Source of the DNA: Patescibacteria group bacterium
GTDB taxonomy: Bacteria; Patescibacteriota; Doudnabacteria; UBA920
Assembly: GCA_013387205.1 (NCBI GenBank)
Contig: WARV01000024.1
Coordinates: 11,283-75,282, forward strand
Length of the DNA stretch: 64,000 nucleotides
Direction of reading: 5' to 3'
The notes under the pieces are model-generated. The model saw only the letters and a program-made list of their open reading frames with translations. It ran no database searches and was not told the DNA's origin. Positions 1-64,000 of this stretch are shown one piece after another. Numbering within the stretch: the first letter of the stretch is position 1; each line of letters begins with the position of its first letter. Both the position numbers and the translations under genes were made by a program.

Positions 1-30
1 CTGACACACGTCAGCTGGCAGTCACTTAAT

Positions 31-68
31 ATCCATAAGATTCCCATCTGGATGGGAATCTTATGGAT
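31..68. repeat. Perfect palindromic hairpin (core GATGGGAATCTT), paralog at 16477-16515
   Basis: atccataagattcccatc/gatgggaatcttatggat, an 18-bp stem. It sits downstream of the rlmH stop, so it is probably a bidirectional terminator-like hairpin. Confidence 0.6.
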
Positions 69-81
69 ATTTTTATAAAGA

Positions 82-552
82 TTATTTATGATATTCTTTT
101 CCGCTTAGAATTGTGCACGCGCGGTATAATTGTTCTTCCAAAACTACTCTGGCCATATTATGAGGGAAAGTGAGAGGGGATAGGGAAACAGTGTAATTAC
201 TGTATTGCTTTAAAGATTGATGCAGGCCAATTCCGCTGCCCAAAACAAAAACAACTTCTTTGCCAAGCCCGCCAATGCGCTGTAAAAAATTAGAGAAATC
301 TTTGGAACCGCGCAGCGTTCCTTTTTCTTCAAGCAGAATAACAACCCCGTCTTGCGGCAATTGTTTGATGATTTTTTCGGCCTCCTGGAGCTTAATTTTT
401 TCCAAATCTTCATTTTTTCCGTAACCGATTTCCGGAATTTCCACAATCTTTATTTTGGCAAAAGGAGATAAGCGCTTTAAATATTCCGCTTCCAAAGCTT
501 TATAAGCCTGTTCTTTGAATTTTCCAAGCGCGATGATTTTTATTTTGAACAT
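82..552 (-). CDS. rlmH: 23S rRNA (pseudouridine1915-N3)-methyltransferase RlmH (SPOUT family)
   Basis: 156 aa. The length and the C-terminal LSPLTFPHNMARVVLEEQLYRA..HPYH motif are characteristic of RlmH/YbeA. Confidence 0.85.
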   Translation of the reverse strand: MFKIKIIALGKFKEQAYKALEAEYLKRLSPFAKIKIVEIPEIGYGKNEDLEKIKLQEAEKIIKQLPQDGVVILLEEKGTLRGSKDFSNFLQRIGGLGKEVVFVLGSGIGLHQSLKQYSNYTVSLSPLTFPHNMARVVLEEQLYRACTILSGKEYHK

Positions 553-560
553 GTAGATAT

Positions 561-662
561 ATAATCCTAATAACCCGAATTATTATCCAAATGCCCCAAA
601 TCCATCCTAATGGCCCCATTCATATTCGGGGCATTTGGATGAATTCGTAGATTCGGATTATG
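561..662. mobile_element. MITE-like palindromic repeat family A, copy 1 (ATAATCCTAATGCCCCGAAT ... ATTCGGATTATG)
   Basis: Shares terminal inverted repeats and an internal GCCCCAAA/CATTTGGAT core with copies at 3473-3562, 12538-12625 and 28076-28187. Confidence 0.75.
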
Positions 663-764
663 TAATGGTATTTACTACTTTATCATAATTCGCTAAAATA
701 TAACAGCAGAAATAAATTAAAACCAAGTACCCAAGGCCTGCCCTGCGAAGCCTTGGCGAAGCAG

Positions 765-838
765 GGGCCCGTAGTAAAGTGGCATTACGCGGCATTCGCA
801 TTGCTGAGGCGGGGGTTCGATTCCCCCCGGGTCCACCA
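765..838 (+). tRNA. tRNA-Ala (anticodon CGC)
   Basis: Cloverleaf parsed by hand. Acceptor is GGGCCCG/CGGGTCC with the G3:U70 Ala identity pair. D stem is GTAA/TTAC. Anticodon stem is CGGCA/TGCTG with loop TTCGCAT. T arm is GGGGG-TTCGATT-CCCCC. Discriminator is A, and CCA is encoded. Confidence 0.85.
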
Positions 839-841
839 AAA

Positions 842-869
842 ACCACCGAGTATTGCTCGGTGGTTTTTG
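842..869 (+). terminator. Rho-independent terminator after tRNA-Ala
   Basis: CCACCGAG-tattg-CTCGGTGG hairpin followed by TTTTTG. Confidence 0.75.
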
Positions 870-962
870 TATTTGATGATATAATTTAAGCAAACATTTT
901 GAATTATCGTACTCTTATTCGCGCGAATATGCGCATGGTGACATTATCACGAGGCTAAGATT

Positions 963-1199
963 ATGTTTTACTTTTATATTTTAAAATGCAAAGATGGGAC
1001 GCTTTATAGCGGGATTACGAACGATTTGGAAAAAAGGGGAAAGGCGCATAATGCCGGCAAAGGATCCAAATATGTCTGGGCGCACGGCGGGGGAAAAATG
1101 GTTTACAGCGAAAGGTTCCGCTCAAAATCCAAAGCCTTAAAACGGGAAGCTCAAGTGAAAAAAATTTCGCGGGCAGAAAAACTCAAGCTGATAAAATAA
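963..1199 (+). CDS. GIY-YIG nuclease family small protein
   Basis: 78 aa, MFYFYILKCKDGTLYSGITNDLEKRGKAHN..: the GIY...YIG motifs and conserved R/E of UPF0213-like GIY-YIG proteins. Confidence 0.85.
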   Translation: MFYFYILKCKDGTLYSGITNDLEKRGKAHNAGKGSKYVWAHGGGKMVYSERFRSKSKALKREAQVKKISRAEKLKLIK

Positions 1200-1200
1200 A

Positions 1201-1240
1201 ACTACACTTTTTCACGGCCGTGAAAAAGTGTAGTTTTATT
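1201..1240. terminator. Bidirectional terminator hairpin
   Basis: ACTACACTTTTTCACGG/CCGTGAAAAAGTGTAGT perfect stem followed by TTTTATT. It lies between the convergent GIY-YIG and DedA genes. Confidence 0.7.
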
Positions 1241-1247
1241 ATTGATA

Positions 1248-1817
1248 TCACAAAGTTTTCTTGAGGTGCTTGGCAGCCAGTATTTCTATTGTAATAATAA
1301 CGCCCACGAAAATTAAAATAAAAAATTCCGCGTACTTGAAATAGTGCTTTAATAAAACATAAGAAGCACTAAACGCAAACCCAAAAAATCCGATAATTAC
1401 CATCCAAATCAGCACCACCCACAGGGCTGTTTTTAAATATTGCCTAAAGGGAACCTTAAGCATCCCGGCCCTGGCCAAAATAGCACGATGCAAGCCGTAA
1501 ACAAATTTAGAAACCATGAGCGTGCGGAACAATTTTTCAAAAAAATGCCTGTCTAAAATTCCAACAGCATTATTGGTAAATCGGGAAATTTTCTTAAACC
1601 TGTTTATGTTTAAGCCAATCCAATACCACAGCAATTCTTCCAAATACGCGCCGCTTAAAACGGCAAAAAATGCAGGAGCGAAACTTAAAGTTCCCTGGGA
1701 AACCAAAAAACAGGCGGTTAAAAGCGTTAAAGTGGCCTCGAAAAACATCCCCAAAAAAAGCGAAAGATAAAGCCAGGCTCTAACATCCTGATTTTTAAGA
1801 ATTTCAAAAAAATCCAT
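1248..1817 (-). CDS. DedA/VTT-domain (SNARE-associated) family membrane protein
   Basis: 189 aa, multi-pass hydrophobic, with DedA-like motifs (..GAYLEELLWYWIG..; F..K..R.....A.....R). Confidence 0.6.
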   Translation of the reverse strand: MDFFEILKNQDVRAWLYLSLFLGMFFEATLTLLTACFLVSQGTLSFAPAFFAVLSGAYLEELLWYWIGLNINRFKKISRFTNNAVGILDRHFFEKLFRTLMVSKFVYGLHRAILARAGMLKVPFRQYLKTALWVVLIWMVIIGFFGFAFSASYVLLKHYFKYAEFFILIFVGVIITIEILAAKHLKKTL

Positions 1818-1843
1818 AGGTAACTATATTATAGCAAAATAAA

Positions 1844-1937
1844 CCCCGCTCTTTCTTAAAGTGGATAATCCACCGCTATCCATCAATTAATGTTTGACGA
1901 ATAGGCAGCGAATTATCTATATGAAGAAAGGGCGGGG
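1844..1937. repeat. Inverted-repeat element (CCCCGCTCTTTCT ... AGAAAGGGCGGGG) flanking the HTH-murA 3' side
   Basis: Arms at 1844-1856 and 1925-1937. A paralogous arm pair lies at 3654-3667 / 3737-3749, on the other flank of the same gene. Confidence 0.6.
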
Positions 1938-1945
1938 CAGTCCTT

Positions 1946-3469
1946 TTAAAAGCTATGGAGATTTTCTATCTTGGCTCCCAGCTTTTTCAGGCGGTTCACC
2001 AAGTCTTCGTAGCCGCGATTTATGGAATAGACATTGCGCAAAACTGACGTACCTTTGGCTGCCAGCATGGCAATTAAAATTATGGCTGCCGGCCGCAAAG
2101 CCGGAGGACAAATAATTTCTGCTGGTTTAAATTCGCTGGGGCCTTCCACAAAAACCCTGTGGGGATCGGCCAAAATAATATTGGCGCGAAGCTTGGTTAA
2201 TTCCATATAATAGATAGCCCGATTTTCATAAACCCAGTCATGGATTAAAGTGGTGCCCGTGGCTTTGGCGGCAATCGGCACGAAGAAGGGAAGGTTGTCT
2301 ATGTTCAAACCGGGGTAGGGCAGGGGATGGATTTTTTCCTCTAAGGCCAAAAGGCGCGATGGATAAGTTTTTATATCGGCCAAGTTTACGTGCCCGTTCA
2401 AGCCTTTGTATTTTTTCAAAATTTTATATTTAAAACCCATCTTTTCCAGTTTCAACAATTCCACTTCCAAAAAATATATCGGGCATCTTTCAATAGTAAT
2501 AGAAGAATCGGTAGTGGCGGCCAAAGACAAAAATAACATTGACTCAATCGGGTCTTCGCTCAAATAGTAACTGGTCGGATGGTTGATATCAGGCTTGCCG
2601 TACACAGTCAGTGTAGACGTGCCAATGCCTTCGATTTTTACGCCTAAGGCAGAAAGGAAATGGCACAAATCCTGTACCATGTAATTTGAAGAGGCAAACT
2701 TGATAACTGTCTTGCCGGGAATTTTACTGGCAGCCATAAGCGCGTTTTCCGTAACCGTATCGCCCATTTCATAAAGCGGGATTTCCGCAGCAGATAATTT
2801 TTCCACACTGACTTCATAATGGTCGTGGGTGGTGTTTATTTTAACTCCCAAATTTTCCAAAGCGAACAAGTGCGGACGCACGGTCCTGGCACCAAGTTTG
2901 CATCCGCCGGCCAAAGGCAGGGAAAAACGCTTAAATAAATGGATTAGCGGGCCAAGAAGCATGAGCACGCTCCTGGTCTTAACCGCTGCTTCAGCATCAA
3001 GCCTGCTTAAATCAAGTTTTTTTGGAGGATTCAACTCCAAATCCGGACCAACCCATTTTATGGCCACCCCTATACTGGTTAGCACTTCCACCAGGCGATG
3101 AACTTCTTCTATGCGAGGCACATTTTTTAAGGTGGTTTTTCCGGAATTAAGCAAGGAAGCGCAAAGTAAAGCCACAGCCGCGTTCTTGGATGTGTTAGTA
3201 GTGACTTTTCCGGACAATTTATGGCCGCCCTGAATTCTAAAGTTCACAGACTGGTCAGCCAAAGTGATAATTTCACGGTTTAAGACGCTGGAGATTTTAC
3301 TAAGCATCTCTGTGCTGAAGTTCTGCTGGCCTTTTTCCATCCTGGCCACTGCGCTTTGCGAAGTTTTCAAGGCTTTGGCGAATTCACCCTGGGTTAAGCC
3401 TTTTAACTCTCTTAACTCCGAAATGAATTTTCCTATTTTTTGCTGTTCTTGGATTGAATTATTTTTCAT
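1946..3469 (-). CDS. murA: UDP-N-acetylglucosamine 1-carboxyvinyltransferase (MurA) with an N-terminal XRE-type helix-turn-helix domain fused
   Basis: 507 aa. Residues 1-70 are a Cro/C1-type HTH (IGKFISELRELKGLTQGEFAKAL..SQSAVARMEKGQ). The rest is full-length MurA (FRIQGGHKLSGKVTTNTSKNAAVALL..). Confidence 0.85.
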   Translation of the reverse strand: MKNNSIQEQQKIGKFISELRELKGLTQGEFAKALKTSQSAVARMEKGQQNFSTEMLSKISSVLNREIITLADQSVNFRIQGGHKLSGKVTTNTSKNAAVALLCASLLNSGKTTLKNVPRIEEVHRLVEVLTSIGVAIKWVGPDLELNPPKKLDLSRLDAEAAVKTRSVLMLLGPLIHLFKRFSLPLAGGCKLGARTVRPHLFALENLGVKINTTHDHYEVSVEKLSAAEIPLYEMGDTVTENALMAASKIPGKTVIKFASSNYMVQDLCHFLSALGVKIEGIGTSTLTVYGKPDINHPTSYYLSEDPIESMLFLSLAATTDSSITIERCPIYFLEVELLKLEKMGFKYKILKKYKGLNGHVNLADIKTYPSRLLALEEKIHPLPYPGLNIDNLPFFVPIAAKATGTTLIHDWVYENRAIYYMELTKLRANIILADPHRVFVEGPSEFKPAEIICPPALRPAAIILIAMLAAKGTSVLRNVYSINRGYEDLVNRLKKLGAKIENLHSF

Positions 3470-3472
3470 TTT

Positions 3473-3562
3473 ATAATCCTAATGCCCCGAATTTTTATCC
3501 GAATGCCCCAAATGAGTCCTGTTTCGGGTCATTTGGATAGGATTCGGATAATTCGAATTATG
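3473..3562. mobile_element. MITE-like repeat family A, copy 2
   Basis: ATAATCCTAATGCCCCGAATTTTTATCCGAATGCCCCAAA...TTTCGGGTCATTTGGATAGGATTCGGATAATTCGAATTATG. Confidence 0.75.
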
Positions 3563-3653
3563 TTTATATCACATATGAGATAACAATAATAATTTACCAA
3601 TTCCAGCAGCTTTGGTCAATACAATAATCCACAATTTATATCATATATGACAA

Positions 3654-3800
3654 ATCCCGCTCTTTCTCCTTCTAAAAAAACAACAAAGAAACATGCATTG
3701 CTTTAATCAGCGCGGTAAAAAAATATTTACAATGAAAGAAAGGGCGGGATGACAAAACCCCGCCCTGAGCAAACCCGAATGGGTTGAAGGGCGGGGGTAG
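3654..3800. repeat. Inverted-repeat element (TCCCGCTCTTTCT ... AGAAAGGGCGGGA, plus extra GGGCGGG arms) flanking the HTH-murA 5' side
   Basis: Paralog of 1844-1937. Additional AAAACCCCGCCCTGAGC and GAAGGGCGGGGG arms lie downstream. Confidence 0.55.
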
Positions 3801-3826
3801 TAAAACCTTAAGTTAAATTGGTGTGT

Positions 3827-4051
3827 TTAGAAATGCAAAATTTTATCAAACCAATTTTCCAAATAATGTGTTTGCAAATTGGTATAATAAATAACCAACA
3901 CACCTGCCAAATATATTACATTTAAAGCCAATACCCTAAGCAGGTCATGCTTAATTACGCGGTATTCCGCGGCATGGTTTAAATACGCATTGGATGTTTT
4001 TTCCGGACTGCCGGATGAAATTTGCTGTTGTTTCTTGTGCTTTTTGCTCAT
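3827..4051 (-). CDS. Hypothetical small protein, one predicted TM helix
   Basis: 74 aa with a basic N-terminus and hydrophobic core. It occupies the position where rpsE would normally follow rplR. Confidence 0.4.
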   Translation of the reverse strand: MSKKHKKQQQISSGSPEKTSNAYLNHAAEYRVIKHDLLRVLALNVIYLAGVLVIYYTNLQTHYLENWFDKILHF

Positions 4052-4172
4052 ATACGAATTTATTGATACTAATATACGAATTAATGCTAATGATACTAAT
4101 GGCTACTAATGCGTACTAAGAAAGAATTAGTTATACATTCGTTTCATTAGTATTCATTGGTAGATTGGTATC
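4052..4172. mobile_element. MITE-like repeat family H, copy 1 (ACGAATT...CTAATGCGTACTAAG...ATTAGT...)
   Basis: Paralogs at 28445-28568 and 47916-48039 share a near-identical AATGCGTACTAAGA(A/G)AGAATTAGTT core. It fills the whole rplR-downstream spacer. Confidence 0.7.
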
Positions 4173-4179
4173 TTTATTG

Positions 4180-4536
4180 TTAAAACTTAAGTCCGCCTTC
4201 CCTGGCCCCTTCAGCCAAAGCTTTTACCCGGCCATGGTACGCGTATCCGCCGCGGTCAAAAACTACGGTTTCAACGCTTTTCTCTTTGGCTTTTTTGGCA
4301 ACCAGCTTGCCGACTTCGGAAGCAATCTCCGACTTTTTGGCTTTGGATTTAATCTCCATGCTGGAAGCGGCTGCTAAAGTCTTACCGCTCTGGTCGTCGA
4401 TCACCTGGGCATAAATATGGCTGTTGGCCCTAAAAACCGATAATCTCGGCCTCTGGCTGGTGCCGCTAACTATACTGCGGACCCTGGCGTGCCTTCTGGT
4501 TCTTTTAATAATTTTGGCTGCGTTGGAATTTTTCAT
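4180..4536 (-). CDS. rplR: 50S ribosomal protein L18
   Basis: 118 aa, [43 protein letters not shown]. Confidence 0.95.
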
Positions 4537-4568
4537 ATCCTATTATCTTTAAAACTAAATTCTTAAAA

Positions 4569-5123
4569 TTATTTGCCGCCTCCGACGACCTTAACAACCT
4601 TACCGGCTTTCCTGACAATGGTTTCATCCGCGTACTTGATGCCTTTGCCTTTGTAAGGTTCCGGCTTCTTGAGTTCCCTGATTTCTGCCGCAAACTGCCC
4701 GACTCTCTGCTTGTCCGCGCCGCTGACAGTAATAACGTTCTTATCTACCGCAACCGTTAGGTCTTTCGGCACCAAAACTTCCACCGGATGGGAAAAACCC
4801 AGGCTCATGGTCAACTTGCCGGCAGCTGCCGCAACCTTGAATCCTACGCCATTGACTTCCAATTTCTTTTCGTAACCTTTGGTAACGCCTTCGATTAAGT
4901 TAAAAATCAAGGACCTGAACAAGCCCCACAAGGCTTTTTCTTTCTTATCGTCCTTCTTTTTTACGTCCACCAAAATTTCTTTTTCCGAAACAGCAACTTC
5001 AACCTTAGGATGGATAAGCAAAGACAAGGAGCCCTTAGGCCCGGTAACGTTCAAAGACGAATCTTTCTTTTCGACTTTGACCCCGGATGGGATGATTACT
5101 GGTTTTTTTCCTATGCGTGACAT
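4569..5123 (-). CDS. rplF: 50S ribosomal protein L6
   Basis: 184 aa, MSRIGKKPVIIPSGVKV. Confidence 0.95.
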   Translation of the reverse strand: MSRIGKKPVIIPSGVKVEKKDSSLNVTGPKGSLSLLIHPKVEVAVSEKEILVDVKKKDDKKEKALWGLFRSLIFNLIEGVTKGYEKKLEVNGVGFKVAAAAGKLTMSLGFSHPVEVLVPKDLTVAVDKNVITVSGADKQRVGQFAAEIRELKKPEPYKGKGIKYADETIVRKAGKVVKVVGGGK

Positions 5124-5192
5124 ATTATTTCAAATACTTATATTAATCCTTAAACTTTATACTTGGTTTAAATAATGATAATTCCGCTGATT

Positions 5193-5298
5193 TCTCGCGG
5201 ATTACTACGCCCCAAAGGGGCCACTCTGTGGCGGATCTCACGCTGATATAATCTTTCCGCGTGTTATCTGCGTTGCTATCTGCGTCCGTTCCGCGGTT
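5193..5298. repeat. Dispersed repeat family G (CGCCCCAAAGGGGCCAC..GTGGCGG plus CTGCGTTGCTATCTGCG modules) in the rpsH-rplF spacer
   Basis: Reverse-complement paralogs at 18258-18290 and 19858-19915. The CTGCGTTGCTATC(C/T)GCG module recurs at 50690-50720. Confidence 0.65.
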
Positions 5299-5691
5299 CT
5301 ACCAGACCTGGCAAACAACTTCGCCGCCAACCCGCTCTTTCCTGGCCTGTTTGTCAGTCAACAACCCCTTGGGAGTGGAAACGACGGTGATGCCGAATCC
5401 GCTATTAGTCCTCGGGAGTTTTTCCATCGACAGATAGATTCTTTGTCCTGGCTTGCTGACTCTCTTTATTCCGGCAATTACCGGCTCTCCGTCAGATCCG
5501 TATTTAAGTTTTATCTGCAGCATCTTAAAGCGGCCTGTCAGTTCCGAGCAGGTGGAAATAAACCCTTCTTTTTCCAGAAGCTTGGCCAGGTTAGCCTTAA
5601 ACTTGGAATAAGGTAAAACCAGCTCTGCCTTGCGGGCACCGCTTGCGTTTCTTATTCTGGTTAACATGTCGGCTATTGGATCGGTATACAT
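5299..5691 (-). CDS. rpsH: 30S ribosomal protein S8
   Basis: MYTDPIADMLTRIRNA. The ATG at 5691 gives the canonical 130 aa. The longer ORF reaching 5730 starts with TTG. Confidence 0.9.
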   Translation of the reverse strand: MYTDPIADMLTRIRNASGARKAELVLPYSKFKANLAKLLEKEGFISTCSELTGRFKMLQIKLKYGSDGEPVIAGIKRVSKPGQRIYLSMEKLPRTNSGFGITVVSTPKGLLTDKQARKERVGGEVVCQVW

Positions 5692-5804
5692 AACATTGAT
5701 AATTTGCAGTTTCCAATTTTCAATTTTCAAACTCTTTATTCTATTGAAAATTGATTAATTGAAAATTCCTTGTAAATTGTAAATTGCTAATTGAAAATTA
5801 ATTA

Positions 5805-5999
5805 TTACCAGCTTGCTTTCACCACGCCCGGGATTTCTCCCTTGCTGGCCAGCTCCCTGAAGCAAATCCTGCAGAGGTCAAAATCCCTCATGTAAGCTGC
5901 TTTTCTTCCGCATTTCCAGCAACGCCTGATAACTCTGGTTGAGAATTTGGGCTTTATCCTGCTTCTTTTAGCTTTTGCGATATGTGCTTGTGTCGCCAT
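5805..5999 (-). CDS. rpsZ: 30S ribosomal protein S14, type Z (zinc-binding)
   Basis: [38 protein letters not shown]. The internal Met start gives about 64 aa. Confidence 0.85.
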
Positions 6000-6082
6000 A
6001 AATCTATCAAATCTCAAGATCCAAAATTCAAAATCCAAATTGGAAATACAACACTGGTTCTTGGATTTTGGTTCTTTAAATA

Positions 6083-6622
6083 TTATTTCTTAAATGGGAA
6101 ACTCATTAAACTTAATAATTCTTTTGCCTCTTCGTCCGTCTTAGCCGTAGTAACTATAGATACTTCGAGGCCGAAAATATTTTCAAGGGCAGCAGCCGAA
6201 ACTTCCGGAAAAACCAATTGCTCCTTAAGCCCTAAATGGTAATTGCCGCGTCCGTCAAAACCTTTAACCGAAACTCCCTGGAAATCGCGGACCCTGGGCA
6301 AAGCAACGTTAATCAGCTTATCCAAAAAACTGTACATCCTGTAGCCTCTTAACGTGGTCATGACTCCGACAACCTGGTTCTCGCGGACTTTAAAACCAGA
6401 AATGGATTTGCGGGCCAAAGTCTTAACCGGAGCCTGTCCGGTAATGTTGGTCAAATCGGCAGCAATCGCGTCAATCTTCTTTTTATCTTCCTTAAACTTC
6501 CCGACTCCGGCGCTGACAACCACTTTTATAATTTTCGGCACCTGCATGATGTTGGAGTATTTAAATCTGGTTTTTAAGGCAGGGATTATATTCTTATTAT
6601 ATTGTTCTTGTAATCGTTCCAT
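6083..6622 (-). CDS. rplE: 50S ribosomal protein L5
   Basis: 179 aa, L5 signature. Confidence 0.95.
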
Positions 6623-6707
6623 AAAATTAGCTTTTAGTTGATAGCTGATAGCTTTTAGGCCTTAATAATTTTATCCTAATGCCTATAAGCTATCAGCTAA
6701 TACCTAG

Positions 6708-7025
6708 TTATACTGCTTTTCCGCTGGCTTTGGCTACTCTTTGCTTGTTGCCGTTTTCCAAATACTTGTATCCAACTCTGGTGGTCTGCCCGGAATTACT
6801 GTCAACCAGCATTACTTTGGAAATGGGCAGTCCGGCTGGAAAAACAACCTTTTTGCCCGGCTGGCCGGCTTGGCGGCTTTTCTCAAACTTGGTGTGCAAG
6901 TTGATATTTTCCACCACTAACCTTGCGGCTTTGGGTAAGACAGACAAAACTTTGCCGGTCTTGCCTTTGTCTTTGCCAGAAATAACCTTAACCGTATCGC
7001 CTTTTTTAATCTTAAATTTAATCAT
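6708..7025 (-). CDS. rplX: 50S ribosomal protein L24
   Basis: 105 aa, KIKKGDTVKVISGKDKGKTGKVL (KOW). Confidence 0.95.
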   Translation of the reverse strand: MIKFKIKKGDTVKVISGKDKGKTGKVLSVLPKAARLVVENINLHTKFEKSRQAGQPGKKVVFPAGLPISKVMLVDSNSGQTTRVGYKYLENGNKQRVAKASGKAV

Positions 7026-7049
7026 ATATTTACTAAATACTAATTTTGC

Positions 7050-7442
7050 CTAAATTACTTCTGGTGCTAATGAAATTATTTTCTTATAGCCGTCTTCAAA
7101 TTCTCCCAGTGCTTTTTCGCGGATTTCCCTTGGGATAGGGCCGAAAATACGGGTGCCTTTCGGTTCGCCGGATTCCTTGTTCACCAAAACGCCGGCATTC
7201 TCGTCAAAACGGATATAGGAACCGTCGGCTCTCCTGGTCTCTTTGCGGGTGCGGACAATAACCGCGTAAACCTTGTCGCCTTTTTTGACCGAGGAGTTGG
7301 GCGCGGCCTGTTTGACTGACCCGGCCACAATGTCGCCTATGCGGGCATACCTGTTGCTGTTCTTGCCGTTAACGCTGAACACGTTGACTATTTTCGCGCC
7401 GGTATTATCTGCTATTTTTATCCAGGAACGTACTTGTAACAT
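7050..7442 (-). CDS. rplN: 50S ribosomal protein L14 (with short C-terminal extension)
   Basis: [17 protein letters not shown].. I placed the start at the internal Met; the ORF extends to 7502. Confidence 0.85.
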
Positions 7443-7521
7443 AGAATTGATTAAATATTTCGGATTTCGGATTGCGGTCCGCCAGCCGGCGGAAATCCGC
7501 AACGCGCAATTCGTATTTGAA

Positions 7522-7767
7522 TTAAATCTTTTTCAAAACTTTAAACTTCTTCTCTTTAGACATGGGGCGGATTGATTCCATAACCACCTTATCGCCTACA
7601 TGATACTCGTTATTTTCATCATGGGCCTTATACTTCTTGGTGATGGTATAAGCCTTCTTGTATTTGGGATGGCGTTTCCTGACATCGACTTTGACAACGA
7701 CTGTCTTGGTCATTTTATCCGAAACCACCATGCCGGTTATTTGCTGCTTTTTTGGTGCTGTATTCAT
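7522..7767 (-). CDS. rpsQ: 30S ribosomal protein S17
   Basis: 81 aa, [27 protein letters not shown]. Confidence 0.9.
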
Positions 7768-7772
7768 AAACT

Positions 7773-7958
7773 TTAGGCTTTTTGCTTAAGATAAGTTAAT
7801 ATTCTGGCAATATCTTTTTTAATAGCGCCAATCTTGTGCGTGTTCTTAAGCTGGTTTAAGCGCATCTTTACGGACATATCCTGGTATTCCTGCTGTAGTT
7901 CTTCCAGCAAATTGCGGATTTCGGCGTCGGTTTTGGCTTTTAATTCTTTAAACTTCAT
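7773..7958 (-). CDS. rpmC: 50S ribosomal protein L29
   Basis: 61 aa, MKFKELKAKTDAEIRNLLEEL. Confidence 0.9.
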   Translation of the reverse strand: MKFKELKAKTDAEIRNLLEELQQEYQDMSVKMRLNQLKNTHKIGAIKKDIARILTYLKQKA

Positions 7959-7960
7959 AG

Positions 7961-8090
7961 ATTTACTTCGTAAATTTTCTACTAAATACTAATTGATACT
8001 AAATGTACTAAATCTTATCCGAGTATACTTAATTGATATCACCGCTGGTATATAGCTTTAGTATATTTCGTATATTTTAGTATTTAGTAG
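7961..8090. mobile_element. MITE-like repeat family B, copy 1 (..CTACTAAATACTAA ... TTAGTATTTAGTAG)
   Basis: Terminal IRs plus a shared 5' leader AGATTTACTTCGTAAATTTTCTACTAAATAC that is identical to copy 3 at 22847. It fills the rpmC-rplP spacer and abuts the L29 start codon. Confidence 0.75.
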
Positions 8091-8095
8091 AGATG

Positions 8096-8506
8096 TTATT
8101 TCTCTTTTATTAAAAACTTGCTCTTTACCGGAAGCTTGTAGCTGGCAAGCCTCATGGCTTCCCTGGCCTGGGCTTCGGTCACGCCGTCCATCTCGAACAT
8201 TATCTTTCCTCTCTTAACAACAGAAACAAAGTGGTCCACAGCGCCTTTTCCGCCTCCCATGGGAGATTCGTTTCCGTGCACGGTCACTGGCTTGTCGGCA
8301 AATACCCTAATCCAAATTTTTCCGCCGCGCTGCACGTATCTGGTCATGGCGCGCCTGGCTGCTTCAATCTGCCTGGCGGTAACCCAGGAGCCTTCCATGG
8401 CTTTTAAGGCGAACCTGCCGAAAGATATTGTTTCTCCGGCAGTGGCCTTGCCCCAGGTGTCTCCCCTATGGTGTTTGCGGTGTTTTAACTTCTTTGGAAT
8501 AAACAT
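8096..8506 (-). CDS. rplP: 50S ribosomal protein L16
   Basis: 136 aa. Confidence 0.95.
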
Positions 8507-8509
8507 GAT

Positions 8510-8640
8510 AGTAAAATTATTCTAATTATTCTAATTATTCTAATTGACCTAAGTAATGTCTAATAATCTAATGCTTTGGGAATTGGGATTTGTTTAGAAT
8601 AATTAGGTTAATTAGGAATTAGGTTAATTTACAAACTCTG
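8510..8640. repeat. Palindromic spacer element (TTCTAATTATTCTAATT... / ...AATTAGGTTAATTAGGAATTAGG)
   Basis: Tandem TTCTAATTA units on the left mirror AATTAGG units on the right. It fills the rpsC-rplP spacer. Confidence 0.55.
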
Positions 8641-8641
8641 G

Positions 8642-9331
8642 TTAGGCTTTGGCTTTTTCAACGCTAGCTGCCTTGCTTTTGACTGATTGATTCTTTTCCC
8701 CAAAAATATCTCCTTTGTAAATCCAGACTTTTATGCCGACAGTGCCGTAAGTGGTAAAGGCAGTGGACCTGGCAAAATCTATATTAGCCCTTAAAGTATG
8801 AAGCGGGATTTTACCGGCTGAAAGATGTTCGGTCCTGGCGATTTCCGCCCCGTTAAGCCTGCCGCCTATGGCTACTTTGGCTCCCTTGGCTCCGGCGTTC
8901 ATTACCTGCTCCAAGGACTGCTTCATCAAGCGGCGGAACGCGACGCGCTTTTCAATCTGTTCGGCAATGCTGTTGGCTACGACTTGGGCCTGCAAGTTAA
9001 TATCGCGGACTTCTTCAATGTTGACTTTCAAATCTTTCTTGATGCCGAGTTTCTGCTTGATCTTTTTCTTGAGTTCTTCAATCCCCGCGCCGCCTTTGCC
9101 TATTATCAATCCAGGCTTGGTGGTTTTAACGATTACGGTAATGGTGCCGTCCCCGGTGCGTTCAATATCAATCCTGACCAGTCCGGCTCTCTTTAAATGG
9201 TCTTCCAAGTACTGCCGTATCTTTACGTCTTCCTGCAAGAGCTTAGTATAGCCGCTCTTGGAAAACCACCTGGATTTCCAGGTATCGGTTATTTTTATTC
9301 TGAACGATGTTGGGTTAATCTTATGGCCCAT
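8642..9331 (-). CDS. rpsC: 30S ribosomal protein S3
   Basis: 229 aa, KH domain. Confidence 0.95.
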   Translation of the reverse strand: MGHKINPTSFRIKITDTWKSRWFSKSGYTKLLQEDVKIRQYLEDHLKRAGLVRIDIERTGDGTITVIVKTTKPGLIIGKGGAGIEELKKKIKQKLGIKKDLKVNIEEVRDINLQAQVVANSIAEQIEKRVAFRRLMKQSLEQVMNAGAKGAKVAIGGRLNGAEIARTEHLSAGKIPLHTLRANIDFARSTAFTTYGTVGIKVWIYKGDIFGEKNQSVKSKAASVEKAKA

Positions 9332-9406
9332 AATATTTTGAACTTATAACTGATAATTTATAACTTATAACTGTTACTAGTTATCAATTAATTGTTATTA
9401 GTTAGT

Positions 9407-9982
9407 TTATACTCCTGCTTTACGGTTAAATAATCTCCTCTTCTGCTGAATTTTATTCATCTTGGTCTGTTCTTCAGTTTTGAAAACCTGGGACTTCTTA
9501 CCTTCCTTGGCCGGAGCTTTTTCTATGCTAGCAGTTTGCGTTTTTTCTCCCTTTACCTGTTCCGTTTCAGCGGATTTTTTGAATATTTCAAACCTGGAAG
9601 CTTTGGCTTTGGAGCGCTTTTTCTCTTCTAAAACTACGTGGATGTGGGACATTCTGCGGTGGATAGTGGAAGCGCTGCCGCGTGCCCTGGGAAAATACCT
9701 CTTCATCACTTTGCCGGCTTCGGCAGTAATGCTTTTGATCTGAAGGCTCTCAGGATCTATGGAAAAATTATGCTTGGCATTGGCGATTGCGGAATTGATA
9801 AGCTTGGTAACCATGCCCGCCGCTTTCTTGTTGGTGTGCTGGAGCTGGATAAGAGCGTCAGTAGCATACATGCCTTTGACCAAATTGGTAACCAGGCGGA
9901 TTTTCCTCGGGGAAATATGGAGATGCCTTGCATGGGCTGTCACCAATTTAGCGATATTTGATTGTTTAGTGTTATCTGCCAT
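9407..9982 (-). CDS. rplV: 50S ribosomal protein L22 with about 70-aa Lys-rich C-terminal extension
   Basis: 191 aa. The L22 core lies in residues 1-120 and is followed by EKKRSKAKASRFEIFKK...KRRLFNRKAGV. Confidence 0.9.
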   Translation of the reverse strand: MADNTKQSNIAKLVTAHARHLHISPRKIRLVTNLVKGMYATDALIQLQHTNKKAAGMVTKLINSAIANAKHNFSIDPESLQIKSITAEAGKVMKRYFPRARGSASTIHRRMSHIHVVLEEKKRSKAKASRFEIFKKSAETEQVKGEKTQTASIEKAPAKEGKKSQVFKTEEQTKMNKIQQKRRLFNRKAGV

Positions 9983-9989
9983 AAATTAA

Positions 9990-10086
9990 TTGAACAAAAT
10001 TTAAAAAATTAAATAAAATTGAACATAATTATAACTGCAGCTTATTTTTGTCTTTTATGTCAATTTTGTCATTTTTGTCATTCCCC
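9990..10086. repeat. Family C spacer element with phased 9-bp TTTTTGTCA/TGTCA direct repeats
   Basis: TAAATTAATTGAACAAAATTTAAA...ATGTCAATTTTGTCATTTTTGTCATTCC. It is about 90% identical to 10425-10528 and its repeats are shared with 38795-38865. Confidence 0.7.
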
Positions 10087-10419
10087 TTACTTCTTCTCCG
10101 GTTCCTTGGCTGCCTGCAGCTTGGCTTTTTCGGCCGCTGCCTTGGCTGCTTCCTGCTCTTTGGCCATCTTACCGCCATGCCTGATGAATTTCCTGGTTAG
10201 GGCGAATTCGCCGAGCTTGTGGCCGACCATATTTTCGGTAACGAATACCGGCATGTGGGCCCTGCCGTTATGGACCAAAAAGGTAAAGCCTACCATCTCA
10301 GGGGCGATTGCGGAATCGCGCGACCAGGTTTTAATCTGGTCTTTTCCCGGACGTCCGGCCAAAACCTTTTTCATTAATTTTGGATCAATAAATGGTCCTT
10401 TTTTTAGCGATCTAGACAT
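10087..10419 (-). CDS. rpsS: 30S ribosomal protein S19 with Ala/Lys-rich C-terminal tail
   Basis: 110 aa. Confidence 0.95.
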
Positions 10420-10424
10420 AAATT

Positions 10425-10528
10425 AATTGAGCAAAATTTAAATAATTAAATAAAATTGAACATAATTGATACTGCAACTCTTGCTTATATTTTTATCATT
10501 TATGTCAATTTTGTCATTTTTGTCAATT
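10425..10528. repeat. Family C spacer element, copy 2
   Basis: See 9990-10086. Confidence 0.7.
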
Positions 10529-11365
10529 CTACTTGCTTCTCCTCTTAACTATCATCCTATTGCTATATTTCTTCTTGGTTCTGGTCTTAACGCCAAGTGC
10601 GTGTCTGCCCCAAGGAGTTTTTGGATATTTCAAACCAATCGGGTTATGGCCTTCTCCACCACCATGAGGGTGATCAACAGGGTTCATCACTTTACCTCTG
10701 ACAGACGGCCTCCAGCCCATTAATCTCTTTCTTCCGGCCTTGCCTATCCGTACGTTCATCCAGTCGGAGTTCGCAACCTGGCCAATAGATGCCAAAGCAG
10801 TTTCCTTGATTTTCCTAATTTCGCCGCTGGGCATTTTAAGCAAAGCATATCCGGCTTCAATGTTCTGCAAAGTGGCGTAGCTTCCGGCGCTTCTGGAAAT
10901 CCTGCCGCCCTGTCCCGGTATCAATTCAATGTCATGGATCAAGGTTCCAACTGGTATCCTGCTTATAGGCAGCCTGTTGCCTGGCTTGATTTCTGCGCTT
11001 TCAGAATAAATAACAGTATCGCCGACTTTCAACCCTTCCGGAGCCAAAACGTATCTCTTAGTCCCGTCTTTGTAAGCGACTAAAGAAATAAATGCGCTGC
11101 GGGTCGGATCGTATTCCAAAGTCTGAACCTTGGCCGGAATATCTTTCTTGTCGATTCTGGAAAAATCAGTGATTCTCAAAACTCTCCTGAATCCCCCGCC
11201 CTGGTGGCGGACGGTAATTTTGCCGCTGTTATTGCGGCCAGCCTGCTTGGTTTTTGCCACGAGCAAATGGCGCGGAGTCTGGACATTCTTCTTTAAAACA
11301 GAATAATCCGTAACACTGTGAATACGCCTTCCTGCAGATGTTGGTTTGTAAATTTTTACGCTCAT
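10529..11365 (-). CDS. rplB: 50S ribosomal protein L2
   Basis: 278 aa. Confidence 0.95.
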   Translation of the reverse strand: MSVKIYKPTSAGRRIHSVTDYSVLKKNVQTPRHLLVAKTKQAGRNNSGKITVRHQGGGFRRVLRITDFSRIDKKDIPAKVQTLEYDPTRSAFISLVAYKDGTKRYVLAPEGLKVGDTVIYSESAEIKPGNRLPISRIPVGTLIHDIELIPGQGGRISRSAGSYATLQNIEAGYALLKMPSGEIRKIKETALASIGQVANSDWMNVRIGKAGRKRLMGWRPSVRGKVMNPVDHPHGGGEGHNPIGLKYPKTPWGRHALGVKTRTKKKYSNRMIVKRRSK

Positions 11366-11378
11366 ATGATTCGCTTTT

Positions 11379-11488
11379 CTACTAAATACTAATTGATACT
11401 AATTGTACTAAATATCATCAAATATACTTAATCGATCTCACTACTGGTATATGCTTTAGTATCTTTCGTATATTTTAGTATTTAGCAG
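11379..11488. mobile_element. MITE-like repeat family B, copy 2
   Basis: CTACTAAATACTAATTGATACTAATTGTACTAAATA...TTAGTATTTAGCAG in the rplB-rplW spacer. Confidence 0.75.
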
Positions 11489-11495
11489 AGATTGA

Positions 11496-11852
11496 TTAAA
11501 TAGTTTCTACCGTTCCTTCTATCTTGTCTCCGTCTTTTAAGGTTACCACGGCTTTCTTAAAACCGCTGGTCTTGCCGCTGACTCTGCCGTAATTCTTGGT
11601 TTTGCCTTTGATGTTTATCATGTTTACCATGACAACTTTGACCTGGTACGCGGTTTCCACTGCTTTCTTTACGGAAATCTTATTGGCAGACTTGGCTACT
11701 TTAAAGACATACTTGTTGCCGGCAACTAATTTTCCGGCTTTCTCGGAAATCCTGGGCTGAACCAAAACGTTTTGAAGCACCTTAGGAAGCTTTCCGGATT
11801 TAGGCTTATCAGCCTGCTTGCTGCCTTCTTCAGTTTTGTTAAAAATTGCCAT
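11496..11852 (-). CDS. rplW: 50S ribosomal protein L23 (N-terminally extended)
   Basis: 118 aa. Confidence 0.9.
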   Translation of the reverse strand: MAIFNKTEEGSKQADKPKSGKLPKVLQNVLVQPRISEKAGKLVAGNKYVFKVAKSANKISVKKAVETAYQVKVVMVNMINIKGKTKNYGRVSGKTSGFKKAVVTLKDGDKIEGTVETI

Positions 11853-11878
11853 ACTGTTTAAACCCTAAAAATTAAATG

Positions 11879-12520
11879 TTACTTTAAATAAGTTTTTTCT
11901 ATGACTTTCAAGCTGTCCTGCAACACTACAACTGAATCAGCCTTGAGCACTTCAACTACATTCAAGCTATTTGCCAGCTTCGGGGTAATTCCGGGAATGT
12001 TCCTGGAAGCCCTCTGCAGATTTTCGTCCTTTTTCGGCATCAAAAACATCTGTTTTTTGCCAATCTCTTTGACGGCTTTTTTCAAACCGGAAAGGATTTT
12101 GACGAACTCTTTAGTCTTAGGCTGGTCCAAAACCATTTCATTGATGACAATAAACTTGCCACTCTTGGCTTTGTCGGAAAGGGACATAAACAGCGCTTTG
12201 GTCTTAGCTTTCTTGTTAAGCTTTAATTCCCAGTTCTGGTTTGCTCTCGGACCGAAAGTGATACCGCCATGCCTCCAAATCGGGCTGCGGATAGATCCGG
12301 CTCTGGCGCGGCCAGTGCCTTTTTGCTTCCACGGCTTCTTGCCGCCGCCGCTGACTTCGCCGCGGGTCTTGGTGTGGGATGTTCCCTGGCGGGAGTTTAA
12401 CCTGGAAATCCTGACAGCTTCGGCCAGCAAATGCATCTGCGGTTTGACGTCAAAAATCTTGGAGTTCAATTCAATCTCGCCGACCACTTCTGCTTTTTGG
12501 TTATAGACATTTACTTTCAT
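11879..12520 (-). CDS. rplD: 50S ribosomal protein L4
   Basis: 213 aa. Confidence 0.95.
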   Translation of the reverse strand: MKVNVYNQKAEVVGEIELNSKIFDVKPQMHLLAEAVRISRLNSRQGTSHTKTRGEVSGGGKKPWKQKGTGRARAGSIRSPIWRHGGITFGPRANQNWELKLNKKAKTKALFMSLSDKAKSGKFIVINEMVLDQPKTKEFVKILSGLKKAVKEIGKKQMFLMPKKDENLQRASRNIPGITPKLANSLNVVEVLKADSVVVLQDSLKVIEKTYLK

Positions 12521-12537
12521 AAAAAAATATTGGTTAT

Positions 12538-12625
12538 ATAATCCTAATGCCCCGAATTCTTATCCGAATGCCCCAAACGGTTCCCTTTTCGGGTCATTTG
12601 GATGAATTCGTAGATTCGGATTATG
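12538..12625. mobile_element. MITE-like repeat family A, copy 3 (inside the S10 operon, rplC-rplD spacer)
   Basis: ATAATCCTAATGCCCCGAATTCTTATCCGAATGCCCCAAACGG...CGGGTCATTTGGATGAATTCGTAGATTCGGATTATG. Confidence 0.8.
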
Positions 12626-13324
12626 CTATTTTTTCTTCTTCTCTTCCTTTACTTCTGTTAATTTGACCAAAGGTTTTACTTTTCCGGTAGAGACAACCTT
12701 AATGGTGGCGTTGCGGTGTCCGGGAACTGCACCTTTAACTGTTATTAAATTCCTTGCTGGATCAACTTCCACAACCTGGAGATTCTTAACCGTAACTTGC
12801 TGGTTGCCCATATGGCCGGCCATTCTCAAGCCTTTGCGGACATGCTGCGGGAAACGCTGACCGATGGAACCGACGCTCCTGGGCTTGTTATGCCCGTGGC
12901 TGGCCGGGAAACCGGCGAAACCGTGGCGCTTAATGGCTCCGGCAAAACCGCGTCCTTTGCTTACTCCGATAACATCTACAACTTCGCCTATTTGGAAACC
13001 TGATAAATCTAATTTCTGGCCCTTTTGATAAGCACTGCTGTCATCAACCCTGAATTCAGCCAAAGCGGCAAAAGACCCTAATTCTTTCAAGTGTCCTTTT
13101 ATGGACTTGTTGGCTTTGACTTTTTTGCCCACGCCGACCTGTACTGCAGAATACTTGTCTTTGCCATCCTTGGCTTTAACCTGGGTGACAATCATTGACG
13201 AGCCCTTAATGACCGTAACTGGGATAACTGTCCCGCTTTGGTCGAAGTACTGGCTCATATTCAGTTTCTTTCCGATAAGAAAATTCATATTTTCCGTTAC
13301 TGTTTCCATTGCTCCGTTTAACAT
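12626..13324 (-). CDS. rplC: 50S ribosomal protein L3
   Basis: 232 aa. Alternative in-frame starts at 13309 and 13288 are possible. Confidence 0.9.
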   Translation of the reverse strand: MLNGAMETVTENMNFLIGKKLNMSQYFDQSGTVIPVTVIKGSSMIVTQVKAKDGKDKYSAVQVGVGKKVKANKSIKGHLKELGSFAALAEFRVDDSSAYQKGQKLDLSGFQIGEVVDVIGVSKGRGFAGAIKRHGFAGFPASHGHNKPRSVGSIGQRFPQHVRKGLRMAGHMGNQQVTVKNLQVVEVDPARNLITVKGAVPGHRNATIKVVSTGKVKPLVKLTEVKEEKKKK

Positions 13325-13384
13325 CTAAAGATATTAACCGTAGATAGGATTACTTAAATAATTAAATACTTTTAGCGTCTCTAT

Positions 13385-13409
13385 CCGCCTTCGCATAAAG
13401 CTTCGGCGG
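13385..13409. repeat. Repeat family K hairpin (CCGCC-TTCGCATAAAGCTTC-GGCGG)
   Basis: Paralogs at 18133-18155, 19236-19270 (rc), 19745-19775, 54866-54885 (rc) and 54941-54965 (rc). Confidence 0.6.
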
Positions 13410-13439
13410 ATTGTTCACTATGTATAAATTAATGTGAAC

Positions 13440-13465
13440 AAAAAAAACGGGTCTGATTTACCCGT
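13440..13465 (-). terminator. Terminator-like hairpin plus U8 tract between rpsJ and rplC
   Basis: The minus strand reads ACGGGTAAATCAGACCCGT followed by TTTTTTTT. Confidence 0.55.
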
Positions 13466-13577
13466 AATAAACTTAAATGGAAAACCATTTAAACTTTTAG
13501 GTAAATCGTTCTCTGGAATCTTGAGCTCTTGAAAGCTTTGGGATAACAGAACTAATCTACAGACATTTTAAGTTTTA

Positions 13578-13904
13578 CTAGCTCATCTTAATTTCCACAT
13601 CCACGCCGGCTGGAAGGTTCAGGTTGGTCAAAGCATCAATAGTCTTAGGAGTTGCTTCTAAAATATCAATTAATCTCTTGTGGACCCTCATTTCAAACTG
13701 TTCGCGGCTGTCTTTGTGCACGAAAGTAGAACGCAACACGGTATATTTGGTGTGTTCTGTAGGCAGCGGGATTGGTCCGGAGATTGTTGCGCCAGTCCTT
13801 TTGGCAGTTTCAACAATCTGCTTAGAGCTCTGGTCAATCAACTTATGATCGTATGCTCTAATCTTGATGCGTATTCTTGGCGGCTTATTTGCGTCCTTGT
13901 CCAT
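13578..13904 (-). CDS. rpsJ: 30S ribosomal protein S10
   Basis: 108 aa. Confidence 0.95.
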
Positions 13905-14117
13905 TTAGTTGTTGAAGGAATGAAGGTTAAGAATAAGTTATCCACCGTTTTTTCGGTGAAAATTGAATTACTTAAAATTTAAATCAAGTAGTTTAAATTT
14001 GAAATAATCCAAAAATAGGCTGTTTTTATATTCATTTAGCCACTTGGCATATATTACACTAGTGCAGTAATTTTGTCAAATCTTTAAGAAAAAGATTTTG
14101 CAATAAATTCCGCTCTA

Positions 14118-14146
14118 TTGACAAATAACTCAATGTGTGCTATAAT
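14118..14146 (+). promoter_or_regulatory. Consensus sigma-70-type promoter (TTGACA - 17 bp - TATAAT, with TGn)
   Basis: TTGACA at 14118-14123, a 17-nt spacer ending in TGC, and TATAAT at 14141-14146. Confidence 0.5.
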
Positions 14147-14328
14147 ATTTTATCAAAAATAATTTTGAAAATTAAAAGCCCCCTTATTTTAGAGCTTTTT
14201 AACACTAACAATATCAAACATATTAATGACCTATTCTTTATTAGTTTTATCCATCACTAATTCAATAAATTACATCATCACTGCAATTAATACTGCTGGC
14301 AGGTAAAACTCGCAATAAAAAAGCGTCT

Positions 14329-14364
14329 TAAGAGCTATCTGGAAAGATAGCTCTTTTAATTTTT
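14329..14364 (+). terminator. Hairpin plus T-tract (terminator/attenuator-like) in the leader upstream of the 98-aa ORF
   Basis: AAGAGCTATC-tggaaa-GATAGCTCTT followed by TTAATTTTTT. Confidence 0.5.
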
Positions 14365-14464
14365 TAAGGAGGATTCTCTTAGGGAAGTTTGCGCAGATTT
14401 TTTGATACGCAGACTCCCCTAAGAGAACTTGTTTTAACCTTAGGCGGAATGGGAGAACCCAAGC

Positions 14465-14761
14465 ATGAAGATTAATGTAATGATTCTGGAAGCTGCGCTG
14501 GCAGGCCTTGAAAAAAGAAAACGCAAAGTCGAGGAGCAGATTACTGAAGTAGAAAATCTCCTTCTCGCAAATCCTCCGAAAAAGCCGATGTCTATTGCAA
14601 CCCATGCCAGGGCCGGCAAGCGCCATATAAACGCTGAAAGCCGCGAACGAATCGCAGAGGGACAAAAAAAACGCTGGAACAAATGGCGCAAACAGCAGAA
14701 GAAGGCCAAAAGAGCGCCAACCTTGCAGACTAAAACTTCTGCGGACAGAAAAAACAGGTAA
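14465..14761 (+). CDS. Hypothetical highly basic small protein (K/R-rich C-terminus)
   Basis: 98 aa. GGGAGA SD 8 nt upstream. The overlapping minus-strand ORFs have implausible composition. Confidence 0.5.
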   Translation: MKINVMILEAALAGLEKRKRKVEEQITEVENLLLANPPKKPMSIATHARAGKRHINAESRERIAEGQKKRWNKWRKQQKKAKRAPTLQTKTSADRKNR

Positions 14762-14941
14762 GATGCAGGCGGCATACCGCCAAAAGTTCACAAGACGGCG
14801 CAAAGCTTTGCGCCGTCTTTCATTTTGCCCATTAATATTATTATTTCGATATTATTCTAAGTCCTGGTGATCCTTAAAATACTATACAGTATTGTGGTTT
14901 TGCCGAAATTTGATGCCGCAACAAAACTCTGACATTACTTC

Positions 14942-14975
14942 ACTGCTTCGAAGCAGTGAAGTAATGTCAAGAAAA
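14942..14975. repeat. Hairpin repeat family L (CATTACTTCACTGCTTCGAAGCAGTGAAGTAATG)
   Basis: Perfect palindrome. Paralogs at 25039-25072 and 25574-25602. Confidence 0.65.
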
Positions 14976-14980
14976 TTAAA

Positions 14981-15009
14981 ACCCCTCCCGGAAGGGAGGG
15001 GTTTTTCTA
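14981..15009 (-). terminator. Bidirectional rho-independent terminator downstream of tuf
   Basis: AAAACCCCTCCC-ggaa-GGGAGGGGTTTTT. Confidence 0.8.
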
Positions 15010-15035
15010 AACGCTAAGCGCTGTACGCTAAACGC

Positions 15036-16226
<1,191 letters not shown>

Positions 16227-16476
16227 GAGAAGTGTTTCCTTTCTTTCGTCCCGAGAAACCCTAAGCCTTGCGTCTATCGATTTGGCGCAAGGCCAAGGGT
16301 TTTTCTCTTTTTTTCCTAACCTGCCATGTCCCAAATCCGCCAACTGGCGGATAGGACGGTCGGATCGGAATCCAGGGACGATTATGCCACTTTTAGGTGG
16401 CAATATTAATTGTTATACGCATGTTAAATTTTAAAGAATTTTTCCCATCCTGTCAAACACCATAAAATAACAAAAC

Positions 16477-16515
16477 GATGGGAATCTTCTGGGGCAGCCC
16501 CAGAAGATTCCCATC
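16477..16515. repeat. Palindromic hairpin (GATGGGAATCTTCTGGGGC/GCCCCAGAAGATTCCCATC)
   Basis: 19-bp perfect stem with the same GATGGGAATCTT core as 31-68. It lies just downstream of the lipoprotein gene stop. Confidence 0.6.
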
Positions 16516-16526
16516 AAGGAAACTCA

Positions 16527-17636
16527 TTATTGTCCTGACGGCTTTATTAATTCCGTTGATACGTTTAAAGACTTTACAATGTCGGTTAAATTAGACTCAG
16601 GAGTTTTTTGCCAAACAACCACATAATTTCCCCCGGTTTGCGGCGAGAAAATAATCCACTGCTCGCTTCCCTTGGCAAAACTTTGCATGTCTTTCGCATT
16701 CTGGATTTCAATTTTATTTTCAGCCTTTTTGCAATCGGGACAAGGCTTAACGGCATTCCAATATTCCAAAGCACTGGAAGCCCCAATGGCATCGTTGCTG
16801 TAAAACCCGATCTTCAACAAATTATTTTTGCTTTTGTCGCTCAGGATTAAATAATTATTTTGTTTAGTGATTATATATTTGTCTTTTGGATAATTTAGGC
16901 TGTAATGGAACCGGGTTACATATCCTTCGTAATTGGCGTCATGCGTCCCGGAGTAATTCGCCTGCTTTGAATCAGAGATGAACTTAAACGTGCCGAGTAC
17001 CTGATCCAGCCTGTTCCAAACTTCCGTCTGGTTAAATTCTTTAATCGTTCCTTTAGGGTAATTGTCGATGTTGGTATTAGCAACGCGCTGCATTATTTCG
17101 TAGCAGGTGTTATTATGGAAACTCCTGTAAACTTTAACACTGTCAAAATGCCCTAAGGCTGCACCACCGCCAGTGGCCGAATGGAAATCAGTATTATTGA
17201 TTTTTACAATGCCGGCGTCTTTTTGAGCTTCGTTGGTTGAAACGTTAAAGTTATAGCACTGGCTTTGGGTATTTAAATCTTTCAAGATATTTACCGAAAC
17301 TCCGGCGCTGTCAAAATTCGTGCCTGAATATTTATCCTTGGTTAAATACGCACATGCAGCCGTTGTGTCATCACAAGCCGGAATATAAGAAAGCGGGCGG
17401 ATTTTGCTTATATCCGTGTTAAACCCAAAATCATTTGGGTACTGGATAGAAAACCCATACTTAGCAGGACTGGTATAAGTGTTCCAGCCATTCTTGTTGC
17501 CTTGGGGAAGATTTTGGGAATTATCACTGGTTAATGTGGATTGATTAGTCTGTTTTGGCTCGTTTTTTTGCGCCTGCTGATTACATGAAGCAGCAAGCAG
17601 TACTATCGCTGAAACCAAAAATAGATATTTCTTCAT
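16527..17636 (-). CDS. Hypothetical secreted protein / putative lipoprotein
   Basis: 369 aa. N-terminal signal peptide MKKYLFLVSAIVLLAASC with a lipobox-like AASC, then an N/Q/S/T-rich mature region. Confidence 0.5.
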   Translation of the reverse strand: MKKYLFLVSAIVLLAASCNQQAQKNEPKQTNQSTLTSDNSQNLPQGNKNGWNTYTSPAKYGFSIQYPNDFGFNTDISKIRPLSYIPACDDTTAACAYLTKDKYSGTNFDSAGVSVNILKDLNTQSQCYNFNVSTNEAQKDAGIVKINNTDFHSATGGGAALGHFDSVKVYRSFHNNTCYEIMQRVANTNIDNYPKGTIKEFNQTEVWNRLDQVLGTFKFISDSKQANYSGTHDANYEGYVTRFHYSLNYPKDKYIITKQNNYLILSDKSKNNLLKIGFYSNDAIGASSALEYWNAVKPCPDCKKAENKIEIQNAKDMQSFAKGSEQWIIFSPQTGGNYVVVWQKTPESNLTDIVKSLNVSTELIKPSGQ

Positions 17637-17669
17637 AAAATCGCCGATCTAATTATTTGAGCTATCCTG

Positions 17670-17743
17670 GACCCCGGATCAAGCCCGGGGTGGAAACCAA
17701 GGGTACCATCCCGGAATTTTTCAGGGCTGTGAAAAATATCCGG
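17670..17743. repeat. 74-bp direct repeat, left copy, flanking a GIY-YIG gene
   Basis: CAAGCCCGGGGTGGAAACCAAGGGTACCATCCCGGAATTTTTCAGGGCTGTGAAAAATATCCGGGATCCAGTAC, about 80% identical to 18161-18234. Confidence 0.7.
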
Positions 17744-17792
17744 GATCCAGTACTTATGCTTTAATCCTGAATCAAGTTCAGGACAGGCTCTA

Positions 17793-18086
17793 TTAAATAA
17801 TTTTATTATATAAATCTTCCCAATTAGGATTTATCTTCTCAATTAATTCCAATTTCCATTTTCGATACCATCTTTTTAACTGTTTTTCCCGCTTTATGGC
17901 TTCTTCCCTGTCTTCAAAGACTTCATAATAAACCAATCGATGAACCTGGTATTCTTGAGTAAATCCTTTGACAATGTTGTTTTTATGGGTAAAAACCCTG
18001 TTTACAAGATTATTTGTAAAACCGGTATACAAAGTCCCATTCCTATGACTGGCCAGCATATAAACATAATACACTTTATTATCCAT
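17793..18086 (-). CDS. GIY-YIG nuclease family small protein
   Basis: MDNKVYYVYMLASHRNGTLYTGFTNNLVNRVFTHKNN.. The upstream in-frame extension of the ORF runs into the repeat and is probably not translated. Confidence 0.8.
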   Translation of the reverse strand: MDNKVYYVYMLASHRNGTLYTGFTNNLVNRVFTHKNNIVKGFTQEYQVHRLVYYEVFEDREEAIKREKQLKRWYRKWKLELIEKINPNWEDLYNKII

Positions 18087-18120
18087 TGTTTTTGTATTTG
18101 TTTCTGGCTTTTTCCTGGAC

Positions 18121-18300
18121 CTCGGGTCCCATCCTTCGCATAAAGCTACGGCGGGCACAGCAAGCCCGGGGTGGAAACCGAGGACACCATCCAGGAATTT
18201 CGAGTGTATCGGAGAAATATCCGGGATCCAGTACATATTCGCATTGTATAATTCAGCCACGAAGTGGCCCCTTCGAGGCGTACTTATCGGCGACGTTTCT
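18121..18300. repeat. Composite repeat block (family K hairpin, right 74-bp direct repeat at 18161-18234, family G module)
   Basis: CCTTCGCATAAAGCTACGGCGG, then the CAAGCCCGGGGTGGAAACC..CCGGGATCCAGTAC repeat, then CAGCCACGAAGTGGCCCCTTCGAGGCG. Confidence 0.7.
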
Positions 18301-18305
18301 GCGGT

Positions 18306-18701
18306 CTAGAAATCTTCAAACTCCACTTTCGGGCCTTCGAAGTTGAAACTAGTGTCTATAACTTCTTCTTTAACAATTACTTCTTCGCGCAGGTCCTGAA
18401 AGCGTGAAGGAAAAACCTGGCGGGTAGATTGCACTTGAGGCGCAACTGTTTTCCTAAATGGAGTTTCCACTACAGGTTCAATAGTATCTTTTTCCGTCAA
18501 TTGCGCTTTAATAATTTCTTTGTTGATTTTTTCAATATCTTCCGCCTGCTGGACAACCTTCTGCTGCAATTTGCCGAGCAGTAATTTTTGATATTCGTTA
18601 ATAGGCAATATCACCAGCTTAGCATCCCCTGCCTCATCCATAACAAAAAACTTCCCTCCGTCAGCCTTTGCCAGATTGATTAAATCTTGTAATTTTGACA
18701 T
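18306..18701 (-). CDS. Hypothetical protein with Phd/YefM-antitoxin-like N-terminal domain
   Basis: 131 aa. N-terminus LINLAKADGGKFFVMDEAGDAKLVILPINEYQKLL resembles the YefM/Phd fold. It has an acidic C-terminal extension. Confidence 0.45.
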   Translation of the reverse strand: MSKLQDLINLAKADGGKFFVMDEAGDAKLVILPINEYQKLLLGKLQQKVVQQAEDIEKINKEIIKAQLTEKDTIEPVVETPFRKTVAPQVQSTRQVFPSRFQDLREEVIVKEEVIDTSFNFEGPKVEFEDF

Positions 18702-18707
18702 ATTATT

Positions 18708-18783
18708 TTTCCACTAATTCACGAATTTACACAAATCACACTAAATACCAGTTTAGTGATATTAGTGAATTCGTGGATAAGTA
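18708..18783. mobile_element. MITE-like repeat family I, copy 1 (CACTAATTCACGAATT ... AATTCGTG)
   Basis: About 85% identical to 23413-23493. Both copies abut a start codon (the YefM-like ORF here, rpsL there). Confidence 0.7.
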
Positions 18784-18868
18784 ATTTTTGTATTCCCATT
18801 ATACCCCCATTCCCTCAGCTTTACAATCCCCTACAGATTTGGTATTCTAGGATGTTTAGGAGGAAAAA

Positions 18869-19138
18869 ATGGAAAGCAATGAAGAGCAGATTCTGCAAAG
18901 CTTACGGGAAAGGACCAAGGAAACACATGCTTCCCAGCGAGTCACTTTGCTCCTGGTCTATGGCCACAAAGTGAAAGGAGAACTGTATCATGTGGGCGAA
19001 AAAGACATCACCCTGCGTGTCACCCCGTGGTGGCGATCCCTGTTCGGGCTGGGTGCCATATTCTTCCACTGCCACCCGAGCAAGATTGTGGGCTATGCTG
19101 CCCAGTTCATCGACCGTAGCGGCTCTGTTCTCGACTGA
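18869..19138 (+). CDS. Hypothetical small protein
   Basis: 89 aa with a strong SD (AGGAGG, 7 nt upstream). Its GC content is higher than the flanks. Confidence 0.5.
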   Translation: MESNEEQILQSLRERTKETHASQRVTLLLVYGHKVKGELYHVGEKDITLRVTPWWRSLFGLGAIFFHCHPSKIVGYAAQFIDRSGSVLD

Positions 19139-19235
19139 CTACTGGTTATTAGCCTACGATTACCTTAACACGGCCCCCGCCGGAATTACCGGCGGTGGGC
19201 TTTTTCTTTTTGCCTTGTCACGCCGAAGCCTTGCC

Positions 19236-19272
19236 TTGCCCGCCATAGCTTTACGCGAAGGCTGGGGCGAAG
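19236..19272. repeat. Family K repeat (reverse orientation)
   Basis: CCGCCATAGCTTTACGCGAAGGCTGGGGCGAAGGCGG. Confidence 0.55.
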
Positions 19273-19349
19273 GCGGATGCTTTACAATTCCCTGCCCTTT
19301 TGTTATTCTAACCATCGCAATATGGTCTCAGACGAGAGGAGGAACATTA

Positions 19350-19595
19350 ATGGCAGGTTCCGTTATTTCTGCAGCCGTGCATTATGAATGCACAGATCCG
19401 AAAAAAGATAACTCTGGGTATCTAATCATGGTGCCGGTAGTTGAAGGCACCAATATCCCAGACGTCACCAAGACTGGCACAATTGTTGCAAAAAGAGAAT
19501 CCGGAGATATCACCGTAGAGGCAAGGATTCCAAACATCAATTACTGCCCGGAATGCGGTGCGCACATTCACGACGATCCGATACCGCGACGCTGA
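19350..19595 (+). CDS. Hypothetical small protein with C-terminal CPECG zinc-ribbon-like motif
   Basis: 81 aa. GAGGAGG SD 7 nt upstream of the ATG at 19350. Confidence 0.5.
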   Translation: MAGSVISAAVHYECTDPKKDNSGYLIMVPVVEGTNIPDVTKTGTIVAKRESGDITVEARIPNINYCPECGAHIHDDPIPRR

Positions 19596-19744
19596 ATTTC
19601 CTTTTGCCCTAACCGCCCAATCCCGACTTTTTGGGACAAGCGGTTCAGGGCTTTTCTTTTTGCTTGAATTACGTAATCTTTTTGTCATTGCGAGGAGACA
19701 AAGGGCTTTATCTTTGCCGACGAAGCAATCTTTTCATGATTAAG

Positions 19745-19915
19745 ATTGCTTTCACCTTCGCTAAAGCTACGGCGGACAAGTCGGCTGCACTCATAAGACA
19801 TCTAGCCAATTTTAAAGGGCCAACCGTTAGGTTGGCCCTTTCAACTTCAGCGATATATCCGCCACGAAGTGGCCCCTTTGGGGCGTTGCTATCCGCGAGT
19901 AATCCGCGGTACTAC
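19745..19915. repeat. Composite repeat block (family K plus family G modules) downstream of fusA
   Basis: CCTTCGCTAAAGCTACGGCGG ... CCGCCACGAAGTGGCCCCTTTGGGGCGTTGCTATCCGCGAGTAATCCGCGG. Confidence 0.65.
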
Positions 19916-22035
19916 ATACCCTTTCTCACATTAACGCCAGCGCGGGATTCAATAATCTTCTGCGCAATATTGCGAGGCACTTCGGCGTAGTGGTCGAATT
20001 CCATAGTGTAGGATGCTTGTCCCTGCGTCATGGAACGCAAAGTTGTGGCGTAGCCGAACATTTCGGACAGCGGCACAAAAGCGTCAATAATCTTAAGATG
20101 CAAGCGGTCAGTCATTTCGTTAATCTGCGCGCGCTTGGAGTTAAGGTCGCCGATAACGTCACCCATGTTGGTTTCCGGAGTGGTAACTTCCACTTTCATA
20201 ATCGGCTCCAAAATAATCGGATCAGCTCTCTTAATCACATCTTGAAGTCCCTTGGAAGCGGCGATTTTAAATGCCATTTCAGAAGAGTCTACTTCGTGGT
20301 AAGAACCGTCGTAAACGGCAATTTGAAAGTCCACCAAAGGATATCCGGCAATAACGCCGTTGGCAGCAGATTCCTGAATACCTTTATCAATCGGTTTGAT
20401 ATATTCTTTAGGAATAACACCGCCGACGATTTCATCAAGGAATTTATAACCTTCGCCTCTGGCAAGCGGCTCGGCACGCAAGTAAACGTGCCCGTACTGC
20501 CCGCGTCCGCCGGACTGGCGGATGTATTTGCTTTCCGCGGTGGCCGTACTCTTGATGGTTTCCTTGTAAGCGACTTCCGGCTTTCCGACGTTGGCTTCCA
20601 CTTTAAATTCGCGCTTCATGCGGTCCACAATGATTTCCAAGTGCAATTCGCCCATTCCGGCAATAATTGTCTGCTGGGTTTCTTCGTTGGTAGACAACTT
20701 GAAGGTCGGATCTTCTTCAGCCAGCTTGGACAAAGCAATGCCCATTTTTTCCTGGTCAGCTTTGGTCTTAGGCTCAACAGCCATGTGAATGACCGGATCT
20801 GCGAACTTAATGGCTTCCAAAACAATCGGCTTGTCCATATCGCAAAGCGTGTCACCGGTAAAGGTGTCTTTGGGCCCAACGAGCGCGCAAATGTCTCCGG
20901 CAAAAACTTCCTTGACTTCGTCGCGCTGATCCGCGCGCATGCGCACAATACGTCCTACGCGCTCTTTATTTTGGGTACGCGCGTTAAGAACGTAAGAGCC
21001 AGCTTCCAGCTTCCCCGAGTATACGCGGAAGAAAGCCAAGCGTCCGACGAACGGGTCAGTGGCAATTTTAAAAGCCAAAGCCGTAAATGGTTCATCATCG
21101 GAAGGTTTGCGTTCTAACGGCGCTTCGGTTTTTGGTTCATGGCCTTTTACCGATCCCCTGTCAGTCGGGCTAGGCAAAAAGTTGGTAACAGCGTCCAAAA
21201 TGGTCTGCACAATAACCCCGCGTCCGTCTCCGCCTAAAACCGGGAAGAATTTTCCGCCCTGCACGGCCTTGCGGATAGCAGTCAAAAATTCCTGTTCGGT
21301 CAATTCCTGTCCGCCTAAGTATTTTTCCATCAAAGCATCGTCGCTTTCCACAACTTTTTCCATGAGCTTATGGCGATATTCTTTGGCTTTTTCCATCATA
21401 TCTGCCGGCACTTCTTCGATAGTGAATTCTTTATCAGTAAAATCTTTGTAGGTGTAAGCCTTCATGTTAATCAAGTCCACGACGCCGCGAATTTCTTTTT
21501 CAAAACCGATTGGGATTTGAATAGGAAAAGCGTTCGGAGACAATCTCTTGTGGATGGAATCGAGCGAGCGGTAAAAATCGCCGCCGGTCTGGTTGATCTT
21601 GTTGATAAAGCACATGCGAGGCACCTGATACTTGTCAGCCTGGCGCCAGACAGTTTCGGACTGCGGCTCCACGCCCATCTTGCCGTCGAACACGACTACG
21701 GCGCCGTCCAAGACGCGCAAAGAGCGCTCCACTTCCACGGTAAAGTCCACGTGGCCCGGAGTGTCAATAATGTTGATTTTGTGCTTGGTGTCGCCGCCGA
21801 GCTTTATAAAGCGCGGGGTCCAATAGCAAGTCACGGCCGCGGAAGTAATGGTAATTCCGCGTTCGCGTTCCTGCTCCATCCAGTCAGTCACGGTCTCGCC
21901 TTCGTGCACCGCGCCGATCTTATGGATCATTCCTGTGTTATATAAGATACCTTCGGTAACCGTGGTCTTGCCGGCATCAATGTGCGCGATAATCCCAATG
22001 TTACGAGTTACCTCAATAGGATACTCTCTTGGCAT
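19912..22035 (-). CDS. fusA: Elongation factor G
   Basis: 707 aa, [16 protein letters not shown].. Confidence 0.97.
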
Positions 22036-22139
22036 AAAATAATTTAGTGATTAAATAATTTTTTGATTTATTGATTTTACTTGATGTCCGATAAACCTAA
22101 TAAGGCTTATCATGACCTATATTAACGGTTAAATCCTAA

Positions 22140-22297
22140 TAAGTTTGCGTTTTAGCCGTTCTTTTATACCACCTCCCCCTCGCTTCGCTCGGGTACTCCT
22201 CCTAATATTAGGAGGAGAGACTGCAGTTCTCCCCTCCTGCAAAGGAGGGGTGCCCCGACTTGTCGGGACGGGGTGGTATATTCGTAGATTCGATTTC
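22140..22297. repeat. Nested-hairpin structured spacer between rpsG and fusA
   Basis: Perfect palindrome TCCTCCTAATATTAGGAGGA. Also CCCCTCC-tgcaaa-GGAGGGG, and long-range TATACCACCTCCCCC / GGGGTGGTATA arms. Confidence 0.55.
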
Positions 22298-22846
22298 TTA
22301 TCTTCTGTTAAATCTCGCAAAGTGCGCGAAAGCCTTGTTGGCTTCGGCCATGCGGTGGGTGTCGTCGCGCTTCTTGACTGCAGCGCCAATCTTGTTGTAG
22401 GCATCCATAATTTCCGCGGCGAGCTTTTCACGCATCGGGGCGCCTTTTCTGGACTGGGCAGCGGCAATCATCCACTTCATTCCCAAAGTGGTCCTTCTTG
22501 GTTCCATGACTTCCATCGGAACCTGATAGTTGGACCCGCCAATGCGGCGGCCTTTAATTTCCATCAACGGGGAAACGTTTTTCAAGGCAATGTCAAAAAC
22601 CTGGCGGCCATCCAAAACTTTTTCCTTATTCCCTTCGCCTTTGGCAGCAGGCGCTGGTGTAGCGGCTGCCGGGGCTGATTTCATTTTTTCAGTGACAATC
22701 TCCAAAGCATCGTAAAAGATTTTCCTGGCCACGTTCTTCTTGCCGTTCTGCATCATGTAATTGATGAATTTGGCGTATTTGACGCTGCCGAATTTCAGGT
22801 CAGGAAGCGGAGTGTGTTTGTCGTAACTTCTAGATTTTCTTGGCAT
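22298..22846 (-). CDS. rpsG: 30S ribosomal protein S7 (with Ala/Pro-rich insertion)
   Basis: 182 aa. Confidence 0.95.
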   Translation of the reverse strand: MPRKSRSYDKHTPLPDLKFGSVKYAKFINYMMQNGKKNVARKIFYDALEIVTEKMKSAPAAATPAPAAKGEGNKEKVLDGRQVFDIALKNVSPLMEIKGRRIGGSNYQVPMEVMEPRRTTLGMKWMIAAAQSRKGAPMREKLAAEIMDAYNKIGAAVKKRDDTHRMAEANKAFAHFARFNRR

Positions 22847-22990
22847 AGATTTACTTCGTAAATTTTCTACTAAATACTAATTATTACTAATTGTACTAAA
22901 TATTATCAACCAAGCTTTATTGATATCACTGTTGGTATATAGCTTTAGTATATTTAGTATCCTTTAGTATTTAGTAGAAGTATTAGTAGA
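22847..22990. mobile_element. MITE-like repeat family B, copy 3 (rpsL-rpsG spacer)
   Basis: AGATTTACTTCGTAAATTTTCTACTAAATACTAATTATTACTAATTGTACTAAATA...TTAGTATTTAGTAG. It abuts the S7 start. Confidence 0.75.
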
Positions 22991-22994
22991 GAGA

Positions 22995-23408
22995 TTATTT
23001 AGCTTTTGCTCCATATTTGCTTCTGCCGCGTTTTCGACCGTCAACGCCTAAGGTATCTAATTTGCCGCGGACAATGTGATAGCGAACGCCTGGAAGGTCC
23101 TTAACCCTTCCACCGCGGATCATGACCACGCTGTGTTCCTGCAAGTTGTGGCCGATTCCTGGAATGTAAGCAATAACTTCCATTCCGTTGGTGAGTTTGA
23201 CTTTTGCCACCTTGCGCAAAGCCGAGTTCGGCTTTTTCGGGGTGGTGGTGTAAACCTTTAAGCACACGCCGCGCATAAAAGGAGCGCCGGTTTTGATGTG
23301 CAAGGTTTTGTTCTTAATCAGGTTGACGCGGCGCAAAAGTGCCGGAGACTTGCTCTTGGCCAAAAGCGGGCGCCTGCCTTTTCGAACTAATTGGTTAATT
23401 GTTGGCAT
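22995..23408 (-). CDS. rpsL: 30S ribosomal protein S12 (with about 13-aa internal insertion)
   Basis: 137 aa, [13 protein letters not shown].. Confidence 0.95.
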
Positions 23409-23412
23409 ACTT

Positions 23413-23493
23413 CTCCACTAATTCACGAATTTACACGAATCACACTAAATACCAGATTAGTGATATTAGTGATGATTAGTGAATTCGTGGATA
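23413..23493. mobile_element. MITE-like repeat family I, copy 2 (immediately upstream of rpsL)
   Basis: CCACTAATTCACGAATTTACACGAATCACACTAAATACCAGATTAGTGATATTAGTGATGATTAGTGAATTCGTGG. Confidence 0.7.
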
Positions 23494-23783
23494 AATAATA
23501 TTCTTGAATAAAAAAACTCCGCAGCAAAACTTGAGGAGCTTTTGCTACTTCGCCTGTTTGGTACCGGCTGAAAGCCGTCCGCCGATGAGGCGGATCTCCC
23601 GAAACCTGTGGGAGTAATCTTCCCGAACATTGCGACTAATATAGTAATACTTCTTCGCGATATTTGCGCAATCTGCGCATCCGCGAATAGGGTTTCTTAT
23701 TCAATTACCAATATTATACTATATTGACAAAAAAAGTCAATAACTTTAAGCTACACATAACACAGTCAGAATGGGAGGATTTA

Positions 23784-24173
23784 ATGACGGTTAAACAGGA
23801 TATTGGGACACTGGCATTATTCTATCATGTAGGGTTTTTTCTGTTCTGGTCAGATCTGCACAATAAAACTAATGCGGCAACACAGCCTCTTGAAGGCCTC
23901 ACTGAGATTACTTGCACCATCGCTATCTTAGTTTGGGGTATAGCCACCGCAGTAGTCAAGATCGGGATGATCTGCGGAGCCTGGAAGAAACTGCGACACA
24001 TAAGTGCTGTTAGTATTACTGCTTTTACGCTTTCCATCATCCTCTCAATGTTTATTACGAACGAGAGGTCATGGCAACCCACGGCATTACAAAGAACACT
24101 GGGCGAGATTGACATACTGAGCCAAGTAATGATCGACTTGGTTATCCTTATCAATTTTCGCCGACAATCCTAA
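23784..24173 (+). CDS. Hypothetical integral membrane protein
   Basis: 129 aa from the ATG at 23784 (GGGAGGA SD). It has 3-4 hydrophobic helices. Confidence 0.5.
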   Translation: MTVKQDIGTLALFYHVGFFLFWSDLHNKTNAATQPLEGLTEITCTIAILVWGIATAVVKIGMICGAWKKLRHISAVSITAFTLSIILSMFITNERSWQPTALQRTLGEIDILSQVMIDLVILINFRRQS

Positions 24174-24180
24174 TATTCAC

Positions 24181-24222
24181 CCGCGCTACCCTGCCCTATA
24201 GTAGCGCGGCTTTTTTATTGGC
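24181..24222 (+). terminator. Rho-independent terminator
   Basis: CCGCGCTAC-cctgccctata-GTAGCGCGG followed by CTTTTTTATT. Confidence 0.75.
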
Positions 24223-24443
24223 AAAAAATGTCAACTAATTATACTATAAGGCCTTGCACGAGGCAATCGGCGCAATAATCACGCTGTCGGAAGACAAAGT
24301 TTGACCCTCTAAAACGACCGCGAGGTTACCTAACGGTAGCCCGCGGCGTTTTTTATCAATATCTCCCATACACTGGAGTATGGGATAATTTACATTGTGA
24401 CAAAATTCATTCGATATTCGTCAAATACAAACAAGGAGGATGC

Positions 24444-24884
24444 ATGAAAATTCCGCTATCAAAGCTTTTGCATCGGTTTGAGCACGTAATAGGCAAAATC
24501 ATAACTGCTTTTTTAAAAAGAAAAGGATATATAGCTGACAAAAGATTCGCGCATGTCAGTATTACCTTAAATAACCGGCCATTTAATGACGACCAAATGT
24601 TTAAATTCGCCGACAATGAACTGAGGCAAATCCGCCATTTTGATTGGCGGCTGAATTTCGGGATGATGCGCCAGGAAGTAATAGTGCTGGTGGAAAACAT
24701 CGCGAGAAATAAAAATAACCCGACTCTGCTTCCGTGCGGCGCCATTGATTTGGAAAAAGCGAATAGATTTCTTTTAAAAGTAGGGTTTCCGTATAGGCTT
24801 GCATTAGCGCACGGATTAAACAATTCCGCGCTTGCCGAATACCGCCTGCGTAAAATAAAAGAAATTGATAGCGAACAGTCCTAA
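24444..24884 (+). CDS. Hypothetical protein
   Basis: 146 aa with an AAGGAGGA SD. Confidence 0.5.
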   Translation: MKIPLSKLLHRFEHVIGKIITAFLKRKGYIADKRFAHVSITLNNRPFNDDQMFKFADNELRQIRHFDWRLNFGMMRQEVIVLVENIARNKNNPTLLPCGAIDLEKANRFLLKVGFPYRLALAHGLNNSALAEYRLRKIKEIDSEQS

Positions 24885-24926
24885 GCGCGACTTAAAACCG
24901 CTTTTTCTTTTTTAATGATTATTTCT

Positions 24927-24964
24927 ATTCCCGGATTTCGAGCGATCGCTCGAAATCCGGGAAT
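24927..24964. repeat. Perfect 38-bp palindrome ATTCCCGGATTTCGAGCGATCGCTCGAAATCCGGGAAT
   Basis: Stem-loop or terminator, or an operator-like site. Confidence 0.6.
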
Positions 24965-25038
24965 AGATCAATTTCACTTTTCTGACATTTCTCCAATACT
25001 ACATAGTATTGTACTTTTGTCAGAGTTTGATGATACAA

Positions 25039-25072
25039 CATTCCTTCACTACTTCGAAGTAGTGAAGAAATG
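25039..25072. repeat. Hairpin repeat family L, copy 2
   Basis: CATTCCTTCACTACTTCGAAGTAGTGAAGAAATG. Confidence 0.65.
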
Positions 25073-25142
25073 TTCAAGTATTGACAAAGGAGGTAAGATA
25101 GATGAAAATTATACTTAAAACCCAAAGATCCAAGGAGGAAAC

Positions 25143-25487
25143 TTGCCGGAAAAATTATTGCTTAAAGGGCGCCACTGGAATCAGTTGAAGTTAAGACGGA
25201 AACCATCCAGAAAAGCGCCAGAAAAAATCCAGCTGAGCGATGACCAGTGGGAAGAACTGGTTAAAATCCAAATTCCTGAATGCTATAATAAGCGACTAGT
25301 TGAACAATATATCAAGGAAGCATATCGCCAGCATAAAGAAGGGCAAATAGGAATTTTCATCCCTCCCAATGACCTTGAAAAAGTCAACGAGTGCCTGCGC
25401 AGCGCCAATGTCAAGTTTTTTTTCAGCTGCATTCACGCCCCAGCAGTCGGCAGTAATGAGAGAATGTGCTGGTTTTTTGTTGCTTAA
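25143..25487 (+). CDS. Hypothetical protein (TTG start)
   Basis: 114 aa. AAGGAGG lies 5 nt upstream of the TTG. Family L hairpins flank it on both sides. Confidence 0.45.
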   Translation: MPEKLLLKGRHWNQLKLRRKPSRKAPEKIQLSDDQWEELVKIQIPECYNKRLVEQYIKEAYRQHKEGQIGIFIPPNDLEKVNECLRSANVKFFFSCIHAPAVGSNERMCWFFVA

Positions 25488-25573
25488 AGCCAACAATGCC
25501 GGCACCACACCCAACGCTGCTTAAAGCCCCTAATAAGGCTCGGCAGCGTATTTCTTTTCCATCAAACTCAAAC

Positions 25574-25602
25574 ATTTCTTCACTACTTCGAAGTAGTGAA
25601 GT
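25574..25602. repeat. Hairpin repeat family L, copy 3
   Basis: CATTTCTTCACTACTTCGAAGTAGTGAAG. Confidence 0.65.
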
Positions 25603-25618
25603 TTTGTAAAAATTTTAT

Positions 25619-26233
25619 TTATATCAACTTAATATGGAAAATGTTTTCGAATAAGATTATTGCGGGTAGGAGGATTTTATCCAATAAACCCAGATACAAA
25701 AACACCAGCACCAGGATAAACCCGTAACGTTCCCATTCTAAAATTTTATACATTATCTCATCTGGCGCCAGCGAGGCCAAAATTTTGCTGCCGTCCAAAG
25801 GAGGAATGGGGACCAAGTTAAAAATTCCCAAAACCAGGTTAAGCAAAATGGCCTGGTATAAAATCGGTTCTGCAATGCGGTTTGACAGGCCAAGCTTAAT
25901 TGGTATTACAAAAAGCACAGCCAAAATGAAATTTGCCATAGGACCGGCCAAGCTGACTAAAGCCATCCCGCTTTTTGGGCGCCTCAAATTATTAAAATTG
26001 ACCGGCACGGGCTTGGCCGCGCCAAATATTATCGGCGAACCGGCCAACATCAACAAGAGAGGCAAAAGGACAGATCCAAAAGGATCAATATGAGGTATGG
26101 GATTTAAGGTAATCCTACCCGCTTCCCTGGCCGTATCATCGCCAAGTTTTTCCGCTACTATCCCGTGACTGACTTCGTGGACTATCGCGGAAAAGATTAA
26201 AATAACGAATGTAATAATGATATTCATAAACAA
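25619..26233 (-). CDS. Site-2 protease family (M50) zinc metalloprotease
   Basis: 204 aa, HEVSHG (HExxH) ... NLVPIPPLDGSK (LDG motif), multi-pass membrane. Confidence 0.8.
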   Translation of the reverse strand: MFMNIIITFVILIFSAIVHEVSHGIVAEKLGDDTAREAGRITLNPIPHIDPFGSVLLPLLLMLAGSPIIFGAAKPVPVNFNNLRRPKSGMALVSLAGPMANFILAVLFVIPIKLGLSNRIAEPILYQAILLNLVLGIFNLVPIPPLDGSKILASLAPDEIMYKILEWERYGFILVLVFLYLGLLDKILLPAIILFENIFHIKLI

Positions 26234-26414
26234 AATGATAAAAATTTGTTTTTAACTGATCGTGAGATAATTCATACCCCCTCTTGCTAATTATAACAAA
26301 TTATGTTAGACTATGTAAGAACTTCAGAATTGGGTTTAAATTCTGAAATCTTAAATCATAAATCCCGCCTTCTCTGGCGGGTCGCCGATGAGGCGACTTA
26401 AATCGAAATTATTT

Positions 26415-26588
26415 ATGCCAAGAATGTGCACAATTTGCGGTAAGACTTACTCTCGCACCATTAAGCGCTCCCATAGCATGCGCGCTTCCATTGTCAGGCT
26501 TCTTCCTAACTTGCAGTGGACCCGCCACAACGGGAAAAGAGTAAAAGCTTGCACCCGCTGCATTAAGACAAAAGCCAAGACTAAATAG
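26415..26588 (+). CDS. rpmB: 50S ribosomal protein L28
   Basis: MPRMCTICGKTYSRTIKRSHSMRASIVRLLPNLQ.. matches the L28 family. The ORF could start 27 nt earlier, at 26388. Confidence 0.75.
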   Translation: MPRMCTICGKTYSRTIKRSHSMRASIVRLLPNLQWTRHNGKRVKACTRCIKTKAKTK

Positions 26589-26603
26589 TTTTGCAAACAT
26601 TCC

Positions 26604-26640
26604 CCCGCCTTTCGACAACACACAAAGGCGGGGTTTTTGT
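26604..26640 (+). terminator. Rho-independent terminator after rpmB
   Basis: CCCGCCTTT-cgacaacacac-AAAGGCGGG followed by GTTTTTGT. Confidence 0.8.
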
Positions 26641-26683
26641 TTATAAACAAATTTGATATAATAAAATAACCGTGAGATAATTT

Positions 26684-28075
26684 TTGAAACAAAAAATGAG
26701 AGAAAAGATAAAAATATTATTTGCTAAAGCAAAAGAAAAAATTTTGGGGTTTTTAAAAAAATGTTTTAATTTTAAAACCTTACCCTGGATTTTAATAGGA
26801 TTGGTTTTGCTCGGAGCCGCTGGCGTTGGCGGATATTTTTTGTACCAAAAAAAATATCCCAAAAAAATCCAATTACAGGCTGTAAAAAACCAAAATATTT
26901 ATATGGCATTCCTGGATGAAATTTACGGCATAATCCAAACCAATTACTGGGAAAAAATTTCTGACGAACAATTGACCGAGCTTTATCGCCTGGCAGTGGA
27001 AAAAGTCAGCGGGAAACCTGCAACGCTTCCGGCAAAAAACCGCGAAGCTCTGGACAATTTGCTTTTAAGCAACATCAACTCACTGGAAAATAATGGCAAG
27101 AAAAAAGAATTCGCTGCCAATGTTGCAGACGTGGTGCTGGCAAATTTGCAACCCTTTGGCCGCAGCCGGCTTTATACCCAAAAACTCCAGCAGGATTTAA
27201 GCAACGCGGTAAATAATATAGATCCGACCGCAAACCTTTATGCCGACTTGGGGGTAAAAAAAGATTCCAAACCCGAAGAAATCAAACAAGCTTACGAGCA
27301 AAAAGCAAATGAACTTGCAAAAGATACGAGCGAGGGAGGAAAACAAAAACTGGCACAGGTCAACCGCGCGTACGAGGCTTTAAAAACTCCTGAACTGAAA
27401 AACCGCTATGACCAGACCGGGGCTGAACCAAGCGTTATTGGCGAGCGGCTTGGCACAAACATCGAGCATATTTGGATAAAGAGGTTCTCCCCGACAACCA
27501 TCCAGGACTTGGTGTCTGTAGCAGACGAAGCGGACAAGAATGGCGGCAAAGATTTAAATACTTTAATTTTAGACTTGCGCGGAAACATCGGCGGGGCTAT
27601 TGACCAACTCCCCTATTTTTTGGGGCCATTTGTCGGGCCGGACAGGGAAGCTTACCAGTATTACCACCAGGGAGAAAAATTACCGTTTCGAACTTTGGCA
27701 GGATGGCTGCCCAGCCTGGTCAGATATAAAAAAGTAGTAATTATGACGGACGAACGCTCGCAATCATCAGCAGAAGTAATGGCGGCATCTTTAAAGAAAT
27801 TTAATGTTGGGGTGCTGGTTGGAACCAAAACCAAAGGCTGGGGCACGATTGAAAGAGTGTTTGATATAAAGACGCAAATCGACCCGAATGAAATTTACGC
27901 CGCGTTTTTGGTACACACTATCACTTTGCGCGACGACGGCCAGCCCATTGAAGGCCGCGGCGTAGATCCGGCAATAGATATTACGGCCAAAGATTGGGGC
28001 AAACAGCTGGAAGATTACTTTAACTTCCCTCCCCTAATCCAGGCCGTACAGAAAGTTTGGAATGAAAAATATTAA
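26684..28075 (+). CDS. C-terminal processing (S41) peptidase with N-terminal TM anchor and an internal degenerate J-like domain
   Basis: 463 aa. LILDLRGNIGG is the S41 signature. Residues near 180-250 (LYADLGVKKDSKPEEIKQAYEQKANELAKD..RAYEALKTPELKNRYDQ) resemble a DnaJ J-domain lacking HPD. Confidence 0.75.
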   Translation: MKQKMREKIKILFAKAKEKILGFLKKCFNFKTLPWILIGLVLLGAAGVGGYFLYQKKYPKKIQLQAVKNQNIYMAFLDEIYGIIQTNYWEKISDEQLTELYRLAVEKVSGKPATLPAKNREALDNLLLSNINSLENNGKKKEFAANVADVVLANLQPFGRSRLYTQKLQQDLSNAVNNIDPTANLYADLGVKKDSKPEEIKQAYEQKANELAKDTSEGGKQKLAQVNRAYEALKTPELKNRYDQTGAEPSVIGERLGTNIEHIWIKRFSPTTIQDLVSVADEADKNGGKDLNTLILDLRGNIGGAIDQLPYFLGPFVGPDREAYQYYHQGEKLPFRTLAGWLPSLVRYKKVVIMTDERSQSSAEVMAASLKKFNVGVLVGTKTKGWGTIERVFDIKTQIDPNEIYAAFLVHTITLRDDGQPIEGRGVDPAIDITAKDWGKQLEDYFNFPPLIQAVQKVWNEKY

Positions 28076-28187
28076 CATAATCCGAATTACCCAAAAAATA
28101 TCCTAATAACCCGAAAACAAGACCAACCAAAGGTTGGTCTTGTTTATTTAGGGGCATTCGGATGCTAATTCGGGGCATTAGGATTAC
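28076..28187. mobile_element. MITE-like repeat family A, copy 4 (reverse orientation)
   Basis: CATAATCCGAATTACCC...GGGGCATTCGGATGCTAATTCGGGGCATTAGGATTAC. Confidence 0.75.
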
Positions 28188-28189
28188 AT

Positions 28190-28444
28190 TTACAACGCGC
28201 CTTCTTGTTTTAAAATTTGCTGCTTGCGCCTGCGGCCGCGATTGTAGCCGCCGGGTTTTCCATCTGCGCGAATAACACGGTGGCAAGGAATTTCGGGGTT
28301 ATAATTTTTGCTTAAAATATTTCCGACAGCTCTAAAAGCTCCGGGGCTTCCGGCGAATTCCGCCACTTCCCCATATGTCAAAGTCTGGCCTTTGGGGATT
28401 TTTTTGACGATTTCGTATACGCGTTGGGTAAAAGTCTTGTTCAT
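28190..28444 (-). CDS. MGMT-family (O6-alkylguanine-DNA alkyltransferase C-terminal domain) protein
   Basis: 84 aa with PCHRV active-site motif. It is the Ogt/Ada C-terminal domain only. Confidence 0.8.
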   Translation of the reverse strand: MNKTFTQRVYEIVKKIPKGQTLTYGEVAEFAGSPGAFRAVGNILSKNYNPEIPCHRVIRADGKPGGYNRGRRRKQQILKQEGAL

Positions 28445-28568
28445 AATTACGAATTATACTGACCAATCTACTAATGTAACGAATAAAGCGAATGACAACT
28501 AATGCGTACTAAGAGAGAATTAGTTGTCATTGGTTATTATTAGCATGAATTCGTTGATTGGTTAATCC
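28445..28568. mobile_element. MITE-like repeat family H, copy 2
   Basis: It fills the entire spacer between the MGMT start and the DUF3048 stop. Confidence 0.7.
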
Positions 28569-29648
28569 TTATTTCCAGCTAACTTGGCTTGTTAACTCTT
28601 GGGGCACCAATTCAACCCAGGTCGTACCGCGGTTGAATTCTATCTCTTTCCCTGACGTATCATAATACCTGGTCCTGTCACCTCCCTGCTTTTTCCAGGT
28701 TCCTGCCATGGCTTTTCCGTCTAAAAACACAATCGCCTTGCCGCCACTTTTTAAATCCATGCCTAATGACAGCGGGGTATCTGTTTTAACGGGAAAAGTT
28801 TGGACAAATTGCACAACAATATTTTTTGTAAAAATCTGGTTTTTTGTATCCAAATCAACATGCGGCTTTCCGGCCAGCAATCGCTGGTAGTTATTATCCT
28901 TTTGGTTATAGATATAAGTTATCGCATACTCGGGAAAAGAAAAGTTTATATTAATATTTTTTGCGGGCAACTGCGCATACGTTAAAGCATCACCAGCTGC
29001 CTTATCATCTTTAAACTTCCAAGGATTAAATGAGGCGACATCGCTATATTTATGGAAATTCGCAAACGCCAGAAGCTTCTCCATTGAAGAATACATGTTA
29101 TGAGGCGCGAATCTGGTTTTTATGCGATGGAAAAAAGTGCCATCGTCCATAAATTCATCGCCGTTGGAAATTTTTTTATAAACCCCCAGTTTGATATTTT
29201 GCAGAACGTCGCTATTACCGCCAACATGGACATAAATAGCATTAAGCTCGTCCGCTAACTCTGCAAAATATGTTCTGGCAGACCTGATAGGCCCAATATT
29301 AACCGGGGACTTGGTTTGGTAAACAGCCATAAACCTTGTAATGCCGCCTTCGGCCAAAGTTTCGTAAACCAAATCCGCGTCAGTAAGGCCCGATTGCGGC
29401 CTGCTATCCGGATGGTTTTCCACCATCACTGCCACTGGTCGTTTTTTTGCCGTGGCTTCTTCAACGGGCAAACCGTTTATGCTAATAAATTTCTGTTCGA
29501 TTTTCCCCGTTTCAACCGCTTTCTGTTCCTGTTTCAAACCCAGAACCGGAGACTCGCCAGGTTTTTTGTCCGATTTTTTCCTGGCAAAAACAAATGTTAC
29601 GCTTAAAATTATTACCGCAGTGGCGATAATCAGATATTTTTTTCTCAT
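28569..29648 (-). CDS. DUF3048-domain (YerB-like) secreted/lipoprotein
   Basis: 359 aa with a signal peptide. AVMVENHPDSRPQSGL..ADLVYE.LAEGGITRF matches DUF3048. Confidence 0.7.
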   Translation of the reverse strand: MRKKYLIIATAVIILSVTFVFARKKSDKKPGESPVLGLKQEQKAVETGKIEQKFISINGLPVEEATAKKRPVAVMVENHPDSRPQSGLTDADLVYETLAEGGITRFMAVYQTKSPVNIGPIRSARTYFAELADELNAIYVHVGGNSDVLQNIKLGVYKKISNGDEFMDDGTFFHRIKTRFAPHNMYSSMEKLLAFANFHKYSDVASFNPWKFKDDKAAGDALTYAQLPAKNININFSFPEYAITYIYNQKDNNYQRLLAGKPHVDLDTKNQIFTKNIVVQFVQTFPVKTDTPLSLGMDLKSGGKAIVFLDGKAMAGTWKKQGGDRTRYYDTSGKEIEFNRGTTWVELVPQELTSQVSWK

Positions 29649-29882
29649 GAGAATTTCAATTCTTAATATAAAATTTTTACTAATTTTGCCATATTTGTAT
29701 TATAACAAAATTTTTCGTTTATTTTCCGAAATTGCCGTTTTTGTTTTTGTTCATGGGAAAAAATCTGCCATTATTTTGGTGTAACCATGAGGGTTTTTTA
29801 CCGTCAGATAAAACAACCAAAGGGTATGGAGTTCCCCCAGCTTCATACCCCGTGGTACTATACCGATTTTGATATCAACCAT

Positions 29883-29910
29883 AAAAAACGCCCTTATGGG
29901 CGTTTTTTAT
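29883..29910 (-). terminator. Bidirectional terminator after the sigma factor gene
   Basis: AAAAAACGCCC-ttat-GGGCGTTTTTTAT. Confidence 0.8.
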
Positions 29911-29915
29911 TCTTT

Positions 29916-30425
29916 CTAATTTTTAAATTTTACTTTTAGCGCTTTTACCGCGCGGTTTATTTTTACCGAAACATTGTTGGCATTGGTATCTAATATCTTG
30001 GCTATTTCTTTTGGATCCAAATCATTAACATATCTCAATACCAAAATTTCTTTATAATCCGGAGGCAGGTCTTTCATGCCGTCAACCACTTCGTTAAACA
30101 AAACTTTTTTCTCTATGCTTTTATTGCCTTCGTATGACGGTTCAAAAGCGGGAGATTTCTCCATGAGGACTTCAAGGCTCTCTTCTTTCTTTTTGCGCGA
30201 TTCATCTATTATCAAATTATTGGCCACCCGGTACAGGAAAGCGCGCAAATTTTCCACTTTTTTGCCCTGCATCAAGTATTGCCAAACCCGCATGAAAGTT
30301 TCTTGGACTAATTCTTCCGCCCGGGTCTTGCTGTAAACCCTGAAAAAGCAATGCCTGTAAATGGCTTCCGAATAATTTTCGTAAGCGGAAAGAAATTGTT
30401 GTTGAATTTCGTCCGTCATATTCAC
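29916..30425 (-). CDS. RNA polymerase sigma-70 factor, ECF subfamily
   Basis: 169 aa with region 2 (LVQETFMRVWQ) and region 4 (DLDPKEIAKILDTNANNVSVKINRAVKALK). Confidence 0.85.
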   Translation of the reverse strand: MNMTDEIQQQFLSAYENYSEAIYRHCFFRVYSKTRAEELVQETFMRVWQYLMQGKKVENLRAFLYRVANNLIIDESRKKKEESLEVLMEKSPAFEPSYEGNKSIEKKVLFNEVVDGMKDLPPDYKEILVLRYVNDLDPKEIAKILDTNANNVSVKINRAVKALKVKFKN

Positions 30426-30847
30426 CTCCAGAGCTTCTGTAAAAGCAGAAGCTTTATTGCTTAATCCCCCAGAGAAACAAAAAAAGTCTAATCTAATAAA
30501 TAAATTTTATTTCGTGATTAAACTTTTCAATTGGAATTAAAATATTTTGTCGGTTTATAGTTACATAAAATTGTTAATACCTCGTGGGCTTTTCCAGTAA
30601 ATCTTTTGCTATTATTTTTATCCTACAATAATTAAAAACCAATGTCTAGCCAAACTGTGGATAACTTTAGATAGATAAAAGTAAAAATATTTTATTGTTT
30701 TTTCCTATGGGAGATAAAAAAAATTCCCTGATTGAAGGAAATTCGGTTAAAACTATAATTAATTGATTGTTATAAATTAGTCTCAATGTTTAAAATAAAA
30801 ATACCACATACAACTTACTTAAACTATTATGGTCGGGCTGCTGGGAA

Positions 30848-30881
30848 CCCGCCTCTTCGGCGGGCCCGCCGAAGAGGCGGG
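30848..30881. repeat. Perfect 17/17 palindrome CCCGCCTCTTCGGCGGG|CCCGCCGAAGAGGCGGG
   Basis: A GC-rich island in a 28%-GC spacer, adjacent to a GIY-YIG gene. Confidence 0.6.
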
Positions 30882-30925
30882 TCGAACAACCATTAATACT
30901 TATAAATAAACCATCTTTATAACGA

Positions 30926-31192
30926 CTATTTATGCATTCTAATATAGTTTTCCAGTTTATCATTCAACACTTCTCTCCCGTAGCCAGTTTTAAAAAATCT
31001 CTCTGATTTCATTGCATCAGCTTTCTCTAAATAAGCTTCGTAATATATTAATTTGAATGGTGCATGTTTCTTTGTATAACTACCGCCTCTCTTTCTGTTA
31101 TGCTCTGACAAAAATCTTCTTTTTAAATCATCAGTATAACCTTTATACAAAGCCCCATCTTTTAAACTTTCTAACACATAAAAATACCACAT
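30926..31192 (-). CDS. GIY-YIG nuclease family small protein
   Basis: 88 aa, MWYFYVLESLKDGALYKGYTDDLKRRFLSEHN. Confidence 0.85.
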   Translation of the reverse strand: MWYFYVLESLKDGALYKGYTDDLKRRFLSEHNRKRGGSYTKKHAPFKLIYYEAYLEKADAMKSERFFKTGYGREVLNDKLENYIRMHK

Positions 31193-31216
31193 TTTTAATC
31201 CTTTTTAGGATTTCTT

Positions 31217-31290
31217 TGGTCGGGATGCCGAGAATCGAACTCGGACTACATGCACCCCATGCATGCGTACTACCACTATACTACATCCCG
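31217..31290 (-). tRNA. tRNA-Pro (anticodon GGG)
   Basis: Minus strand reads CGGGATG-TA-GTAT-AGTGGTA-GTAC-G-CATGC-ATGGGGT-GCATG-TAGT-CCGAG-TTCGATT-CTCGG-CATCCCG-A-CCA. The C1:G72 pair is typical of bacterial tRNA-Pro. Confidence 0.85.
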
Positions 31291-31326
31291 TTAATTACTG
31301 GTTAAATATAAATTGAAATTTGGTTT

Positions 31327-31366
31327 GATTGCGTATCTGCCTCATCGGCAGCTATACTACAACCCG
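31327..31366 (-). other. Partial duplicate of tRNA-Pro 5' half (tRNA remnant)
   Basis: Minus strand reads CGGGTTGTAGTATAGC.., which matches the tRNA-Pro acceptor and D arm (CGGGATGTAGTATAG), then diverges. Confidence 0.4.
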
Positions 31367-32093
31367 AAAATGTGATAATTAACTAACTTATTATAGCAAA
31401 AGAAATATATTAAAAAAAGTGGCGCCCCGGAAATCCACTTGTTGCCTGGTAAGGCTGTTGGATTAAATCCGGGGCATAATGTAATGTTATTTCACCGCTT
31501 GAGATGTTCGGCGGGTATATAAACCAAGGGCGGTTGGCCTGGCAGACTCCCGCAACTTACACACCTGTTGTCTATTGGATTACACTCTTGATCAGAACCA
31601 CAGCAAGAGCAAAATCTTATCTTTACAGGACCGCTCAAAGCGGAACTCTTCAAAGATGTTTCCGACATCGTTCCTCCTAAAATATCACTTGCTACAGCAA
31701 GCAGCTACGCCTTGCAGATTTGGACGGCATATCTCATAGGGGGCGAGGCATGACTTGCATACATCTTCCCCTGATTTCGGGTCTTCCTTTACTTCTGTGA
31801 CCTTTCCGCAAAACCCGCAAAACCTCTTGTCGACCTGATTCTCTTTATTCATCCTGAATCCCCCTTATTCTAACTGCAAAACTTGGTCTAAAATTTTAGG
31901 CAAAATTTTCCAGTAAGAAAGTGTTGCCAGGCTCAACACTTTATGAAAAATCTTTGGTAGAAAGATATCCACAAAGGTGTTGAGCCTGGATTGCGCGCGG
32001 GAGCCGGTTGGCTTTGCGCAAAATGGGTGGGTGGAATGCATGGCCAGTGTTACGGCTGATCAGCCGACAAAAGACGCTTCCCCGTCCACAAAA

Positions 32094-32396
32094 TCATTGC
32101 TCCGTGAGCTCCAAGTAATTCAAAATCTCCGAAAAAGTTGCCGGCGTGGCATTCCTGACGCAATTTGTCCGACAAGCCAGCGTTTCCTTACGGTCTGACG
32201 TCCTGATCAAAGCAAATGGTATTTTTGATCTAGTGACCTCATAACTGTTCGGGCAATGCGGACACTTCACATCAAGCTGATAAATTTTCTGATTTCTGTC
32301 CCTTTTCGCTTGGAACTCTGGTTTTCTGGGTACTTCTTGAATTAGAACTATCCGCACCTCGATCTCATCAAAATCAAGGTGCGCCAACGTGCTCAT
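32094..32396 (-). CDS. Hypothetical protein with CPHC...CRTNC zinc-ribbon-like motifs
   Basis: 100 aa with a strong AAGGAGGA SD. Confidence 0.5.
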   Translation of the reverse strand: MSTLAHLDFDEIEVRIVLIQEVPRKPEFQAKRDRNQKIYQLDVKCPHCPNSYEVTRSKIPFALIRTSDRKETLACRTNCVRNATPATFSEILNYLELTEQ

Positions 32397-32743
32397 GAGC
32401 TTAGTCCTCCTTAAATTCCAAACTCACTTCTGATGCAATCCAATTTAATCCCAAAGCTTTAGGACGAAATCGGATTGCGCCAGTTATTTTAAAGAGCTAA
32501 TCCTTTTAAAAAACCTGCCCTTTTTTGGGGCAGGTTGTAAGCTTCTTTTTCAAGTAAAGCTACTTACCCTTTTGCCCCGCAAAACCCTACGTTAAGGACA
32601 GCCTTAGTAACAAAGGCTACGACGGAGGAATTAATTTGGCGGGCAAAGTTGCTCATAAAAGGGTTCTTCAAAAAATACTGTTTAAAATATTATAAACAGC
32701 AATAAAAAATGTGTCAAATGATATTCATTCAACTATCAAGGGG

Positions 32744-32780
32744 ACACCTTGTACTGCACTAGGTGTCCCCTTGAAATACC
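32744..32780. repeat. Palindromic hairpin family M (CAAGGGGACACCTTG ... CTAGGTGTCCCCTTG)
   Basis: Downstream of the parB stop. Paralog at 52748-52787. Confidence 0.6.
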
Positions 32781-32834
32781 CAATAAAATCAGGTATTTTA
32801 AATGGCTCAACCTAGGCTCAAGCCATTCATTTTT

Positions 32835-33857
32835 CTATACGGTTAGATAAGAGCCCCCTTGCTCTGATGATTCCTGTGCCATCTTGTGGATAAGCTCATC
32901 AAGTTCTTCATCACTAAAGAATTCTATGGTAATCCTACCTCCTCTACCCTGGCGCTGGATTTTCACCTGGGTTCCGAGCTTGCCGCGCAACTCAGTTTCC
33001 ATGGCCATAAGTTTTGGGTCAGGAGCGGCGGCATCCATCTGCCTCTTTAAGGTCAACTCCCTGACTTTGGCTTCCACCTGCCTGACGTTAAGGCCCTGGT
33101 CCAAAACCATTTTGTACATCAAAAGAATTTTTTCCGGATCTACCAACCCAAGCATTGCGCGGGCGTGGCCTTCGGTAATCTTTTCTTCAATCACCCCGCG
33201 CTGGATTTCCGCCGGCAAATTAAGCAAGCGAACCGTGTTTGCCACAGCAGGCCTGGACTTGCCGACTTTCTTTGCCACCTGCTCCTGGGTCATGTTAAAG
33301 GTTTTCATCAGCCTTTCATAAGCCTGGGCTTCCTCTATGGGATTCAACTCCTTGCGCTGGATGTTTTCAATTAACGCCACTTCCAATTTAGTCTGGTCAA
33401 CCATGGCTTCTTTTATGATAGCCGGAACTTTTTCCAATCCTGCCAACTGGCTGGCCCTGAACCTTCTTTCTCCCACGACCAATTCAAACCCAACCGGCGT
33501 CCTGGTAACCACCAAGGGCTGAATGACTCCATGCTCTTTTATGGATTCCGCCAACTCCTTTAAGGCATTTGGTTCAAAAATTTTCCTGGGCTGATAAGGA
33601 TTCGGAGCGATTTTGGCAACTTCAATTTCCTGAATTTGCGCGTCTTCATAGGAAACCCTGTCTGGATTTGCGGGTTTTTGCTGAAGCTCTGGTGCTACAG
33701 GCTGACTGTCTGCAGCCTGGTTTTCTGTTTGGCTGACGGTCGTCGTCTCAGGCACCTGCGTAATAGGCTGCTGCACTGCGACTACAGACTGCGACACTCC
33801 TATGTTGTCTAAAGATTGTATTGTTATGTTTGGCTGGCTGGCAATTTGGTCTTCCAT
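32835..33857 (-). CDS. parB: ParB/Spo0J-family partition protein with about 70-aa low-complexity N-terminal extension
   Basis: 340 aa with GERRFRA, an HTH (MTQEQVAKKVGKSRPAVANTVRLL) and a C-terminal dimerization motif. No parA is adjacent. Confidence 0.85.
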   Translation of the reverse strand: MEDQIASQPNITIQSLDNIGVSQSVVAVQQPITQVPETTTVSQTENQAADSQPVAPELQQKPANPDRVSYEDAQIQEIEVAKIAPNPYQPRKIFEPNALKELAESIKEHGVIQPLVVTRTPVGFELVVGERRFRASQLAGLEKVPAIIKEAMVDQTKLEVALIENIQRKELNPIEEAQAYERLMKTFNMTQEQVAKKVGKSRPAVANTVRLLNLPAEIQRGVIEEKITEGHARAMLGLVDPEKILLMYKMVLDQGLNVRQVEAKVRELTLKRQMDAAAPDPKLMAMETELRGKLGTQVKIQRQGRGGRITIEFFSDEELDELIHKMAQESSEQGGSYLTV

Positions 33858-34152
33858 GTCATTTGTTTCTTATGATTTTCTAAGGCTTTATTCTTGTAAA
33901 ATCTTAACAAATTTTACGGCTTTGGGCAACTTGAACCCGGGCTTTACGAAATTCCCAAACATTGCTAAAATATATAAGAATCTGTTAGAAAAATAATTTT
34001 TAGGCGATATTTTAGAATTTCGAGGCAGTCGGACATAACAAATTTCGATGTTTAGCCGTAGGCTAAGCGGAGGAATTTTTATGGCCGAATGGCCGAAATT
34101 ATAAAATTGCAGCCAAGAAGTATTTTTCTAACAGGTTCATGAAGTTAATATT

Positions 34153-34237
34153 GGCCGAGTGGCGGAATTGGCAGACGCGCACGACTCAAAATCGTGTATC
34201 GAAAGGTGTGAGGGTTCGACTCCCTCCTCGGCCACCA
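34153..34237 (+). tRNA. tRNA-Leu (anticodon CAA), type II with long variable arm
   Basis: GGCCGAG-TG-GCG-GAATTGGCAGA-CGC-G-CACGA-CTCAAAA-TCGTG-TATCGAAAGGTGTG-GAGGG-TTCGACT-CCCTC-CTCGGCC-A-CCA. Confidence 0.85.
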
Positions 34238-34395
34238 CGTACCAGTCGAAAACCTAACGGTTCGAGAATGGTGCATGCCGTGTACCGAAGTCACTTTAGT
34301 GACGAGTGGTTCACGGCTGTCCGTGTTCGCTCGGGTACATGGCACAGCCATGTACATGACAATGCGAGTGGTACATGAAAAAAGATTAGTTTAAT
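34238..34395 (+). ncRNA. Candidate structured RNA / tRNA trailer co-transcribed with tRNA-Leu
   Basis: A GC-rich (about 55%) stretch of about 150 nt with several local hairpins (GTCACtttaGTGAC; CATGGCacaGCCATG). It runs from the tRNA to a terminator at 34396-34424 and has no coding potential. Confidence 0.3.
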
Positions 34396-34424
34396 TTCCC
34401 CTACTCCTAGAACTGGGAGTTTTT
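34396..34424. terminator. Bidirectional terminator (ACTCC-tagaactg-GGAGT plus T6)
   Basis: It lies between the convergent tRNA-Leu transcript and uppP. Confidence 0.65.
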
Positions 34425-35269
34425 TATTTGCCTAAAATCTTATTTAACCAGAATTGAAGTTCCCCCCTATTCAACACTATAAGCACTATCAACACGGCTA
34501 ATATCAACCTATACCAAATAAACAGCGCGAACCCGTGTTTCGATAAGTAACGAATTAAATATTTAATGGCAATAAACCCGAAGACCGCAGCAGAAACAAA
34601 ACCAATTATCAACTCCTGGGTCGTAACTCCTTCGTGAAGGTGGTTGATATTTAAAATACCAGCCCCCAAAATAATCGGGATAGACATCAAAAAGGAAAAC
34701 CTGGCTGCATCAGCGCGCTTAAAACCCAAAGCCACCCCCGATGCGATTGTACTGCCGCTTCTTGATACTCCAGGGATTACAGCCAAAGCCTGGCTTAAGC
34801 CGACTAATAAAGAATCAAACCATGTGATGCGGTCTAAATTTTTTATCTTTTTCCCATAATAATCCGCCAACCAAAGCAGAAGAGCAAAACCGCTGATCGT
34901 AACAGCAATGAGCAGCGGATTCCTAAAAGCATTTTCTGCATCCTGTTCGAGCAGCTTGCCGATTATCGCTCCGGGAACGGAAGCGATAATTAAAAACCAG
35001 GCAAGTTTTTGGTAGATATTATTCTCGAAATCGCGGGTAGATTTAAACAGCGAATGCCAGAAGCCTTTAATCAGCAGCCAAATATCCTGCCAAAAATACG
35101 CAAGCACGGCTGCCAAGGTTCCAAGATGCAGGGCAACGTCAAAACCTAAGCCCGGATCGCTCCACCTGAAAAACCACGGTGCCAATATTAAATGCGCAGA
35201 TGAAGAAATCGGCAAAAACTCCCCCAAACCTTGAATAGCTCCTAACACTGCTGAATGCAATATAGTCAT
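34424..35269 (-). CDS. uppP: Undecaprenyl-diphosphatase
   Basis: 281 aa with GLGEFLPISSSAHL and a C-terminal PGxSRSG motif. Confidence 0.9.
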   Translation of the reverse strand: MTILHSAVLGAIQGLGEFLPISSSAHLILAPWFFRWSDPGLGFDVALHLGTLAAVLAYFWQDIWLLIKGFWHSLFKSTRDFENNIYQKLAWFLIIASVPGAIIGKLLEQDAENAFRNPLLIAVTISGFALLLWLADYYGKKIKNLDRITWFDSLLVGLSQALAVIPGVSRSGSTIASGVALGFKRADAARFSFLMSIPIILGAGILNINHLHEGVTTQELIIGFVSAAVFGFIAIKYLIRYLSKHGFALFIWYRLILAVLIVLIVLNRGELQFWLNKILGK

Positions 35270-35296
35270 ATAAGATATAGGATTTAAGATTTAAGA

Positions 35297-35650
35297 TTAA
35301 GATTTTTTTCCTGCGGAATTTTTCGTAGAAAACATTATTGCTGTAATTTCATCAGCTTCCTTTAATAATGGTTCAACTAAATTTATTTTCATCAATTTTG
35401 AATCAATTATCATTTCCAACCAAAAACAACTTTCATCTGATTCTTCAACCACTATTCCGATTTTCGCAACGAATTCCTGTTTTGATCTTGATCTGCAAGC
35501 AGCGCGATAATTAACCGCTACTGCAGTCCCAGATCTCAGTAATTGATTTCCTATTACCCTACCTGCATCATTTCTTGGTAAAGCTTGGGTTAACTTAATA
35601 ATCCTAAGAGCGAATTGTTTCGTCCTATTTTTTAGATCTTGTTTATCCAT
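35297..35650 (-). CDS. Four-helix-bundle protein (TIGR02436 / 23S rRNA intervening-sequence protein family)
   Basis: 117 aa, ..QLLRSGTAVAVNYRAA..SKQEFVAKIGIVVEESDESCFWLEMI. Confidence 0.8.
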   Translation of the reverse strand: MDKQDLKNRTKQFALRIIKLTQALPRNDAGRVIGNQLLRSGTAVAVNYRAACRSRSKQEFVAKIGIVVEESDESCFWLEMIIDSKLMKINLVEPLLKEADEITAIMFSTKNSAGKKS

Positions 35651-35685
35651 ATATCTTAAATCATATATGATAAATCCTAAATTAT

Positions 35686-36936
35686 TTATTCAATTCCCGG
35701 AACCGGAAAATTTAAGGAGAATTCTTTGACTTGCTGTTTTATTTCAGCGAGTTTGTTTTCGTCGTTACGGCTTGCCAAAGCTTGATCCATTAAATCCGCC
35801 ACGGTTTGCATTTCTGCTTCCAACATTGCCCTGGTGGTAATGGCCGGAGTACCCAGGCGTACGCCGGAAGGATCCAGCGGCTTTCTTGGGTCGTAAGGAA
35901 TCATGTTTTTGTTGATGGAAATACCTACGTGCTCCAAAGTTTTTTCCGCTTCCTTGCCAGTAATGCCTTTGCTGCCAAACATATCAACTAACATTAAATG
36001 ATTATCTGTGCCGCCAGAAATTATACGGTAGCCTTTTTCCTGCAGAGCTGTTGCCAAAGCTTTGGCATTTTTAATAATCTGCGCCGCATAATCCTGGAAC
36101 TCAGGCTTTAGCGCTTCTCCGTAAGCCACGGCTTTGGCCGCGTTAATGTGGTCATGCGGGCCGCCTTGCACTCCCGGAAAAACTGCCTTGTCTATTAAGG
36201 CAGCAAACTTTTCCTTGCACATAATCATAGCCCCGCGCGGCCCGCGCAAAGTTTTGTGCGTAGTCGTGGAAACCACATCAAAATAAGGTACCGGGTTTTC
36301 CAATTGTTTTCCGGCAATTAGTCCTGCAATATGGGCAATATCGGCAAAAGTAAAAGCACCAATCTTGTCCGCAATTTCCTTAAACCTTTTCCAATCCATA
36401 TTCCTGCTATATGCGGAAAAGCCTGCCAAAATCATTTTGGGTTTTTCCCGCAAGGCAATTTCCTCCACTTCATCCATATCAATAATTTCAGTTTCCTTTT
36501 TGGCAAAGTAAGGAATGATGGTGTATAGCTTGCCGCTGAAATTTAAAGGGTGGCCGTGCGACAAATGTCCGCCCTGGTCCAGAGAAAACCCCAAAACTTT
36601 ATCGCCGGGATTAAGCAGAGCCATATAAACCGCCAAATTAGCCGGACTGCCGGACAAAGGCTGTACGTTTACATGCTCTGCATCAAATAACTGCTTGGCC
36701 CGCTCTATAGCCAAGCCTTCTGCCTGGTCGATTATTTCATTGCCGCCATAATATCTTTTTCCCGGATACCCTTCGCTGTACTTATTGGCTAAGACGGATC
36801 CCATAGCCTCAAGCACAGCCTTGGAAACATAATTTTCAGAAGCAATTAGTTCAATTCCCTCTTTTTGTCTTTGCTCCTCGCGTTTGATAATTTCGTAAAG
36901 CGCGGGGTCTTGTTGTTGTATACCAGAATAATTCAT
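35686..36936 (-). CDS. glyA: Serine hydroxymethyltransferase
   Basis: 417 aa from the ATG at 36936. The ORF extends to a TTG at 36981. Confidence 0.95.
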   Translation of the reverse strand: MNYSGIQQQDPALYEIIKREEQRQKEGIELIASENYVSKAVLEAMGSVLANKYSEGYPGKRYYGGNEIIDQAEGLAIERAKQLFDAEHVNVQPLSGSPANLAVYMALLNPGDKVLGFSLDQGGHLSHGHPLNFSGKLYTIIPYFAKKETEIIDMDEVEEIALREKPKMILAGFSAYSRNMDWKRFKEIADKIGAFTFADIAHIAGLIAGKQLENPVPYFDVVSTTTHKTLRGPRGAMIMCKEKFAALIDKAVFPGVQGGPHDHINAAKAVAYGEALKPEFQDYAAQIIKNAKALATALQEKGYRIISGGTDNHLMLVDMFGSKGITGKEAEKTLEHVGISINKNMIPYDPRKPLDPSGVRLGTPAITTRAMLEAEMQTVADLMDQALASRNDENKLAEIKQQVKEFSLNFPVPGIE

Positions 36937-37045
36937 TGATTTAAAGAAATTAATAATCTGAAAAATTATACAATTGTACAAATTTTCAGTTTATCACAAA
37001 TTTAGTTCATGGTATTTAATTTGCAGCTTATTCTTTTGCATGTAT

Positions 37046-37465
37046 TTAGAATTTAATTTCAAACTCCTCGTTATTATCTAAATCAACATACCTAATCAAT
37101 TTTGGCAAAACTTTAAAATAACAGTTTCCGGGTATTTTGGAATATTTTTCAAAACTCGGTTTTTTCTTTATGTGAACGCTCACGTATTTTTCCCTTTCCT
37201 GATCAAAAACTTCTTTAGCGGCACCTTCGTATTGGATAGTTTTACTGTCATTTCCGCCTACTACAAAAGAAATACTTGGATTGTTTTGCAGGTTTTTATA
37301 TTTTCTGGTGCTATTAAAACATCCGAATACCAGTTCCAAATCTTCAGTCTCCCCAAAACCCACCAGCGCACTTTCCGGCAAATTATCTAATGCTACAGTG
37401 GATAGCACTCCAAGGGTATATCTCTTAAATACTGCTAGTATCTTGCTTTTTTGTTGCGGTTCCAT
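37046..37465 (-). CDS. Pyridoxamine 5'-phosphate oxidase-like (FMN-binding split barrel) family protein
   Basis: 139 aa. The pattern resembles general-stress-protein-26 / PNPOx-like proteins. Confidence 0.55.
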   Translation of the reverse strand: MEPQQKSKILAVFKRYTLGVLSTVALDNLPESALVGFGETEDLELVFGCFNSTRKYKNLQNNPSISFVVGGNDSKTIQYEGAAKEVFDQEREKYVSVHIKKKPSFEKYSKIPGNCYFKVLPKLIRYVDLDNNEEFEIKF

Positions 37466-37497
37466 ATCTTACATCTTATATCCTAAATCTTAACTCT

Positions 37498-38646
37498 CTA
37501 TATGTACATATACAGCAAGCTAAACACCGCTGCTAGTATGAATAGTACCATAAAACTGCCGGTCAGGCTAAAAAGGATTATGCCTAAAATACAGGCTATT
37601 AATTTGCCAATAGCCAAGCTTTGCTCGAAAAACACGGCATAAGGCACTACATGCGTGGCTTCTGCCCGAAGGTAGGTTAGCGTGGAAATAGGAATAAAGT
37701 CTATTTCCTTGCTGGCGCGGGACAAAGAATCAATCACAAAAACTGACATAACGCTGGTAGCTATAAACCTGGCAACCCAGACCAAGCTAGACATGAACGC
37801 GCCAATCTTTATTAATATCCTTTTGGTATACTGATCGGTAATTTTACCTAAAAATAGAGCAAGCAAAGCAGCGGCCAAGCTAGCCATTGTTGCCAAAAAA
37901 CCCGTGCCTTCATAATCTTTCACGATCAAATAAATAAATATAGGCCAGATGGTCAGCACAATTAATTCTTCCCCAAATCCCAAGTAACCGATGAATTTTT
38001 TCGGATACGATTTATACAATTCCAAAGTGTCGCTGAATTTGTATATTTTGGGAATAAAAATTTCTTGTGCCGTAAGAATAGGAATAATACTACAGCAATA
38101 CAAAACCGCGGAAAACAAAAACGCGGCAGGTATTCCAAAATATTGGGAGAGCAGTCCTCCAACTAGCGGCCCGACAACATGCGAAATGCTGATAATGGCA
38201 TAGACCATGGAAAATTCCCTGCCGACCTGCTCTTGTTGGCCGTACCTGGCCATGACCGAATGAAAACCTGGCCAATAAAAAGATTTTTGGATACCAAAAA
38301 TCACAGCCCCAAAAAACGCCAAATTTGGATGATTGACGCTAGAGAGCAAGGCAAACCAATAAAAAACCTGGAAGGGAACGCTTAAAGCAATACTGTGACG
38401 GTAGCCGAAGACGCTGGCAAACTTGGCGCCGTAAGGAATGGTAATAATATACACAGCATAAACCACTGCCATGAAAAGCAGGATTTTCGGCACCGTGTAG
38501 TTTAAAACCGAATATAGGAAGATAGGCTCAAACAGCATGACTACAGCCAATGCCATGTTCGATATTGCCGAGGAAGCATACAGCTCCCCTATCTCCCTGC
38601 GCACGCTTTTATTGAAGTATTGTGGAAGATGAAAATTTAAAAGCAT
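37498..38646 (-). CDS. MFS transporter
   Basis: 382 aa with about 11-12 TM helices and a G..SQYFG motif. Confidence 0.8.
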   Translation of the reverse strand: MLLNFHLPQYFNKSVRREIGELYASSAISNMALAVVMLFEPIFLYSVLNYTVPKILLFMAVVYAVYIITIPYGAKFASVFGYRHSIALSVPFQVFYWFALLSSVNHPNLAFFGAVIFGIQKSFYWPGFHSVMARYGQQEQVGREFSMVYAIISISHVVGPLVGGLLSQYFGIPAAFLFSAVLYCCSIIPILTAQEIFIPKIYKFSDTLELYKSYPKKFIGYLGFGEELIVLTIWPIFIYLIVKDYEGTGFLATMASLAAALLALFLGKITDQYTKRILIKIGAFMSSLVWVARFIATSVMSVFVIDSLSRASKEIDFIPISTLTYLRAEATHVVPYAVFFEQSLAIGKLIACILGIILFSLTGSFMVLFILAAVFSLLYMYI

Positions 38647-38865
38647 AGATTAAATGACAAAATTGACAAAATTTAAATAATTAACATAAATGACGCTTGG
38701 CGTCATCCTGAGCGAATGCAGCTGAGCGAAGGATCTCTTGAGCAACAAGAGAAGATTCCTCGGCTGCACTCGGAATGACAACTTCATATAAAATAAGGTT
38801 TGTCATTTTTGTCATTTATGTCATTCTCGTCGTTTTTGTCATTTGGATTATTTTTGTTTCCATAT
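38647..38865. mobile_element. Composite palindromic element: TGACAAA(A) 9-bp direct-repeat arrays flanking a GTCATCCTGAGCGAATGC...GCACTCGGAATGAC inverted-repeat core
   Basis: The core at about 38690-38790 is paralogous to in-frame insertions at 41181-41325 (leuS) and 49920-50070 (M24 peptidase). The flanks share TTTTTGTCA units with family C. Confidence 0.7.
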
Positions 38866-38901
38866 TTTTCCTAATATCTAAAAACTAAAACCTATAACCT
38901 G

Positions 38902-41900
38902 TCAAATTACCAGGTTAATGAGTTTGTTTGGCACATAAATTACGCGTTTTATTTCACTTGTGCCGACTGCTTTTTTTACCTGCTCTACCACCAACGCCTC
39001 TGCCTTGACTTCGTCCTGGCTGCTATCCCGCTTAATGGACAGCTTAGCTTTAACTTTTCCGTTGACCTGTACAACAACATCAACAGTCTGGTCTATCACC
39101 AAAGCAGGATTATATTTTGGCCATTCGTGCTCTTGCAAAGATTTTTTATTGCCGAATAAAGAATACAGTTCTTCGCAAAAATGCGGGGCAAACGGGTACA
39201 TTAAAGCCAAAAAAGTTTTTAAAGAATCTAAAGTTATAAAGTCCTGCTTTATTTCATTATGGAATTCCATAAAGCTGGAAACAGCGGTGTTAAACCTCAT
39301 ATTTTCCAAATCTTCCGTAACCTTTTTAATTAGCTTATGCAAAGCTTTTTCTACTTTTTCCGTATCTTTAACTCCCTGATTATTTTTCGCATGAGGAGAA
39401 CTAATAACTTCATTCGCCCAAACCCAAACCCTGTCTAAAAACCTTCTCACGCCCAAAATCCCCTTATCGTTCCATGATACGGTCATTTCGTGCGGCCCCA
39501 AAAAAGGCTCGTACATCCTTAGAGTATCAGCTCCGAACTTTTTAACCACTTCGTTGGGATTAACCACATTTCCGCGGCTTTTAGACATCTTCTCGCCGTC
39601 CGCGGCTAAAATGATTCCATGAGGCTTTCTTAATACATAAGGTTCTTTGGTAGTAACCAACCCCTGGTCGTATAAGAACAGATTCCAAAAACGGGAGTAC
39701 AGCAAATGCAAAGTCGTATGTTCCATTCCTCCAAAGTAAACATCCACCGGGATCCAATACTTCTGCTTCTTTTTGTCAGAAAAAACTTTTTTATCTTTAG
39801 GGTCAATATACCTTAACCAATACCAAGAAGATCCTGCCCATTGCGGCATAGTATTGGTCTCGCGCTTGGCCGGCCCTTTGCATTTTGGACATTTTACATT
39901 TACCCAAGTCTCAATTGCGGCCAAAGGAGACTCCCCTGTCCCAGTCGGTTCGTAATTCTCAACCTCCGGCAATTTAACCGGCAAATCTTTTTCCGGCACC
40001 GCAACGATGCCGCACTTTTCGCAGTGAATTATAGGAATTGGCTCGCCCCAATATCTTTGCCTGCTAAAAACCCAATCTCGCAGCTTGTACTGCACGGTTA
40101 ATTTTCCGAACTCTTTTGCCATTTTTTCAATCGCTTGTTCTGAACCTAATCCGGAAAATTTTCCGGAGTTTATAAGCGTACCGTATTCCACGGAAGCCTT
40201 AGCTAATACCGGGGATGCAATGGCGCTGTCGATTATTTCATCCATTAATTCCGGAAGTTCTTTTAATCCCGACGATGTACCAAAATGGCCCTTGTTTTTC
40301 AAGACAACTGTATTCGCTTGCATATCTCTTTCGTATAAATCCTTTACCGACAAAGGTATATGTTCGTCGTTATCAGAAAACAAAGCAGTCGTTCCGGCTA
40401 CTAAATCCCGGATTTTTTCCCAATCCAAAGAAGCCTGCGAAACTTTCTGGATAGCTTCTGCTGGAGAATCGGCATGGTTGTCGCGATACCATTCCCAATC
40501 CATATCCGGATGGGTTGGTGCAACTAAAAATAAATGCCTAATCTTTTTGTTGAATTTCATCAGAAACTGCAAAGCGGTAGGCGCTCCCAAACTATACCCT
40601 ATAACAAGGGAGTTCTCATTTATCTCATCTTTATACTTTTCCAAAACCTTCAGTCTTTTATTTAAATCCGGGGTTCCCTGGTCATTCATATCAGGAGATA
40701 TCACTTTATATCCCAAGGCAGATAATTTTTCAGAAAGCCATGGAAACCAATTATTTTTGCCGTTACCGTTAGTCCCATGCAGCAACAAGACCGTACCGAC
40801 ATATTGCGGACGGACCACCTGGGTTATGGGCAAATTAAATTTTTGGGCAAACTCGAAATCGCGCTCGTCGTGTGCCGGCACAGCCATAATCGCGCCCGTG
40901 CCATAACCCCACAAAACGTAATCCGCAACCCATACCGGAATTTCTTCCTTCGTCGCGGGGTTAATTGCTTTTATACCTTTTAGTTCAACGCCGGTCTTTT
41001 CTTTTTCCAAAGACGTCCTTTGTGTTTCCGTTTCGCTCTTTACATCCTCGATATACTTTCTGACTTCCCCATAATTCTTAATTCTTGATTCTAAATTCTG
41101 CACCAACGGATGTTCAGGCGCCACAACCATATAAGTCGCGCCAAAAATAGTATCCGGGCGGGTAGTAAAGACTTTAATCTTCATGGCGTCATCCTGAGTC
41201 CCGGATGCATCTGAGGGACGAAGGATCTCTTTATTTGACTGAGGGTGAGATTCTTCGCTCGGCTGCACTCGCTCAGAATGACGCCGAGAGGATAATATCA
41301 CTTCGCCTTTTGCACTCCTCACAATGACACCGAAATCTATTTCCGCGCCAACGCTTTTTCCAATCCAGTTTTCCTGCTGCAGCTTAACAGCCTCCGGCCA
41401 CTCCGGCAGATTTTTTAACCCTTCCAAAAGCTTTTCGGCGTAAGCCGTAATTTTCAAATACCACTGCCTTAACTCTTTTTTTACAACAACAGTTCCGCAC
41501 CTGTCGCATTTGCCGTCAATCACTTCTTCGTTAGCCAGCCCGGTTTTATCTTTAGGGCACCAGTTTATAAGCCCGGTAGCTTCGTAAGCCAAGCCTGCTT
41601 CAAAAAACTTCAAAAAGATCCACTGCGTCCATTTATAATAGTCAGGATCCGTGGTGTTTACTTCCCTGCTCCAATCGAAACTAGTTCCCCAGGATTCAAG
41701 CTGGGCTTTGGCATTTTTGATATTTTTTGCCGTGGAAATGCTCGGATGGATATGGTGCTTTATTGCAAAATTTTCCGCAGGCAAACCAAAAGCATCCCAA
41801 CCGATTGGGTATAATACTTCATGGCCTTTCATGCGTAAGAAGCGGCTGTAAATATCCCCGGCAATATAAGGGCGCAAGTGTCCCATGTGCAAACCTTCGC

Positions 41901-42033
41901 CGGAAGGGTAAGGAAATTCCACCAGCACATATTTTTTCGGATTTTTTGAAAAATCTTTAGCGACAAAAGTTTTTTTCTGCTGCCAATATTTCTGCCACTT
42001 CTTTTCAATTTGTAATGGGTTATATTTCTTCAT
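38902..42033 (-). CDS. leuS: Leucine--tRNA ligase carrying two in-frame insertions (an RPE-like palindromic insert and an RBBP9/YdeN-like alpha/beta-hydrolase domain)
   Basis: HMGH and KMSKS class I motifs, a CP1 editing domain, and the anticodon-binding C-terminus. The ORF is 1062 aa from a TTG at 42090; I placed the start at the ATG at 42033 (1043 aa). Confidence 0.95.
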   Translation of the reverse strand: MKKYNPLQIEKKWQKYWQQKKTFVAKDFSKNPKKYVLVEFPYPSGEGLHMGHLRPYIAGDIYSRFLRMKGHEVLYPIGWDAFGLPAENFAIKHHIHPSISTAKNIKNAKAQLESWGTSFDWSREVNTTDPDYYKWTQWIFLKFFEAGLAYEATGLINWCPKDKTGLANEEVIDGKCDRCGTVVVKKELRQWYLKITAYAEKLLEGLKNLPEWPEAVKLQQENWIGKSVGAEIDFGVIVRSAKGEVILSSRRHSERVQPSEESHPQSNKEILRPSDASGTQDDAMKIKVFTTRPDTIFGATYMVVAPEHPLVQNLESRIKNYGEVRKYIEDVKSETETQRTSLEKEKTGVELKGIKAINPATKEEIPVWVADYVLWGYGTGAIMAVPAHDERDFEFAQKFNLPITQVVRPQYVGTVLLLHGTNGNGKNNWFPWLSEKLSALGYKVISPDMNDQGTPDLNKRLKVLEKYKDEINENSLVIGYSLGAPTALQFLMKFNKKIRHLFLVAPTHPDMDWEWYRDNHADSPAEAIQKVSQASLDWEKIRDLVAGTTALFSDNDEHIPLSVKDLYERDMQANTVVLKNKGHFGTSSGLKELPELMDEIIDSAIASPVLAKASVEYGTLINSGKFSGLGSEQAIEKMAKEFGKLTVQYKLRDWVFSRQRYWGEPIPIIHCEKCGIVAVPEKDLPVKLPEVENYEPTGTGESPLAAIETWVNVKCPKCKGPAKRETNTMPQWAGSSWYWLRYIDPKDKKVFSDKKKQKYWIPVDVYFGGMEHTTLHLLYSRFWNLFLYDQGLVTTKEPYVLRKPHGIILAADGEKMSKSRGNVVNPNEVVKKFGADTLRMYEPFLGPHEMTVSWNDKGILGVRRFLDRVWVWANEVISSPHAKNNQGVKDTEKVEKALHKLIKKVTEDLENMRFNTAVSSFMEFHNEIKQDFITLDSLKTFLALMYPFAPHFCEELYSLFGNKKSLQEHEWPKYNPALVIDQTVDVVVQVNGKVKAKLSIKRDSSQDEVKAEALVVEQVKKAVGTSEIKRVIYVPNKLINLVI
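40216..40809 (-). other. Alpha/beta-hydrolase (Ser_hydrolase/RBBP9/YdeN-like) domain inserted in the LeuRS leucyl-specific domain
   Basis: Residues near 428-625: VLLLHGTNGNGKNNW (HG oxyanion), VIGYSLGA (GxSxG nucleophile elbow), FSDNDEHIP (acid), KGHF (His). Flanked by canonical LeuRS ..FNLPITQVV and GTLINSGKFSGL. Confidence 0.75.
41181..41325. mobile_element. RPE-like palindromic element inserted in frame in leuS
   Basis: GGCGTCATCCTGAGTCCCGGATGCATCTGAGGGACGAAGGATCTC ... GATTCTTCGCTCGGCTGCACTCGCTCAGAATGACGCC. It encodes the low-complexity segment IVRSAKGEVILSSRRHSERVQPSEESHPQSNKEILRPSDASGTQDDA, between the conserved IDFGV and KIKVFTTRPDT. Confidence 0.75.
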
Positions 42034-42086
42034 AATAGTATATTCATTATTTCCTCTCCCTTTAGGGAGAGGGTGGGGTGAGGGGG

Positions 42087-42452
42087 TCAATTTTTCAAAA
42101 ATTGATAAATTCTATTTAAAACCCCTTCTAAATTTTCATCTAAGTCATTATCCCAAAATCTTAAAACAATATATCCTTGATCTCTCAAAAGTTTATCTCT
42201 TAATGAATCGGTAATTTTTTTCTGAAGATGATGACTACCATCTAATTCAATGATTAATCTTTTTTTGATACAAATAAAATCAACTATAAAATTTCCAATC
42301 GGATACTGCCTTCTAAATTTAAAATCTTTAAACCTTCTATGTCGCAGAAGATACCATAATTTTTGTTCCCAAGGAGTTTGATTTATCCTTAACTTCCTGG
42401 CTGCTTGTATCAAATTTTGGTTTTCAATCCCCCTCATCCGTCCTCCGGCCAC
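42087..42452 (-). CDS. DUF559 (endonuclease-domain, Vsr-like fold) protein
   Basis: 121 aa, ..NQTPWEQKLWYLLRHRR..FKFRRQYPIGNFIVDFIC....IIELDGSHH....D..RD..L...GY.VLRFWDNDL. Flanked by CTCCCTttaGGGAGAG (42055-42070) and CTCCCTcaGGGAGAAGG (42455-42475) hairpins. Confidence 0.8.
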   Translation of the reverse strand: MAGGRMRGIENQNLIQAARKLRINQTPWEQKLWYLLRHRRFKDFKFRRQYPIGNFIVDFICIKKRLIIELDGSHHLQKKITDSLRDKLLRDQGYIVLRFWDNDLDENLEGVLNRIYQFLKN

Positions 42453-42460
42453 CTTCTCCC

Positions 42461-43348
42461 TCAGGGAGAAGGAAATAAGAAAAGTTTTTTTGCATTCTCT
42501 GTCGTCATCTTCTCAACCTCGGCAAGTTCCAAACCAAGGACTTCCGCCACCCTTTGAGCCACGTACTTTACGTACGCTGGCTCATTTCTTTTGCCCCGGT
42601 TCGGAACCGGAGCCAGATAAGGGCAATCGGTCTCCAAAACAAACCTGTCCAGCGGCGCCTGTTTGACCAGTTTTTCCATGTTTCCAGTCTTATCAAATGT
42701 AATTATACCATTAAAGCTTATGTAGCCGCCAAGCTTATAAAATTCCTGCATCAGCTCCGGGCTTCCGGTATAACTATGAAGTACAAACCTGATATCAGAT
42801 TTAAGATTTAAGATTTCTGATTTAAGAATTTCTAAAATATCAATTGCGGCATCATCTGTACCCTTTGATGAACGGGAGTGAATAATCAACGTTTTATCTA
42901 ATTCTTTTGCCAAATTAATCTGGGCGATAAAAGCTTGTTTTTGCTTTTCTTTGATAATATCCAAACTTTCCAGATGGTCCCCATCCTGATGGGGACCATC
43001 TGGAACAGGTAACCGATAATAATCCAAACCGCATTCCCCTATTCCCACAACTTTGGGATTCTCCGCCAGACTTCGATACATCGATGTATCGAAGTGCTCT
43101 TCGCGGGTTAAAAAATGGGTTTCTTCTTCATCGACATGCTGCGAATGGGTGTGCTCGGGATGCAATCCCACAGCCGCGTACACTCCTTTCTCGAACATGT
43201 TTGCTAATTCCACTGCCTGCCTGGATGTGTCAATTTGCGAGCCAATGTTAATAACCCAAACGCCTTGGTCCATTGAGCGCTTGAGCACTTCCTTGGCATC
43301 ATCCTTAAACCCGCGAAAATTTACGTGAGCATGGGTGTCGATGAGCAT
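42461..43348 (-). CDS. tatD: TatD-family metal-dependent hydrolase (DNase) with a short microsatellite-derived insertion
   Basis: 295 aa, IDTHAHVN..; the metG-tatD linkage is conserved. (AGATTTAAG)n at 42795-42830 encodes LKSEILNLKSDIRF. Confidence 0.85.
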   Translation of the reverse strand: MLIDTHAHVNFRGFKDDAKEVLKRSMDQGVWVINIGSQIDTSRQAVELANMFEKGVYAAVGLHPEHTHSQHVDEEETHFLTREEHFDTSMYRSLAENPKVVGIGECGLDYYRLPVPDGPHQDGDHLESLDIIKEKQKQAFIAQINLAKELDKTLIIHSRSSKGTDDAAIDILEILKSEILNLKSDIRFVLHSYTGSPELMQEFYKLGGYISFNGIITFDKTGNMEKLVKQAPLDRFVLETDCPYLAPVPNRGKRNEPAYVKYVAQRVAEVLGLELAEVEKMTTENAKKLFLFPSP

Positions 43349-43365
43349 GAATTATGAAGTATGAA

Positions 43366-44808
43366 TTAAGAATTAAGAATGCGGGGAAACAGTGGTTCAG
43401 CTTTGATAATGGGATATTTTTTCAGATGATCTAATATTTTTAGACTGGATTCTGGCAAAAACGGTTCTAACTGTTCGGCCACAAAATAAATTCTTGCTAT
43501 GAGATGGTGGGAAACGTCGCTGAATTCCGCCAAATCAGATTTTGCCAAATCCCATAATTTCTTTTCATCAACAATTTTATTCGCAATAATAACCTGCTCC
43601 CAAATTTTCGATAACGCCGTATGAAAACGGAAATTTGCTATTTCTGCTTCAATCTCTTTTTTTTCCTTGCTAAAATCGCAATAAAAAATATTTTTCTGGC
43701 TTTCGTATTTTCCACCGAGATATTTCTCTGCCAATGTGGTGACGCGGCTAACTAAGTTACCCAAACCATTTGCCAGTTCGCCCTCATAGCGAGTTTTTAA
43801 TTTCTCTTCGCTTACATCCCCGTCATCGCCGAACGCCACTTCGCGCAAAAGCAAATAACGCACGGCGTCCGCGCCGTACTTAGCCACCCAATCGTTCGGG
43901 TCAATTACATTACCAATGCTTTTGGACATCTTTTCTCCGCCAACAGTCAAATAACCATGCACAACAACCTCTTTAGGCAAAGGCAGTCCGGCTGCAAGCA
44001 AAATTGCCGGCCAAATTATGCAATGAAATTTGGAAATATCCTTGCCGATAATATGGCAGTTTGCCGGCCACCAATCTTTTCCATTTTCATCTTTGGCGCC
44101 GGTAACGTAATTAATAAGCGCATCCACCCATACATACACGGTCTGCTCTTTATCCCACGGCAGAGGTATTCCCCATTTCACGTTCGGCCTCGATATGGCA
44201 ATATCGTTAAAACCTTGCTCAAGCAAACTTAAAATTTCATTTTTGCGCTCAACCGGCCAAATTTTCAATTCATCTTTTTCAATTGATTCCTTAATTTTTC
44301 CGGTAAATTCTGACACTTTCAAAAACCAGTTTTTTTCCGTAACAAGTTCCGGCTTGGTTTTATGGATTGGACACAAGCCGTCTATTAAATCTTTTTCCGG
44401 ATAAAACGTCTCGCAAGATACGCAATACAAACCGCTATATTCTCCTTCATAAACATAACCATTGTCCTTTATCTTTATCAGTAAATCTTCAACGGTCTTA
44501 ATATGGTCAGCATCAGTTGTACGGATAAGCCTGTCAGGCTGGATATTAAGCTGGTCCCAGGCAAAACTAAACTGGGCGGCTGTCTGGTCAGTAAACTCTT
44601 TTAAAGCCACACCGGATGCCGCAGCAGCTTTTTCGATTTTCGAGCCATGCTCGTCTGTCCCGGTTAAGAATCGCACTCTATCTCGCCCGTACTTAGCCGA
44701 ATAAAACCTGGCCAACACGTCGGCTGCAACTTTCTCATATGCATGGCCAATGTGCGGCTTGGCGTTAATGTAATCTATTGCGGTTGTAATAAAGAATTTT
44801 TCAGTCAT
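43366..44808 (-). CDS. metG: Methionine--tRNA ligase (short form, no C-terminal tRNA-binding domain)
   Basis: 480 aa with an HIGH-type motif (INAKPHIGHAYEKV) and KMSKS. Confidence 0.95.
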   Translation of the reverse strand: MTEKFFITTAIDYINAKPHIGHAYEKVAADVLARFYSAKYGRDRVRFLTGTDEHGSKIEKAAAASGVALKEFTDQTAAQFSFAWDQLNIQPDRLIRTTDADHIKTVEDLLIKIKDNGYVYEGEYSGLYCVSCETFYPEKDLIDGLCPIHKTKPELVTEKNWFLKVSEFTGKIKESIEKDELKIWPVERKNEILSLLEQGFNDIAISRPNVKWGIPLPWDKEQTVYVWVDALINYVTGAKDENGKDWWPANCHIIGKDISKFHCIIWPAILLAAGLPLPKEVVVHGYLTVGGEKMSKSIGNVIDPNDWVAKYGADAVRYLLLREVAFGDDGDVSEEKLKTRYEGELANGLGNLVSRVTTLAEKYLGGKYESQKNIFYCDFSKEKKEIEAEIANFRFHTALSKIWEQVIIANKIVDEKKLWDLAKSDLAEFSDVSHHLIARIYFVAEQLEPFLPESSLKILDHLKKYPIIKAEPLFPRILNS

Positions 44809-44903
44809 AAATTTAAATTATACCTTTAAATTATAGCGTTTTTTGCAGTAAAAAGGAAGGCCGCCGCAAGTACTTGCGGCGGCCTATAAGACACATTTCT
44901 TGT

Positions 44904-45911
44904 TTATGTCGTTGATCTGGCCGAATAAATTTCCCTGAAGACAATTGTTATGGCAGTGGCCAGCGGCACGGAAATTAACACCCCCACCACTCCGGCTAAT
45001 TTCAAGCCTATTAATAAAGCCAGTAACACCACAAGCGGCGAAGTACCCACGGTTTTTTCCATAATCTTGGGCACTAAAACATATCCTTCAAATTCATGCA
45101 CTAAAATATATAAAACAATTACCGCTATGGCTAAAGACGGCTGCTGGCTAAAAGCCAGCAGCACGGCCGGGACAGCCGAAAGGAAAGGCCCGATATACGG
45201 AACCAGCTCAAACAAACCGGCCAGCAGCGCCAGGACCAGGGCATACTTAACATGCAAAATCGTCAGGCCGATGAATGTAAAAAGAAAAATGCCGAAACAA
45301 ATAATTACCTGCCCAATAACCCACAACCCCATCTTTTTTTGGATCTTATCAATAAGGTTCATTGTAAATTCATGATGGTGTTTCGGCACCAAAGAATCCA
45401 CAAAAGATTTCATGCCCTTTTCTTCCACCAGAAGGTAGATAGAGATGATTAACACCGCAATGAAAGAAAGGACACCGTTAAAGAATACGAATGTTTTTGC
45501 CAAAACCCCTCCTCCGCTGGAAATGCCGGATGTCAAATTTTTCAGAATGTCTGAAATATTATAATTACTTGGGATTATTGCCCCAAAATACTTGTGGATC
45601 TCCCCATTATACATTGGCAAATTATCCCGCAAGAAAGAAGCCTCCCTTAAGACCGGCGGAATTACCAAATACACAATTAAGACAGCTACGGCCAAAACCA
45701 ATCCGTAGACAGCCAGGACGCTGACAATGCGCGGGATTTTTATCTTATTCAAATAATTAACCAGCGGGTCCATGGCCGACCCTAATATCAAAGACAATAA
45801 AATAATCACGACAATGTCGCGGATTAGCCATAAAAAAACCAAAGCCAAAAATGCAAAAATGACCTTTAAAATTATTTTCGTGCTGGTATCTAACTCGTTG
45901 TAATATCTCAT
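44904..45911 (-). CDS. AI-2E family transporter (UPF0118/PerM)
   Basis: 335 aa from the ATG at 45911, with 7-8 TM helices and the conserved PYIG and SVP motifs. Confidence 0.8.
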   Translation of the reverse strand: MRYYNELDTSTKIILKVIFAFLALVFLWLIRDIVVIILLSLILGSAMDPLVNYLNKIKIPRIVSVLAVYGLVLAVAVLIVYLVIPPVLREASFLRDNLPMYNGEIHKYFGAIIPSNYNISDILKNLTSGISSGGGVLAKTFVFFNGVLSFIAVLIISIYLLVEEKGMKSFVDSLVPKHHHEFTMNLIDKIQKKMGLWVIGQVIICFGIFLFTFIGLTILHVKYALVLALLAGLFELVPYIGPFLSAVPAVLLAFSQQPSLAIAVIVLYILVHEFEGYVLVPKIMEKTVGTSPLVVLLALLIGLKLAGVVGVLISVPLATAITIVFREIYSARSTT

Positions 45912-46065
45912 ACCCTGTAGAATTTCTTTGCAATTGTTCGCTGTCCGCCAGCTGGCGGATACCGACAACGAAGATTATTGCAATGTAAGTGAATTTGACG
46001 TCCCTTATAGGCTAACCTATTATTTACCGCTCACAACAGGAGGTTTGCAAAGAAGCTCTACAGGG
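45912..46065. mobile_element. MITE-like repeat family J, copy 1 (CCTGTAGAATTTCTTTG ... CAAAGAAGCTCTACAGGG)
   Basis: Terminal IRs are identical to copy 2 at 52562-52700 but the internal sequence differs. Both copies directly abut a start codon. Confidence 0.75.
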
Positions 46066-46105
46066 CATGCCTTTATTTTACACTTTAACCAGTAAAAAAT
46101 CCAGC

Positions 46106-46330
46106 TTAAACAGCTGGATTTTCTTGTGATTGTTCGTCTAAAATTTTTCTGGCTTTTTCTATCTGTTCATCGGCTCTTTTAATCCCTTCCAAGCAATAAG
46201 ACTTGATTTGCTCTCGCAAAAAGTCATTCAGGCCTTCGGCTTGCAAATCCCTGACTAAGATATCCTTTATGGTCTGGTCTAACTCGGAGCCTTGGATCAA
46301 ATCTGTGATAATTTGAATTTTCTCGTCCAT
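46106..46330 (-). CDS. Hypothetical small acidic protein
   Basis: 74 aa. Its start overlaps the stop of the upstream 46-aa ORF (TAAcATG). Confidence 0.4.
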   Translation of the reverse strand: MDEKIQIITDLIQGSELDQTIKDILVRDLQAEGLNDFLREQIKSYCLEGIKRADEQIEKARKILDEQSQENPAV

Positions 46331-46332
46331 GT

Positions 46333-46473
46333 TAAACCGCCTCCTCTACTTTAGCCAGGATTGTCTGAAACCCTTCCTTAGCTTTAACCGGATTTTCAAA
46401 GTTATGCCATGGAGCTTCCGGCGCAGGTGGAAGTTCGCTGACAGGATGCATTCTTGCTTCAAGATTATCCATT
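46333..46473 (-). CDS. Hypothetical small protein (46 aa), translationally coupled to the 74-aa ORF
   Basis: MDNLEARMHPVSELPPAPEAPWHNFENPVKAKEGFQTILAKVEEAV. It is not in the ORF track because it is under 60 aa; I read it by eye. Confidence 0.3.
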
Positions 46474-46488
46474 TGCTTGCCTTTCTTT

Positions 46489-47373
46489 TTATTTCTTGAG
46501 ATTATCCCTCAAGCTCTTTAAAAGTTTAATGTCTGCTTCCACTTTATCATGCTCTGTTTCTAAAATCAAGGGGAAAGGTGACATTTTACCTTTAACCTTC
46601 GACATTTGACTAAAAAATTCCAAAATAGACTTAAACCCTTCAACACCAATCTCTCCATCGCCTATATGCTGGTGCCTATCTTTCCTACTGCCCAAAGGAG
46701 TTTTGGAATCGTTGATATGGCTCATTTTCAGGTGCTTTAGGCCTATTACCTTATCAAACTCACTGAACACCTCAACTGCTCCGCCAGTTGGCGGATGAGC
46801 CATTCGCAGGTCATACCCGCTGGCAAAGGCGTGCTGGGTATCAAAGCAAACGCCGCCAAAACCTTTAAATTTCACCAATGGCTCCATAATCTCTGCCAAC
46901 TCCTCAAAAGTGTCGCCGATAATATTTCCGCCGCCTGCCGCAATTTCCAGCAAAAGCTTAGTTTCGCCTTCATAGTCTTCCAAAACCTTTTTTAGCCCGT
47001 CTTTGGTTTGTTTAAAGGCATCCTTTTCACCCAAATCCTTAAAACTGCCTAAGTGCGTCATGACGTACAAAGCACCAAGCTTATCGGAGCGCTCCAGTTC
47101 CTGCCTGACCACGGAAATCGAGCCGTGGTAAATCCTCGGCTCTATGGAACCAAAGTTGATGTAATAAGGAGTATGGACCACGAATTCCTTAAATCTATAA
47201 TTTTCCATTTCGGCTTTAAACCGTGCCGAGGTTTTATCGTCTATTTCCGCGCCCTTACCTCCCTGCGGCGGCCGGGTAAAAATCTGGAAAGTTTCGCAAT
47301 TCAAATCCGCCGCGTTTTTAGGCGCGTTCCAAACTCCCCCAGCAGCTGAAACATGGCAGCCGATTTTTAACAT
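46489..47373 (-). CDS. nfo: Deoxyribonuclease IV (endonuclease IV, AP endonuclease family 2)
   Basis: MLKIGCHVSAAGG.. with conserved metal-binding H/D/E residues. Confidence 0.85.
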   Translation of the reverse strand: MLKIGCHVSAAGGVWNAPKNAADLNCETFQIFTRPPQGGKGAEIDDKTSARFKAEMENYRFKEFVVHTPYYINFGSIEPRIYHGSISVVRQELERSDKLGALYVMTHLGSFKDLGEKDAFKQTKDGLKKVLEDYEGETKLLLEIAAGGGNIIGDTFEELAEIMEPLVKFKGFGGVCFDTQHAFASGYDLRMAHPPTGGAVEVFSEFDKVIGLKHLKMSHINDSKTPLGSRKDRHQHIGDGEIGVEGFKSILEFFSQMSKVKGKMSPFPLILETEHDKVEADIKLLKSLRDNLKK

Positions 47374-47915
47374 ATCTTTTCCAACCATTGTTTTATCTTA
47401 AGTTGATTGCTTAAAGTGCAAGAGTTGCACCAATTTTCAGGATGGGATAATAATTCCTTATTATATTCATCCATATTATACCATTTCGCGCCAATGATTT
47501 CCCCATCATTGAATATTAATTGGCTTATGTCGCTATTGAACAAATATGCGTAGTTTTCGTAAAAATGCATCCATGGTTCGTATTTGCCTTTATCAATTAA
47601 TACTAAACCGGATTCTCTTACAGCAAGCCCGACTTCTTCCTCCAGTTCAGCAAGCGCGGTTTTTAAAAAAGATGACCCGGCTTTAACATGGCCGCCCAAA
47701 TAACTTTGCCATTTTCCCGGATTACCGGACAAGTGCAAAGCCCGCCTTGTGCACAAAATCTGCCCTTGCTTGTTTACCAGCCAAATGTTTGCCACGGCAT
47801 GCCACTGCCTGGTGCCATCCCTACAGACCAAACTGCGCGGCTTTGGTTCGGTTAAATTTCCCTGTTCATCGAAACAAGACAAAAGCTCGTCATTTGGGTT
47901 TGTTTTTGTTTCCAT
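47367..47915 (-). CDS. NUDIX hydrolase
   Basis: 182 aa. Nudix box GGHVKAGSSFLKTALAELEEEVGL. Confidence 0.8.
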   Translation of the reverse strand: METKTNPNDELLSCFDEQGNLTEPKPRSLVCRDGTRQWHAVANIWLVNKQGQILCTRRALHLSGNPGKWQSYLGGHVKAGSSFLKTALAELEEEVGLAVRESGLVLIDKGKYEPWMHFYENYAYLFNSDISQLIFNDGEIIGAKWYNMDEYNKELLSHPENWCNSCTLSNQLKIKQWLEKIC

Positions 47916-48039
47916 ATTAACGAATTAGCTTGACTAATCAACTAATGTAACGAATATTACCAATGATAACTAATGTTATCTAAGTAAGGATTAGTTGCCA
48001 TTAGTTATTATTAGTATGGATTCGTAGATTAGTTAATTA
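47916..48039. mobile_element. MITE-like repeat family H, copy 3
   Basis: It fills the NUDIX-M16 spacer exactly, from start codon to stop codon. Confidence 0.7.
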
Positions 48040-49308
48040 TCACACCTTCAATATCTTTTTGAACATCTTCTCGTTTTTGTACGGGCCGATAATTGCCAGG
48101 CTTAATTTTTCATCCTTAAAAACGTCATTAGCGACTTTTTGGATATCTTTGGCCGTAATTTTATCCAATTTATCAAAAGCCATGGTGGGCGTTTCAATCT
48201 TTTTATGGAAAGCCGCGCGCTCCAAAAACCAATCCAACCTGACCTGATTATCTTCCAATGCTAACGTGGTTTTTCCTTTTATGTATTCTTTTGCCTTAAT
48301 AAGCTCTCTCTCTTCAACCGGAACTTCCTTAATTCTCTTAAGTTCGCTTAAAATAACCTGCAACGCTTCGGCTGCTTTATCCACCTGCACTCCGCTGGTA
48401 ATGGTAAAAGATCCTGTGTCCTGATAGCTGCCGGGCATGGCCCTGACATAATAAGCCAATCCTCTTTTTTCCCTGACTTCAGTAAACAGCCTGCTGGACA
48501 TGCCTCCGCCTAAGACAGATCCTAAAACCAGCAAAGCGGTGTTGCGCGGGTCGCCGTAAGCATAGCTTTTGAAACCCAATGCCATGTGCGCCTGTTCGGT
48601 TTCCTTGAAAGAAATTTTCAGACGCGCTGAGCTTTGCTTATCTAAGGCCTTTCCCCACCCGTCGTGATTTTTTTTGGGATGGTTTGACCAGTATTTTTTC
48701 ACCAGGCCGTCAAATTGTTTTTGGTTGTATTTTCCGGAAATCCCCAATATCATATTAGGCGCCTGGTAATGCCTGGAAACGTAATCCATGAACATTTCTT
48801 TAGTAAACTTGGTGACTGTCTCCTTGCTTCCGGCAATATCCCGCCCAAGGGCGTCTTTTGGCCACATGGTCGATTCCAAAACGTTCTCAATCTCGGCAAT
48901 AGGCGTATCTTTATACATGTTTATTTCTTCCACAATCACGCCTTTCTCCCTTTCCAGTTCGTCCCGATCAAGCAGCGGGCACTGGACCATATCTGTAAGC
49001 ACTTCAAAAATCAAAGGCAAATATTTGCTGGCTGCCTTGATGTAATATTGCGTATGCTCCTTGCCGGTGTTGGCGTTCATTTCCCCGCCTATGGAATCTA
49101 TAAGTTCGGAAATAGCCAAAGCCGACGGATATTTTTTCGTTCCTTTAAATAAAAAATGTTCCAAAAAATGCGAGATGCCGTTTTCTTTGGCAGATTCGCA
49201 CCTTGAGCCTGTTCTGACAAAAAAATCCACCACCACGCTTTCCGCGTCGCTCCCCGGCACTTCCATAATTGTCAATCCATTTGGTAATTTACTCTTTTTG
49301 TAATTCAT
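48040..49308 (-). CDS. M16-family (insulinase/pitrilysin-like) zinc peptidase
   Basis: 422 aa with the HFLEH inverted zinc motif. Confidence 0.85.
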   Translation of the reverse strand: MNYKKSKLPNGLTIMEVPGSDAESVVVDFFVRTGSRCESAKENGISHFLEHFLFKGTKKYPSALAISELIDSIGGEMNANTGKEHTQYYIKAASKYLPLIFEVLTDMVQCPLLDRDELEREKGVIVEEINMYKDTPIAEIENVLESTMWPKDALGRDIAGSKETVTKFTKEMFMDYVSRHYQAPNMILGISGKYNQKQFDGLVKKYWSNHPKKNHDGWGKALDKQSSARLKISFKETEQAHMALGFKSYAYGDPRNTALLVLGSVLGGGMSSRLFTEVREKRGLAYYVRAMPGSYQDTGSFTITSGVQVDKAAEALQVILSELKRIKEVPVEERELIKAKEYIKGKTTLALEDNQVRLDWFLERAAFHKKIETPTMAFDKLDKITAKDIQKVANDVFKDEKLSLAIIGPYKNEKMFKKILKV

Positions 49309-49630
49309 TGTTTTGATTAATAAACCTTCCTTCTTTTAATAACTCAGACTGTAACTGGATACTGTCAACAAATTCATTAAAATTTTTCTCGTAGTATCCG
49401 TCTTCAGTCATCTGTTTTATTTGTTTTATTTGGCTAAGCAGTTCATTGGCTACTAAAAAATGCGTTTCACTGGCGCCAGGTTTTAATTTATGGCCGGTCG
49501 GATTAATTTCCGCAAATTTTTCCCTGGTTGCCGTTAAATCTCGTTCAAGCTTATCCAGCCTAGATTGCAACTCCTGCTTTTCAGCAAAAGGCTCTTCTGG
49601 CTTTAAACCCTTTACTTCTAAATTACTCAT
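49289..49630 (-). CDS. Hypothetical coiled-coil protein
   Basis: 113 aa. Confidence 0.4.
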   Translation of the reverse strand: MSNLEVKGLKPEEPFAEKQELQSRLDKLERDLTATREKFAEINPTGHKLKPGASETHFLVANELLSQIKQIKQMTEDGYYEKNFNEFVDSIQLQSELLKEGRFINQNNELQKE

Positions 49631-50844
49631 ATAATGTTGTCTTTTAATTTTGTTGAAACATTTATAAATTTTTTAATCTGGCCCTTTTCTAAATATACCA
49701 AATCTTCAATCCTTATGCCACCGATTTTCGGCAGGTATACGCCGGGTTCTACGCTGAACACCATGCCATTTTTTATTATATCTTTTGATTTAGGGGATAA
49801 ATTCGGCAGCTCGTGGATTTCAAGGCCCGTGCCATGCCCGAGGCTATGTATGAAATATTTATCAAGATTTTTCTCGGCTAAAATCGCCACGGCTTTTTGG
49901 TAAACCTGGTCTCCTGTCACCCCCTTGTCATTGCGAGCCACGAGTGCAGCCGAGTGGCGCGGCAATCTTTCCCTTGTAATAAGATTGCTTCGCTCGGCCG
50001 TTCGGCTTTGCTCAGGCCGACTCTGAGTAGAATCGAATGGGTCGAATGCACTTGCTCGCAATGACATAAAGTCTATGCATCCCCAATACGCCTTCTCCAC
50101 CTGGTTATAAGCCGCTTCCAATTTTGCCGGAGCTTTTTTTAAAAACACTGTCCTGGTAAAATCGCTGCAATAATTTTTATACTTAAAGCCGAAGTCCAAA
50201 ATTACGGATTCTCCCGGTTTTAGCTTTTTCTTAGACGGCACATGATGCGGAATGGCAGCATTAGGCCCGCTTGCCACAATCGGCGGAAAGCTTATGTCTT
50301 GCGCCCCAAACTTTAGGCCTGTTTGTTTGATAAACTCCGCCAATTCTATCTCTGTAGGGACGAGAAGCGGCCACCCGCTACGCAAGCGGCGCTTAACCTG
50401 AAAAAAAACCTGCTCCACGATTTTCATCGATTTCCCAATCAAGGATATTTCTTCCGGTTCTTTAATCATCCTCTGAAAATCAACCGGGTCGTGTTTAATA
50501 TTCACCTTAATTCTTAAATCTTTGCTCTTTACTCTTATATATCTGACTTCCGCGTAAGTGAACTCCCCAAATACGTCCAAAACTTGCCTGGGATGGATAT
50601 ATGTTCCTATATTTTTCAAAAAATCCGAATGGATCCCCTCTATCCTTTCCAATCCATCCCCCAAGAAGATAACTGATGGGTTTCCGCGCTGATCTGCGTT
50701 GCTATCCGCGTGTTTCCGCGGCTTCACTAATAAATACCCATGCATAAAAGAACGACCTGTTAAATATAACAGGTTTTCTTTTTTCTTTATCAGCAACGGC
50801 TGCTTTAAAGAAAATTGGAGTTGTTTTATCCTGCTTCTGTCCAT
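49627..50844 (-). CDS. pepP: M24-family Xaa-Pro aminopeptidase carrying an in-frame RPE-like insertion
   Basis: 405 aa with the C-terminal pita-bread motifs HSLGHGTGLEIHE and VEPGVY. Confidence 0.85.
   Translation of the reverse strand: MDRSRIKQLQFSLKQPLLIKKKENLLYLTGRSFMHGYLLVKPRKHADSNADQRGNPSVIFLGDGLERIEGIHSDFLKNIGTYIHPRQVLDVFGEFTYAEVRYIRVKSKDLRIKVNIKHDPVDFQRMIKEPEEISLIGKSMKIVEQVFFQVKRRLRSGWPLLVPTEIELAEFIKQTGLKFGAQDISFPPIVASGPNAAIPHHVPSKKKLKPGESVILDFGFKYKNYCSDFTRTVFLKKAPAKLEAAYNQVEKAYWGCIDFMSLRASAFDPFDSTQSRPEQSRTAERSNLITRERLPRHSAALVARNDKGVTGDQVYQKAVAILAEKNLDKYFIHSLGHGTGLEIHELPNLSPKSKDIIKNGMVFSVEPGVYLPKIGGIRIEDLVYLEKGQIKKFINVSTKLKDNII
49920..50070. mobile_element. RPE-like palindromic element inserted in frame in the M24 peptidase gene
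   Basis: GTCATTGCGAGCCACGAGTGCAGCCGAG ... GGGTCGAATGCACTTGCTCGCAATGAC. It encodes ..SLRASAFDPFDSTQSRPEQSRTAERSNLITRERLPRHSAALVARNDKGV.. Confidence 0.7.
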
Positions 50845-51234
50845 CTATGCTGCGTACTGCTTAAATATTTGCAAAGCTTCTTCAATCCTATTTTTTAAAA
50901 CCATTATATCATCGCCAGCAACACTATCTTCGTTCCTCATTGCAAAATATTTGTCGGATATTTTCCTTAAATCCGCATGGCAAGCATTGACTATGCCTGC
51001 ATGCTGGGGTTTTAGGTTTTTTCCTATATAGAAATAAATGTTCTCAAATTTCGAAACTGCACGTGATACTTCCTCTGCGGTTATCGCATTATCCTCTAAG
51101 AGCAAAAATTCATCCAATTTTTCTTTGCCGCTTGCGAACTCTGTTTCATGACGCAAGGCATCCTTTGCTATTTGGCCCTGTGTTAAATTTTGATCCTCGT
51201 ACTCCAAGACCCCTTCGGGACTCATATTACTCAT
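50845..51234 (-). CDS. Hypothetical protein
   Basis: About 129 aa from the ATG at 51234, just downstream of the glyQS stop. Confidence 0.4.
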   Translation of the reverse strand: MSNMSPEGVLEYEDQNLTQGQIAKDALRHETEFASGKEKLDEFLLLEDNAITAEEVSRAVSKFENIYFYIGKNLKPQHAGIVNACHADLRKISDKYFAMRNEDSVAGDDIMVLKNRIEEALQIFKQYAA

Positions 51235-51238
51235 ATGT

Positions 51239-52561
51239 TTATAAGCTGTTAATGTTCTTTTGCAAATAAGATTGCAAATCATCAATTTTCACCCTGGGCT
51301 GCTCTTTGGTGTCGCGGCTACGCACGGTTACGCTTCCGTCTTCCAAAGTCTGGAAATCCACGGTAATGCCAAATGGCGTGCCTATTTCGTCCTGGCTATA
51401 ATAACGTTTGCCCACGTTCCCCCTGTCATCCCAGGCCGTGGAAAAGTGCTCTTTAAGCTGGTCGTAAATTTCGCGCGCTTTGGCAACCAATTCCGGCTTG
51501 TTCTTTAACAGCGGAAACACCGCAACTTTATACGGAGCCAAACGCGGCGGCAGAGCCAAATACACGCGATCCTCTTCTTCGCGGTAATGCTCGCACAAAA
51601 CCGCCAAAACCGTGCGGTCAACTCCCCAGGTCGGCTCTATTACGTGCGGCAAATATTTCTCGGAAGTGTAAGGGTCAGTATATCTCAAGTCCTGGCCGGA
51701 TTTTTCCTGATGGTTCTTCAAGTCAAAATCCGTGCGGTAAGCCAAGCCGTAAAGTTCGCTCACGCCGAACGGAAAATGGTACTCAAAATCTATGGTACGC
51801 TTGCTGTAATGCGCCAATTCGTCCTTAGGCACTTCCAGTTCATGGACATGAGTCAAATCTATCCCCAAATCCTTATTGATCCAGGACAGCATGTTCTCGC
51901 GCCACATCTCAAAATACTTATTCCATTCCGCGTCCTCTTTCGGGACCGGGATGAAATATTCAATTTCCATCTGTTCGAATTCGCGCGTGCGGAAAATAAA
52001 ATTTCCCGGGGTGATTTCATTGCGGAAAGCCTTCCCAATTTGCCCAATGCCGAAAGGTACGGTCTTGCGCGAAGTATCCAAAACATTCTTAAAATCCACG
52101 AACATGGCTTGCGCGGTCTCCGGCCTGAAATACGCAATGTTCGCCTGCTCTTCCGCCGGACCGATAAAAGTCTTGAACATCAAATTAAACATCTTGGCTT
52201 CGGTAAATCCGGCGGACTTATCGCAAGAAGCACAAGGTTTGGTTGTATCAATCTGGTCAGCGCGAAAACGGGTGTGGCAGTTCTTGCATTCCACCAAAGG
52301 ATCGCTGAAATTTTTCAAATGGCCGGATGCTTCCCAAACTGCCGGCTTCATAATTAAAGCCGCATCAATGCCGACCATGTCATCCCTGCCTTGCACAAAT
52401 CGCTTCCACCACAACTGCTTAATGTTGTTTTTCAATTCCACTCCGACAGGACCGTAATCCCAAGAATTAGCAAACCCGCCATAAATCTCGCTGCCCGGGA
52501 AAATAAACCCTCTTCTTTTGCACAAAGACACTATTTTATCCATCAAATCGTTGTTATTCAT
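51239..52561 (-). CDS. glyQS: Glycine--tRNA ligase (alpha2 dimeric class II type)
   Basis: 440 aa, FPGSEIYGGFANSWDYGPVG.. Confidence 0.95.
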   Translation of the reverse strand: MNNNDLMDKIVSLCKRRGFIFPGSEIYGGFANSWDYGPVGVELKNNIKQLWWKRFVQGRDDMVGIDAALIMKPAVWEASGHLKNFSDPLVECKNCHTRFRADQIDTTKPCASCDKSAGFTEAKMFNLMFKTFIGPAEEQANIAYFRPETAQAMFVDFKNVLDTSRKTVPFGIGQIGKAFRNEITPGNFIFRTREFEQMEIEYFIPVPKEDAEWNKYFEMWRENMLSWINKDLGIDLTHVHELEVPKDELAHYSKRTIDFEYHFPFGVSELYGLAYRTDFDLKNHQEKSGQDLRYTDPYTSEKYLPHVIEPTWGVDRTVLAVLCEHYREEEDRVYLALPPRLAPYKVAVFPLLKNKPELVAKAREIYDQLKEHFSTAWDDRGNVGKRYYSQDEIGTPFGITVDFQTLEDGSVTVRSRDTKEQPRVKIDDLQSYLQKNINSL

Positions 52562-52700
52562 ATCCTGTAGAATTTCTTTGAAATTCCCGATATAATCGGG
52601 ACGACAATGCTAGATATTAATTAAGTAAATTGATGCCTAAGCAGAACTGTTTTTGAATTCCAAAAATTATCTTAAAGTTCTCAAAGAAGCTCTACAGGGC
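52562..52700. mobile_element. MITE-like repeat family J, copy 2 (abuts the glyQS start codon)
   Basis: TATCCTGTAGAATTTCTTTG...CCCGATATAATCGGG...CAAAGAAGCTCTACAGGGC. Confidence 0.75.
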
Positions 52701-52747
52701 ACAAAAATATTATAACAAATTGCCTTATTTGCAACAAATCAAGCTTA

Positions 52748-52787
52748 TAAGAGGACACCTTGCAATATTGCAAGGTGTCCTCTTGTT
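52748..52787. repeat. Palindromic hairpin family M, copy 2 (AAGAGGACACCTTGCAATATTGCAAGGTGTCCTCTT)
   Basis: Perfect 36-bp palindrome. It is followed by a second hairpin, GGCTAAATCCTAAatttATTAGGATTTAGCC, at 52801-52832. Confidence 0.65.
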
Positions 52788-52883
52788 TATCAACCAAACG
52801 GCTAAATCCTAAATTTATTAGGATTTAGCCGTTGAAAAAGAGCCTGAATTTGTATCCAGGCTCCTTCTGCGCAAAGCGCAGGC

Positions 52884-53366
52884 CTACTTCTCTTTGATTT
52901 TGTAGTCGTCGCGGGTGACCTTTAACTCACCGGTAACGCCGTCATAAGCAGCGTGATATGCAAATGTCACAATTACATGCACGGTGTTCCCGCACAGCAA
53001 CTTAAGCGATCCGCGCGAGGAGTATGTAAACCCTTCGGCCGAGCCGCTGAAATTGTACGGCTGCTCTTCATTCAATATGCAGCTGTTGCCGGAAAACAGC
53101 TCCCTGCCAGACGCGACAACCTGCTGTTTCCAGTTGACGTGGACCGTATCGCCAATCATCACCCGATGAAAACTACTGGTTATCTTCCCCTCGTCTAAGA
53201 CTGTTAGCCCTTTGGAGCTAAAAATTAAAACCATGTTCGACGGAGTGAGATACACCACATCCGTATTTTTGAAGTTGTCGGCCTGCGCGTTTAAGGCGGC
53301 AGGCAAAAAGGAGACGAGAACCGCGGCGATGAAAATCGCCAAAAAACCCGAGACGACTCGATTCAT
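52884..53366 (-). CDS. Hypothetical secreted protein
   Basis: About 160 aa from the ATG at 53366 (AAGGAGGA SD), with signal peptide MNRVVSGFLAIFIAAVLVSFLPAALNAQA. Confidence 0.5.
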   Translation of the reverse strand: MNRVVSGFLAIFIAAVLVSFLPAALNAQADNFKNTDVVYLTPSNMVLIFSSKGLTVLDEGKITSSFHRVMIGDTVHVNWKQQVVASGRELFSGNSCILNEEQPYNFSGSAEGFTYSSRGSLKLLCGNTVHVIVTFAYHAAYDGVTGELKVTRDDYKIKEK

Positions 53367-53513
53367 GCTGTCCTCCTTATTTTTTGAAACACAAGGCCGC
53401 AATAATAACTACTTTGACTCAACGGGCCATAACAACTTACCTCTTGACTTCGCTCGAGACGGCATCTGTATAGTCTTTATAACTCATCACCCTTCACAAG
53501 CTCAGGATAAAAG

Positions 53514-54827
53514 CTATTGATTAGTATAATCTTTATAGTTTTTCACCATCTCATCAAAATACTCGTAAGTTATTGCGTTGCGGATTTTATCCATTAAGTT
53601 CAAATAAAACCTCAAATTGTGCATGCTGGCCAAACGGATAGCTAAGGGTTCGCCTACCGCAAACAAGTGGCGGAGATAAGCTTTGGTATGGTTCAAGCAA
53701 AGGTAGCAGTTGCAGGTGTTGTCCACCGGCGTAAAGTCTTCTTTGTATTTCTCCAGGCGGATATCGATTGTTTGATAACCCTCGACGGTAGAAGCATCTT
53801 GTAGCGGGCGGATACTATCCGCCCCTACGGCCGGTTTTTCGATATTCCTTGCCGCAATATACAATCTTCCATGCCTCGCTTCCCTTGTCGGGATAACGCA
53901 ATCAAAAGTGTCACAGCCCCGCGCCACGCCTTGGACGATATCAAACGGCGTTCCTACCCCGAGCAAATGCTTAGGCGCAGTAACCGGCAGAAAAGGCACG
54001 GCGTATTCTACGGCTTTCATCATTTCCTCGTGCGGTTCGCCCACGGCCACGCCGCCAATCGCAAACCCTTCAAAGCCAAAACCGGCCATGTCCAAAGCGG
54101 ACTGCTTGCGCAAATCTTCAAAGCTTGCGCCCTGGACAATCCCCCACAACTTTTGGCCGGGGTTGACCGGATCGCCGCTTTGCGTAATTCTTTGGTGTTC
54201 TTTAATGGCGCGCTCAGCCCATCTTTTAGTCAGTTCAATGGATTCCTTGCTGCGTTTGTGCTCAAACGGATAACCCGGGAAGTCATCTAATATCAAAGCA
54301 ATGTCGCTGCCTAAATTGGCCTGAATGTCCACGGATTTTTCCGGAGACAACACTTCCTGCTTGCCGTCCAAATCGAACTGGAACAACACCCCGGCTTCCA
54401 TCACCTTGCGGAACTTGGCCAAAGAAAAAACCTGGAAGCCGCCGCTGTCCGTAAAAATCGGTCCCTTCCAGTTCATGAATTTATGCAAGCCTCCTGCTTT
54501 ATAAATAAGCCCGTCGCCCGGCCTCTGCCACAAATGGTAAGTGTTGGCCAAAACCATGTCCGCGCCCCAAAACTTTAACTCTTCAGATGTGACAGATTTC
54601 ACTGTGCCGCGGGTGCCGATTGGTAAAAACGCCGGGGTCTTTACATCCCCGTGCGCGGTATGGATTACGCCTGTGCGAGCTTTGGATGACTTGCCCCGCA
54701 CTAATTCTTGATGTCCCTTTGATGGCTTTTCTTTTTCACCACGCTTAAAATCATCTTCATCAGACTGTTGATAATCATGAAAATTAGTGCGGGGTGAATC
54801 AGGTTTTAAAATATCGAAATAAGACAT
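53514..54827 (-). CDS. tgt: Queuine tRNA-ribosyltransferase (tRNA-guanine transglycosylase) with about 50-aa N-terminal extension
   Basis: 437 aa with zinc site CxCxxC..H (CNCYLCLNHTKAYLRH). Confidence 0.9.
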   Translation of the reverse strand: MSYFDILKPDSPRTNFHDYQQSDEDDFKRGEKEKPSKGHQELVRGKSSKARTGVIHTAHGDVKTPAFLPIGTRGTVKSVTSEELKFWGADMVLANTYHLWQRPGDGLIYKAGGLHKFMNWKGPIFTDSGGFQVFSLAKFRKVMEAGVLFQFDLDGKQEVLSPEKSVDIQANLGSDIALILDDFPGYPFEHKRSKESIELTKRWAERAIKEHQRITQSGDPVNPGQKLWGIVQGASFEDLRKQSALDMAGFGFEGFAIGGVAVGEPHEEMMKAVEYAVPFLPVTAPKHLLGVGTPFDIVQGVARGCDTFDCVIPTREARHGRLYIAARNIEKPAVGADSIRPLQDASTVEGYQTIDIRLEKYKEDFTPVDNTCNCYLCLNHTKAYLRHLFAVGEPLAIRLASMHNLRFYLNLMDKIRNAITYEYFDEMVKNYKDYTNQ

Positions 54828-54829
54828 AA

Positions 54830-54990
54830 ATGCAGTGGCGTCATTCCGCTTGTCCTCCGTAGCTTTAGCGAAGGTGGAAGCGAGCGAGGAATCTCTTTGT
54901 TTAAAATATCCAGATCCTTCACTGTGTTCAGAGCCTGCCCCGGACTTGCTGTGCCCGCCGTAGCTTTATGCGAAGGCTGGGATCCGGGGA
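54830..54990. repeat. Composite repeat block (family K hairpins in reverse orientation plus a partial 74-bp repeat)
   Basis: CCTCCGTAGCTTTAGCGAAGGTGG ... GCCCGCCGTAGCTTTATGCGAAGGCTGGGATCCGGGGATGAAGCCCGTG. Confidence 0.65.
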
Positions 54991-55052
54991 TGAAGCCCGT
55001 GAACCATTATACCAAAAAAGCTCCGGCTTGTCACCGGAGCTGAAATCTTTGA

Positions 55053-55490
55053 TTAGTTTTTATTTTGCATTAAATCCTGAAAACTTGGTTGCTGAGGAAT
55101 ATCTAAATGATAACTAATACCTAAAAAATTATTAATCTCACCTGAAATTTTACTTTGTATCACAACCCTATCCTTTGAATTCACCGAACTATTGCGATAC
55201 TGGCTGCTATGGATAAAATTTATCCTTTGGGATTTTGGTACAATAGTTCCTTTCTCTAAAATTTCCTCAGGCCTTCCTGTGATAATATCTTTATGGAACG
55301 AAGTTTTGCCTATTATAATATCACCGTCACTGGTTACTATAAAAGCCCTGGTATGGTTATGTTTTAATGCATTGGTAATTTCTTCACGATTTGAATATTC
55401 GCAATTTACCAAAAACCCAAAAGGAATTTCGATATTATTATGCCACGGTTCAAACGATGAACTTTCAGCTCTAAAACCTTCCTGATACAT
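55053..55490 (-). CDS. Hypothetical protein (AT-rich)
   Basis: 146 aa from the first in-frame ATG that clears the upstream gene. Confidence 0.35.
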   Translation of the reverse strand: MYQEGFRAESSSFEPWHNNIEIPFGFLVNCEYSNREEITNALKHNHTRAFIVTSDGDIIIGKTSFHKDIITGRPEEILEKGTIVPKSQRINFIHSSQYRNSSVNSKDRVVIQSKISGEINNFLGISYHLDIPQQPSFQDLMQNKN

Positions 55491-55587
55491 AAGATATAAG
55501 TTATTTTCCTTAAGTATATCACAAATTTTCAAATTTAAAACAAACGGCTGCGGATCTTTTTTGAGATCCGCAGCCGCACTTGAAACG

Positions 55588-56331
55588 TTACTTCTTTTTG
55601 AGTTTGGGCAGCAACACCACTGCAAGCAGCCCTGCTCCAGCCAGGAATGTTGTTCCTGGTTCGGGCGCTTCCGAGGTGCCGGGGTCATCGCCGGGTATCC
55701 TTGGCTCGCTGAGCGCAGTGCCATACTGGAATTGCACGCCGCTGATGTTGCTGGCGTTAAATCCTTCAGGCAGCCCGCTTAGAGTGAAAATCACGCTGTT
55801 TTTGATTAGCGCGTTATCGCCAGTCACGGGCGAGTTGCCGGTTGTGGCATTATCGCCTTTTGACGTTATGCCATACTGCAGGCCGTCAGGGTTTGTTGGC
55901 CCTTGAAGGTTATTGCCGGGAAACAGGTTCCCGGGACCGAACAATCCAAGGCCGGAGCTGGAAATACCGCACGGTCCCGGCGCAGATGCGCCAAGGCCGC
56001 AGGCAAAGCCCCACTCGCCTCCGACAGATCCGCCCGGATCAGTACCTCCGTATACCACGGAACTGCCCGGCGACAAAACCGCGGAAAGAGGCATGAGCCC
56101 CGAAGGGACACCGGAAAAAAATACCGCAGTCAGTACGTCCGCAGGCACCATCACGTCGTCCATGCTTGTATTGGTGAGTTTTACCACCAAATTCGTGCCC
56201 TGGACTTCAAACACCGCTTCTGCGGCCAAATCGCCGCTGTGGCCGGTGTACATAATCGTGCCGGCAAAAGCCGAAGCCGAAATACCCAACAACAAAGCAA
56301 CTGTAAGCAACACTGCTCTTACAAACTTCAT
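55588..56331 (-). CDS. PEP-CTERM sorting-domain secreted protein (Gly/Ser/Pro-rich)
   Basis: 247 aa. Signal peptide, then C-terminal PEPGTTFLAGAGLLAVVLLPKLKKK (PEP motif, TM, basic tail). GC is about 58% against about 40% in the flanks. Confidence 0.75.
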   Translation of the reverse strand: MKFVRAVLLTVALLLGISASAFAGTIMYTGHSGDLAAEAVFEVQGTNLVVKLTNTSMDDVMVPADVLTAVFFSGVPSGLMPLSAVLSPGSSVVYGGTDPGGSVGGEWGFACGLGASAPGPCGISSSGLGLFGPGNLFPGNNLQGPTNPDGLQYGITSKGDNATTGNSPVTGDNALIKNSVIFTLSGLPEGFNASNISGVQFQYGTALSEPRIPGDDPGTSEAPEPGTTFLAGAGLLAVVLLPKLKKK

Positions 56332-56431
56332 TCTTTAACTTCCTCCGCTAGATTGGAATTTGCTTCGAGACAAAAAACTATCCGAAACTAAGCCAGTTTA
56401 CCATAAAATCTAGGTTTTGTCCACCATAACA

Positions 56432-56461
56432 AAAACGTCCCGATGGAAACGGGACGTTTTA
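56432..56461. terminator. Bidirectional terminator between pnp and the PEP-CTERM gene
   Basis: AAAAACGTCCCG-atggaa-ACGGGACGTTTTAT. Confidence 0.75.
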
Positions 56462-56470
56462 TAATATCTA

Positions 56471-58780
56471 TTATCTATCGAAGTTTCTTCTTGGCGGGCG
56501 GGAACCTCCGTGGCCTCCCCTGCCTCCGCCATGGCCGCCGCGATGGGAACCTCCGCCCATGCGCGGGCCGCGGTATTCATCGTATTCGGCATGAGCACCT
56601 GCCCCAGCTCCTCTGCTTCGCTCGGAACCTAAGCCAGCCGGCGCGGCTTCGGCAAAAGGCTTGTGGGTCAAGTTAATCCTTCCCTGCTCGTCAATCTCGC
56701 TGACCTGGACTTTTAACTTATCGCCAATCTTAACCACGTCTTCCACGCGGTTCACTCTGTAATTGGCCAATTGCGAAATATGCACCAGGCCTTCCTTGCC
56801 TGGCAAAACTTCCACGAACGCGCCAAAGTCCATCAGCCTGGTCACCTTGCCTTCATAAATTTCGCCCGGCTCGACTTCTTTAACAATGTTCTGAATCCAT
56901 TCCACCGCTTTCTTGGCGCTTTCTGCGTCGGTCGATGTCACCATAACCAAACCATCATCTTCAATATCTATTTTAACGCCCGGACAGTTGGCAATAATTT
57001 CGTTAATAGTCTTGCCGCCGCTTCCGATAACTTCGCGGATCTTGTCCGGCTTAATCTTAAAGCTGGTAATGCGCGGGGCATACGGGGAAAGATCGGGACG
57101 CGGCGCAGGTAAAGCTTCTTTCATCTTGGATATAATGTGGATACGCGCCGGCTTGGCTTGGGCCAAAGCTTTAGCCAAAATTTCCGGAGTCAATCCTTTA
57201 ACTTTGATATCCAATTGCAAAGCAGTTACGCCTTCTTCGCTTCCTGTTACTTTAAAGTCCATGTGGCCGTTAAAATCTTCTATTCCGGCAATGTCAGTTA
57301 ACACTTTAAAGTGCTCGGGATTGCTTTCGTCCATAACAAGCCCCATGGCACAGCCGCCGATAATGTGCTTAATAGGCACGCCGGCATCCATAAGTGCAAG
57401 TGTCGACCCGCAAGTAGAAGCCATAGAAGTTGATCCATTGCTGGACATTATTTCAGAAACCAAACGCATGGTATAAGGGAATTCTTCCTGGGCAGGAAGC
57501 GTAACTTCTACAGCGCGTTCGGCTAATGCGCCGTGGCCGATTTCGCGGCGGCCAGGGCCGCGGATTGGAGCGACTTCGCCTACGGAATAACCTGGAAAAT
57601 TGTAATGGTGGATATATCTCTTGGCGCGACCCTCTATCGGATCTTCCATTCCGTCCAAAGTCTGCTCATCGCCCTTGCTGCCCAAAGTGATGGTTGTCAA
57701 AGCCTGGGTCTCGCCTCTTGTAAACAGCGCGCTGCCATGGGTTCTGGGCAAAACGCCGACTTCGCAGGTTATGGGGCGAGTTTCATCTAATTTCCTGCCG
57801 TCCACGCGGCGCTCGTGCTCTAAAATCTGCTTCTGCTGGAATTTTTTCAGAATTTTATCAATGCATTTATCCACTTCTTTTTCAATATTCACACCTTCCA
57901 GTTCTCCGAGTTCAGATGCCACTTTTTCCAAAATTTGTTTGGAAATATTATCGATATTTTCTTCGCGCTGCTCTTTACTCTTTACATAAACAGCCGGCTC
58001 AATAACACCGGAAGTCAGCAAGCTGCTGACTTTGGCAAAAACCTGTTCGTTGGGTTTTATAATGACCGGTTCAACTTTTGCCGTGCCTATTTCTTTGCTG
58101 AAATCTTCCTGGCATTTGACCAGCGCGCCCAAAAACGGCTGCGCGAATTTTATAGCTTCCACAATTTCTTCTTCGCTGACCAAATTGGCGCCGGCTTCCA
58201 CCATTATAATATGCTCGCCGGTTCCGCAGACAATCAAATCCATGCTGCTTTTTTCCTGCTGCTCGTGAGTCGGGTTTATTACGTATTGGCCGTCAATTTT
58301 TCCCACGCGGCATCCGGCAACCGGGCCGTCGTAAGGGATTTTGCTTATGGCCAAAGCCATGCTGGCAGCATTGACCGCCACAATATCAGGTTCGTTTTCA
58401 CCGTCAACGGATAAAACCGTGGCAATTACTTGCACGTCATTTCTCATTCCTTCGGGGAACATGGGCCTAAGGGTCCTATCTATAACCCTACCTTTTAAAA
58501 TGGCTCCATCAGTGGCACGGCCTTCCCTTTTGACCCAGCGGCTGCCCTTTATTTTGCCGGCAGCGTATAATCTTTCCTCGTAATCTACTAAGAGCGGAAA
58601 AAAGTCCACGCCTTCGCGCGGGGTTTTTCCCATTACCACAGTGGCTAACACCACGGTATCGCCCAAGCGGGCAACCACCGCGGCATCGGCCTGTTTGGCA
58701 ATTTTTCCTGTTTCAAATACAAAATCCTTCTCGCCAACCTTGCACGAGACTTTCTTGGACACTATTTGGTTATTCTCCAT
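56471..58780 (-). CDS. pnp: Polyribonucleotide nucleotidyltransferase (PNPase) with C-terminal RGG/Gly-His-rich tail
   Basis: 769 aa from the ATG at 58780 (AAGGA SD), with two PH domains, KH and S1. Tail: ..GAGAGAHAEYDEYRGPRMGGGSHRGGHGGGRGGHGGSRPPRRNFDR. Confidence 0.95.
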   Translation of the reverse strand: MENNQIVSKKVSCKVGEKDFVFETGKIAKQADAAVVARLGDTVVLATVVMGKTPREGVDFFPLLVDYEERLYAAGKIKGSRWVKREGRATDGAILKGRVIDRTLRPMFPEGMRNDVQVIATVLSVDGENEPDIVAVNAASMALAISKIPYDGPVAGCRVGKIDGQYVINPTHEQQEKSSMDLIVCGTGEHIIMVEAGANLVSEEEIVEAIKFAQPFLGALVKCQEDFSKEIGTAKVEPVIIKPNEQVFAKVSSLLTSGVIEPAVYVKSKEQREENIDNISKQILEKVASELGELEGVNIEKEVDKCIDKILKKFQQKQILEHERRVDGRKLDETRPITCEVGVLPRTHGSALFTRGETQALTTITLGSKGDEQTLDGMEDPIEGRAKRYIHHYNFPGYSVGEVAPIRGPGRREIGHGALAERAVEVTLPAQEEFPYTMRLVSEIMSSNGSTSMASTCGSTLALMDAGVPIKHIIGGCAMGLVMDESNPEHFKVLTDIAGIEDFNGHMDFKVTGSEEGVTALQLDIKVKGLTPEILAKALAQAKPARIHIISKMKEALPAPRPDLSPYAPRITSFKIKPDKIREVIGSGGKTINEIIANCPGVKIDIEDDGLVMVTSTDAESAKKAVEWIQNIVKEVEPGEIYEGKVTRLMDFGAFVEVLPGKEGLVHISQLANYRVNRVEDVVKIGDKLKVQVSEIDEQGRINLTHKPFAEAAPAGLGSERSRGAGAGAHAEYDEYRGPRMGGGSHRGGHGGGRGGHGGSRPPRRNFDR

Positions 58781-58898
58781 AATTATCCTTTGCCCTTGTT
58801 TTAAACAAGGGCACATGAAATGATTTGCGCGTTGACGATGACTTGGTTTAAGTCCTCGCTGTACCCGCAAACCATTTCTTAATTATTTTTAAAAATTT

Positions 58899-59303
58899 TC
58901 AACTTATTGTGACGGCTGGATTAGCCAAGACTTCCTTTATCTTTTCCAAAATTTCGTTCGGGGTAAAGTATGCTTTCACCAAAAAAGCCTGGGCGTTTAA
59001 CACTTTGGCTTTTAAGATATCCTCATTGCTCCACAGGTTGCTTAAGACAATCACCGGGGTTTTAGCAATAGATTGGTCTTTGTTGCCCCTTAAAATATCC
59101 AAAATTTGGAAACCGGAAAGTTCCGGCAGCATCAAATCCAGCATGACCAGGTCTGGTTTTTCTTTTAAGATTAAATCCAAGCCCTTTTTCCCGTCCTCCC
59201 CTGCCTTTATGTCAAAACCAGCCGTGCTTAACTTGTGGGATATTATTTCCCTCATAGCCATGTCGTCTTCCACCATGACAATTTTGTATTTTTTATCAGC
59301 CAT
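58899..59303 (-). CDS. Single-domain response regulator (CheY-like receiver)
   Basis: 134 aa with the conserved D13/D57/K107 positions. Confidence 0.8.
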   Translation of the reverse strand: MADKKYKIVMVEDDMAMREIISHKLSTAGFDIKAGEDGKKGLDLILKEKPDLVMLDLMLPELSGFQILDILRGNKDQSIAKTPVIVLSNLWSNEDILKAKVLNAQAFLVKAYFTPNEILEKIKEVLANPAVTIS

Positions 59304-59433
59304 AAATTTTTGATTTCAATTTATAGGTATATTATATCAAAACTAACGGATTTTTGCAAAATAAACCAAGGCTTATCAAAACCAGACAACCTTATTTTTT
59401 TCATTTGGAAAAAGCTTGGCTGGCTCAGTTTTA

Positions 59434-59895
59434 TTAGGAAGAAAAAACTTCTTTTCTTTGATTTATTTTAAAAAAATCAGATATTGGGATTTCTTGATCC
59501 TGTACTAAATTTATCTCCAAAGCCTCTTTAGGTGGAAACCAAGAATATTCTGAATGTTCAGCAATGTTCAATGCGACTTCCGGTTTACTATCTATTTCTA
59601 TAGCAAAAATATAAAACATAAAATCCGTATCGCCATGCCTCACATAATAGCATCTTTCGTACTTAGTTATTTTATCCATAGTGACGTTTATGCCTGTCTC
59701 TTCAAAAGTTTCCCTGCAAATAGCATCTTCCAAACTTTCCCCGTTGCCTACTTTTCCTGCCGGAGGCCCCCATTTCTTTTCTTGAGGCTTGCCTGCCTGT
59801 CTTTTAAGCATCAATATCTTTCCATCATTTATTATAAACAACGACACCACATCAAACTTTTTACTAAAACCTTTTATGGGATTAATAGATATCAT
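59434..59895 (-). CDS. NUDIX hydrolase
   Basis: 153 aa. Nudix box GKVGNGESLEDAICRETFEETGI. Confidence 0.8.
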   Translation of the reverse strand: MISINPIKGFSKKFDVVSLFIINDGKILMLKRQAGKPQEKKWGPPAGKVGNGESLEDAICRETFEETGINVTMDKITKYERCYYVRHGDTDFMFYIFAIEIDSKPEVALNIAEHSEYSWFPPKEALEINLVQDQEIPISDFFKINQRKEVFSS

Positions 59896-60056
59896 ATAAA
59901 TGAAATAAATTATGCTTATGTTATACCAAAACTGGAGTTTTTATGCAAAATATGCTATAATTTCTAATAGTTTGAAGGCTTATAATGATACAAATAACAA
60001 ATAATCCTCCATCCATAAAAACGTAAAGGCAGCAAAACATCATTAATGAAATCTTA

Positions 60057-61148
60057 ATGTTCTCTGAATTTAAAGAATTTGATAACCATGAGTTGCTCAT
60101 ACATTTCAACGACAAAGATACAGGATTAAAAGGCTTTATTGCCATACATAATACGACTTTAGGGACTGCTACTGGGGGAACCCGCTACCGCATTTACCAG
60201 ACAGAAGAAGATGCTTTAAAAGACGTGTTAAGGCTTTCTCAAGCCATGACATACAAGTGTGCTTTGGCAGACGTTCCTTTTGGTGGCGGAAAAGCGGTGA
60301 TAATGGCCGACCCGAGGCAAACCAAAAACGAAGAAATCCTTTTTGCTTATGCACGCAAAATCAATTTTTTAAAAGGGAGTTTTACAACCGGCGAAGATGC
60401 CGGGTTAAATGACGAAGATGTAAAAGTATTAAGCAAGGTATCGCCTTACATAAACGGAGCCTCTTGCGGGCAGGAAGGACTGTCTTTTTGGGCAGCCAAA
60501 GGAGTTTATGAGGCAATGAGGGCAGGATTAAAATTTAAATGGCATGCGGATAGTTTTGCAAATAAAACCATAGCCATAAAAGGCTTGGGCAAACTTGGTT
60601 TTGCCCTTTGCGGTTTGCTTGTAGAAAGTGGCGCTAACGTTATCGCTGCTGACATAGACCTGGAAACTGCAGCCCGCGCATTAAAAAAATATCCGAACAT
60701 TAAAATAACTGACGCACAGACTATTCACAAACAAGAAGTAGACATCTTTAGCCCTTGCGCTTTAGGGAACGATATAACGCCAAAAACTATCGAAGAACTT
60801 AAATGCGGTATGGTGTGCGGAGGAGCTAACAACCAGCTGGCTGACAAAGAATGCGGACAACGTCTGCACGAGCGAGGTATCCTATACATACCGGATTATG
60901 TAGCTAATGCCGGAGGACTCATTAGGGCAGTAGCAGACATGACAGTTAAGGGCGGCGATGTCCACAACTGGGTTGAAGCAAAAGTAAAAAATATATACGT
61001 AACCTCAACTGTGATAATTTATGAATCAATCAAAAATAATTTATCAACAAGCGATGTTGCAAATCGCCTGGCTCTAGAAAAATTAGCTGCCGGAGCCAAA
61101 ATAAAAGAAAAAGAAAAATATGAGCTCAAACTTTCCAAAGCAATTTAA
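60057..61148 (+). CDS. Glu/Leu/Phe/Val dehydrogenase family amino-acid dehydrogenase (leucine/phenylalanine dehydrogenase-like)
   Basis: 363 aa with the catalytic-Lys motif VPFGGGKAVI and an NAD Rossmann motif GLGKLGFALCGLL. Confidence 0.8.
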   Translation: MFSEFKEFDNHELLIHFNDKDTGLKGFIAIHNTTLGTATGGTRYRIYQTEEDALKDVLRLSQAMTYKCALADVPFGGGKAVIMADPRQTKNEEILFAYARKINFLKGSFTTGEDAGLNDEDVKVLSKVSPYINGASCGQEGLSFWAAKGVYEAMRAGLKFKWHADSFANKTIAIKGLGKLGFALCGLLVESGANVIAADIDLETAARALKKYPNIKITDAQTIHKQEVDIFSPCALGNDITPKTIEELKCGMVCGGANNQLADKECGQRLHERGILYIPDYVANAGGLIRAVADMTVKGGDVHNWVEAKVKNIYVTSTVIIYESIKNNLSTSDVANRLALEKLAAGAKIKEKEKYELKLSKAI

Positions 61149-62643
61149 TTGCCAAGAAGCTGACTTAGTAATTAGGCAAATCCAAAAATTCAACGGATTT
61201 TTTTGGGATCGCGTACGAAAAAAAAGGATGCTGCAGCTGTTTCATCAGGCGGCCCATAATGTACCTGCCTACAAGGATTTTTTGAAAAAAAATAAAATTT
61301 CTCCAGATAAAATTAAAACCCTCGCCGATTTTCGGCTAGTACCGCCGGTCACTAAAAAAAATTATTTAACCCAATACCCTCTTGAACTGCTAACTTGGAA
61401 AGGGTCAGATAAACAGACTACTATTTTTACCTCTACCTCTGGTTCTACAGGCCAGCCCTTCTACTTTCCCAGACAATACCAGCTGGACTGGCAATCATCT
61501 ATCACTCACGAATTATTTTTAACCAGCGGAACCCACGACTTAAAAAAACCTATTCTGATTATAGACAGCTTCGGGATGGGGGTTTGGATAGGAGGACTGA
61601 TAACTTATAAAGCTTTTGAGTTAGTGGGACAAAGAAAAGAAATTCCGCTTTCAATTATCACCCCTGGCATCAACAAAATAGAAATTTTTAAAACAATTAA
61701 AAATCTTACGCCGTATTTCAAGCAAATAATTTTGGCAGGGTATCCCCCGTTCATTAAAGATGTAATAGACGAAGCAATAGCGCAAGGTATTAATCTCAAA
61801 CAGCTTAAAATCCGCACATTATTTGCAGCGGAGCCGTTTAGCGAAACATTCAGGGAACACCTCGCTAAGCAGGCAGGCATAAAAAATATTTTTTTAGATA
61901 CAGCAAACATTTATGGTTCCGCGGACTTGGGAACCATGGCTTCCGAAACCCCAACTTCCATTTTAATACGGCGAATTGCCCACCAGCACCACGATATTTT
62001 CAAACAATTATTTTCCAATATAAACAAAACTCCTACACTTGCGCAGTACAACCCATTTTTCATAAATTTTGAGTCAGAAAACGAAGAAATTTTTATTACG
62101 GGCAATAACACCCTCCCCCTAATACGGTACGGCATAGGAGACCACGGCGGAGCCTTAACCTTTAATGAAGTAGAAAGCCTACTGGCAAAAAACAGTGTGA
62201 ATTTAATTTCAGAGGCCAAGAAAAACCATTTATTACACCACGTATATAAATTGCCGTTTGTGTATGTTTACGAAAGAAAAGATTTTTCCACCACGCTGTA
62301 TGGCCTGCAGGTTTATCCGGAATATATCCGCGAACCTCTGCTGCAGGCCCCTTTAAACAAAAATTTAACCGGCAAGTTTTTGATGGAAACAAAATTCGAC
62401 AAAAAACATAACCAATATCTGGAAATAAACCTAGAACTGCAGAAAACCAGACAAGCCACCGAACGCTTACTCAAAACTGCCACGCAAAAAATTATGCACG
62501 GTCTGACATCCAAGAGTTCAGAATACAAGGAACTTTACCATCATTTAAAAAAGCGAGCTATACCAAAACTGGTATTTTGGCCTGCTGAACATCCTTTATA
62601 TTTTAAGAAAGGAGTTAAACAAAAATGGGTACAAAACCATTAA
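61120..62643 (+). CDS. PaaK / coenzyme-F390-synthetase-like adenylate-forming enzyme (ANL superfamily)
   Basis: 507 aa with an AMP-binding P-loop analogue FTSTSGSTGQPFYFP, YGSAD and RYGIGD. It overlaps the upstream gene by 29 nt. Confidence 0.7.
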   Translation: MSSNFPKQFNCQEADLVIRQIQKFNGFFWDRVRKKRMLQLFHQAAHNVPAYKDFLKKNKISPDKIKTLADFRLVPPVTKKNYLTQYPLELLTWKGSDKQTTIFTSTSGSTGQPFYFPRQYQLDWQSSITHELFLTSGTHDLKKPILIIDSFGMGVWIGGLITYKAFELVGQRKEIPLSIITPGINKIEIFKTIKNLTPYFKQIILAGYPPFIKDVIDEAIAQGINLKQLKIRTLFAAEPFSETFREHLAKQAGIKNIFLDTANIYGSADLGTMASETPTSILIRRIAHQHHDIFKQLFSNINKTPTLAQYNPFFINFESENEEIFITGNNTLPLIRYGIGDHGGALTFNEVESLLAKNSVNLISEAKKNHLLHHVYKLPFVYVYERKDFSTTLYGLQVYPEYIREPLLQAPLNKNLTGKFLMETKFDKKHNQYLEINLELQKTRQATERLLKTATQKIMHGLTSKSSEYKELYHHLKKRAIPKLVFWPAEHPLYFKKGVKQKWVQNH

Positions 62644-63770
62644 TCTTCAACGCGAAAGAAATCTCAGTTGAAAATATAAAAAAACAGGTTAATCCTGCCA
62701 AAGTTCTGGATTCATTTTCTGAACAGTTACATGAATTGTTTTTAATCCGCAATCCCCGCTTCCGCTTTAATAAAGATTTCGCCCAGGAACTCGAAACTTT
62801 TATTAACGATTTTAGGCAAGAAAAAACACTGGAAGAAACAGGTTATTGGGTATTTTTTCCTTGGAACGAAACTCTAGTTCATTATTTACCGGAAGTTGAA
62901 CACCTGGAACTAAGAACAGCTAGAAATAAAAACCTGATTTCCGGCCAAGAGCAGGAAAAATATTATAACGCGACAGTTGGAGTTGCAGGCTTGAGCGTAG
63001 GCAGCCACGCAGCCCTGACTTTGGCCATGACTGGCGGGGCCAAGAACATCAAACTGGCTGACCCGGACACTATTTCCGTTTCCAATTTAAACCGCCTCCG
63101 CTATGGGGCCATGCAAGTCGGTCTTAACAAAACAGAAGCTGCCGCTCATTTCATATACGAAATTAATCCCTATTCCAATATTTTTCTTTATCCCGAAGGG
63201 ATAAATCAAGACAACATTGAAGAATTTGTAAAAGGGTCGGTATCTGTTCCTAAACTTGATATTCTTTTGGAAGGCGTGGATAATTTAGAGATGAAAATTC
63301 TGCTCAGAGAGTATGCCAAAAAAGCCGGCATTCCCGTGGTTATGGCTACGGATAACGGCGACGGAATTATTGTCGATGTGGAGAGATACGACTTGGAGCC
63401 CGACTTGTTATTATTTAACGGCGCGCTGGGAAATTTCAGTATTGAGGATTTCCGGAATTTCCCTCCGCAGCAGCTGCCCCAGCTTGCCACTAAAGTCGCA
63501 GGGCCTGATTATGTGGTACCAAAAATGCTTGCCTCGGTATTTGAAGTAGGAAAAAGTTTATATTCTTGGCCACAGTTAGGCACAGCGGCGACTTTTACAG
63601 GAGTAGCTACTGCATACCTGACAAGAAACATTATTAACAACAAGAATATCAAAAGCGGTAAATACGACATAAATTTAGACTCTATCTTTGAAAGCGATTA
63701 CACAAACCTGTCTATTGCCCAAAACCGCCAGGAAGAAAGAAAATCTTTGCTAAAAAATTTAGGTTTATAA
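62625..63770 (+). CDS. E1-like / ThiF-MoeB-family adenylyltransferase with about 130-aa N-terminal extra domain
   Basis: 381 aa with a Rossmann motif VGVAGLSVGSHAALTLAMTGG and the E1 signature DPDTISVSNLNRLRY. It overlaps the upstream gene by 19 nt. Confidence 0.75.
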   Translation: MGTKPLIFNAKEISVENIKKQVNPAKVLDSFSEQLHELFLIRNPRFRFNKDFAQELETFINDFRQEKTLEETGYWVFFPWNETLVHYLPEVEHLELRTARNKNLISGQEQEKYYNATVGVAGLSVGSHAALTLAMTGGAKNIKLADPDTISVSNLNRLRYGAMQVGLNKTEAAAHFIYEINPYSNIFLYPEGINQDNIEEFVKGSVSVPKLDILLEGVDNLEMKILLREYAKKAGIPVVMATDNGDGIIVDVERYDLEPDLLLFNGALGNFSIEDFRNFPPQQLPQLATKVAGPDYVVPKMLASVFEVGKSLYSWPQLGTAATFTGVATAYLTRNIINNKNIKSGKYDINLDSIFESDYTNLSIAQNRQEERKSLLKNLGL

Positions 63771-63774
63771 AATT

Positions 63775-64000
63775 ATGGATCCCATCCCCCGAGACCACAT
63801 TTACAAAATTTTGGAAGCTGGAGGGCAAGCACCTTCGGGAAGCAATTCACAACCTTGGAAATTTAAGGTAAACGGCAACACCATAGAAATTATTGCCTTA
63901 CCGGAAAAAGACCATCCTATTTTGAATTTCAGGTATCGTGGCACTTGGATTGCGCACGGTGCACTAATAGAAAACCTACTAATAGCCGCATCTGCATTGG
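63775..64000 (+). CDS. Nitroreductase-fold protein (5' partial; runs off window end)
   Basis: MDPIPRDHIYKILEAGGQAPSGSNSQPWKF.. is the classic nitroreductase N-terminal motif. It starts 5 nt after the E1-like stop. Confidence 0.7.
   Translation, partial: MDPIPRDHIYKILEAGGQAPSGSNSQPWKFKVNGNTIEIIALPEKDHPILNFRYRGTWIAHGALIENLLIAASAL

Follow-up and report, generated by a model that had tools for sequence, protein, structure and literature searches.

Solved structures of bacterial leucyl-tRNA synthetase (LeuRS) are available from T. thermophilus (Tth; 1H3N/2BTE), E. coli (4AQ7/4ARC) and N. gonorrhoeae (6Q89), and the LeuRS encoded in the 64,000-nucleotide stretch of DNA analysed here (the window) is like these enzymes in its full-length fold, its motifs and its CP1 editing domain. 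It differs from them by the addition of a 193-aa hydrolase and a 45-aa repeat-encoded loop, and in being without the leucine-specific domain. This domain is found before the KMSKS motif in most, but not all, LeuRS. The LeuRS of Mycoplasma mobile (3ZIU) has lost CP1, whereas in the window enzyme CP1 is retained and enlarged by a domain, and with both enzymes it is seen that the CP1 region of LeuRS can be altered extensively. The M. mobile enzyme is likewise without the leucine-specific domain and has a short peptide before KMSKS (PMC3643597), here AADGEKMSKS, so that loss of this domain is no bar to membership of the LeuRS family.

The added hydrolase belongs with the RBBP9/YdeN proteins (YdeN, 1UXO; human RBBP9, 2QS9/7OEX), with which it shares the fold (TM 0.78–0.88), the triad motifs and a size of about 190 aa. 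Unlike those proteins it is nested and not free-standing, has 18–24% identity to the solved members and carries a longer lid. RBBP9, the only characterised member of the family, cleaves aminoacyl-X bonds (N-terminal aromatic aminoacyl) and uses Glu108, Ser76 and Tyr99 as ligands of the alpha-amine (PMC8866121). Domain fusion and swapping are common in the aminoacyl-tRNA synthetases of CPR bacteria (TyrRS, TrpRS and LysRS), where the additions described are terminal or RNA-binding (PMC5370408), in contrast to the window hydrolase, which is nested inside an editing domain. A small unrelated domain has likewise been added to the synthetase of NCBIfam entry NF040702 (isoleucine--tRNA ligase, N-acetyltransferase domain-containing). 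In a 2026 survey of domain insertions CP1 was only ever the inserted domain and never the host (PMC13114784), and no description of a catalytic domain nested in the CP1 of an aminoacyl-tRNA synthetase was found in the literature searched. Both parts of the window protein belong to known families; what appears to be new is the nesting of a catalytic domain in the CP1 editing domain.

The leuS gene occupies a single open frame on the minus strand (38902..42090), for which the public annotation gives a TTG start at 42090 (1062 aa), 18 codons upstream of the ATG at 42036. In alignment the N-terminus MKKYNP corresponded to Met1 of T. thermophilus LeuRS. Counted from the ATG the protein has 1044 aa, in agreement with the approximately 1043 aa given in a preliminary description made from the sequence without database searches, and the frame contains no stops or frameshifts; that description had likewise given it as continuous. 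The protein scored 995.8 bits with TIGR00396 (leuS_bact; cut-off 548.4), placing it within this equivalog, and matched bacterial LeuRS over its full length (E=8e-228), with the nearest similarity to Candidatus Doudnabacteria (CPR/Patescibacteria). Both class I signatures were found (HMGH, aa 50; KMSKS, aa 816), and the Zn knuckles, the anticodon-binding domain and the C-terminal domain are all present. A full-length AF2 model had a pLDDT of 85.5 and a pTM of 0.77, and solved LeuRS structures were superimposed on it with TM values of 0.80–0.84 (normalised to the target). Absence of the leucine-specific domain was seen in the same alignment to T. thermophilus LeuRS, in which no query residues lie between the block that stops at Tth 592 and the one that resumes at Tth 637. 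The gene encodes a complete bacterial-type LeuRS with an RBBP9/YdeN-family serine hydrolase, its triad intact, nested in a loop of CP1, an assignment that we regard as close to certain. The coordinates of the features are presented in Table 1.

Table 1. Features of the leuS gene and its two inserts (positions in the window)
Feature	Position	Strand	Basis or remark
leuS CDS	38902..42036	-	1044 aa from conserved ATG 42036, stop codon included
Second insert, 45 aa (aa 238-283), CP1 N-terminal hinge (site B)	41188..41325	-	Gap relative to Tth 236-240
CP1 N-terminal part (aa 282-411)	40804..41193	-	PF13603, E=2.5e-59, model positions 18-143 of 185
RBBP9/YdeN-family alpha/beta serine hydrolase insert, about 193 aa (aa 410-602)	40231..40809	-	Alignment to insert-free orthologs
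PF06821 match within the insert (aa 416-598)	40243-40791	-	Pfam profile
Codon of nucleophile Ser482, GYSLGA elbow	40591..40593	-	Aligns with AHSLG of YdeN and GHSSG (Ser75) of RBBP9
Codon of acid Asp557, SDNDEHIP	40366..40368	-	Aligns with SKDDQIVP of YdeN
Codon of catalytic His584, KGHF	40285..40287	-	Aligns with GGHF of YdeN and CGHF of RBBP9
Native variable loop and CP1 C-terminal remainder (about aa 603-650; the end at aa 650 is estimated)	40087..40230	-	Aligns with Tth from residue 373

The N-terminal part of CP1 corresponded to Tth 240–363 and carries the threonine-rich motif TTRPDT (aa 291–296) and the motif AHDERD (HDxRD; aa 388–393). The loop that holds the hydrolase lies about 17 residues past AHDERD; the hydrolase splits the PF13603 profile at model position 143 of 185, and its insertion point falls between Tth residues 363 and 373. 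The CP1 remainder that follows the insert carries the motif GTLINSGKFSGL, the first residue of which is aa 619, and also aligned to the loop of insert-free orthologs, indicating that the native loop resumes past the insert. The preliminary description had placed the hydrolase in the leucine-specific domain; the insertion is instead in CP1, and the leucine-specific domain is absent altogether. Its coordinates for the hydrolase (40216–40809) were correct within five codons, since the piece that is extra relative to the syntenic ortholog P0158 is 40231–40809. The figure of about 30 E. coli residues given there for the same interval was a loose one, as 9 Tth residues are unaligned at this point and about 18 residues lie here in the closest relatives that have no insert (from 'QVV' to 'G-INSG').

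A second insert of 45 aa was observed at the N-terminal hinge of CP1 (site B), which is the position of the hydrolase in most close relatives. It is encoded by a palindromic repeat that forms a hairpin (RNA fold -48.2 kcal/mol, z -4.0), and a second copy of this repeat is present at 38690–38790. The 45-aa insert is predicted to be disordered, with a pLDDT below 50 over aa 250–282 of the full-length AF2 model.

When segment 40216–40809 was compared with PF06821 (Ser_hydrolase), the family to which the preliminary description had pointed, a match was obtained at E=4.3e-20 (72.8 bits, gathering score 22) which covered model positions 1–167 of 172. The segment matched B. subtilis YdeN (1uxo) at E=7e-15, and a profile of the hydrolase family matched 1uxo at E=2.3e-39 and RBBP9 at 3e-27. 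An AF2 model of the insert alone had a pLDDT of 94.9 and a pTM of 0.92, and Foldseek superimposed it on 1uxo with TM 0.83/0.88 (rmsd 2.3 Å) and on RBBP9-Phe (7oex) with TM 0.78/0.83. The complete in-frame catalytic apparatus described earlier was recovered in full, as the HG oxyanion motif (H420), GYSLGA, SDNDEH and KGHF were all found and match YdeN/RBBP9, which puts Ser482, Asp557 and His584 in the G-x-S-x-G, D-D/N-D-P and G-H-F motifs of the family. Across the 107 copies embedded in LeuRS, the triad Ser is present in all 107, the His in 104 and the Asp in 96. The insert could in principle be an inactive remnant or structural spacer, either non-catalytic or contributing mere bulk or a regulatory surface on CP1, and both its dispensability in close relatives and the low confidence of the lid (aa 515–534) in the full-length AF2 prediction would suit such a role. 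We consider this improbable, as the triad and oxyanion motifs are intact and conserved across the 107 embedded copies, the domain model is confident (pLDDT 94.9) and no stops or frameshifts interrupt it.

In Pfam and NCBIfam the insert matched alpha/beta-hydrolase families only, with no match to the known aminoacyl-tRNA editing families (YbaK/INS, AlaX, DTD or a second CP1). Any analogy with the dedicated editing modules (CP1; INS/YbaK/ProXp; AlaX; DTD) would be a functional one only, as the insert differs from them in fold and family. To our knowledge, no alpha/beta-hydrolase editing domain has been described so far. The hydrolase domain has a net charge of -7, and the embedded and free-standing hydrolases with which it was compared are all acidic, so that no RNA-binding surface of its own is seen.

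An assembly chimera or mis-join, in which a separate hydrolase gene had been fused into leuS, has in its favour that the contig is of metagenome type and that the exact protein occurs in one public record only (P0156). We judge it very unlikely, since the frame is continuous, both junctions fall exactly at one loop with the native loop resuming after the insert, and at least ten independent assemblies have a hydrolase at the same site, while dozens more have one at other sites. The GC content of the insert is also near that of its host gene (0.41, compared with 0.43 for the rest of leuS), and GC3 is likewise similar. Inteins classically occur in frame within conserved essential genes, as the hydrolase does here, and an intein or some other selfish element, self-splicing or mobile, was likewise considered. 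The Hint, intein and LAGLIDADG/homing-endonuclease families of Pfam were without a match in the insert, and the junction residues (VVR/PQYVG and DEII/DSA) are not those of an intein, as the insert starts with PQYVG and ends with DEII, followed by DSA, giving neither a Cys, Ser or Thr at +1 nor a terminal His-Asn. With the insert identified by Foldseek as a bona fide enzyme fold, this explanation is the least probable of those considered, and the lack of intein hallmarks noted in the preliminary description was borne out. Direct or inverted repeats and target duplications in the flanks were of chance size only (10–22 nt), with none at the insert junctions. A heptamer common to both junctions, CGGTACG, was rejected as a candidate, as it reflects a native Y-x-G motif and is itself of chance size. 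With no flanking repeats, endonuclease or splicing motifs, the suggestion in the preliminary description of a captured selfish domain is unsupported.

The same hydrolase family was found in 72 of the 119 nearest LeuRS relatives, mostly at the CP1 N-terminal hinge (69 at site B, 2 at site A, the site occupied in the window, and 2 at site C; the LeuRS of P0180, with a hydrolase at both site A and site B, is counted once in the 72). Among the same 119 relatives a Nudix domain was present in 16, other inserts in 3 and no insert in 35. A further position, site D, is occupied by the hydrolase in the Gracilibacteria LeuRS L005. In all, the embedded hydrolase was observed at no fewer than four sites within CP1 or next to it, in members of several CPR phyla and in one DPANN archaeon (a Nanohaloarchaeote). 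The LeuRS of other assemblies that carry it at the same site as in the window are L001–L003, P0008, P0010, P0013, P0017, P0020, P0266 and P0180. Two further proteins, P0224 and P0272, had been assigned to this site by pairwise MAFFT; this was rejected because hydrolase had been aligned to hydrolase, and anchoring on LeuRS segments together with multiple alignment placed both at site C. In other relatives the LeuRS sites used by the hydrolase are taken by Nudix, Ham1/ITPase, methyltransferase or HAD domains, and the syntenic ortholog P0158, which is 78% identical, is without the insert. The synthetic and editing motifs of the host LeuRS are retained equally with and without inserts.

The public CPR/DPANN copies of the fused LeuRS are labelled simply as leucine--tRNA ligase, and some carry the JGI label 'leucyl-tRNA synthetase/predicted alpha/beta hydrolase family esterase'. 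A word-indexed search with the insert had returned only five free-standing hydrolases and given an impression of uniqueness, which was overturned by an exhaustive search and a genome scan. Uniqueness would therefore be an overstatement: LeuRS of this architecture are found in many public CPR/DPANN assemblies, and the orthologous insertions that the preliminary description had suggested looking for exist at the same site in ten or more independent assemblies, with dozens more elsewhere. The nested hydrolase is one case of a recurrent, evolutionarily labile and widespread architecture.

In a neighbour-joining tree of 235 hydrolase domains those of site B formed their own clade and those of sites A and C grouped with free-standing proteins; the tree is approximate (identity-based distances, no bootstrap) and the number of A/C events is beyond its resolution. 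This supports separate origins for the hydrolases at site B and at sites A/C, with at least two hydrolase clades apparently captured separately by LeuRS. Beyond LeuRS, the fusion partners of this hydrolase family are adenylate kinase, signal peptidase II, inositol monophosphatase, GNAT, methyltransferase and further alpha/beta hydrolases. Among the best 150 representatives LeuRS was by far the commonest large host of the close relatives of the hydrolase (23, with one each for the others). A Ser_hydrolase domain joined to PF01588 tRNA_bind (Trbp111-type) was found in five protein clusters (E 1e-20 to 1e-25), which count as one event because all lie within one closely related group. The hydrolase and Nudix also occur together, both inside LeuRS and as two-domain proteins, and the similarity between the Nudix inside LeuRS and that of the Ser_hydrolase-Nudix proteins is of the generic Nudix-box kind only.

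The best reading, to which we assign a probability of about one half, is that of an autonomous, active hydrolase carried in a permissive loop of CP1. LeuRS itself would be expected to function normally, judging from its intact HMGH, KMSKS, TTRPDT and HDxRD motifs, and the hydrolase would constitute a second, autonomous active site in the same polypeptide. Ser482 would be acylated and the acyl group released by water activated by His584/Asp557, the substrate probably being a small ester, or an alpha-aminoacyl ester or amide. Both the CP1 loop and the hinges may be places where an essential, constitutively expressed protein tolerates incoming domains; this is suggested because unrelated domain families and a translated palindromic repeat share the same sites, because a close ortholog (P0158) is insert-free and because the hydrolase family has many unrelated fusion partners. 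By insertion in a constitutively expressed LeuRS, a small housekeeping hydrolase would be co-expressed without a gene or promoter of its own, as would suit a streamlined genome. The hydrolase would then be a passenger and no substitute for LeuRS editing.

It is also possible, though we think it less likely, that the insert is an auxiliary hydrolase coupled to its host, acting on an aminoacyl-linked substrate made or bound by LeuRS; a role in trans-editing or deacylation had been suggested in the preliminary description. Candidate substrates would be a mischarged aminoacyl-tRNA(Leu) at its acceptor end, a leaked non-cognate aminoacyl-adenylate or an inhibitor which mimics the adenylate, or the N-terminal residue of a peptide as a supply of leucine. 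Ser482 would take the aminoacyl group in the manner of Ser75 of RBBP9, with CP1 or a fused tRNA-binding domain delivering the substrate. RBBP9 is an aminopeptidase that requires the alpha-amine to be free and passes through an aminoacyl-enzyme (PMC8866121), and the triad is conserved in the embedded copies. All of the sites (four or more) lie within CP1, which receives the tRNA 3' end, or beside it, and insertions recur there in several CPR phyla and in a Nanohaloarchaeote; no fewer than two clades of the hydrolase entered LeuRS independently, and both the Ser_hydrolase-tRNA_bind fusions in five protein clusters and the co-occurrence of hydrolase and Nudix, inside LeuRS and in two-domain proteins, point in the same direction. 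The preference for LeuRS as host, the clustering at CP1, the separate captures, the tRNA_bind fusion and the RBBP9 chemistry fit a coupled hydrolase better than a random passenger. However, Ham1, methyltransferase and HAD inserts occupy the same sites without a rational link to LeuRS, the hydrolase has many unrelated fusion partners of which the tRNA_bind fusions are a single event, the hydrolase domain is acidic, and close relatives manage without the insert. With the CP1 editing motifs intact there is no obvious gap for a coupled hydrolase to fill, and the alpha-amine ligands of RBBP9 could not be confidently aligned to the insert because the lid region differs. We can only tentatively suggest that these domains form a new class of alpha/beta-hydrolase modules for the proofreading or deacylation of aminoacyl esters, or for the hydrolysis of aminoacyl-adenylates or their mimics. 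The ultra-small CPR bacteria and DPANN archaea would then have brought them repeatedly to the tRNA acceptor end, nested at several positions around the LeuRS editing domain and, in another lineage, fused to a Trbp111-type tRNA-binding domain.

Extra enzymes are present in most of the nearest LeuRS relatives, at a small number of fixed positions in the CP1 area, and they have come and gone between close relatives. With the hydrolase as an autonomous passenger, LeuRS would be a striking natural scaffold for domain insertion and would illustrate clearly how the streamlined genomes of symbionts fit functions into essential genes. A hydrolase coupled to its host would represent a new type of module for translational quality control or self-protection.

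A single long minus-strand open reading frame, continuous throughout, contains a leucyl-tRNA synthetase (LeuRS) and the whole of a serine hydrolase nested within it. Translation from the conserved ATG, at which the N-terminus MKKYNPLQIEKKWQ aligned to Met1 of Thermus thermophilus LeuRS, gives 1044 residues; the public annotation (NCBI, our P0156; contig of 94,945 bp) starts at an upstream TTG and has 1062 residues. Several lines of evidence identify the protein as a LeuRS of bacterial type: the TIGR00396 match (995.8 bits vs a cut-off of 548.4), the match to T. thermophilus LeuRS (1h3n, E=8e-228), the synthetase motifs, and the superposition of a full-length AlphaFold2 model (pLDDT 85.5, pTM 0.77) on solved LeuRS structures (TM 0.80-0.84, normalised to target).

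The insert matched Pfam PF06821 (Ser_hydrolase, RBBP9/YdeN family; E=4.3e-20, model positions 1-167 of 172) and Bacillus subtilis YdeN (1uxo, E=7e-15), and a profile built from the insert and its relatives reached both YdeN (E=2.3e-39) and human RBBP9 (3e-27). The AlphaFold2 model of the insert alone (pLDDT 94.9, pTM 0.92) had YdeN as its top structural neighbour (TM 0.83/0.88, rmsd 2.3 A) and also lay near phenylalanine-bound RBBP9 (7oex, TM 0.78/0.83). The hydrolase is an independently folding domain, and two full catalytic machineries are present in a single polypeptide. On its N side about 7 residues link the hydrolase to the CP1 editing domain, and on its C side the native variable loop continues for about 12 residues, modelled with low confidence.

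Positions of features in the window (residues numbered from ATG 42036)
Feature	Nucleotides	Strand	Residues	Remark
leuS open reading frame	38902-42090	-		ORF listing
Conserved leuS start	42036	-	1	ATG
HMGH			50	motif inspection
KMSKS			816	motif inspection
TTRPDT			291	CP1 editing motif
AHDERD			388	CP1 editing motif
Segment matching PF06821	40216-40809			nested hydrolase
Extra segment	40231-40809		410-602	alignment to insert-free orthologs
Oxyanion region			H420-G421	HG
Nucleophile			Ser482	GYSLGA, aligned with YdeN and RBBP9
Acid			Asp557	SDNDEH, aligned with YdeN and RBBP9
Base			His584	KGHF, aligned with YdeN and RBBP9
Second insert	41188-41325	-	238-283	45 aa, CP1 N-terminal hinge
Second copy of hinge repeat	38690-38790	+		spacer just downstream of leuS
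TTTTGTCAT-like runs	38795-38859, 10043-10089, 10479-10534			9-nt period, AT-rich intergenic spacers; one run just downstream of leuS
Inverted partners of these runs	38652-38684
Dispersed repeats (examples)	4089-4169, 28442-28566, 47913-48037
DUF559 gene	42087-42452	-		between tatD and leuS
tRNA-Leu(CAA)	34153-34237	+		about 4.7 kb from leuS
tRNA-Ala(CGC)	765-838
tRNA-Pro(GGG)	31217-31290

A preliminary description made from the sequence alone had placed the hydrolase, with its HG, GYSLGA, acid and His motifs, in the leucyl-specific domain. Its coordinates and motifs agree with the PF06821 match, the insert-free orthologs and the YdeN and RBBP9 alignments, but the domain was misnamed. Alignment to 1h3n (query aa 284-409 on Tth 240-363, 611-824 on 373-592 and 816-1044 on 637-876) places the insertion between residues 363 and 373, within CP1, and because these blocks flank the hydrolase it replaces no LeuRS segment. 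The Pfam editing-domain model PF13603 is broken there at position 143 of 185. The leucine-specific domain (Tth ~592-637) is wholly absent; a short AADGE peptide precedes KMSKS, resembling Mycoplasma mobile LeuRS (PMC3643597).

The gene order is metG - tatD - (DUF559) - leuS - MFS transporter. The endonuclease-like DUF559 gene (E=5e-40) is missing at the syntenic locus L081, where tatD directly precedes leuS; its stop overlaps TTG 42090, the annotated leuS start, and the conserved N-terminus favours ATG 42036.

An artefact of assembly is opposed by the continuous frame, by host-like composition (GC 0.41 in the insert vs 0.43 in the rest of the gene; GC3 0.41 vs 0.45/0.48) and by recurrence of the architecture in many independent assemblies. 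The absence of intein hallmarks reported in the preliminary description was borne out, and an intein is rejected: no Hint, intein or endonuclease family matched in the Pfam search of the protein, and the junctions (VVR/PQYVG and DEII/DSA) lack splicing residues. A repeat search at the junctions found no terminal repeats or target duplications, and the window holds no further PF06821 copy.

Orthologous insertions were found in related genomes. In a scan of one genome per species, the LeuRS of three loci (L001-L003) had a YdeN-like hydrolase at the identical position, the insert and its two flanks being 35-37% identical. The insert was also searched exhaustively with HMMER against 1.84 billion representative proteins, which gave 1712 matches at E<=1e-3; 23 of the best 150 of these were LeuRS, or fragments of LeuRS, that embed a hydrolase. 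When positions were mapped by anchoring on five LeuRS segments, at least four insertion places were distinguished: site A, that of the window, in the CP1 loop after FEFAxKFxLPIxxVV (L001-L003 and the database proteins P0008, P0010, P0013, P0017, P0020, P0266 and P0180); site B, at the CP1 N-hinge, with GAEIxF on one side and VFTTRPDT on the other (used in the majority of the nearest relatives); site C, just past the CxxC knuckle (window aa 672-675) following CP1 (P0015, P0016, P0019, P0027, P0030, P0224, P0272 and others); and site D, at window aa 207/208 ahead of the WIGKS motif (L005). In P0007 the hydrolase follows a Nudix domain and lies inside the INSG/F-G motif, a few residues further downstream.

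Among the 119 nearest LeuRS relatives, few of which are named (mostly Candidatus Doudnabacteria or Patescibacteria), there are 72 distinct hydrolase carriers: 69 at site B, two at site A (P0266, P0180) and two at site C, with P0180 counted at both A and B. Nudix domains occur in 16, at site A where mapped (nine alone; the seven with a hydrolase elsewhere are counted under both headings), other inserts (methyltransferase, Ham1, unassigned) in three, and 35 have no insert (781-882 aa). P0158, the relative nearest of all (78% identity in the columns shared), has the metG-tatD-leuS synteny too but zero inserts, and inserts are therefore quickly gained or lost. Three additional domains are found in some LeuRS (in P0006, two hydrolases plus one Nudix domain), and Ham1 accompanies the hydrolase in L002, L003, P0020 and P0039. 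Hosts include Gracilibacteria, Saccharibacteria, Peregrinibacteria, Parcubacteria, Dojkabacteria and one Nanohaloarchaeote, a DPANN archaeon; since this last protein carries a site-A hydrolase, the architecture spans ultra-small bacteria and archaea.

The nanohaloarchaeal protein (P0017, RLG13644.1) is a LeuRS of bacterial type. Across CPR LeuRS the same sites receive Nudix in the CP1 loop and Ham1/ITPase-like domains at the CP1 N-hinge, as well as methyltransferase and HAD domains, to a maximum of three per LeuRS; further examples are L045, L012 (Nudix further downstream), P0007, P0177, P0203, P0264 and P0167.

Each part belongs to a known family, and public databases already contain many hydrolase-bearing LeuRS, the named ones annotated as leucine--tRNA ligase or as JGI 'leucyl-tRNA synthetase/predicted alpha/beta hydrolase family esterase'. 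The gene is therefore a new member of an unremarked architecture and not a singular oddity; the hydrolase in LeuRS described initially is real, its location is corrected, and the initial interpretation is partly supported, as regards an in-frame catalytic hydrolase that is not an intein. Full-text searches of a literature library found no description of the combination there and no paper with both 'LeuRS' and 'candidate phyla radiation'. Domain fusion and swapping are known for CPR TyrRS, TrpRS and LysRS (Mukai et al., PMC5370408). In a 2026 survey of inserted domains (PMC13114784) the LeuRS editing domain is classed as insertion-only and never recorded as hosting another domain, a generalisation that the proteins here contradict.

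Embedded copies retain Ser in 107/107, His in 104/107, Asp in 96/107 and the HG glycine in 103/107, resembling free-standing relatives. Retention of HxGH, KMSKS, TTRPDT and HDxRD is about equal in hosts with and without inserts; the hydrolase thus supplements the enzyme and does not stand in for a dead editing site. Hydrolases of one site class share a mean identity of 0.36-0.39, those of different classes 0.25-0.31, which is no more than embedded copies share with free-standing proteins. In a neighbour-joining tree, itself approximate, the site-B copies make up essentially a single clade (71/78), and sites A and C share one that also holds 16 free-standing proteins. We take this to mean two or more separate captures in addition to site D. 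For the window, the LeuRS core is closest to site-B or insert-free LeuRS and its hydrolase to other site-A copies (P0007 43%, P0266 42%, P0008 and P0010 39%), a pattern that could stem from an ancient site-A insertion followed by many losses, or from recombinational transfer.

The second insert, at the CP1 N-hinge, occupies site B. A hairpin-forming palindromic repeat of ~100 nt (RNA fold -48.2 kcal/mol, z -4.0) encodes it, and the second copy of this repeat matches exactly across most of the left arm. Disorder is predicted for the peptide (pLDDT <50). Other short repeat-like peptides lie at this hinge in P0161, P0266 and L002. The window also holds many dispersed repeat families (40-125 nt, 68-94% identity; D2-D12, inverted pairs), which points to a genome where small repeated elements abound.

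Outside LeuRS, single examples of two-domain proteins join the hydrolase to adenylate kinase, signal peptidase II, inositol monophosphatase, GNAT, methyltransferase and other alpha/beta hydrolases. It is joined repeatedly to Nudix (four clusters) and to PF01588, the Trbp111/MetRS-C-type tRNA-binding domain (five clusters, E 1e-20 to 1e-25). As these five are closely related to each other, they probably represent one event. They comprise P0354, P0365, P0369, P0372 and P0373, the gene at locus L083 (4007-4897) adjoining rsgA and ruvX; P0357, P0110, P0384 and P0388 are listed as Ser_hydrolase plus Nudix.

The reading we adopt (probability about 0.5) is that small housekeeping enzymes settle in the CP1 loop and hinges because these are permissive landing sites, and would be expressed together with the essential LeuRS. 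It is favoured because the unrelated inserts vary (Ham1, methyltransferase and HAD have no rational LeuRS link), a translated palindromic repeat occupies site B, close relatives gain and lose inserts rapidly, the hydrolase has many unrelated fusion partners, the CP1 editing motifs are intact and the hydrolase surface is acidic (net charge -7). It is less likely, though possible, that the hydrolase instead acts on an aminoacyl-linked substrate at LeuRS or the tRNA acceptor end; this would accord with the recurrence of one family at several sites that all surround the domain accepting the tRNA 3' end, with at least two independent captures, with the tRNA-binding fusions and with the chemistry of RBBP9, which strips aromatic residues from N-termini and needs their alpha-amine to be free (PMC8866121). 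We narrowly prefer permissive landing sites as the more parsimonious account.

Ser482 would attack an acyl substrate, with His584 as base and Asp557 as acid; by analogy with RBBP9, candidate substrates are esters and alpha-aminoacyl esters or amides. A new class of proofreading module for aminoacyl esters, of the alpha/beta-hydrolase kind, is a tentative and rather unlikely proposal for these proteins, which would be highly interesting if true.

Follow-up and report, generated by a model that had tools for sequence, protein, structure and literature searches.

The 64-kb window, by which we mean the whole stretch of DNA analysed here, belongs to a Patescibacteria (CPR) genome close to Ca. Doudnabacteria and contains four genes, leuS, tatD, tgt and a gene for an M24 (PepP-like) peptidase, that carry repeat or hairpin segments in frame, and further elements lie between genes (Table 1). 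The long hairpin elements are 84-141 nt in size. The terminal motif GTCATYSYGAG occurs eight times in the window versus 0.12 expected, and TGCAGCYGAG, a core common to the elements, is likewise enriched. Gapless and BLAST-based inverted-repeat scans missed bulged elements, and a palindrome alignment score under-called long hairpins; folding z-scores were used instead. Several of these repeats had been described as palindromic in a first-pass annotation, and folding bears this out, with stable hairpins formed both as RNA (z -4.0 to -7.1) and as DNA (z -4.1 to -6.7). That annotation had missed the segment at 50674-50724, the two tatD palindromes, the two tgt elements and the copies at 19684-19790 and 54837-54945.

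Table 1. Palindromic elements, hairpin segments and microsatellites of the window (a point in the strand column marks features given no strand).
Positions	Strand	Feature	Context	Encoded peptide
5240..5295	.	paralogue of the peptidase (pepP) loop-1 insert	intergenic	
19684..19790	.	composite element; starts TTTGTCATTGCGAGG; bears the 'GCTAAAGCTACGGCGGACAAG' module	intergenic	
35271..35305	.	7-nt microsatellite TAAGATT, 5.1 copies	intergenic	
38699..38782	.	leuS-type copy, same family as the leuS element	intergenic, downstream of leuS	
41185..41285	-	full palindromic element, GGCGTCATYCTGAG ... CTCAGRATGACGCC	in frame in leuS	RRHSERVQPSEESHPQSNKEILRPSDASGTQDDA
41286..41328	-	half element adjoining the full one, arm GTCATTGTGAGGAGTGC...	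in frame in leuS	IVRSAKGEVILSS
42789..42833	-	7-nt microsatellite AGATTTA, ~4.4 copies, EILKSEILNLKSD	in frame in tatD	
42968..43005	-	perfect palindrome, 17-18-bp stem, PDGPHQDGDHLE	in frame in tatD	
43070..43095	-	perfect 26-nt palindrome, FDTSMYRS	in frame in tatD	
49926..50066	-	sister-family composite, TGTCATTGCGAG ... CTCGCAATGACA, two inner hairpins	in frame in M24 peptidase	
50674..50724	-	second peptidase insert, CCGCGGAA...CGCGGAAA repeat	loop GYLLVKP[..]VVFLGDG of the peptidase	KPRKHADSNADQRGN
53801..53828	-	28-nt palindrome within NIEKPAVGADSIRPL	in frame in tgt	
54690..54794	-	hairpin segment, residues 12-46	in frame, N-terminal region of tgt	
54837..54945	.	element starting GGCGTCATTCCGC, distant kin of the leuS-type family	intergenic, upstream of tgt	

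In leuS, a full element of 101 nt (hairpin z -4.0 to -4.1 in RNA and DNA folds) adjoins a half element of 43 nt, and the two fold together over 138 nt (-54.9, z -4.0). The half element contains a match to the terminal motif at 41318-41328; by itself it is not significant against the family profile (E 5.9). Both elements together add a net 43 codons (129 nt) at the entry to the editing domain: the spacing from WIGKS to TTRPDT is 67 aa here versus 24 aa in insert-free LeuS relatives, and in the PDB comparison residues 237-282 stand in place of three residues of Thermus thermophilus LeuRS. At this point the protein passes into its CP1 editing domain, and relatives accommodate an entire alpha/beta-hydrolase domain there. 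A phmmer search of 1.84 billion protein representatives with the 46-residue insert, a short and biased query of a kind unsuited to such a search, gave a single match (E 1.8e-4), and a profile of insert peptides found no match in a 5.8-billion protein set. The leuS ORF call begins at an upstream TTG and runs through another repeat.

The M24 peptidase contains two inserts. The larger is a 141-nt nested hairpin (MFE -74.9; RNA z -7.1, DNA z -6.7) that gives the enzyme 45 extra codons (135 nt; SLRAS...ALVARNDK) and places the surrounding anchor motifs 76 aa apart versus 31 in insert-free orthologs. Peptidase residues 253-306 are without counterpart in PDB 1wn1, and in an AlphaFold model that is confident overall (pLDDT 89.6) insert residues 274-304 are predicted as coil with pLDDT <50, consistent with the surface-loop placement raised in the first-pass annotation. 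Its claim that the leuS and peptidase insertions are multiples of three holds in the ortholog and PDB comparisons. On these comparisons and the model, the LeuS and peptidase inserts would both sit at structurally tolerant positions. The smaller peptidase insert adds 13 residues in frame and does not form a strong hairpin (fold z only -1.3). Its core, GCAGATAGCAACGCAGAT, recurs at intergenic positions 5266-5283, with 0.03 matches expected, and identity between the insert and the intergenic paralogue, counted from their alignment, is ~88%.

In tatD, the palindrome at 42968-43005 (DNA fold z -7.4) adds 12-16 residues that solved TatD/YcfH structures and relatives lack, and the region around 43070-43095 is ~13 residues longer than in solved structures. 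The first-pass annotation had listed tatD among the genes with palindromic elements and had pointed to the microsatellite there; the gene does contain true in-frame palindromes, but at these two other positions. The microsatellite, which lies both between genes and in frame in tatD, is a minor matter and had been mis-parsed: its unit is 7 nt (TAAGATT/AGATTTA) and not 9, and it accounts for only ~3 extra residues versus solved TatD structures. Further intergenic copies lie at 37464-37497 and 43349-43380, and in relatives the microsatellite loop is filled by a leuS-type element (L008 and L009, TatD residues 173-214). The hairpin segment of tgt (RNA z -4.6, DNA fold z -3.4) is missing in some orthologs and precedes the Pfam TGT domain, which begins at residue 49. 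The 28-nt palindrome of tgt folds with z -2.9, and other palindrome families occupy the same loop in relatives.

A family profile built from 77 independent metagenomic copies detected the leuS copy at E 8e-18 and the intergenic copy downstream of leuS at E 3.8e-12 (nhmmer); the latter has an RNA MFE of -40.9 kcal/mol (z -4.85) and has inverted arrays of a 9-nt unit, TTTGTCATT, on both sides. The element upstream of tgt matched at E 5.4e-4. Since the match to the peptidase copy is only marginal (E 0.004), we assign the peptidase element to a sister family with TGTCATTGCGAG termini. The leuS, peptidase and intergenic copies had earlier been taken for one inverted-repeat family: their positions were accurate to within ~5 nt, and the kinship of the intergenic and leuS copies survives profile statistics, but the peptidase copy has to be separated from them.

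In relatives, LeuS, PepP loop 1 and TatD have in-frame copies of the leuS-type family, and so do MnmA, RecJ, AtpG, RNase HII, MiaA and RsmI on metagenomic contigs where the genes were verified by Pfam. Most full-length metagenomic copies are intergenic (91 of 100, versus ~9% genic). The element ends in the 14-nt terminal inverted repeat GGCGTCATYCTGAG. Its inner stem, CGAAGAATCTC/GAGATCCTTCG, shows conservation of 90% or more across 78 aligned copies, even though the pattern used to find them left this stem out. Two stem imperfections are also identical in nearly all aligned copies, a sign that the copies descend from one source. No target-site duplication was seen in 96 of 100 unique copies, and those of the other four are 2-3 nt long and at chance level; the flanking base is C at -1 in 61% and G at +1 in 54%. 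All 100 metagenomic copies compared are different, with no sign of a recent burst or of within-population insertion polymorphism. Because only 1.37 of six frames are open per element, the elements are not built to code, and genic copies favour one length class modulo 3 (7/9 versus 26/91, Fisher p 0.005). A strict family pattern, which was too narrow, gave two matches in 185,579 species genomes, one in Saccharibacteria and one in Ignavibacteria. Viral contigs, phage records and plasmid records were without copies, and thus offer no evidence for a phage or plasmid vector. One stretch of insert peptide reads ...RRHSERVQPSEESHPQSNKEILRPSDASGTQDDAMK....

Orthologs without the segments are common. 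Among 107 aligned peptidase orthologs, two loops bear insertions (in 55 and 70 orthologs, respectively), which belong to several unrelated palindrome families and cluster at 2 of ~345 core positions; in a set of 120 orthologs, loop 1 is at its baseline, insert-free length in 46 and loop 2 is without insert in 41. Even pairs that are 88-92% identical in protein sequence outside the loop differ in insert state. A palindrome of ~39 nt (36 nt net) in P0193 is missing from P0205 at 90% DNA identity, and P0169 and P0199, with 89% DNA identity, contain different palindromes at one site. Nested copies also occur. Nine syntenic housekeeping genes contain 24 lineage-specific insertions that are 10 residues or longer, and 21 of these are much more stably folded than shuffled sequence (median z -4.9); among control segments the figure is 7 of 48 (Mann-Whitney p 8e-9). 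Where the proteins of these genes differ in length by 10 residues or more, palindromic elements are the chief cause. The recurrence of insertions at hot-spot loops appears to be new, and the hot spots could reflect site targeting instead of tolerance.

These comparisons bear on whether the segments are repeats at all, as opposed to loops native to the lineage or errors made in assembling the metagenome or calling genes. The source contig is metagenome-assembled, and leuS was called from the upstream TTG mentioned above. Against such an explanation stand the insert-free orthologs, the differing occupants of one site, the DNA-level paralogy with intergenic copies and the repetition of the phenomenon in dozens of independent assemblies. 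Moreover, Logan assembly SRR19769811 matches positions 49081-51317 of the window, both peptidase inserts included, with three mismatches in 2237 nt; because this independent assembly has them, the peptidase inserts are not an assembly artefact. We regard native loops or artefacts as highly improbable, and the earlier proposal of Rickettsia-type palindromes in frame within essential genes is supported by ortholog comparison and profile statistics, since neither of the two refuting conditions set out with it came true.

It is doubtful, though somewhat more credible, that the short perfect palindromes (those of tatD, the one at 53801-53828 in tgt and 30-39-nt examples in the pepP of relatives) arise de novo, through template switching or hairpin-primed repair at fragile sites, the long elements with CGTC or TGTC tags being of separate origin. 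Consistent with this, the short palindromes lack the tag and have perfect arms, and neither the window nor 105 fetched loci contain an exact copy of the tatD palindrome. However, related CCAGAAGATTCCCATC palindromes, loosely akin to the one at 42968-43005 in tatD, lie between genes at 16477-16515 and 28-71, and the peptide EG.L.G.P.K..KG recurs in peptidase orthologs P0159, P0193, P0200 and P0229, which suggests families. In addition, neither arm is recognizable as native sequence at the empty site of P0205.

Alternatively, selection might hold the hairpins where they are for a function of the mRNA or DNA structure, such as translational pausing where domains meet, RNase action or stability, or the binding of a protein, with position and hairpin conserved while the sequence is free to vary. 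Unrelated palindromes at exactly the same loops in orthologs, the location of the LeuS site at a domain junction, and the closing pair of module A, which is kept by compensatory changes (GC 41, CG 15, UA 7), would all agree with such selection. However, either peptidase hot spot is empty in a large minority of orthologs, the families are mostly intergenic, and some inserts, for example that of peptidase loop 1, are not hairpins. At conserved positions, each strand also has one wobble pair and one genuine mismatch, which does not agree with selection on a one-strand RNA helix. Rfam gave nothing at gathering scores and only a meaningless miRNA match at E up to 1, and the elements are thus no RNA family described so far. 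We therefore consider functional hairpins distinctly unlikely.

Several known repeat systems resemble the elements. The palindromic elements of Rickettsia, or RPEs (Ogata et al. 2000 Science 290:347; 2002 Genome Res 12:808; summarised in PMC10969869), are hairpin repeats located between genes and in frame in housekeeping genes. Here, too, hairpin repeats of ~100-150 nt lie between genes and in frame in unrelated housekeeping genes, the ORF is kept, the added peptide segments are compatible with the fold, and the host is a small-genome bacterium that relies on other cells. The elements are not RPEs in the strict sense, because their host belongs to the Patescibacteria, and the likeness is one of layout and tag, not of alignment to RPE consensus sequences. 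They differ further in that many families share the same few loops, orthologous loops being repeatedly re-occupied, and in a genic share of ~9% of full-length copies versus roughly half in three coding RPE families.

CGTC-tagged REPs (Di Nocera, De Gregorio & Rocco 2013) consist of a CGTC tag with variants TGTC and CCTC, an 8-9-bp stem opening with A-T, T-A, a 4-5-nt loop and a 3-nt tail of consensus CCA; they are without a dedicated transposase, and Patescibacteria is not among the five phyla listed for them (PMC3733652). Judged by sequence, our elements fit this superfamily in their termini, CGTC or TGTC followed by AT. GG-CGTC-ATYCTGAG occurs in the leuS, intergenic and 100 metagenomic copies, and T-TGTC-ATTGCGAG in the peptidase element, at 19684 and in copies of relatives, with CGTC in L003. 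Straight after the tag comes an 8-bp stem, ATYCTGAG/CTCAGRAT or ATTGCGAG/CTCGCAAT, which likewise opens with A-T, T-A (GG-CGTC-AT-YCTGAG; T-TGTC-AT-TGCGAG) and has inverted paired arms. Also shared are in-frame intragenic copies, including some in tRNA synthetases. No transposase domain was seen in the ~60 ORFs of the window. The published peptides RHSELVSGS (Sulfurovum, CGTC-2) and VIPGLDPGIH...GRVKPGHD (S. novella, CGTC-3) resemble RHSE... and VIPAQAGIQ...PGMT here (PMC3733652). In contrast to CGTC REPs, however, 45-75 nt separate the tagged arms, the opposite end has the tag's complement in place of CCA, and there are a second conserved stem, the inner one described above, and variable modules.

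Rickettsia conorii RPE-4 and RPE-6 have been assigned to the CGTC-REP superfamily, and R. conorii RPE sequences end in CGTC (PMC3733652); through the CGTC/TGTC tag followed by AT, the likeness to Rickettsia may be more than analogy. The first-pass statement that such invasion of genes is rarely described outside Rickettsia was overstated, as intragenic REPs were catalogued in several phyla in 2013, tRNA synthetase genes included (PMC3733652), and Coxiella provides further cases (PMC5896051). Our literature search found no paper joining CPR/Patescibacteria to in-frame palindromes, an absence that is not proof.

REPs and REPINs that carry a GTAG tag are mobilized by RAYT transposases (IS200-like Y1). 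The present elements are similarly long imperfect hairpins with two inverted arms and conserved imperfections, are mostly extragenic and make no target-site duplication, but their tag is CGTC/TGTC and neither a RAYT in the window nor an association with RAYTs was seen. Bacterial MITEs, such as ERIC, Correia and Nezha, are another point of comparison. In Coxiella, the MITEs QMITE1/2 have in-frame copies (PMC5896051). Like MITEs, these are short non-autonomous elements bounded by terminal inverted repeats, and they occasionally fuse in frame with ORFs; unlike MITEs, nearly all copies are without target-site duplications, and neither the window nor the fetched loci yielded a related autonomous IS sharing their ends.

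In our view it is quite likely that non-autonomous, CGTC/TGTC-tagged palindromic repeats of the REP/RPE type populate the genomes of Doudnabacteria-like Patescibacteria and lie in frame in essential genes as selfish or neutral passengers. Insertion would occur without target duplication, most likely by a single-strand hairpin route of the HUH/RAYT kind, or else by another nuclease acting at the conserved tag. Insertions into essential genes would be purged unless they keep the frame, are free of stops and fall in a tolerant surface loop or domain junction, a step partly shown here. Surviving copies are presumably transcribed and translated with the host protein, as their intact frames in essential genes suggest, and probably yield hydrophilic, disordered loops such as RHSERVQPSEES...QDDA and SLR...ARND. 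Filled loops would be revisited, with elements nesting in or replacing each other, and the same few loops would therefore become hot spots across the lineage.

To our knowledge, no transposase is known for CGTC-tagged repeats, and the ~60 ORFs of the window include no transposase, RAYT, IS200-type gene or Y1_Tnp domain. A GIY-YIG nuclease was rejected as general mobilizer, a homologue being present at only 1 of ~90 element-bearing metagenomic loci, as were DUF559 and 23S-rRNA-IVP genes, which show no association with the element. Inteins (the inserts are too short and lack intein motifs), translational bypass (the inserts have no in-frame stops) and group I/II introns (no Rfam match) were also rejected. 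Three GIY-YIG homologues lie in the window, and one adjoins GTCATYCTGAG arms in the Ignavibacteria locus.

If the elements are such passengers, these Patescibacteria would be a second small-genome, host-dependent lineage, after Rickettsia, with selfish palindromes inside essential genes, in line with the view that such DNA can survive in coding sequence where purifying selection is weak. Many of the length differences among CPR orthologs (here 21 of the 24 longer insertions) would then be repeat insertions and not adaptive loops. Alignments, phylogenies, protein-family models and structure predictions will all be thrown off by such insertions, which also create spurious peptide motifs such as RHSE..QDDA, SLRG..ARND and VIPAQAGIQ..PGMT. 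Hot-spot loops together with a well-defined high-copy family (GGCGTCATYCTGAG...) offer a tractable system for learning how CGTC-tagged repeats move.

The hot spots might, finally, serve as landing pads for whole domains entering essential enzymes in Patescibacteria. We think this unlikely; if true, REP-like elements would drive bacterial domain shuffling inside essential genes. The LeuS loop that bears the element here contains the alpha/beta-hydrolase domain in most relatives, and in several of these (P0008, P0020, P0067, P0109, P0004 and L009, position 21079) a REP arm or peptides derived from palindromes lie exactly where the domain joins the enzyme. Other LeuS orthologs have NUDIX, methyltransferase, HAD or Ham1 domains.

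The first-pass annotation had held that palindromic elements lie in frame within genes of this window; this core claim is right and extends well beyond the three loci named. All three elements are where they had been placed and fold as strong imperfect hairpins (see table), and their common terminal motif, GTCATYSYGAG, occurs eight times in the window against 0.12 expected. A family profile of 77 independent metagenomic copies, from which the window sequence was left out, matched the leuS copy (E = 8e-18), the intergenic copy at 38699-38782 (E = 3.8e-12) and a further intergenic copy, but the copy in the gene of the M24 (PepP-like) peptidase only at E = 0.004. Because of these values, the single family first proposed holds for the leuS and intergenic copies (the leuS-type family), whereas the peptidase gene carries a sister family with TGTCATTGCGAG termini. 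These are real repeat families with both genic and intergenic copies. An independent Logan assembly (SRR19769811) matches window positions 49081-51317, inserts included, with three mismatches in 2237 nt.

Positions of repeat elements, genes and related features in the window
Feature	Position (nt)	Details
Intergenic element	38699-38782	RNA MFE -40.9 kcal/mol, z -4.85
leuS full element	41185-41285, plus 43-nt half element to 41328	138-nt fold, MFE -54.9 kcal/mol, z -4.0
pepP composite	49926-50066	RNA MFE -74.9 kcal/mol, z -7.1
Further intergenic copy	54837-54945	profile E 5e-4
Second in-frame pepP repeat	50674-50724	KPRKHADSNADQRGN; +13 residues
tatD palindrome	42968-43005	PDGPHQDGDHLE; 12-16-residue insertion vs solved TatD structures and relatives
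tatD palindrome	43070-43095	FDTSMYRS; region longer than in solved structures
tgt in-frame hairpin segments	54690-54794; 53801-53828	
Intergenic relatives of 7-nt microsatellite	35271-35305; 37464-37497; 43349-43380	
TTTGTCATT tandem arrays	38651-38694 / 38799-38859; 10043-10089; 10479-10534	9-nt unit
Recurring GC-rich modules	18120-18171 / 54938-54989; 19748-19780 / 54849-54881; 5179-5246 / 18248-18305 / 19847-19914	82-94% identity
AT-rich hairpin repeats	557-664; 3469-3568; 7978-8091; 11378-11489; 12534-12624; 22865-22979; 28078-28189; 47931-48042	~100 nt
leuS	38902..42033	minus strand; Pfam
LeuS hydrolase domain	39900-40810	residues about 409-600
tatD	42461..43348	Pfam
M24/PepP-like peptidase	49627..50844	Pfam
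DUF559 gene	42087-42452 (-)	Vsr-like endonuclease
23S-rRNA-intervening-sequence-protein gene	35297-35650 (-)	four-helix bundle
GIY-YIG nuclease genes	942-1199 (+); 17793-18085 (-); 30926-31204 (-)	COG2827-like
tRNA genes adjoining GIY-YIG genes	765-835; 31220-31290	
Element copies flanking middle GIY-YIG gene	17655-17765; 18100-18238	~95-125 nt

Both genic inserts keep frame, as had been claimed. The peptidase motifs that anchor the insert are 76 residues apart in the window and 31 in insert-free orthologs (+45 codons), and the WIGKS-to-TTRPDT distance in LeuS is 67 residues as opposed to 24 in insert-free relatives (+43 codons). Peptidase residues 253-306 have no counterpart in PDB 1wn1, and in an AlphaFold model based on 107 orthologs, confident overall (pLDDT 89.6, pTM 0.86), residues 267-309 are coil, with 274-304 below pLDDT 50. 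The peptidase gene also holds a second in-frame repeat, missed by the first-pass annotation, whose DNA is about 88% identical (counted from the alignment) to an intergenic repeat at 5240-5295 and which forms no strong hairpin on folding.

The most interesting new aspect is that insertions recur at hot-spot loops. Among the 120 closest peptidase homologues, the loop holding the composite, with a 12-residue baseline, exceeds 18 residues in 79, its extra segments falling into several unrelated peptide families (SLRG...ARND, ...KRGLGGD, ...EERGRGEV, EG.L.G.P.K..KG), while the loop GYLLVKP[..]VVFLGDG, site of the second repeat, is expanded in 74. Of the roughly 345 core positions in a 107-sequence alignment, two stand out for insertions of at least six residues, present there in 55 and 70 sequences; no other internal site has them in more than six. 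Insert state turns over fast, and nearest-neighbour pairs with 88-92% protein identity outside the loop differ in it. A palindrome of roughly 39 nt (36 nt net) is present in homologue P0193 and missing in P0205 (90% DNA identity); P0169 has an 85-nt TCATTGCGAG...CTCGCAATGAC element where P0199, at 89% identity, has a different, perfect 30-nt palindrome. Elements are gained, lost and replaced between close relatives. A rival reading, in which selection keeps the hairpins where they are because they serve as signals at the RNA or DNA level, is less well supported.

Compared with T. thermophilus LeuRS, LeuS residues 237-282 stand in for three residues, precisely at the exit of the chain from the catalytic core into the CP1 editing domain. 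In relatives this loop is empty, carries peptides from other palindromes (VIPAQAGIQ...PGMT; RHSEGVQPTEES) or accommodates an entire alpha/beta-hydrolase domain; it behaves like the peptidase hot spots. The window LeuS has its own alpha/beta-hydrolase domain (PF06821/PF00561, ~190 residues) inserted after an editing-domain motif; most relatives (P0002-P0120 compared) carry a similar domain at the loop that holds the palindromic element in the window, one has two in tandem, and others have NUDIX, methyltransferase, HAD or Ham1 domains. The longest leuS ORF begins at TTG and runs through another repeat (LTPSPHPLPKGRGNNEYTI, 42034-42090); the true start is likely MKKYNPLQIEKKW at 42033, and the spurious N-terminal extension is part of the public protein P0001 (1062 aa).

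Further in-frame features had been missed, namely two perfect palindromes in tatD and two hairpin segments in tgt. De novo formation of short perfect palindromes by template switching is less well supported than the spread of repeat families. The microsatellite reported in tatD is indeed repeated and in frame, but its unit is 7 nt rather than 9; it adds about three residues. We compared nine housekeeping genes through syntenic loci of relatives (L003-L010). Lineage-specific insertions of 10 residues or more numbered 24, and for 21 of them the coding DNA has a much more stable fold than its shuffles (z at or below -2.5; median -4.9); this holds for only 7 of 48 control segments taken from these genes (median z -0.2; Mann-Whitney p = 8e-9). 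In this lineage, most of the larger insertions in the conserved proteins under comparison are thus due to palindromes.

A metagenome scan for GGCGTCATYCTGAG-N45-75-CTCAGRATGACGCC yielded 94 stretches with 100 distinct copies of the leuS-type family (73-103 nt). The inner stem CGAAGAATCTC/GAGATCCTTCG, which lies outside the search pattern, is at least 90% conserved in 78 oriented copies. Two stem imperfections are near-invariant (outer T.G, inner A.C), and between the stems lie variable modules, the left one self-closing with compensatory changes. Insertion proceeds without target-site duplication (none in 96 of 100 copies); position -1 is C in 61% of copies and +1 is G in 54%. Long open frames contain nine of the 100, and Pfam verified the hosts of six genic copies (MnmA, RecJ, AtpG, RNase HII, MiaA, RsmI). 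The family also occurs in frame in TatD and the GYLLVKP loop of relatives, with peptides very near the window LeuS insert (e.g. RHSEGVQPTEESQSKNKEILPPAQGRGQDD). Nothing in their design favours coding: only 1.37 of six frames per copy are open. One length class modulo 3 is enriched in genic copies (7/9 vs 26/91, p = 0.005), the signature of a selection filter on insertions, and genic copies are frame-preserving and stop-free at a few tolerant loops.

No Rfam family matches the elements. They are of a known type, CGTC-tagged REP/RPE-like. The CGTC REP superfamily (Di Nocera et al., 2013; PMC3733652) ends in CGTC or TGTC, has 8-9 bp stems starting with AT in paired inverted arrangement and no dedicated transposase, includes R. 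conorii RPE-4 and RPE-6, and has intragenic in-frame copies in several phyla, tRNA synthetase genes included. The window elements likewise start GG-CGTC-AT-YCTGAG or T-TGTC-AT-TGCGAG with 8-bp outer stems, and their peptides look similar to RHSELVSGS and VIPGLDPGIH...GRVKPGHD from the supplement of that paper. They differ in their interior, which is 45-75 nt long and contains another conserved stem where the published loop has 4-5 nt, and in lacking the CCA tail. They are not MITEs, since target-site duplications are missing, nor REPIN/RAYT, given another tag and no RAYT gene in the window. Our literature search found no published account of such elements in CPR bacteria, and as far as could be found their occurrence in the Patescibacteria phylum was previously undescribed. 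A single-strand hairpin may be the intermediate in their movement, with a putative enzyme cutting it at the conserved tag, and inserts would be translated into disordered surface loops. Hot spots would reflect tolerance, together with a tendency of palindromes to enter or replace earlier ones, as nested copies suggest.

The window belongs to a Patescibacteria (CPR) genome near Candidatus Doudnabacteria; the top matches of LeuS and the peptidase are to proteins of Doudnabacteria or of the 'Patescibacteria group'. Pfam scans of about 60 window ORFs, none with a transposase domain, gave the order S10/spc ribosomal-protein operon, EF-Tu, EF-G, S7 and S12; ParB, BacA and SHMT; leuS, a DUF559 gene and tatD; MetRS, AI-2E transporter, AP endonuclease, NUDIX and M16 peptidase; then the M24 peptidase, HisRS, TGT and PNPase. 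AT-rich hairpin repeats of at least two further families separate the ribosomal-protein genes and their neighbours; such gaps are unusual in the S10/spc operon, which is normally compact. The TTTGTCATT unit (eight observed, 1.3 expected) includes TGTCAT, the 'tag + AT' of the palindromic elements; an inverted pair of its arrays surrounds the intergenic element, and other arrays come after the S19 and L2 genes. Further GC-rich modules (for example ...GCTAAAGCTACGGCGGACAAG... and ...CCACGAAGTGGCCCCTT.GGGGCG...) recur across several intergenic composites, which suggests that elements are put together from interchangeable modules.

The DUF559 gene, wedged between tatD and leuS (same place in relative locus L008, absent from L009 and L010), and the 23S-rRNA-intervening-sequence-protein gene, between SHMT and BacA, look like small selfish passengers amid housekeeping genes. 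Two of the three small GIY-YIG genes adjoin tRNA genes, and the middle one lies between two copies of a palindromic element; an Ignavibacteria homologue (L002, 6219-6620) abuts GTCATYCTGAG arms, but no general association between GIY-YIG genes and the leuS-type family was found. HisRS of L008 (8157-9715) is called as two ORFs (316 and 215 aa), which a sequencing error or an insertion that breaks the frame could explain.

Follow-up and report, generated by a model that had tools for sequence, protein, structure and literature searches.

A described counterpart of the gene analysed here is PEP-CTERM/exosortase protein sorting (EpsH/XrtA), which has been described only in outer-membrane bacteria, in company with exopolysaccharide genes, and in which PEP-CTERM proteins usually occur in many copies per genome (median 8 in genomes with the system) (PMC1569441). 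Such sorting has been taken as characteristic of outer-membrane bacteria (PMC1569441), and CPR bacteria have been proposed to have none (10.1101/2025.01.22.634366). A literature search found no paper linking exosortase or PEP-CTERM with Patescibacteria, and no paper mentioning the XDD4 family of exosortase-dependent surface proteins. We describe here an XDD4 gene in a stretch of 64 kb (henceforth the window, meaning the whole stretch of DNA analysed) whose host, judged from its genes, is a member of the Patescibacteria (CPR) with a Doudnabacteria-like genome. Relatives of its tgt are 77–83% identical, the named ones being "Patescibacteria group bacterium" or "Candidatus Doudnabacteria bacterium", and the gene order around the XDD4 gene matches Patescibacteria assemblies. 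Genomes in this host group are typically about 1 Mb in size, and 64 kb are covered here.

The open reading frame singled out in an earlier reading of the letters alone (the sequence-only reading) was confirmed at the same coordinates (Table 1). In a profile search with the whole protein it matched NF045504, "XDD4 family exosortase-dependent surface protein", at 225.9 bits (cutoff 40), and the match ran end to end, residues 15–209 corresponding to profile positions 2–202 of 202. An alignment of 42 sequences, the window protein included, contained 31 invariant and 35 nearly invariant columns, and all 31 invariant ones were intact in our protein. Judged by profile and alignment, this is a genuine, intact and full-length member of the family. 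It departs from its relatives in the GGEWAY motif (A108G, Y109F) and in a pair of cysteines, C112 and C121, at positions where the XDD4 consensus has no Cys. The N-terminus, MKFVRAVLLTVALLLGISASAFA followed by GT, shows on a by-eye reading the basic n-region, hydrophobic core and A-x-A cleavage site of a Sec-type signal peptide, as had been proposed, and AlphaFold2 places a helix at residues 2–17. The body was modelled as a beta-sandwich (mean pLDDT 87.5, AlphaFold2) with no significant match in the PDB by Foldseek. It had been described as Gly/Ser/Pro-rich and repetitive; the first is correct (G 15.8%, S 9.3%, P 7.7%), but we found neither tandem repeats in the gene nor internal repeats in the protein.

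Table 1. Features of the pnp–tgt region of the window, with the evidence for each.
Feature	Position	Strand	Description and evidence
tgt (tRNA-guanine transglycosylase)	53514-54827	-	TIGR00430, 444.8 bits; conserved downstream neighbour
Dispersed host repeat, REP-like (two copies here)	54836-54992	.	Core CCGCCGTAGCTTTA[T]GCGAAGGC; in the tgt 5' leader
Native tgt promoter (55034-55006) and the terminator hairpin that overlaps it (55041-55019)	55003-55041	-	Right slot edge
AT-rich ORFan, second cargo of the slot	55053-55490	-	145 aa; 32.6% GC, GC3 0.27
Strong terminator hairpin after the XDD4 stop	55544-55577	-	14-bp stem, 9 G-C pairs; inverted repeat I4, 100% complementarity
XDD4-family surface protein gene	55588-56331	-	247 aa + stop codon; ORF list and NF045504
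Putative degenerate PEP-CTERM tail	55591-55668	-	Residues 222-247, PEPGTTFLAGAGLLAVVLLPKLKKK; TIGR02595, PF07589, homologue alignment
XDD4 domain	55705-56289	-	Residues 15-209; beta-sandwich, Gly-rich loops
Signal peptide	56263-56331	-	Residues 1-23, MKFVRAVLLTVALLLGISASAFA, predicted cut after AFA; by eye, -3/-1 rule
Shine-Dalgarno GGAGGA	56341-56346	-	9 nt before ATG; read from sequence
Predicted sigma-70-like promoter of the XDD4 gene	56395-56423	-	TGGACA, 17 nt, TG-TAAACT; 9/12 consensus matches, TG before -10
Intrinsic-terminator-like hairpin and T-run downstream of pnp	56431-56460	-	Stem 56451-56436, then TTTTTGTTAT
pnp (polynucleotide phosphorylase)	56471-58870	-	NF008805, 952.9 bits; conserved upstream neighbour, left slot edge

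The C-terminus, APEPGTTFLAGAGLLAVVLLPKLKKK, combines a PEP motif, a hydrophobic helix (residues 225–245 in the AlphaFold2 model) and a basic KLKKK end. The sequence-only reading had called this a canonical PEP-CTERM tail and had named the TIGR02595 model as the check on that call. The tail scored 14.7 against a cutoff of 16, i.e. 1.3 bits short (profile positions 1–18 of 24), and 16.9 against 20.7 on PF07589, which refutes the canonical designation. Tails of nine of the ten nearest homologues pass TIGR02595 with 21–34 bits, as scored on their exact last 34 residues plus a few approximate leading ones, the matches falling within the exact part. The tail can still be counted as a putative degenerate PEP-CTERM signal because of the homology of the adjoining domain and because it aligns with the PEP-CTERM tails of XDD4 homologues. 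The tripartite layout stands at the extreme C-terminus of a protein that has, on the by-eye reading, a signal peptide at its other end. The LPXTG anchor model TIGR01167 was absent among the profile matches to the tail. Its basic end is made only of lysine, whereas arginine predominates there in the listed homologues; this suggests time spent under the mutational pressure of a low-GC host with the charge kept.

The order pnp, slot, tgt is common to five related genomes (L001, L003, L084, L085 and L086), and what the slot holds differs in every one examined. In L086 the pnp–tgt gap measures 213 bp and has no ORF, i.e. it is an empty site; in the other four it contains unrelated ORFs, and the XDD4 gene is absent from all five. 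Homology between the window and these relatives stops at 56465–56471 on the pnp side, while positions 55003–55033 are homologous to L003 5884–5914, upstream of the tgt of that genome. The intervening 55034–56464 had no match in the five relatives. The limits of the foreign segment are the pnp terminator (~56464) and the tgt terminator/promoter (~55034; predicted promoter GTGACA, 17 nt, TG-TATAAT, 11/12 consensus matches), enclosing 1.4 kb of host-specific DNA filled by the XDD4 gene and an AT-rich ORFan. A look for mobility signatures in and at the edges of 55034–56464 turned up no integrase or transposase, no tRNA and no direct repeats at the flanks. The ORFan has the second-lowest GC3 residual of 50 ORFs. 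Among 5.8 billion proteins it found only itself (P0241, called as 190 aa in the source), it belongs to no Pfam, NCBIfam or PHROG family, and its single-sequence AlphaFold2 model (pLDDT 37) was unusable.

This ORF, together with a repeat block at 54830–54990, had been proposed as the boundary of an island. The ORF does lie within the foreign segment, but its limits are those given above, and the repeat block had to be rejected as a boundary: it lies in the native tgt leader and is made of a repeat that the host carries at scattered sites. Further copies of this REP-like repeat (predicted hairpins of -18 to -25 kcal/mol) were found in the window at 13387–13409, 18127–18171, 19237–19266 and 19748–19780, and also at unrelated sites in L001, L003, L084 and L086.

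The affinities of the XDD4 protein, a member of a family of more than 900 sequences, lie elsewhere. Its best homologue, from a Hydrogenedentes MAG, is 58% identical, with none closer among 5.8 billion proteins, and members from Hydrogenedentota, Planctomycetota and Acidobacteriota are 50–58% identical. At 90% identity it forms a cluster of one member from one contig. Among the best 80 of 269 relatives, retrieved from 185,579 species-representative genomes, we found Planctomycetota, Hydrogenedentota, Acidobacteriota, Nitrospirota, Proteobacteria, Verrucomicrobia and Fimbriimonadaceae, plus three MAGs with no named phylum, and none labelled Patescibacteria. The phyla of these 80 are mostly diderm, and the nearest known relatives have genomes of ~53–68% GC. 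Neither the JGI metagenome contigs nor the set of 5.8 billion proteins yielded a closer relative or a second assembly of the junction, and IMG/VR viral contigs contained no XDD4 gene, so that no phage vector was seen. A GC-rich XDD4 spike was found independently in two other low-GC groundwater contigs (L089/L091, Hainich H43, 0.1-µm fraction). The suggestion that this was a horizontally acquired surface protein is borne out by its exosortase-dependent family, by the out-of-phylum relatives among those best 80 of 269 and by the slot being empty in a relative. As far as sequence comparison can tell, acquisition from a bacterium outside the Patescibacteria is well supported, and the donor was most likely a diderm. 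In the phylogeny that had been recommended as a check, the neighbour-joining tree is star-like (best bootstrap for any sister group, 19/200) and for this reason no donor can be named.

The reading that we prefer, to which we would give a probability of roughly 0.55, is that a horizontally acquired XDD4 gene occupies a hypervariable pnp–tgt slot of a CPR host and that its tail probably acts as a plain membrane anchor. The protein would be exported by Sec and its signal peptide cut after AFA, which would place the Ig-like beta-sandwich domain outside the cytoplasmic membrane. The host belongs to a lineage that is believed to be without an outer membrane and that probably lacks an exosortase; for this reason the PEP/hydrophobic/KLKKK tail would most likely be neither cleaved nor transferred and would simply hold the protein in the membrane by its C-terminus. 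The anchored domain would then be exposed at the surface of the cell, where it might mediate attachment to a partner cell or to its polysaccharide matrix. The degenerate all-lysine tail would fit relaxed selection on recognition by an exosortase, with the anchoring properties kept. Two features of the tail may point away from this inferred mode of anchoring: the intact PEP motif could still be recognised, and a hydrophobic core as short as this one (~13–16 residues) may not assure stable anchoring without processing.

Canonical sorting would follow if an exosortase/archaeosortase-family enzyme, possibly co-acquired, were encoded outside the window, the protein being cleaved at PEP and passed to a surface acceptor. 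As the sequence-only reading had stated, the window has no exosortase (six-frame translation, profile search); PrsK/PrsR-type regulators were also absent from the 64 kb. The missing exosortase is weak evidence, given that elsewhere an exosortase lies within 6–10 kb of the XDD4 gene at only 4 of 160 loci, and the family itself is defined as exosortase-dependent, with the PEP motif and the tripartite tail intact here. Against this stand the proposed lack of an outer membrane in the host lineage, the system being described only from outer-membrane bacteria (PMC1569441), and the literature search, which gave no link between exosortases and Patescibacteria. The setting typical of PEP-CTERM, an outer membrane and several PEP-CTERM proteins, differs from that found here, a CPR host with one PEP-type tail in the 64-kb window against a median of 8 per genome with the system, and that single tail falls under a threshold passed by nine of the ten nearest homologues. 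Nor was an exosortase found in ~70 kb of other DNA, made up of five loci from related Patescibacteria (~54 kb) and the two L089/L091 contigs. We regard canonical sorting as possible, though on the unlikely side.

The gene could also be a transient, functionless passenger that arrived recently in a fast-turnover slot and is destined to decay. The changing contents of the slot in each related genome examined, the one-member cluster at 90% identity and the degenerate tail are what such a passenger would look like, as is a GC3 that has not ameliorated to the level of XDD4 genes resident in low-GC genomes (see below). Yet the frame is intact, the profile is covered in full and every family-invariant residue has been kept. 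The gene is also equipped with what appear to be self-contained expression signals (Table 1), in that there is a promoter-like site of the host type, the Shine-Dalgarno sequence is a good one and a strong terminator follows the stop codon; no sigma-54 promoter was seen upstream by eye. The all-lysine end, where arginine predominates in the listed homologues, likewise suggests a stay in a low-GC host. We find decay of a mere passenger improbable.

Much less probable still is an assembly chimera or contamination, i.e. a diderm fragment misjoined into a Patescibacteria contig. The source is metagenome-assembled, the contig is the only one on record and the contrast is sharp, 56% GC beside an ORF of 33%. 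A misjoin, however, would need two exact breakpoints within 1.6 kb, in one intergenic region, with the conserved gene order resuming on both sides, and next to the XDD4 gene, on either side, lie promoter and terminator sequences that are AT-rich and resemble those of the host. Other accessory genes occupy the same slot in the relatives, and the XDD4 spike of the L089/L091 contigs shows a similar GC-rich gene in low-GC DNA.

Base composition is not, on its own, strong evidence on the origin of the gene. It had been put at about 58% GC against a typical value of about 40%; the figures are 56.2% and 42.8% (the window), and the gene has the highest value among 54 tabulated ORFs (ORF mean 43.7%, sd 5.1). 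The protein recoded with host codon usage would be expected to have 52.8% GC, and the excess comes mostly from amino-acid composition, the high GC1 and GC2 being common to the whole XDD4 family. This does not amount to a floor of 53–56% set by the amino acids of the family, an idea ruled out by XDD4 genes of 41–50% GC in low-GC metagenome contigs. GC3 and codon usage do not let GC stand by itself as strong evidence of foreignness: GC3 (0.60–0.62) is inside the range of host ribosomal-protein and EF-G genes, its excess of +0.08 ranks tenth among 50 ORFs and is the same as in ribosomal-protein genes, and the codon likelihood under the host model (-1.840 log2 per codon) is not separable from that under donor models (-1.82 to -1.86). 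The argument from composition gains force only when the gene is set beside XDD4 genes that reside in low-GC genomes: their GC3 of 0.25–0.41 is well under that of our gene. The five nearest homologues, in surroundings of 53–60% GC, have a GC3 of 0.52–0.68, similar to ours. Vertical inheritance of a native gene, whose GC would reflect nothing but a Gly/Ala/Pro-rich protein, agrees with the recoding, GC3 excess and codon likelihood but is largely refuted by its absence from the slot in five related genomes, by the lack of a close homologue among 5.8 billion proteins and of Patescibacteria among the best 80 of 269 relatives, and by the low GC3 of residents of low-GC genomes.

The CPR host, which the sequence-only reading had not recognised, is the main reason for interest in this gene, and a CPR member of an exosortase-dependent family allows two readings. 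Either the sorting signal can, once moved into another kind of envelope, serve simply to anchor a protein in the membrane, or an exosortase-type pathway has so far been overlooked in some CPR bacteria; each bears on how CPR epibionts build the surface with which they attach to a partner, which is poorly understood. The locus also offers, in a streamlined genome, a clean case of a gene gained from outside the phylum at a hotspot that can be defined. A broader and decidedly doubtful extension would be that groundwater bacteria of ultra-small size, which are probably monoderm, acquire PEP-CTERM-type proteins of diderms time and again as exosortase-free, membrane-tethered adhesins, with pnp–tgt as a site where they are swapped. 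It would be similarly doubtful that such adhesins recognise, or blend into, the polysaccharide matrix of the partner, the donors being the diderms on or among which these cells live. What lifts this extension above pure speculation is the independent GC-rich XDD4 gene in L089/L091, together with the degenerate tail of the window protein. The case concerns one apparently expressible gene of one family, and its value is that of a lead, not a result.

Compared with known systems, the arrangement of the pnp–tgt slot resembles that of hotspots, or genomic islets, in having conserved flanks and contents that vary from one relative to another, down to an empty site in one of them; it differs in the absence of an integrase, transposase, tRNA or flanking direct repeats. 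The LPXTG/sortase proteins of monoderms offer a functional analogy only: they too combine a signal peptide with an Ig-like ectodomain and end in a tail of motif, transmembrane segment and basic residues, while our protein has no LPXTG motif and no sequence homology to them, and the similarity in fold is generic. With the PEP-CTERM/exosortase system (EpsH/XrtA; PMC1569441) it shares the tripartite tail, the signal peptide and a low similarity to characterised proteins, and it differs in its single tail and in the lack of exosortase and PrsK/PrsR-type regulators in 64 kb. Some PEP-CTERM genes are sigma-54-driven, whereas the promoter predicted here is of sigma-70 type, and a monoderm envelope has been proposed for the host. 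Closest of all is the XDD4 family (NF045504), from which our protein is set apart by a CPR host, a label not found in the best 80 of 269, by its sub-threshold, all-lysine tail and by C112/C121, and with which it has in common a signal peptide, a domain of ~200 aa and a C-terminal sorting tail. The gene itself is an ordinary one of a known family, and the unexpected part is its presence in a host thought to be without an outer membrane.

The minus-strand ORF at 55588–56331 is as the sequence-only reading described it, with a product of 247 aa, and the core of that reading holds: the gene encodes a surface protein of PEP-CTERM type that was acquired horizontally, and no exosortase was found in the window. 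The protein scores 225.9 bits (cutoff 40) with NF045504 of NCBIfam ("XDD4 family exosortase-dependent surface protein") and aligns over profile positions 2–202 of 202, a match that rules out an anonymous low-complexity protein. All invariant columns are intact in an alignment with 41 homologues, and an AlphaFold2 model built on it is confident (mean pLDDT 87.5, pTM 0.80), with a beta-sandwich between an N-terminal helix and a C-terminal one (residues 225–245). The body, earlier called repetitive, contains neither tandem nor internal repeats, although its richness in Gly (15.8%), Ser (9.3%) and Pro (7.7%) stands. The gene is a new member of the known, functionally uncharacterised XDD4 family, in an unexpected host.

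In the C-terminus, APEPGTTFLAGAGLLAVVLLPKLKKK, a PEP motif leads into a hydrophobic stretch and a basic end, and the whole aligns with the PEP-CTERM tails of the homologues. Described at first as canonical, it falls just under both curated thresholds (PF07589, 16.9 versus 20.7; TIGR02595, 14.7 versus 16, with only profile positions 1–18 of 24 matched). Weakness of the short models is not the sole cause, given that nine of the ten nearest homologues reach 21–34 bits with TIGR02595. The basic end is all lysine, a position where arginine predominates in the listed homologues. A degenerate PEP-CTERM is the best description of the tail, and its state fits a loss of selection for recognition by the enzyme with the anchoring properties kept. 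In the mechanism we propose, Sec would export the protein, the signal peptide would be cut after AFA, and the ectodomain would lie outside a single membrane. The C-terminal helix and KLKKK end would hold the protein there, since the host probably lacks an exosortase that could cleave it. A caveat to this retention is the short hydrophobic core (~13–16 residues).

Four alternatives compete with this reading and are taken in order of likelihood. The first, unlikely but the best placed, is that an exosortase is encoded elsewhere in the host genome. An HMM made from three XrtA-like exosortases adjoining XDD4 genes elsewhere found nothing in the window translated in all six frames (best E-value 0.3). 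The window's six multi-pass membrane ORFs (UptA-like, an unassigned 149-aa ORF, S2P-like, UppP, MFS and AI-2E) are not exosortases either, in agreement with the sequence-only reading. Nor did the HMM give a credible hit in related loci of Patescibacteria (~54 kb) or in the L089 and L091 contigs (low-GC metagenome contigs with their own XDD4 genes), ~70 kb in all. The same HMM is positive in only 4 of 160 XDD4 loci of other organisms, so that absence near the gene is weak evidence.

Somewhat less probable again is a functionless transient passenger. The 90%-identity cluster of the protein has one member. The gene is preceded by a promoter-like site and a Shine-Dalgarno sequence and followed by a terminator, and therefore looks like a complete transcription unit in its own right, with signals in the host's style; judged by consensus and hairpin matches, its predicted expression signals are intact.

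Features of the interval between pnp and tgt, listed from pnp to tgt
Feature	Position	Strand	Basis
pnp (flank)	56471-58870		
pnp stop codon	56473-56471	-	sequence
Terminator-like hairpin and T-run	about 56460-56431	-	hairpin
Sigma-70-like promoter (TGGACA, 17 nt, TG-TAAACT)	56423-56395	-	consensus match
Leader of ~55 nt; Shine-Dalgarno GGAGGA, 9 nt before ATG	GGAGGA 56346-56341	-	sequence
XDD4 coding sequence	56331-55588	-	ORF
Terminator, 14-bp stem	55577-55544	-	hairpin and inverted repeat
AT-rich ORFan, 145 aa	55490-55053	-	ORF
Terminator	55041-55019	-	hairpin
Native tgt promoter, 11/12 matches, overlapping the preceding terminator	55034-55006	-	
tgt leader with two REP-like hairpins	54992-54836	-	
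tgt (flank)	53514-54827		

The neighbouring ORFan (33% GC, GC3 0.27) had no homologue among 5.8 billion proteins and no family match in Pfam, NCBIfam or PHROG, and its structure model was unusable. Its GC deviates low as much as that of the XDD4 gene deviates high, and the two probably arrived separately. The source annotation gives it 190 aa (P0241), but this longer form would begin in the XDD4 gene, at its 3' end, and run through that gene's terminator hairpin; the 145-aa start at 55490 therefore looks more plausible.

An assembly chimera is very improbable. The order rpsO, response regulator, pnp, variable slot, tgt, aminoacyl-tRNA synthetase, M24 peptidase and M16 peptidase is one that the window shares with Patescibacteria assemblies, and the closest tgt relatives (77–83% identical), where named, are "Patescibacteria group bacterium" or "Candidatus Doudnabacteria bacterium". 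The slot varies among relatives, which bears on the horizontal origin of the gene: in L086 it is 213 bp with no ORF, while L001 has one small ORF, L003 another, L084 five and L085 two, unrelated to each other and to the XDD4 gene. In the window it spans 1,643 bp, and three parts of it match relatives (the 3' end of pnp, the terminator/promoter immediately before tgt at 55003–55033, and the dispersed-repeat copies); 55034–56464 is unique to this genome among the related loci. Neither in the slot nor at its edges is there an integrase, transposase, tRNA or flanking direct repeat, and no XDD4 gene was found in IMG/VR viral contigs.

The repeat block beside tgt, proposed as an island boundary, turned out to be a clade-wide dispersed repeat. 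Further copies of its core, CCGCCGTAGCTTTA[T]GCGAAGGC, lie at 13387–13409, 18127–18171, 19237–19266 and 19748–19780, and at unrelated positions in L001, L003, L084 and L086. The repeat is REP-like, with predicted hairpins at -18 to -25 kcal/mol, and is intergenic across this Patescibacteria clade. Several such repeats lie upstream of fusA at 18800–19900, where the intergenic DNA is GC-rich and also has terminator-like hairpins and small ORFs; one of these ORFs (18990–19595, 201 aa; GC2 0.56, above GC3 at 0.50) is probably not a real gene.

The flanking genes have peculiarities of their own. PNPase carries a Gly/Arg/His-rich C-terminal extension (56471–56600) ending in RPPRRNFDR, common to L001 (5400–5490) and L086 (4700–4790), with PRRNYDR in L003; the extension appears to be an RGG-like tail, specific to the clade, on this RNA-degrading enzyme. 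Tgt has a ~45-residue N-terminal extension with many charged residues (54693–54827), the TGT profile beginning at residue 46–49; close relatives measure 384–476 aa.

Least probable of all is a native gene. A search of 5.8 billion proteins gave a nearest homologue of 58% identity, and 269 stretches in 185,579 species-representative genomes encode relatives. The best 80 of the 269 belong to Planctomycetota, Hydrogenedentota, Acidobacteriota, Nitrospirota, Proteobacteria, Verrucomicrobia and Fimbriimonadaceae, apart from three MAGs that bear no phylum name, and the label Patescibacteria occurs on none of them; the affinity of the gene is foreign. The donor cannot be named because the neighbour-joining tree is star-like (best bootstrap for any sister group 19/200). 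GC content bears less weight than first given to it: with host codon usage this protein would already be coded at 52.8% GC, the GC3 excess (+0.08, rank 10 of 50 ORFs) equals that of ribosomal-protein and EF-G genes, and a codon likelihood test did not separate host and donor models. GC1 and GC2 change little from one family member to another; GC3 tracks the host, at 0.25–0.41 for genes resident in low-GC DNA, 0.60–0.62 here, and 0.52–0.68 in the five nearest homologues checked (surrounding DNA 53–60% GC). This pattern fits a gene not fully adapted to its host.

L097, a 41% GC contig, is an example of a resident XDD4 gene in a low-GC diderm; at 768–5030 it encodes two PEP-CTERM proteins, one an XDD4 with GC3 0.32, adjoining a sigma-54-dependent response regulator of PrsR type. 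A GC spike like that of the window occurs in L089 (1615–2412) and L091 (1419–2018), which by their contig names come from a 0.1-µm groundwater filter fraction (XDD4 gene GC 0.60–0.62, GC3 0.66–0.72; surrounding DNA ~45.5% GC). In L089 the gene adjoins an archaeal/SipW-type signal peptidase I, a SipW-cognate TasA-like protein and a matrixin-like protease; a SipW-type signal peptidase with a TasA-like protein is typical of monoderms and archaea. In the neighbour-joining tree the L089/L091 gene is not sister to that of the window, so it would be an independent event.

Elsewhere the window encodes two unusual fusions, an N-terminal HTH_3 (XRE-type) domain with an EPSP-synthase/MurA-family enzyme (1946–3469, minus strand) and a DnaJ J-domain with an S41 (C-terminal processing) peptidase (26684–28075, plus strand). 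A DUF559 endonuclease-like ORF (42087–42452, minus strand; PF04480, 136 bits; 30% GC, GC3 0.23) overlaps the start of the large downstream ORF 38902–42090; L086 has one at a different site (7782–8138), and it is therefore probably a mobile selfish element.

The host context of the XDD4 gene is surprising and testable, yet this is a single gene known from sequence alone. Our literature search found no paper tying exosortases or PEP-CTERM proteins to Patescibacteria. The 64-kb window has one PEP-type tail; the founding description gives a median of eight PEP-CTERM copies per genome and confines them to bacteria with inner and outer membranes and exopolysaccharide genes (PMC1569441), and the outer membrane has been proposed to be absent in CPR bacteria (10.1101/2025.01.22.634366).
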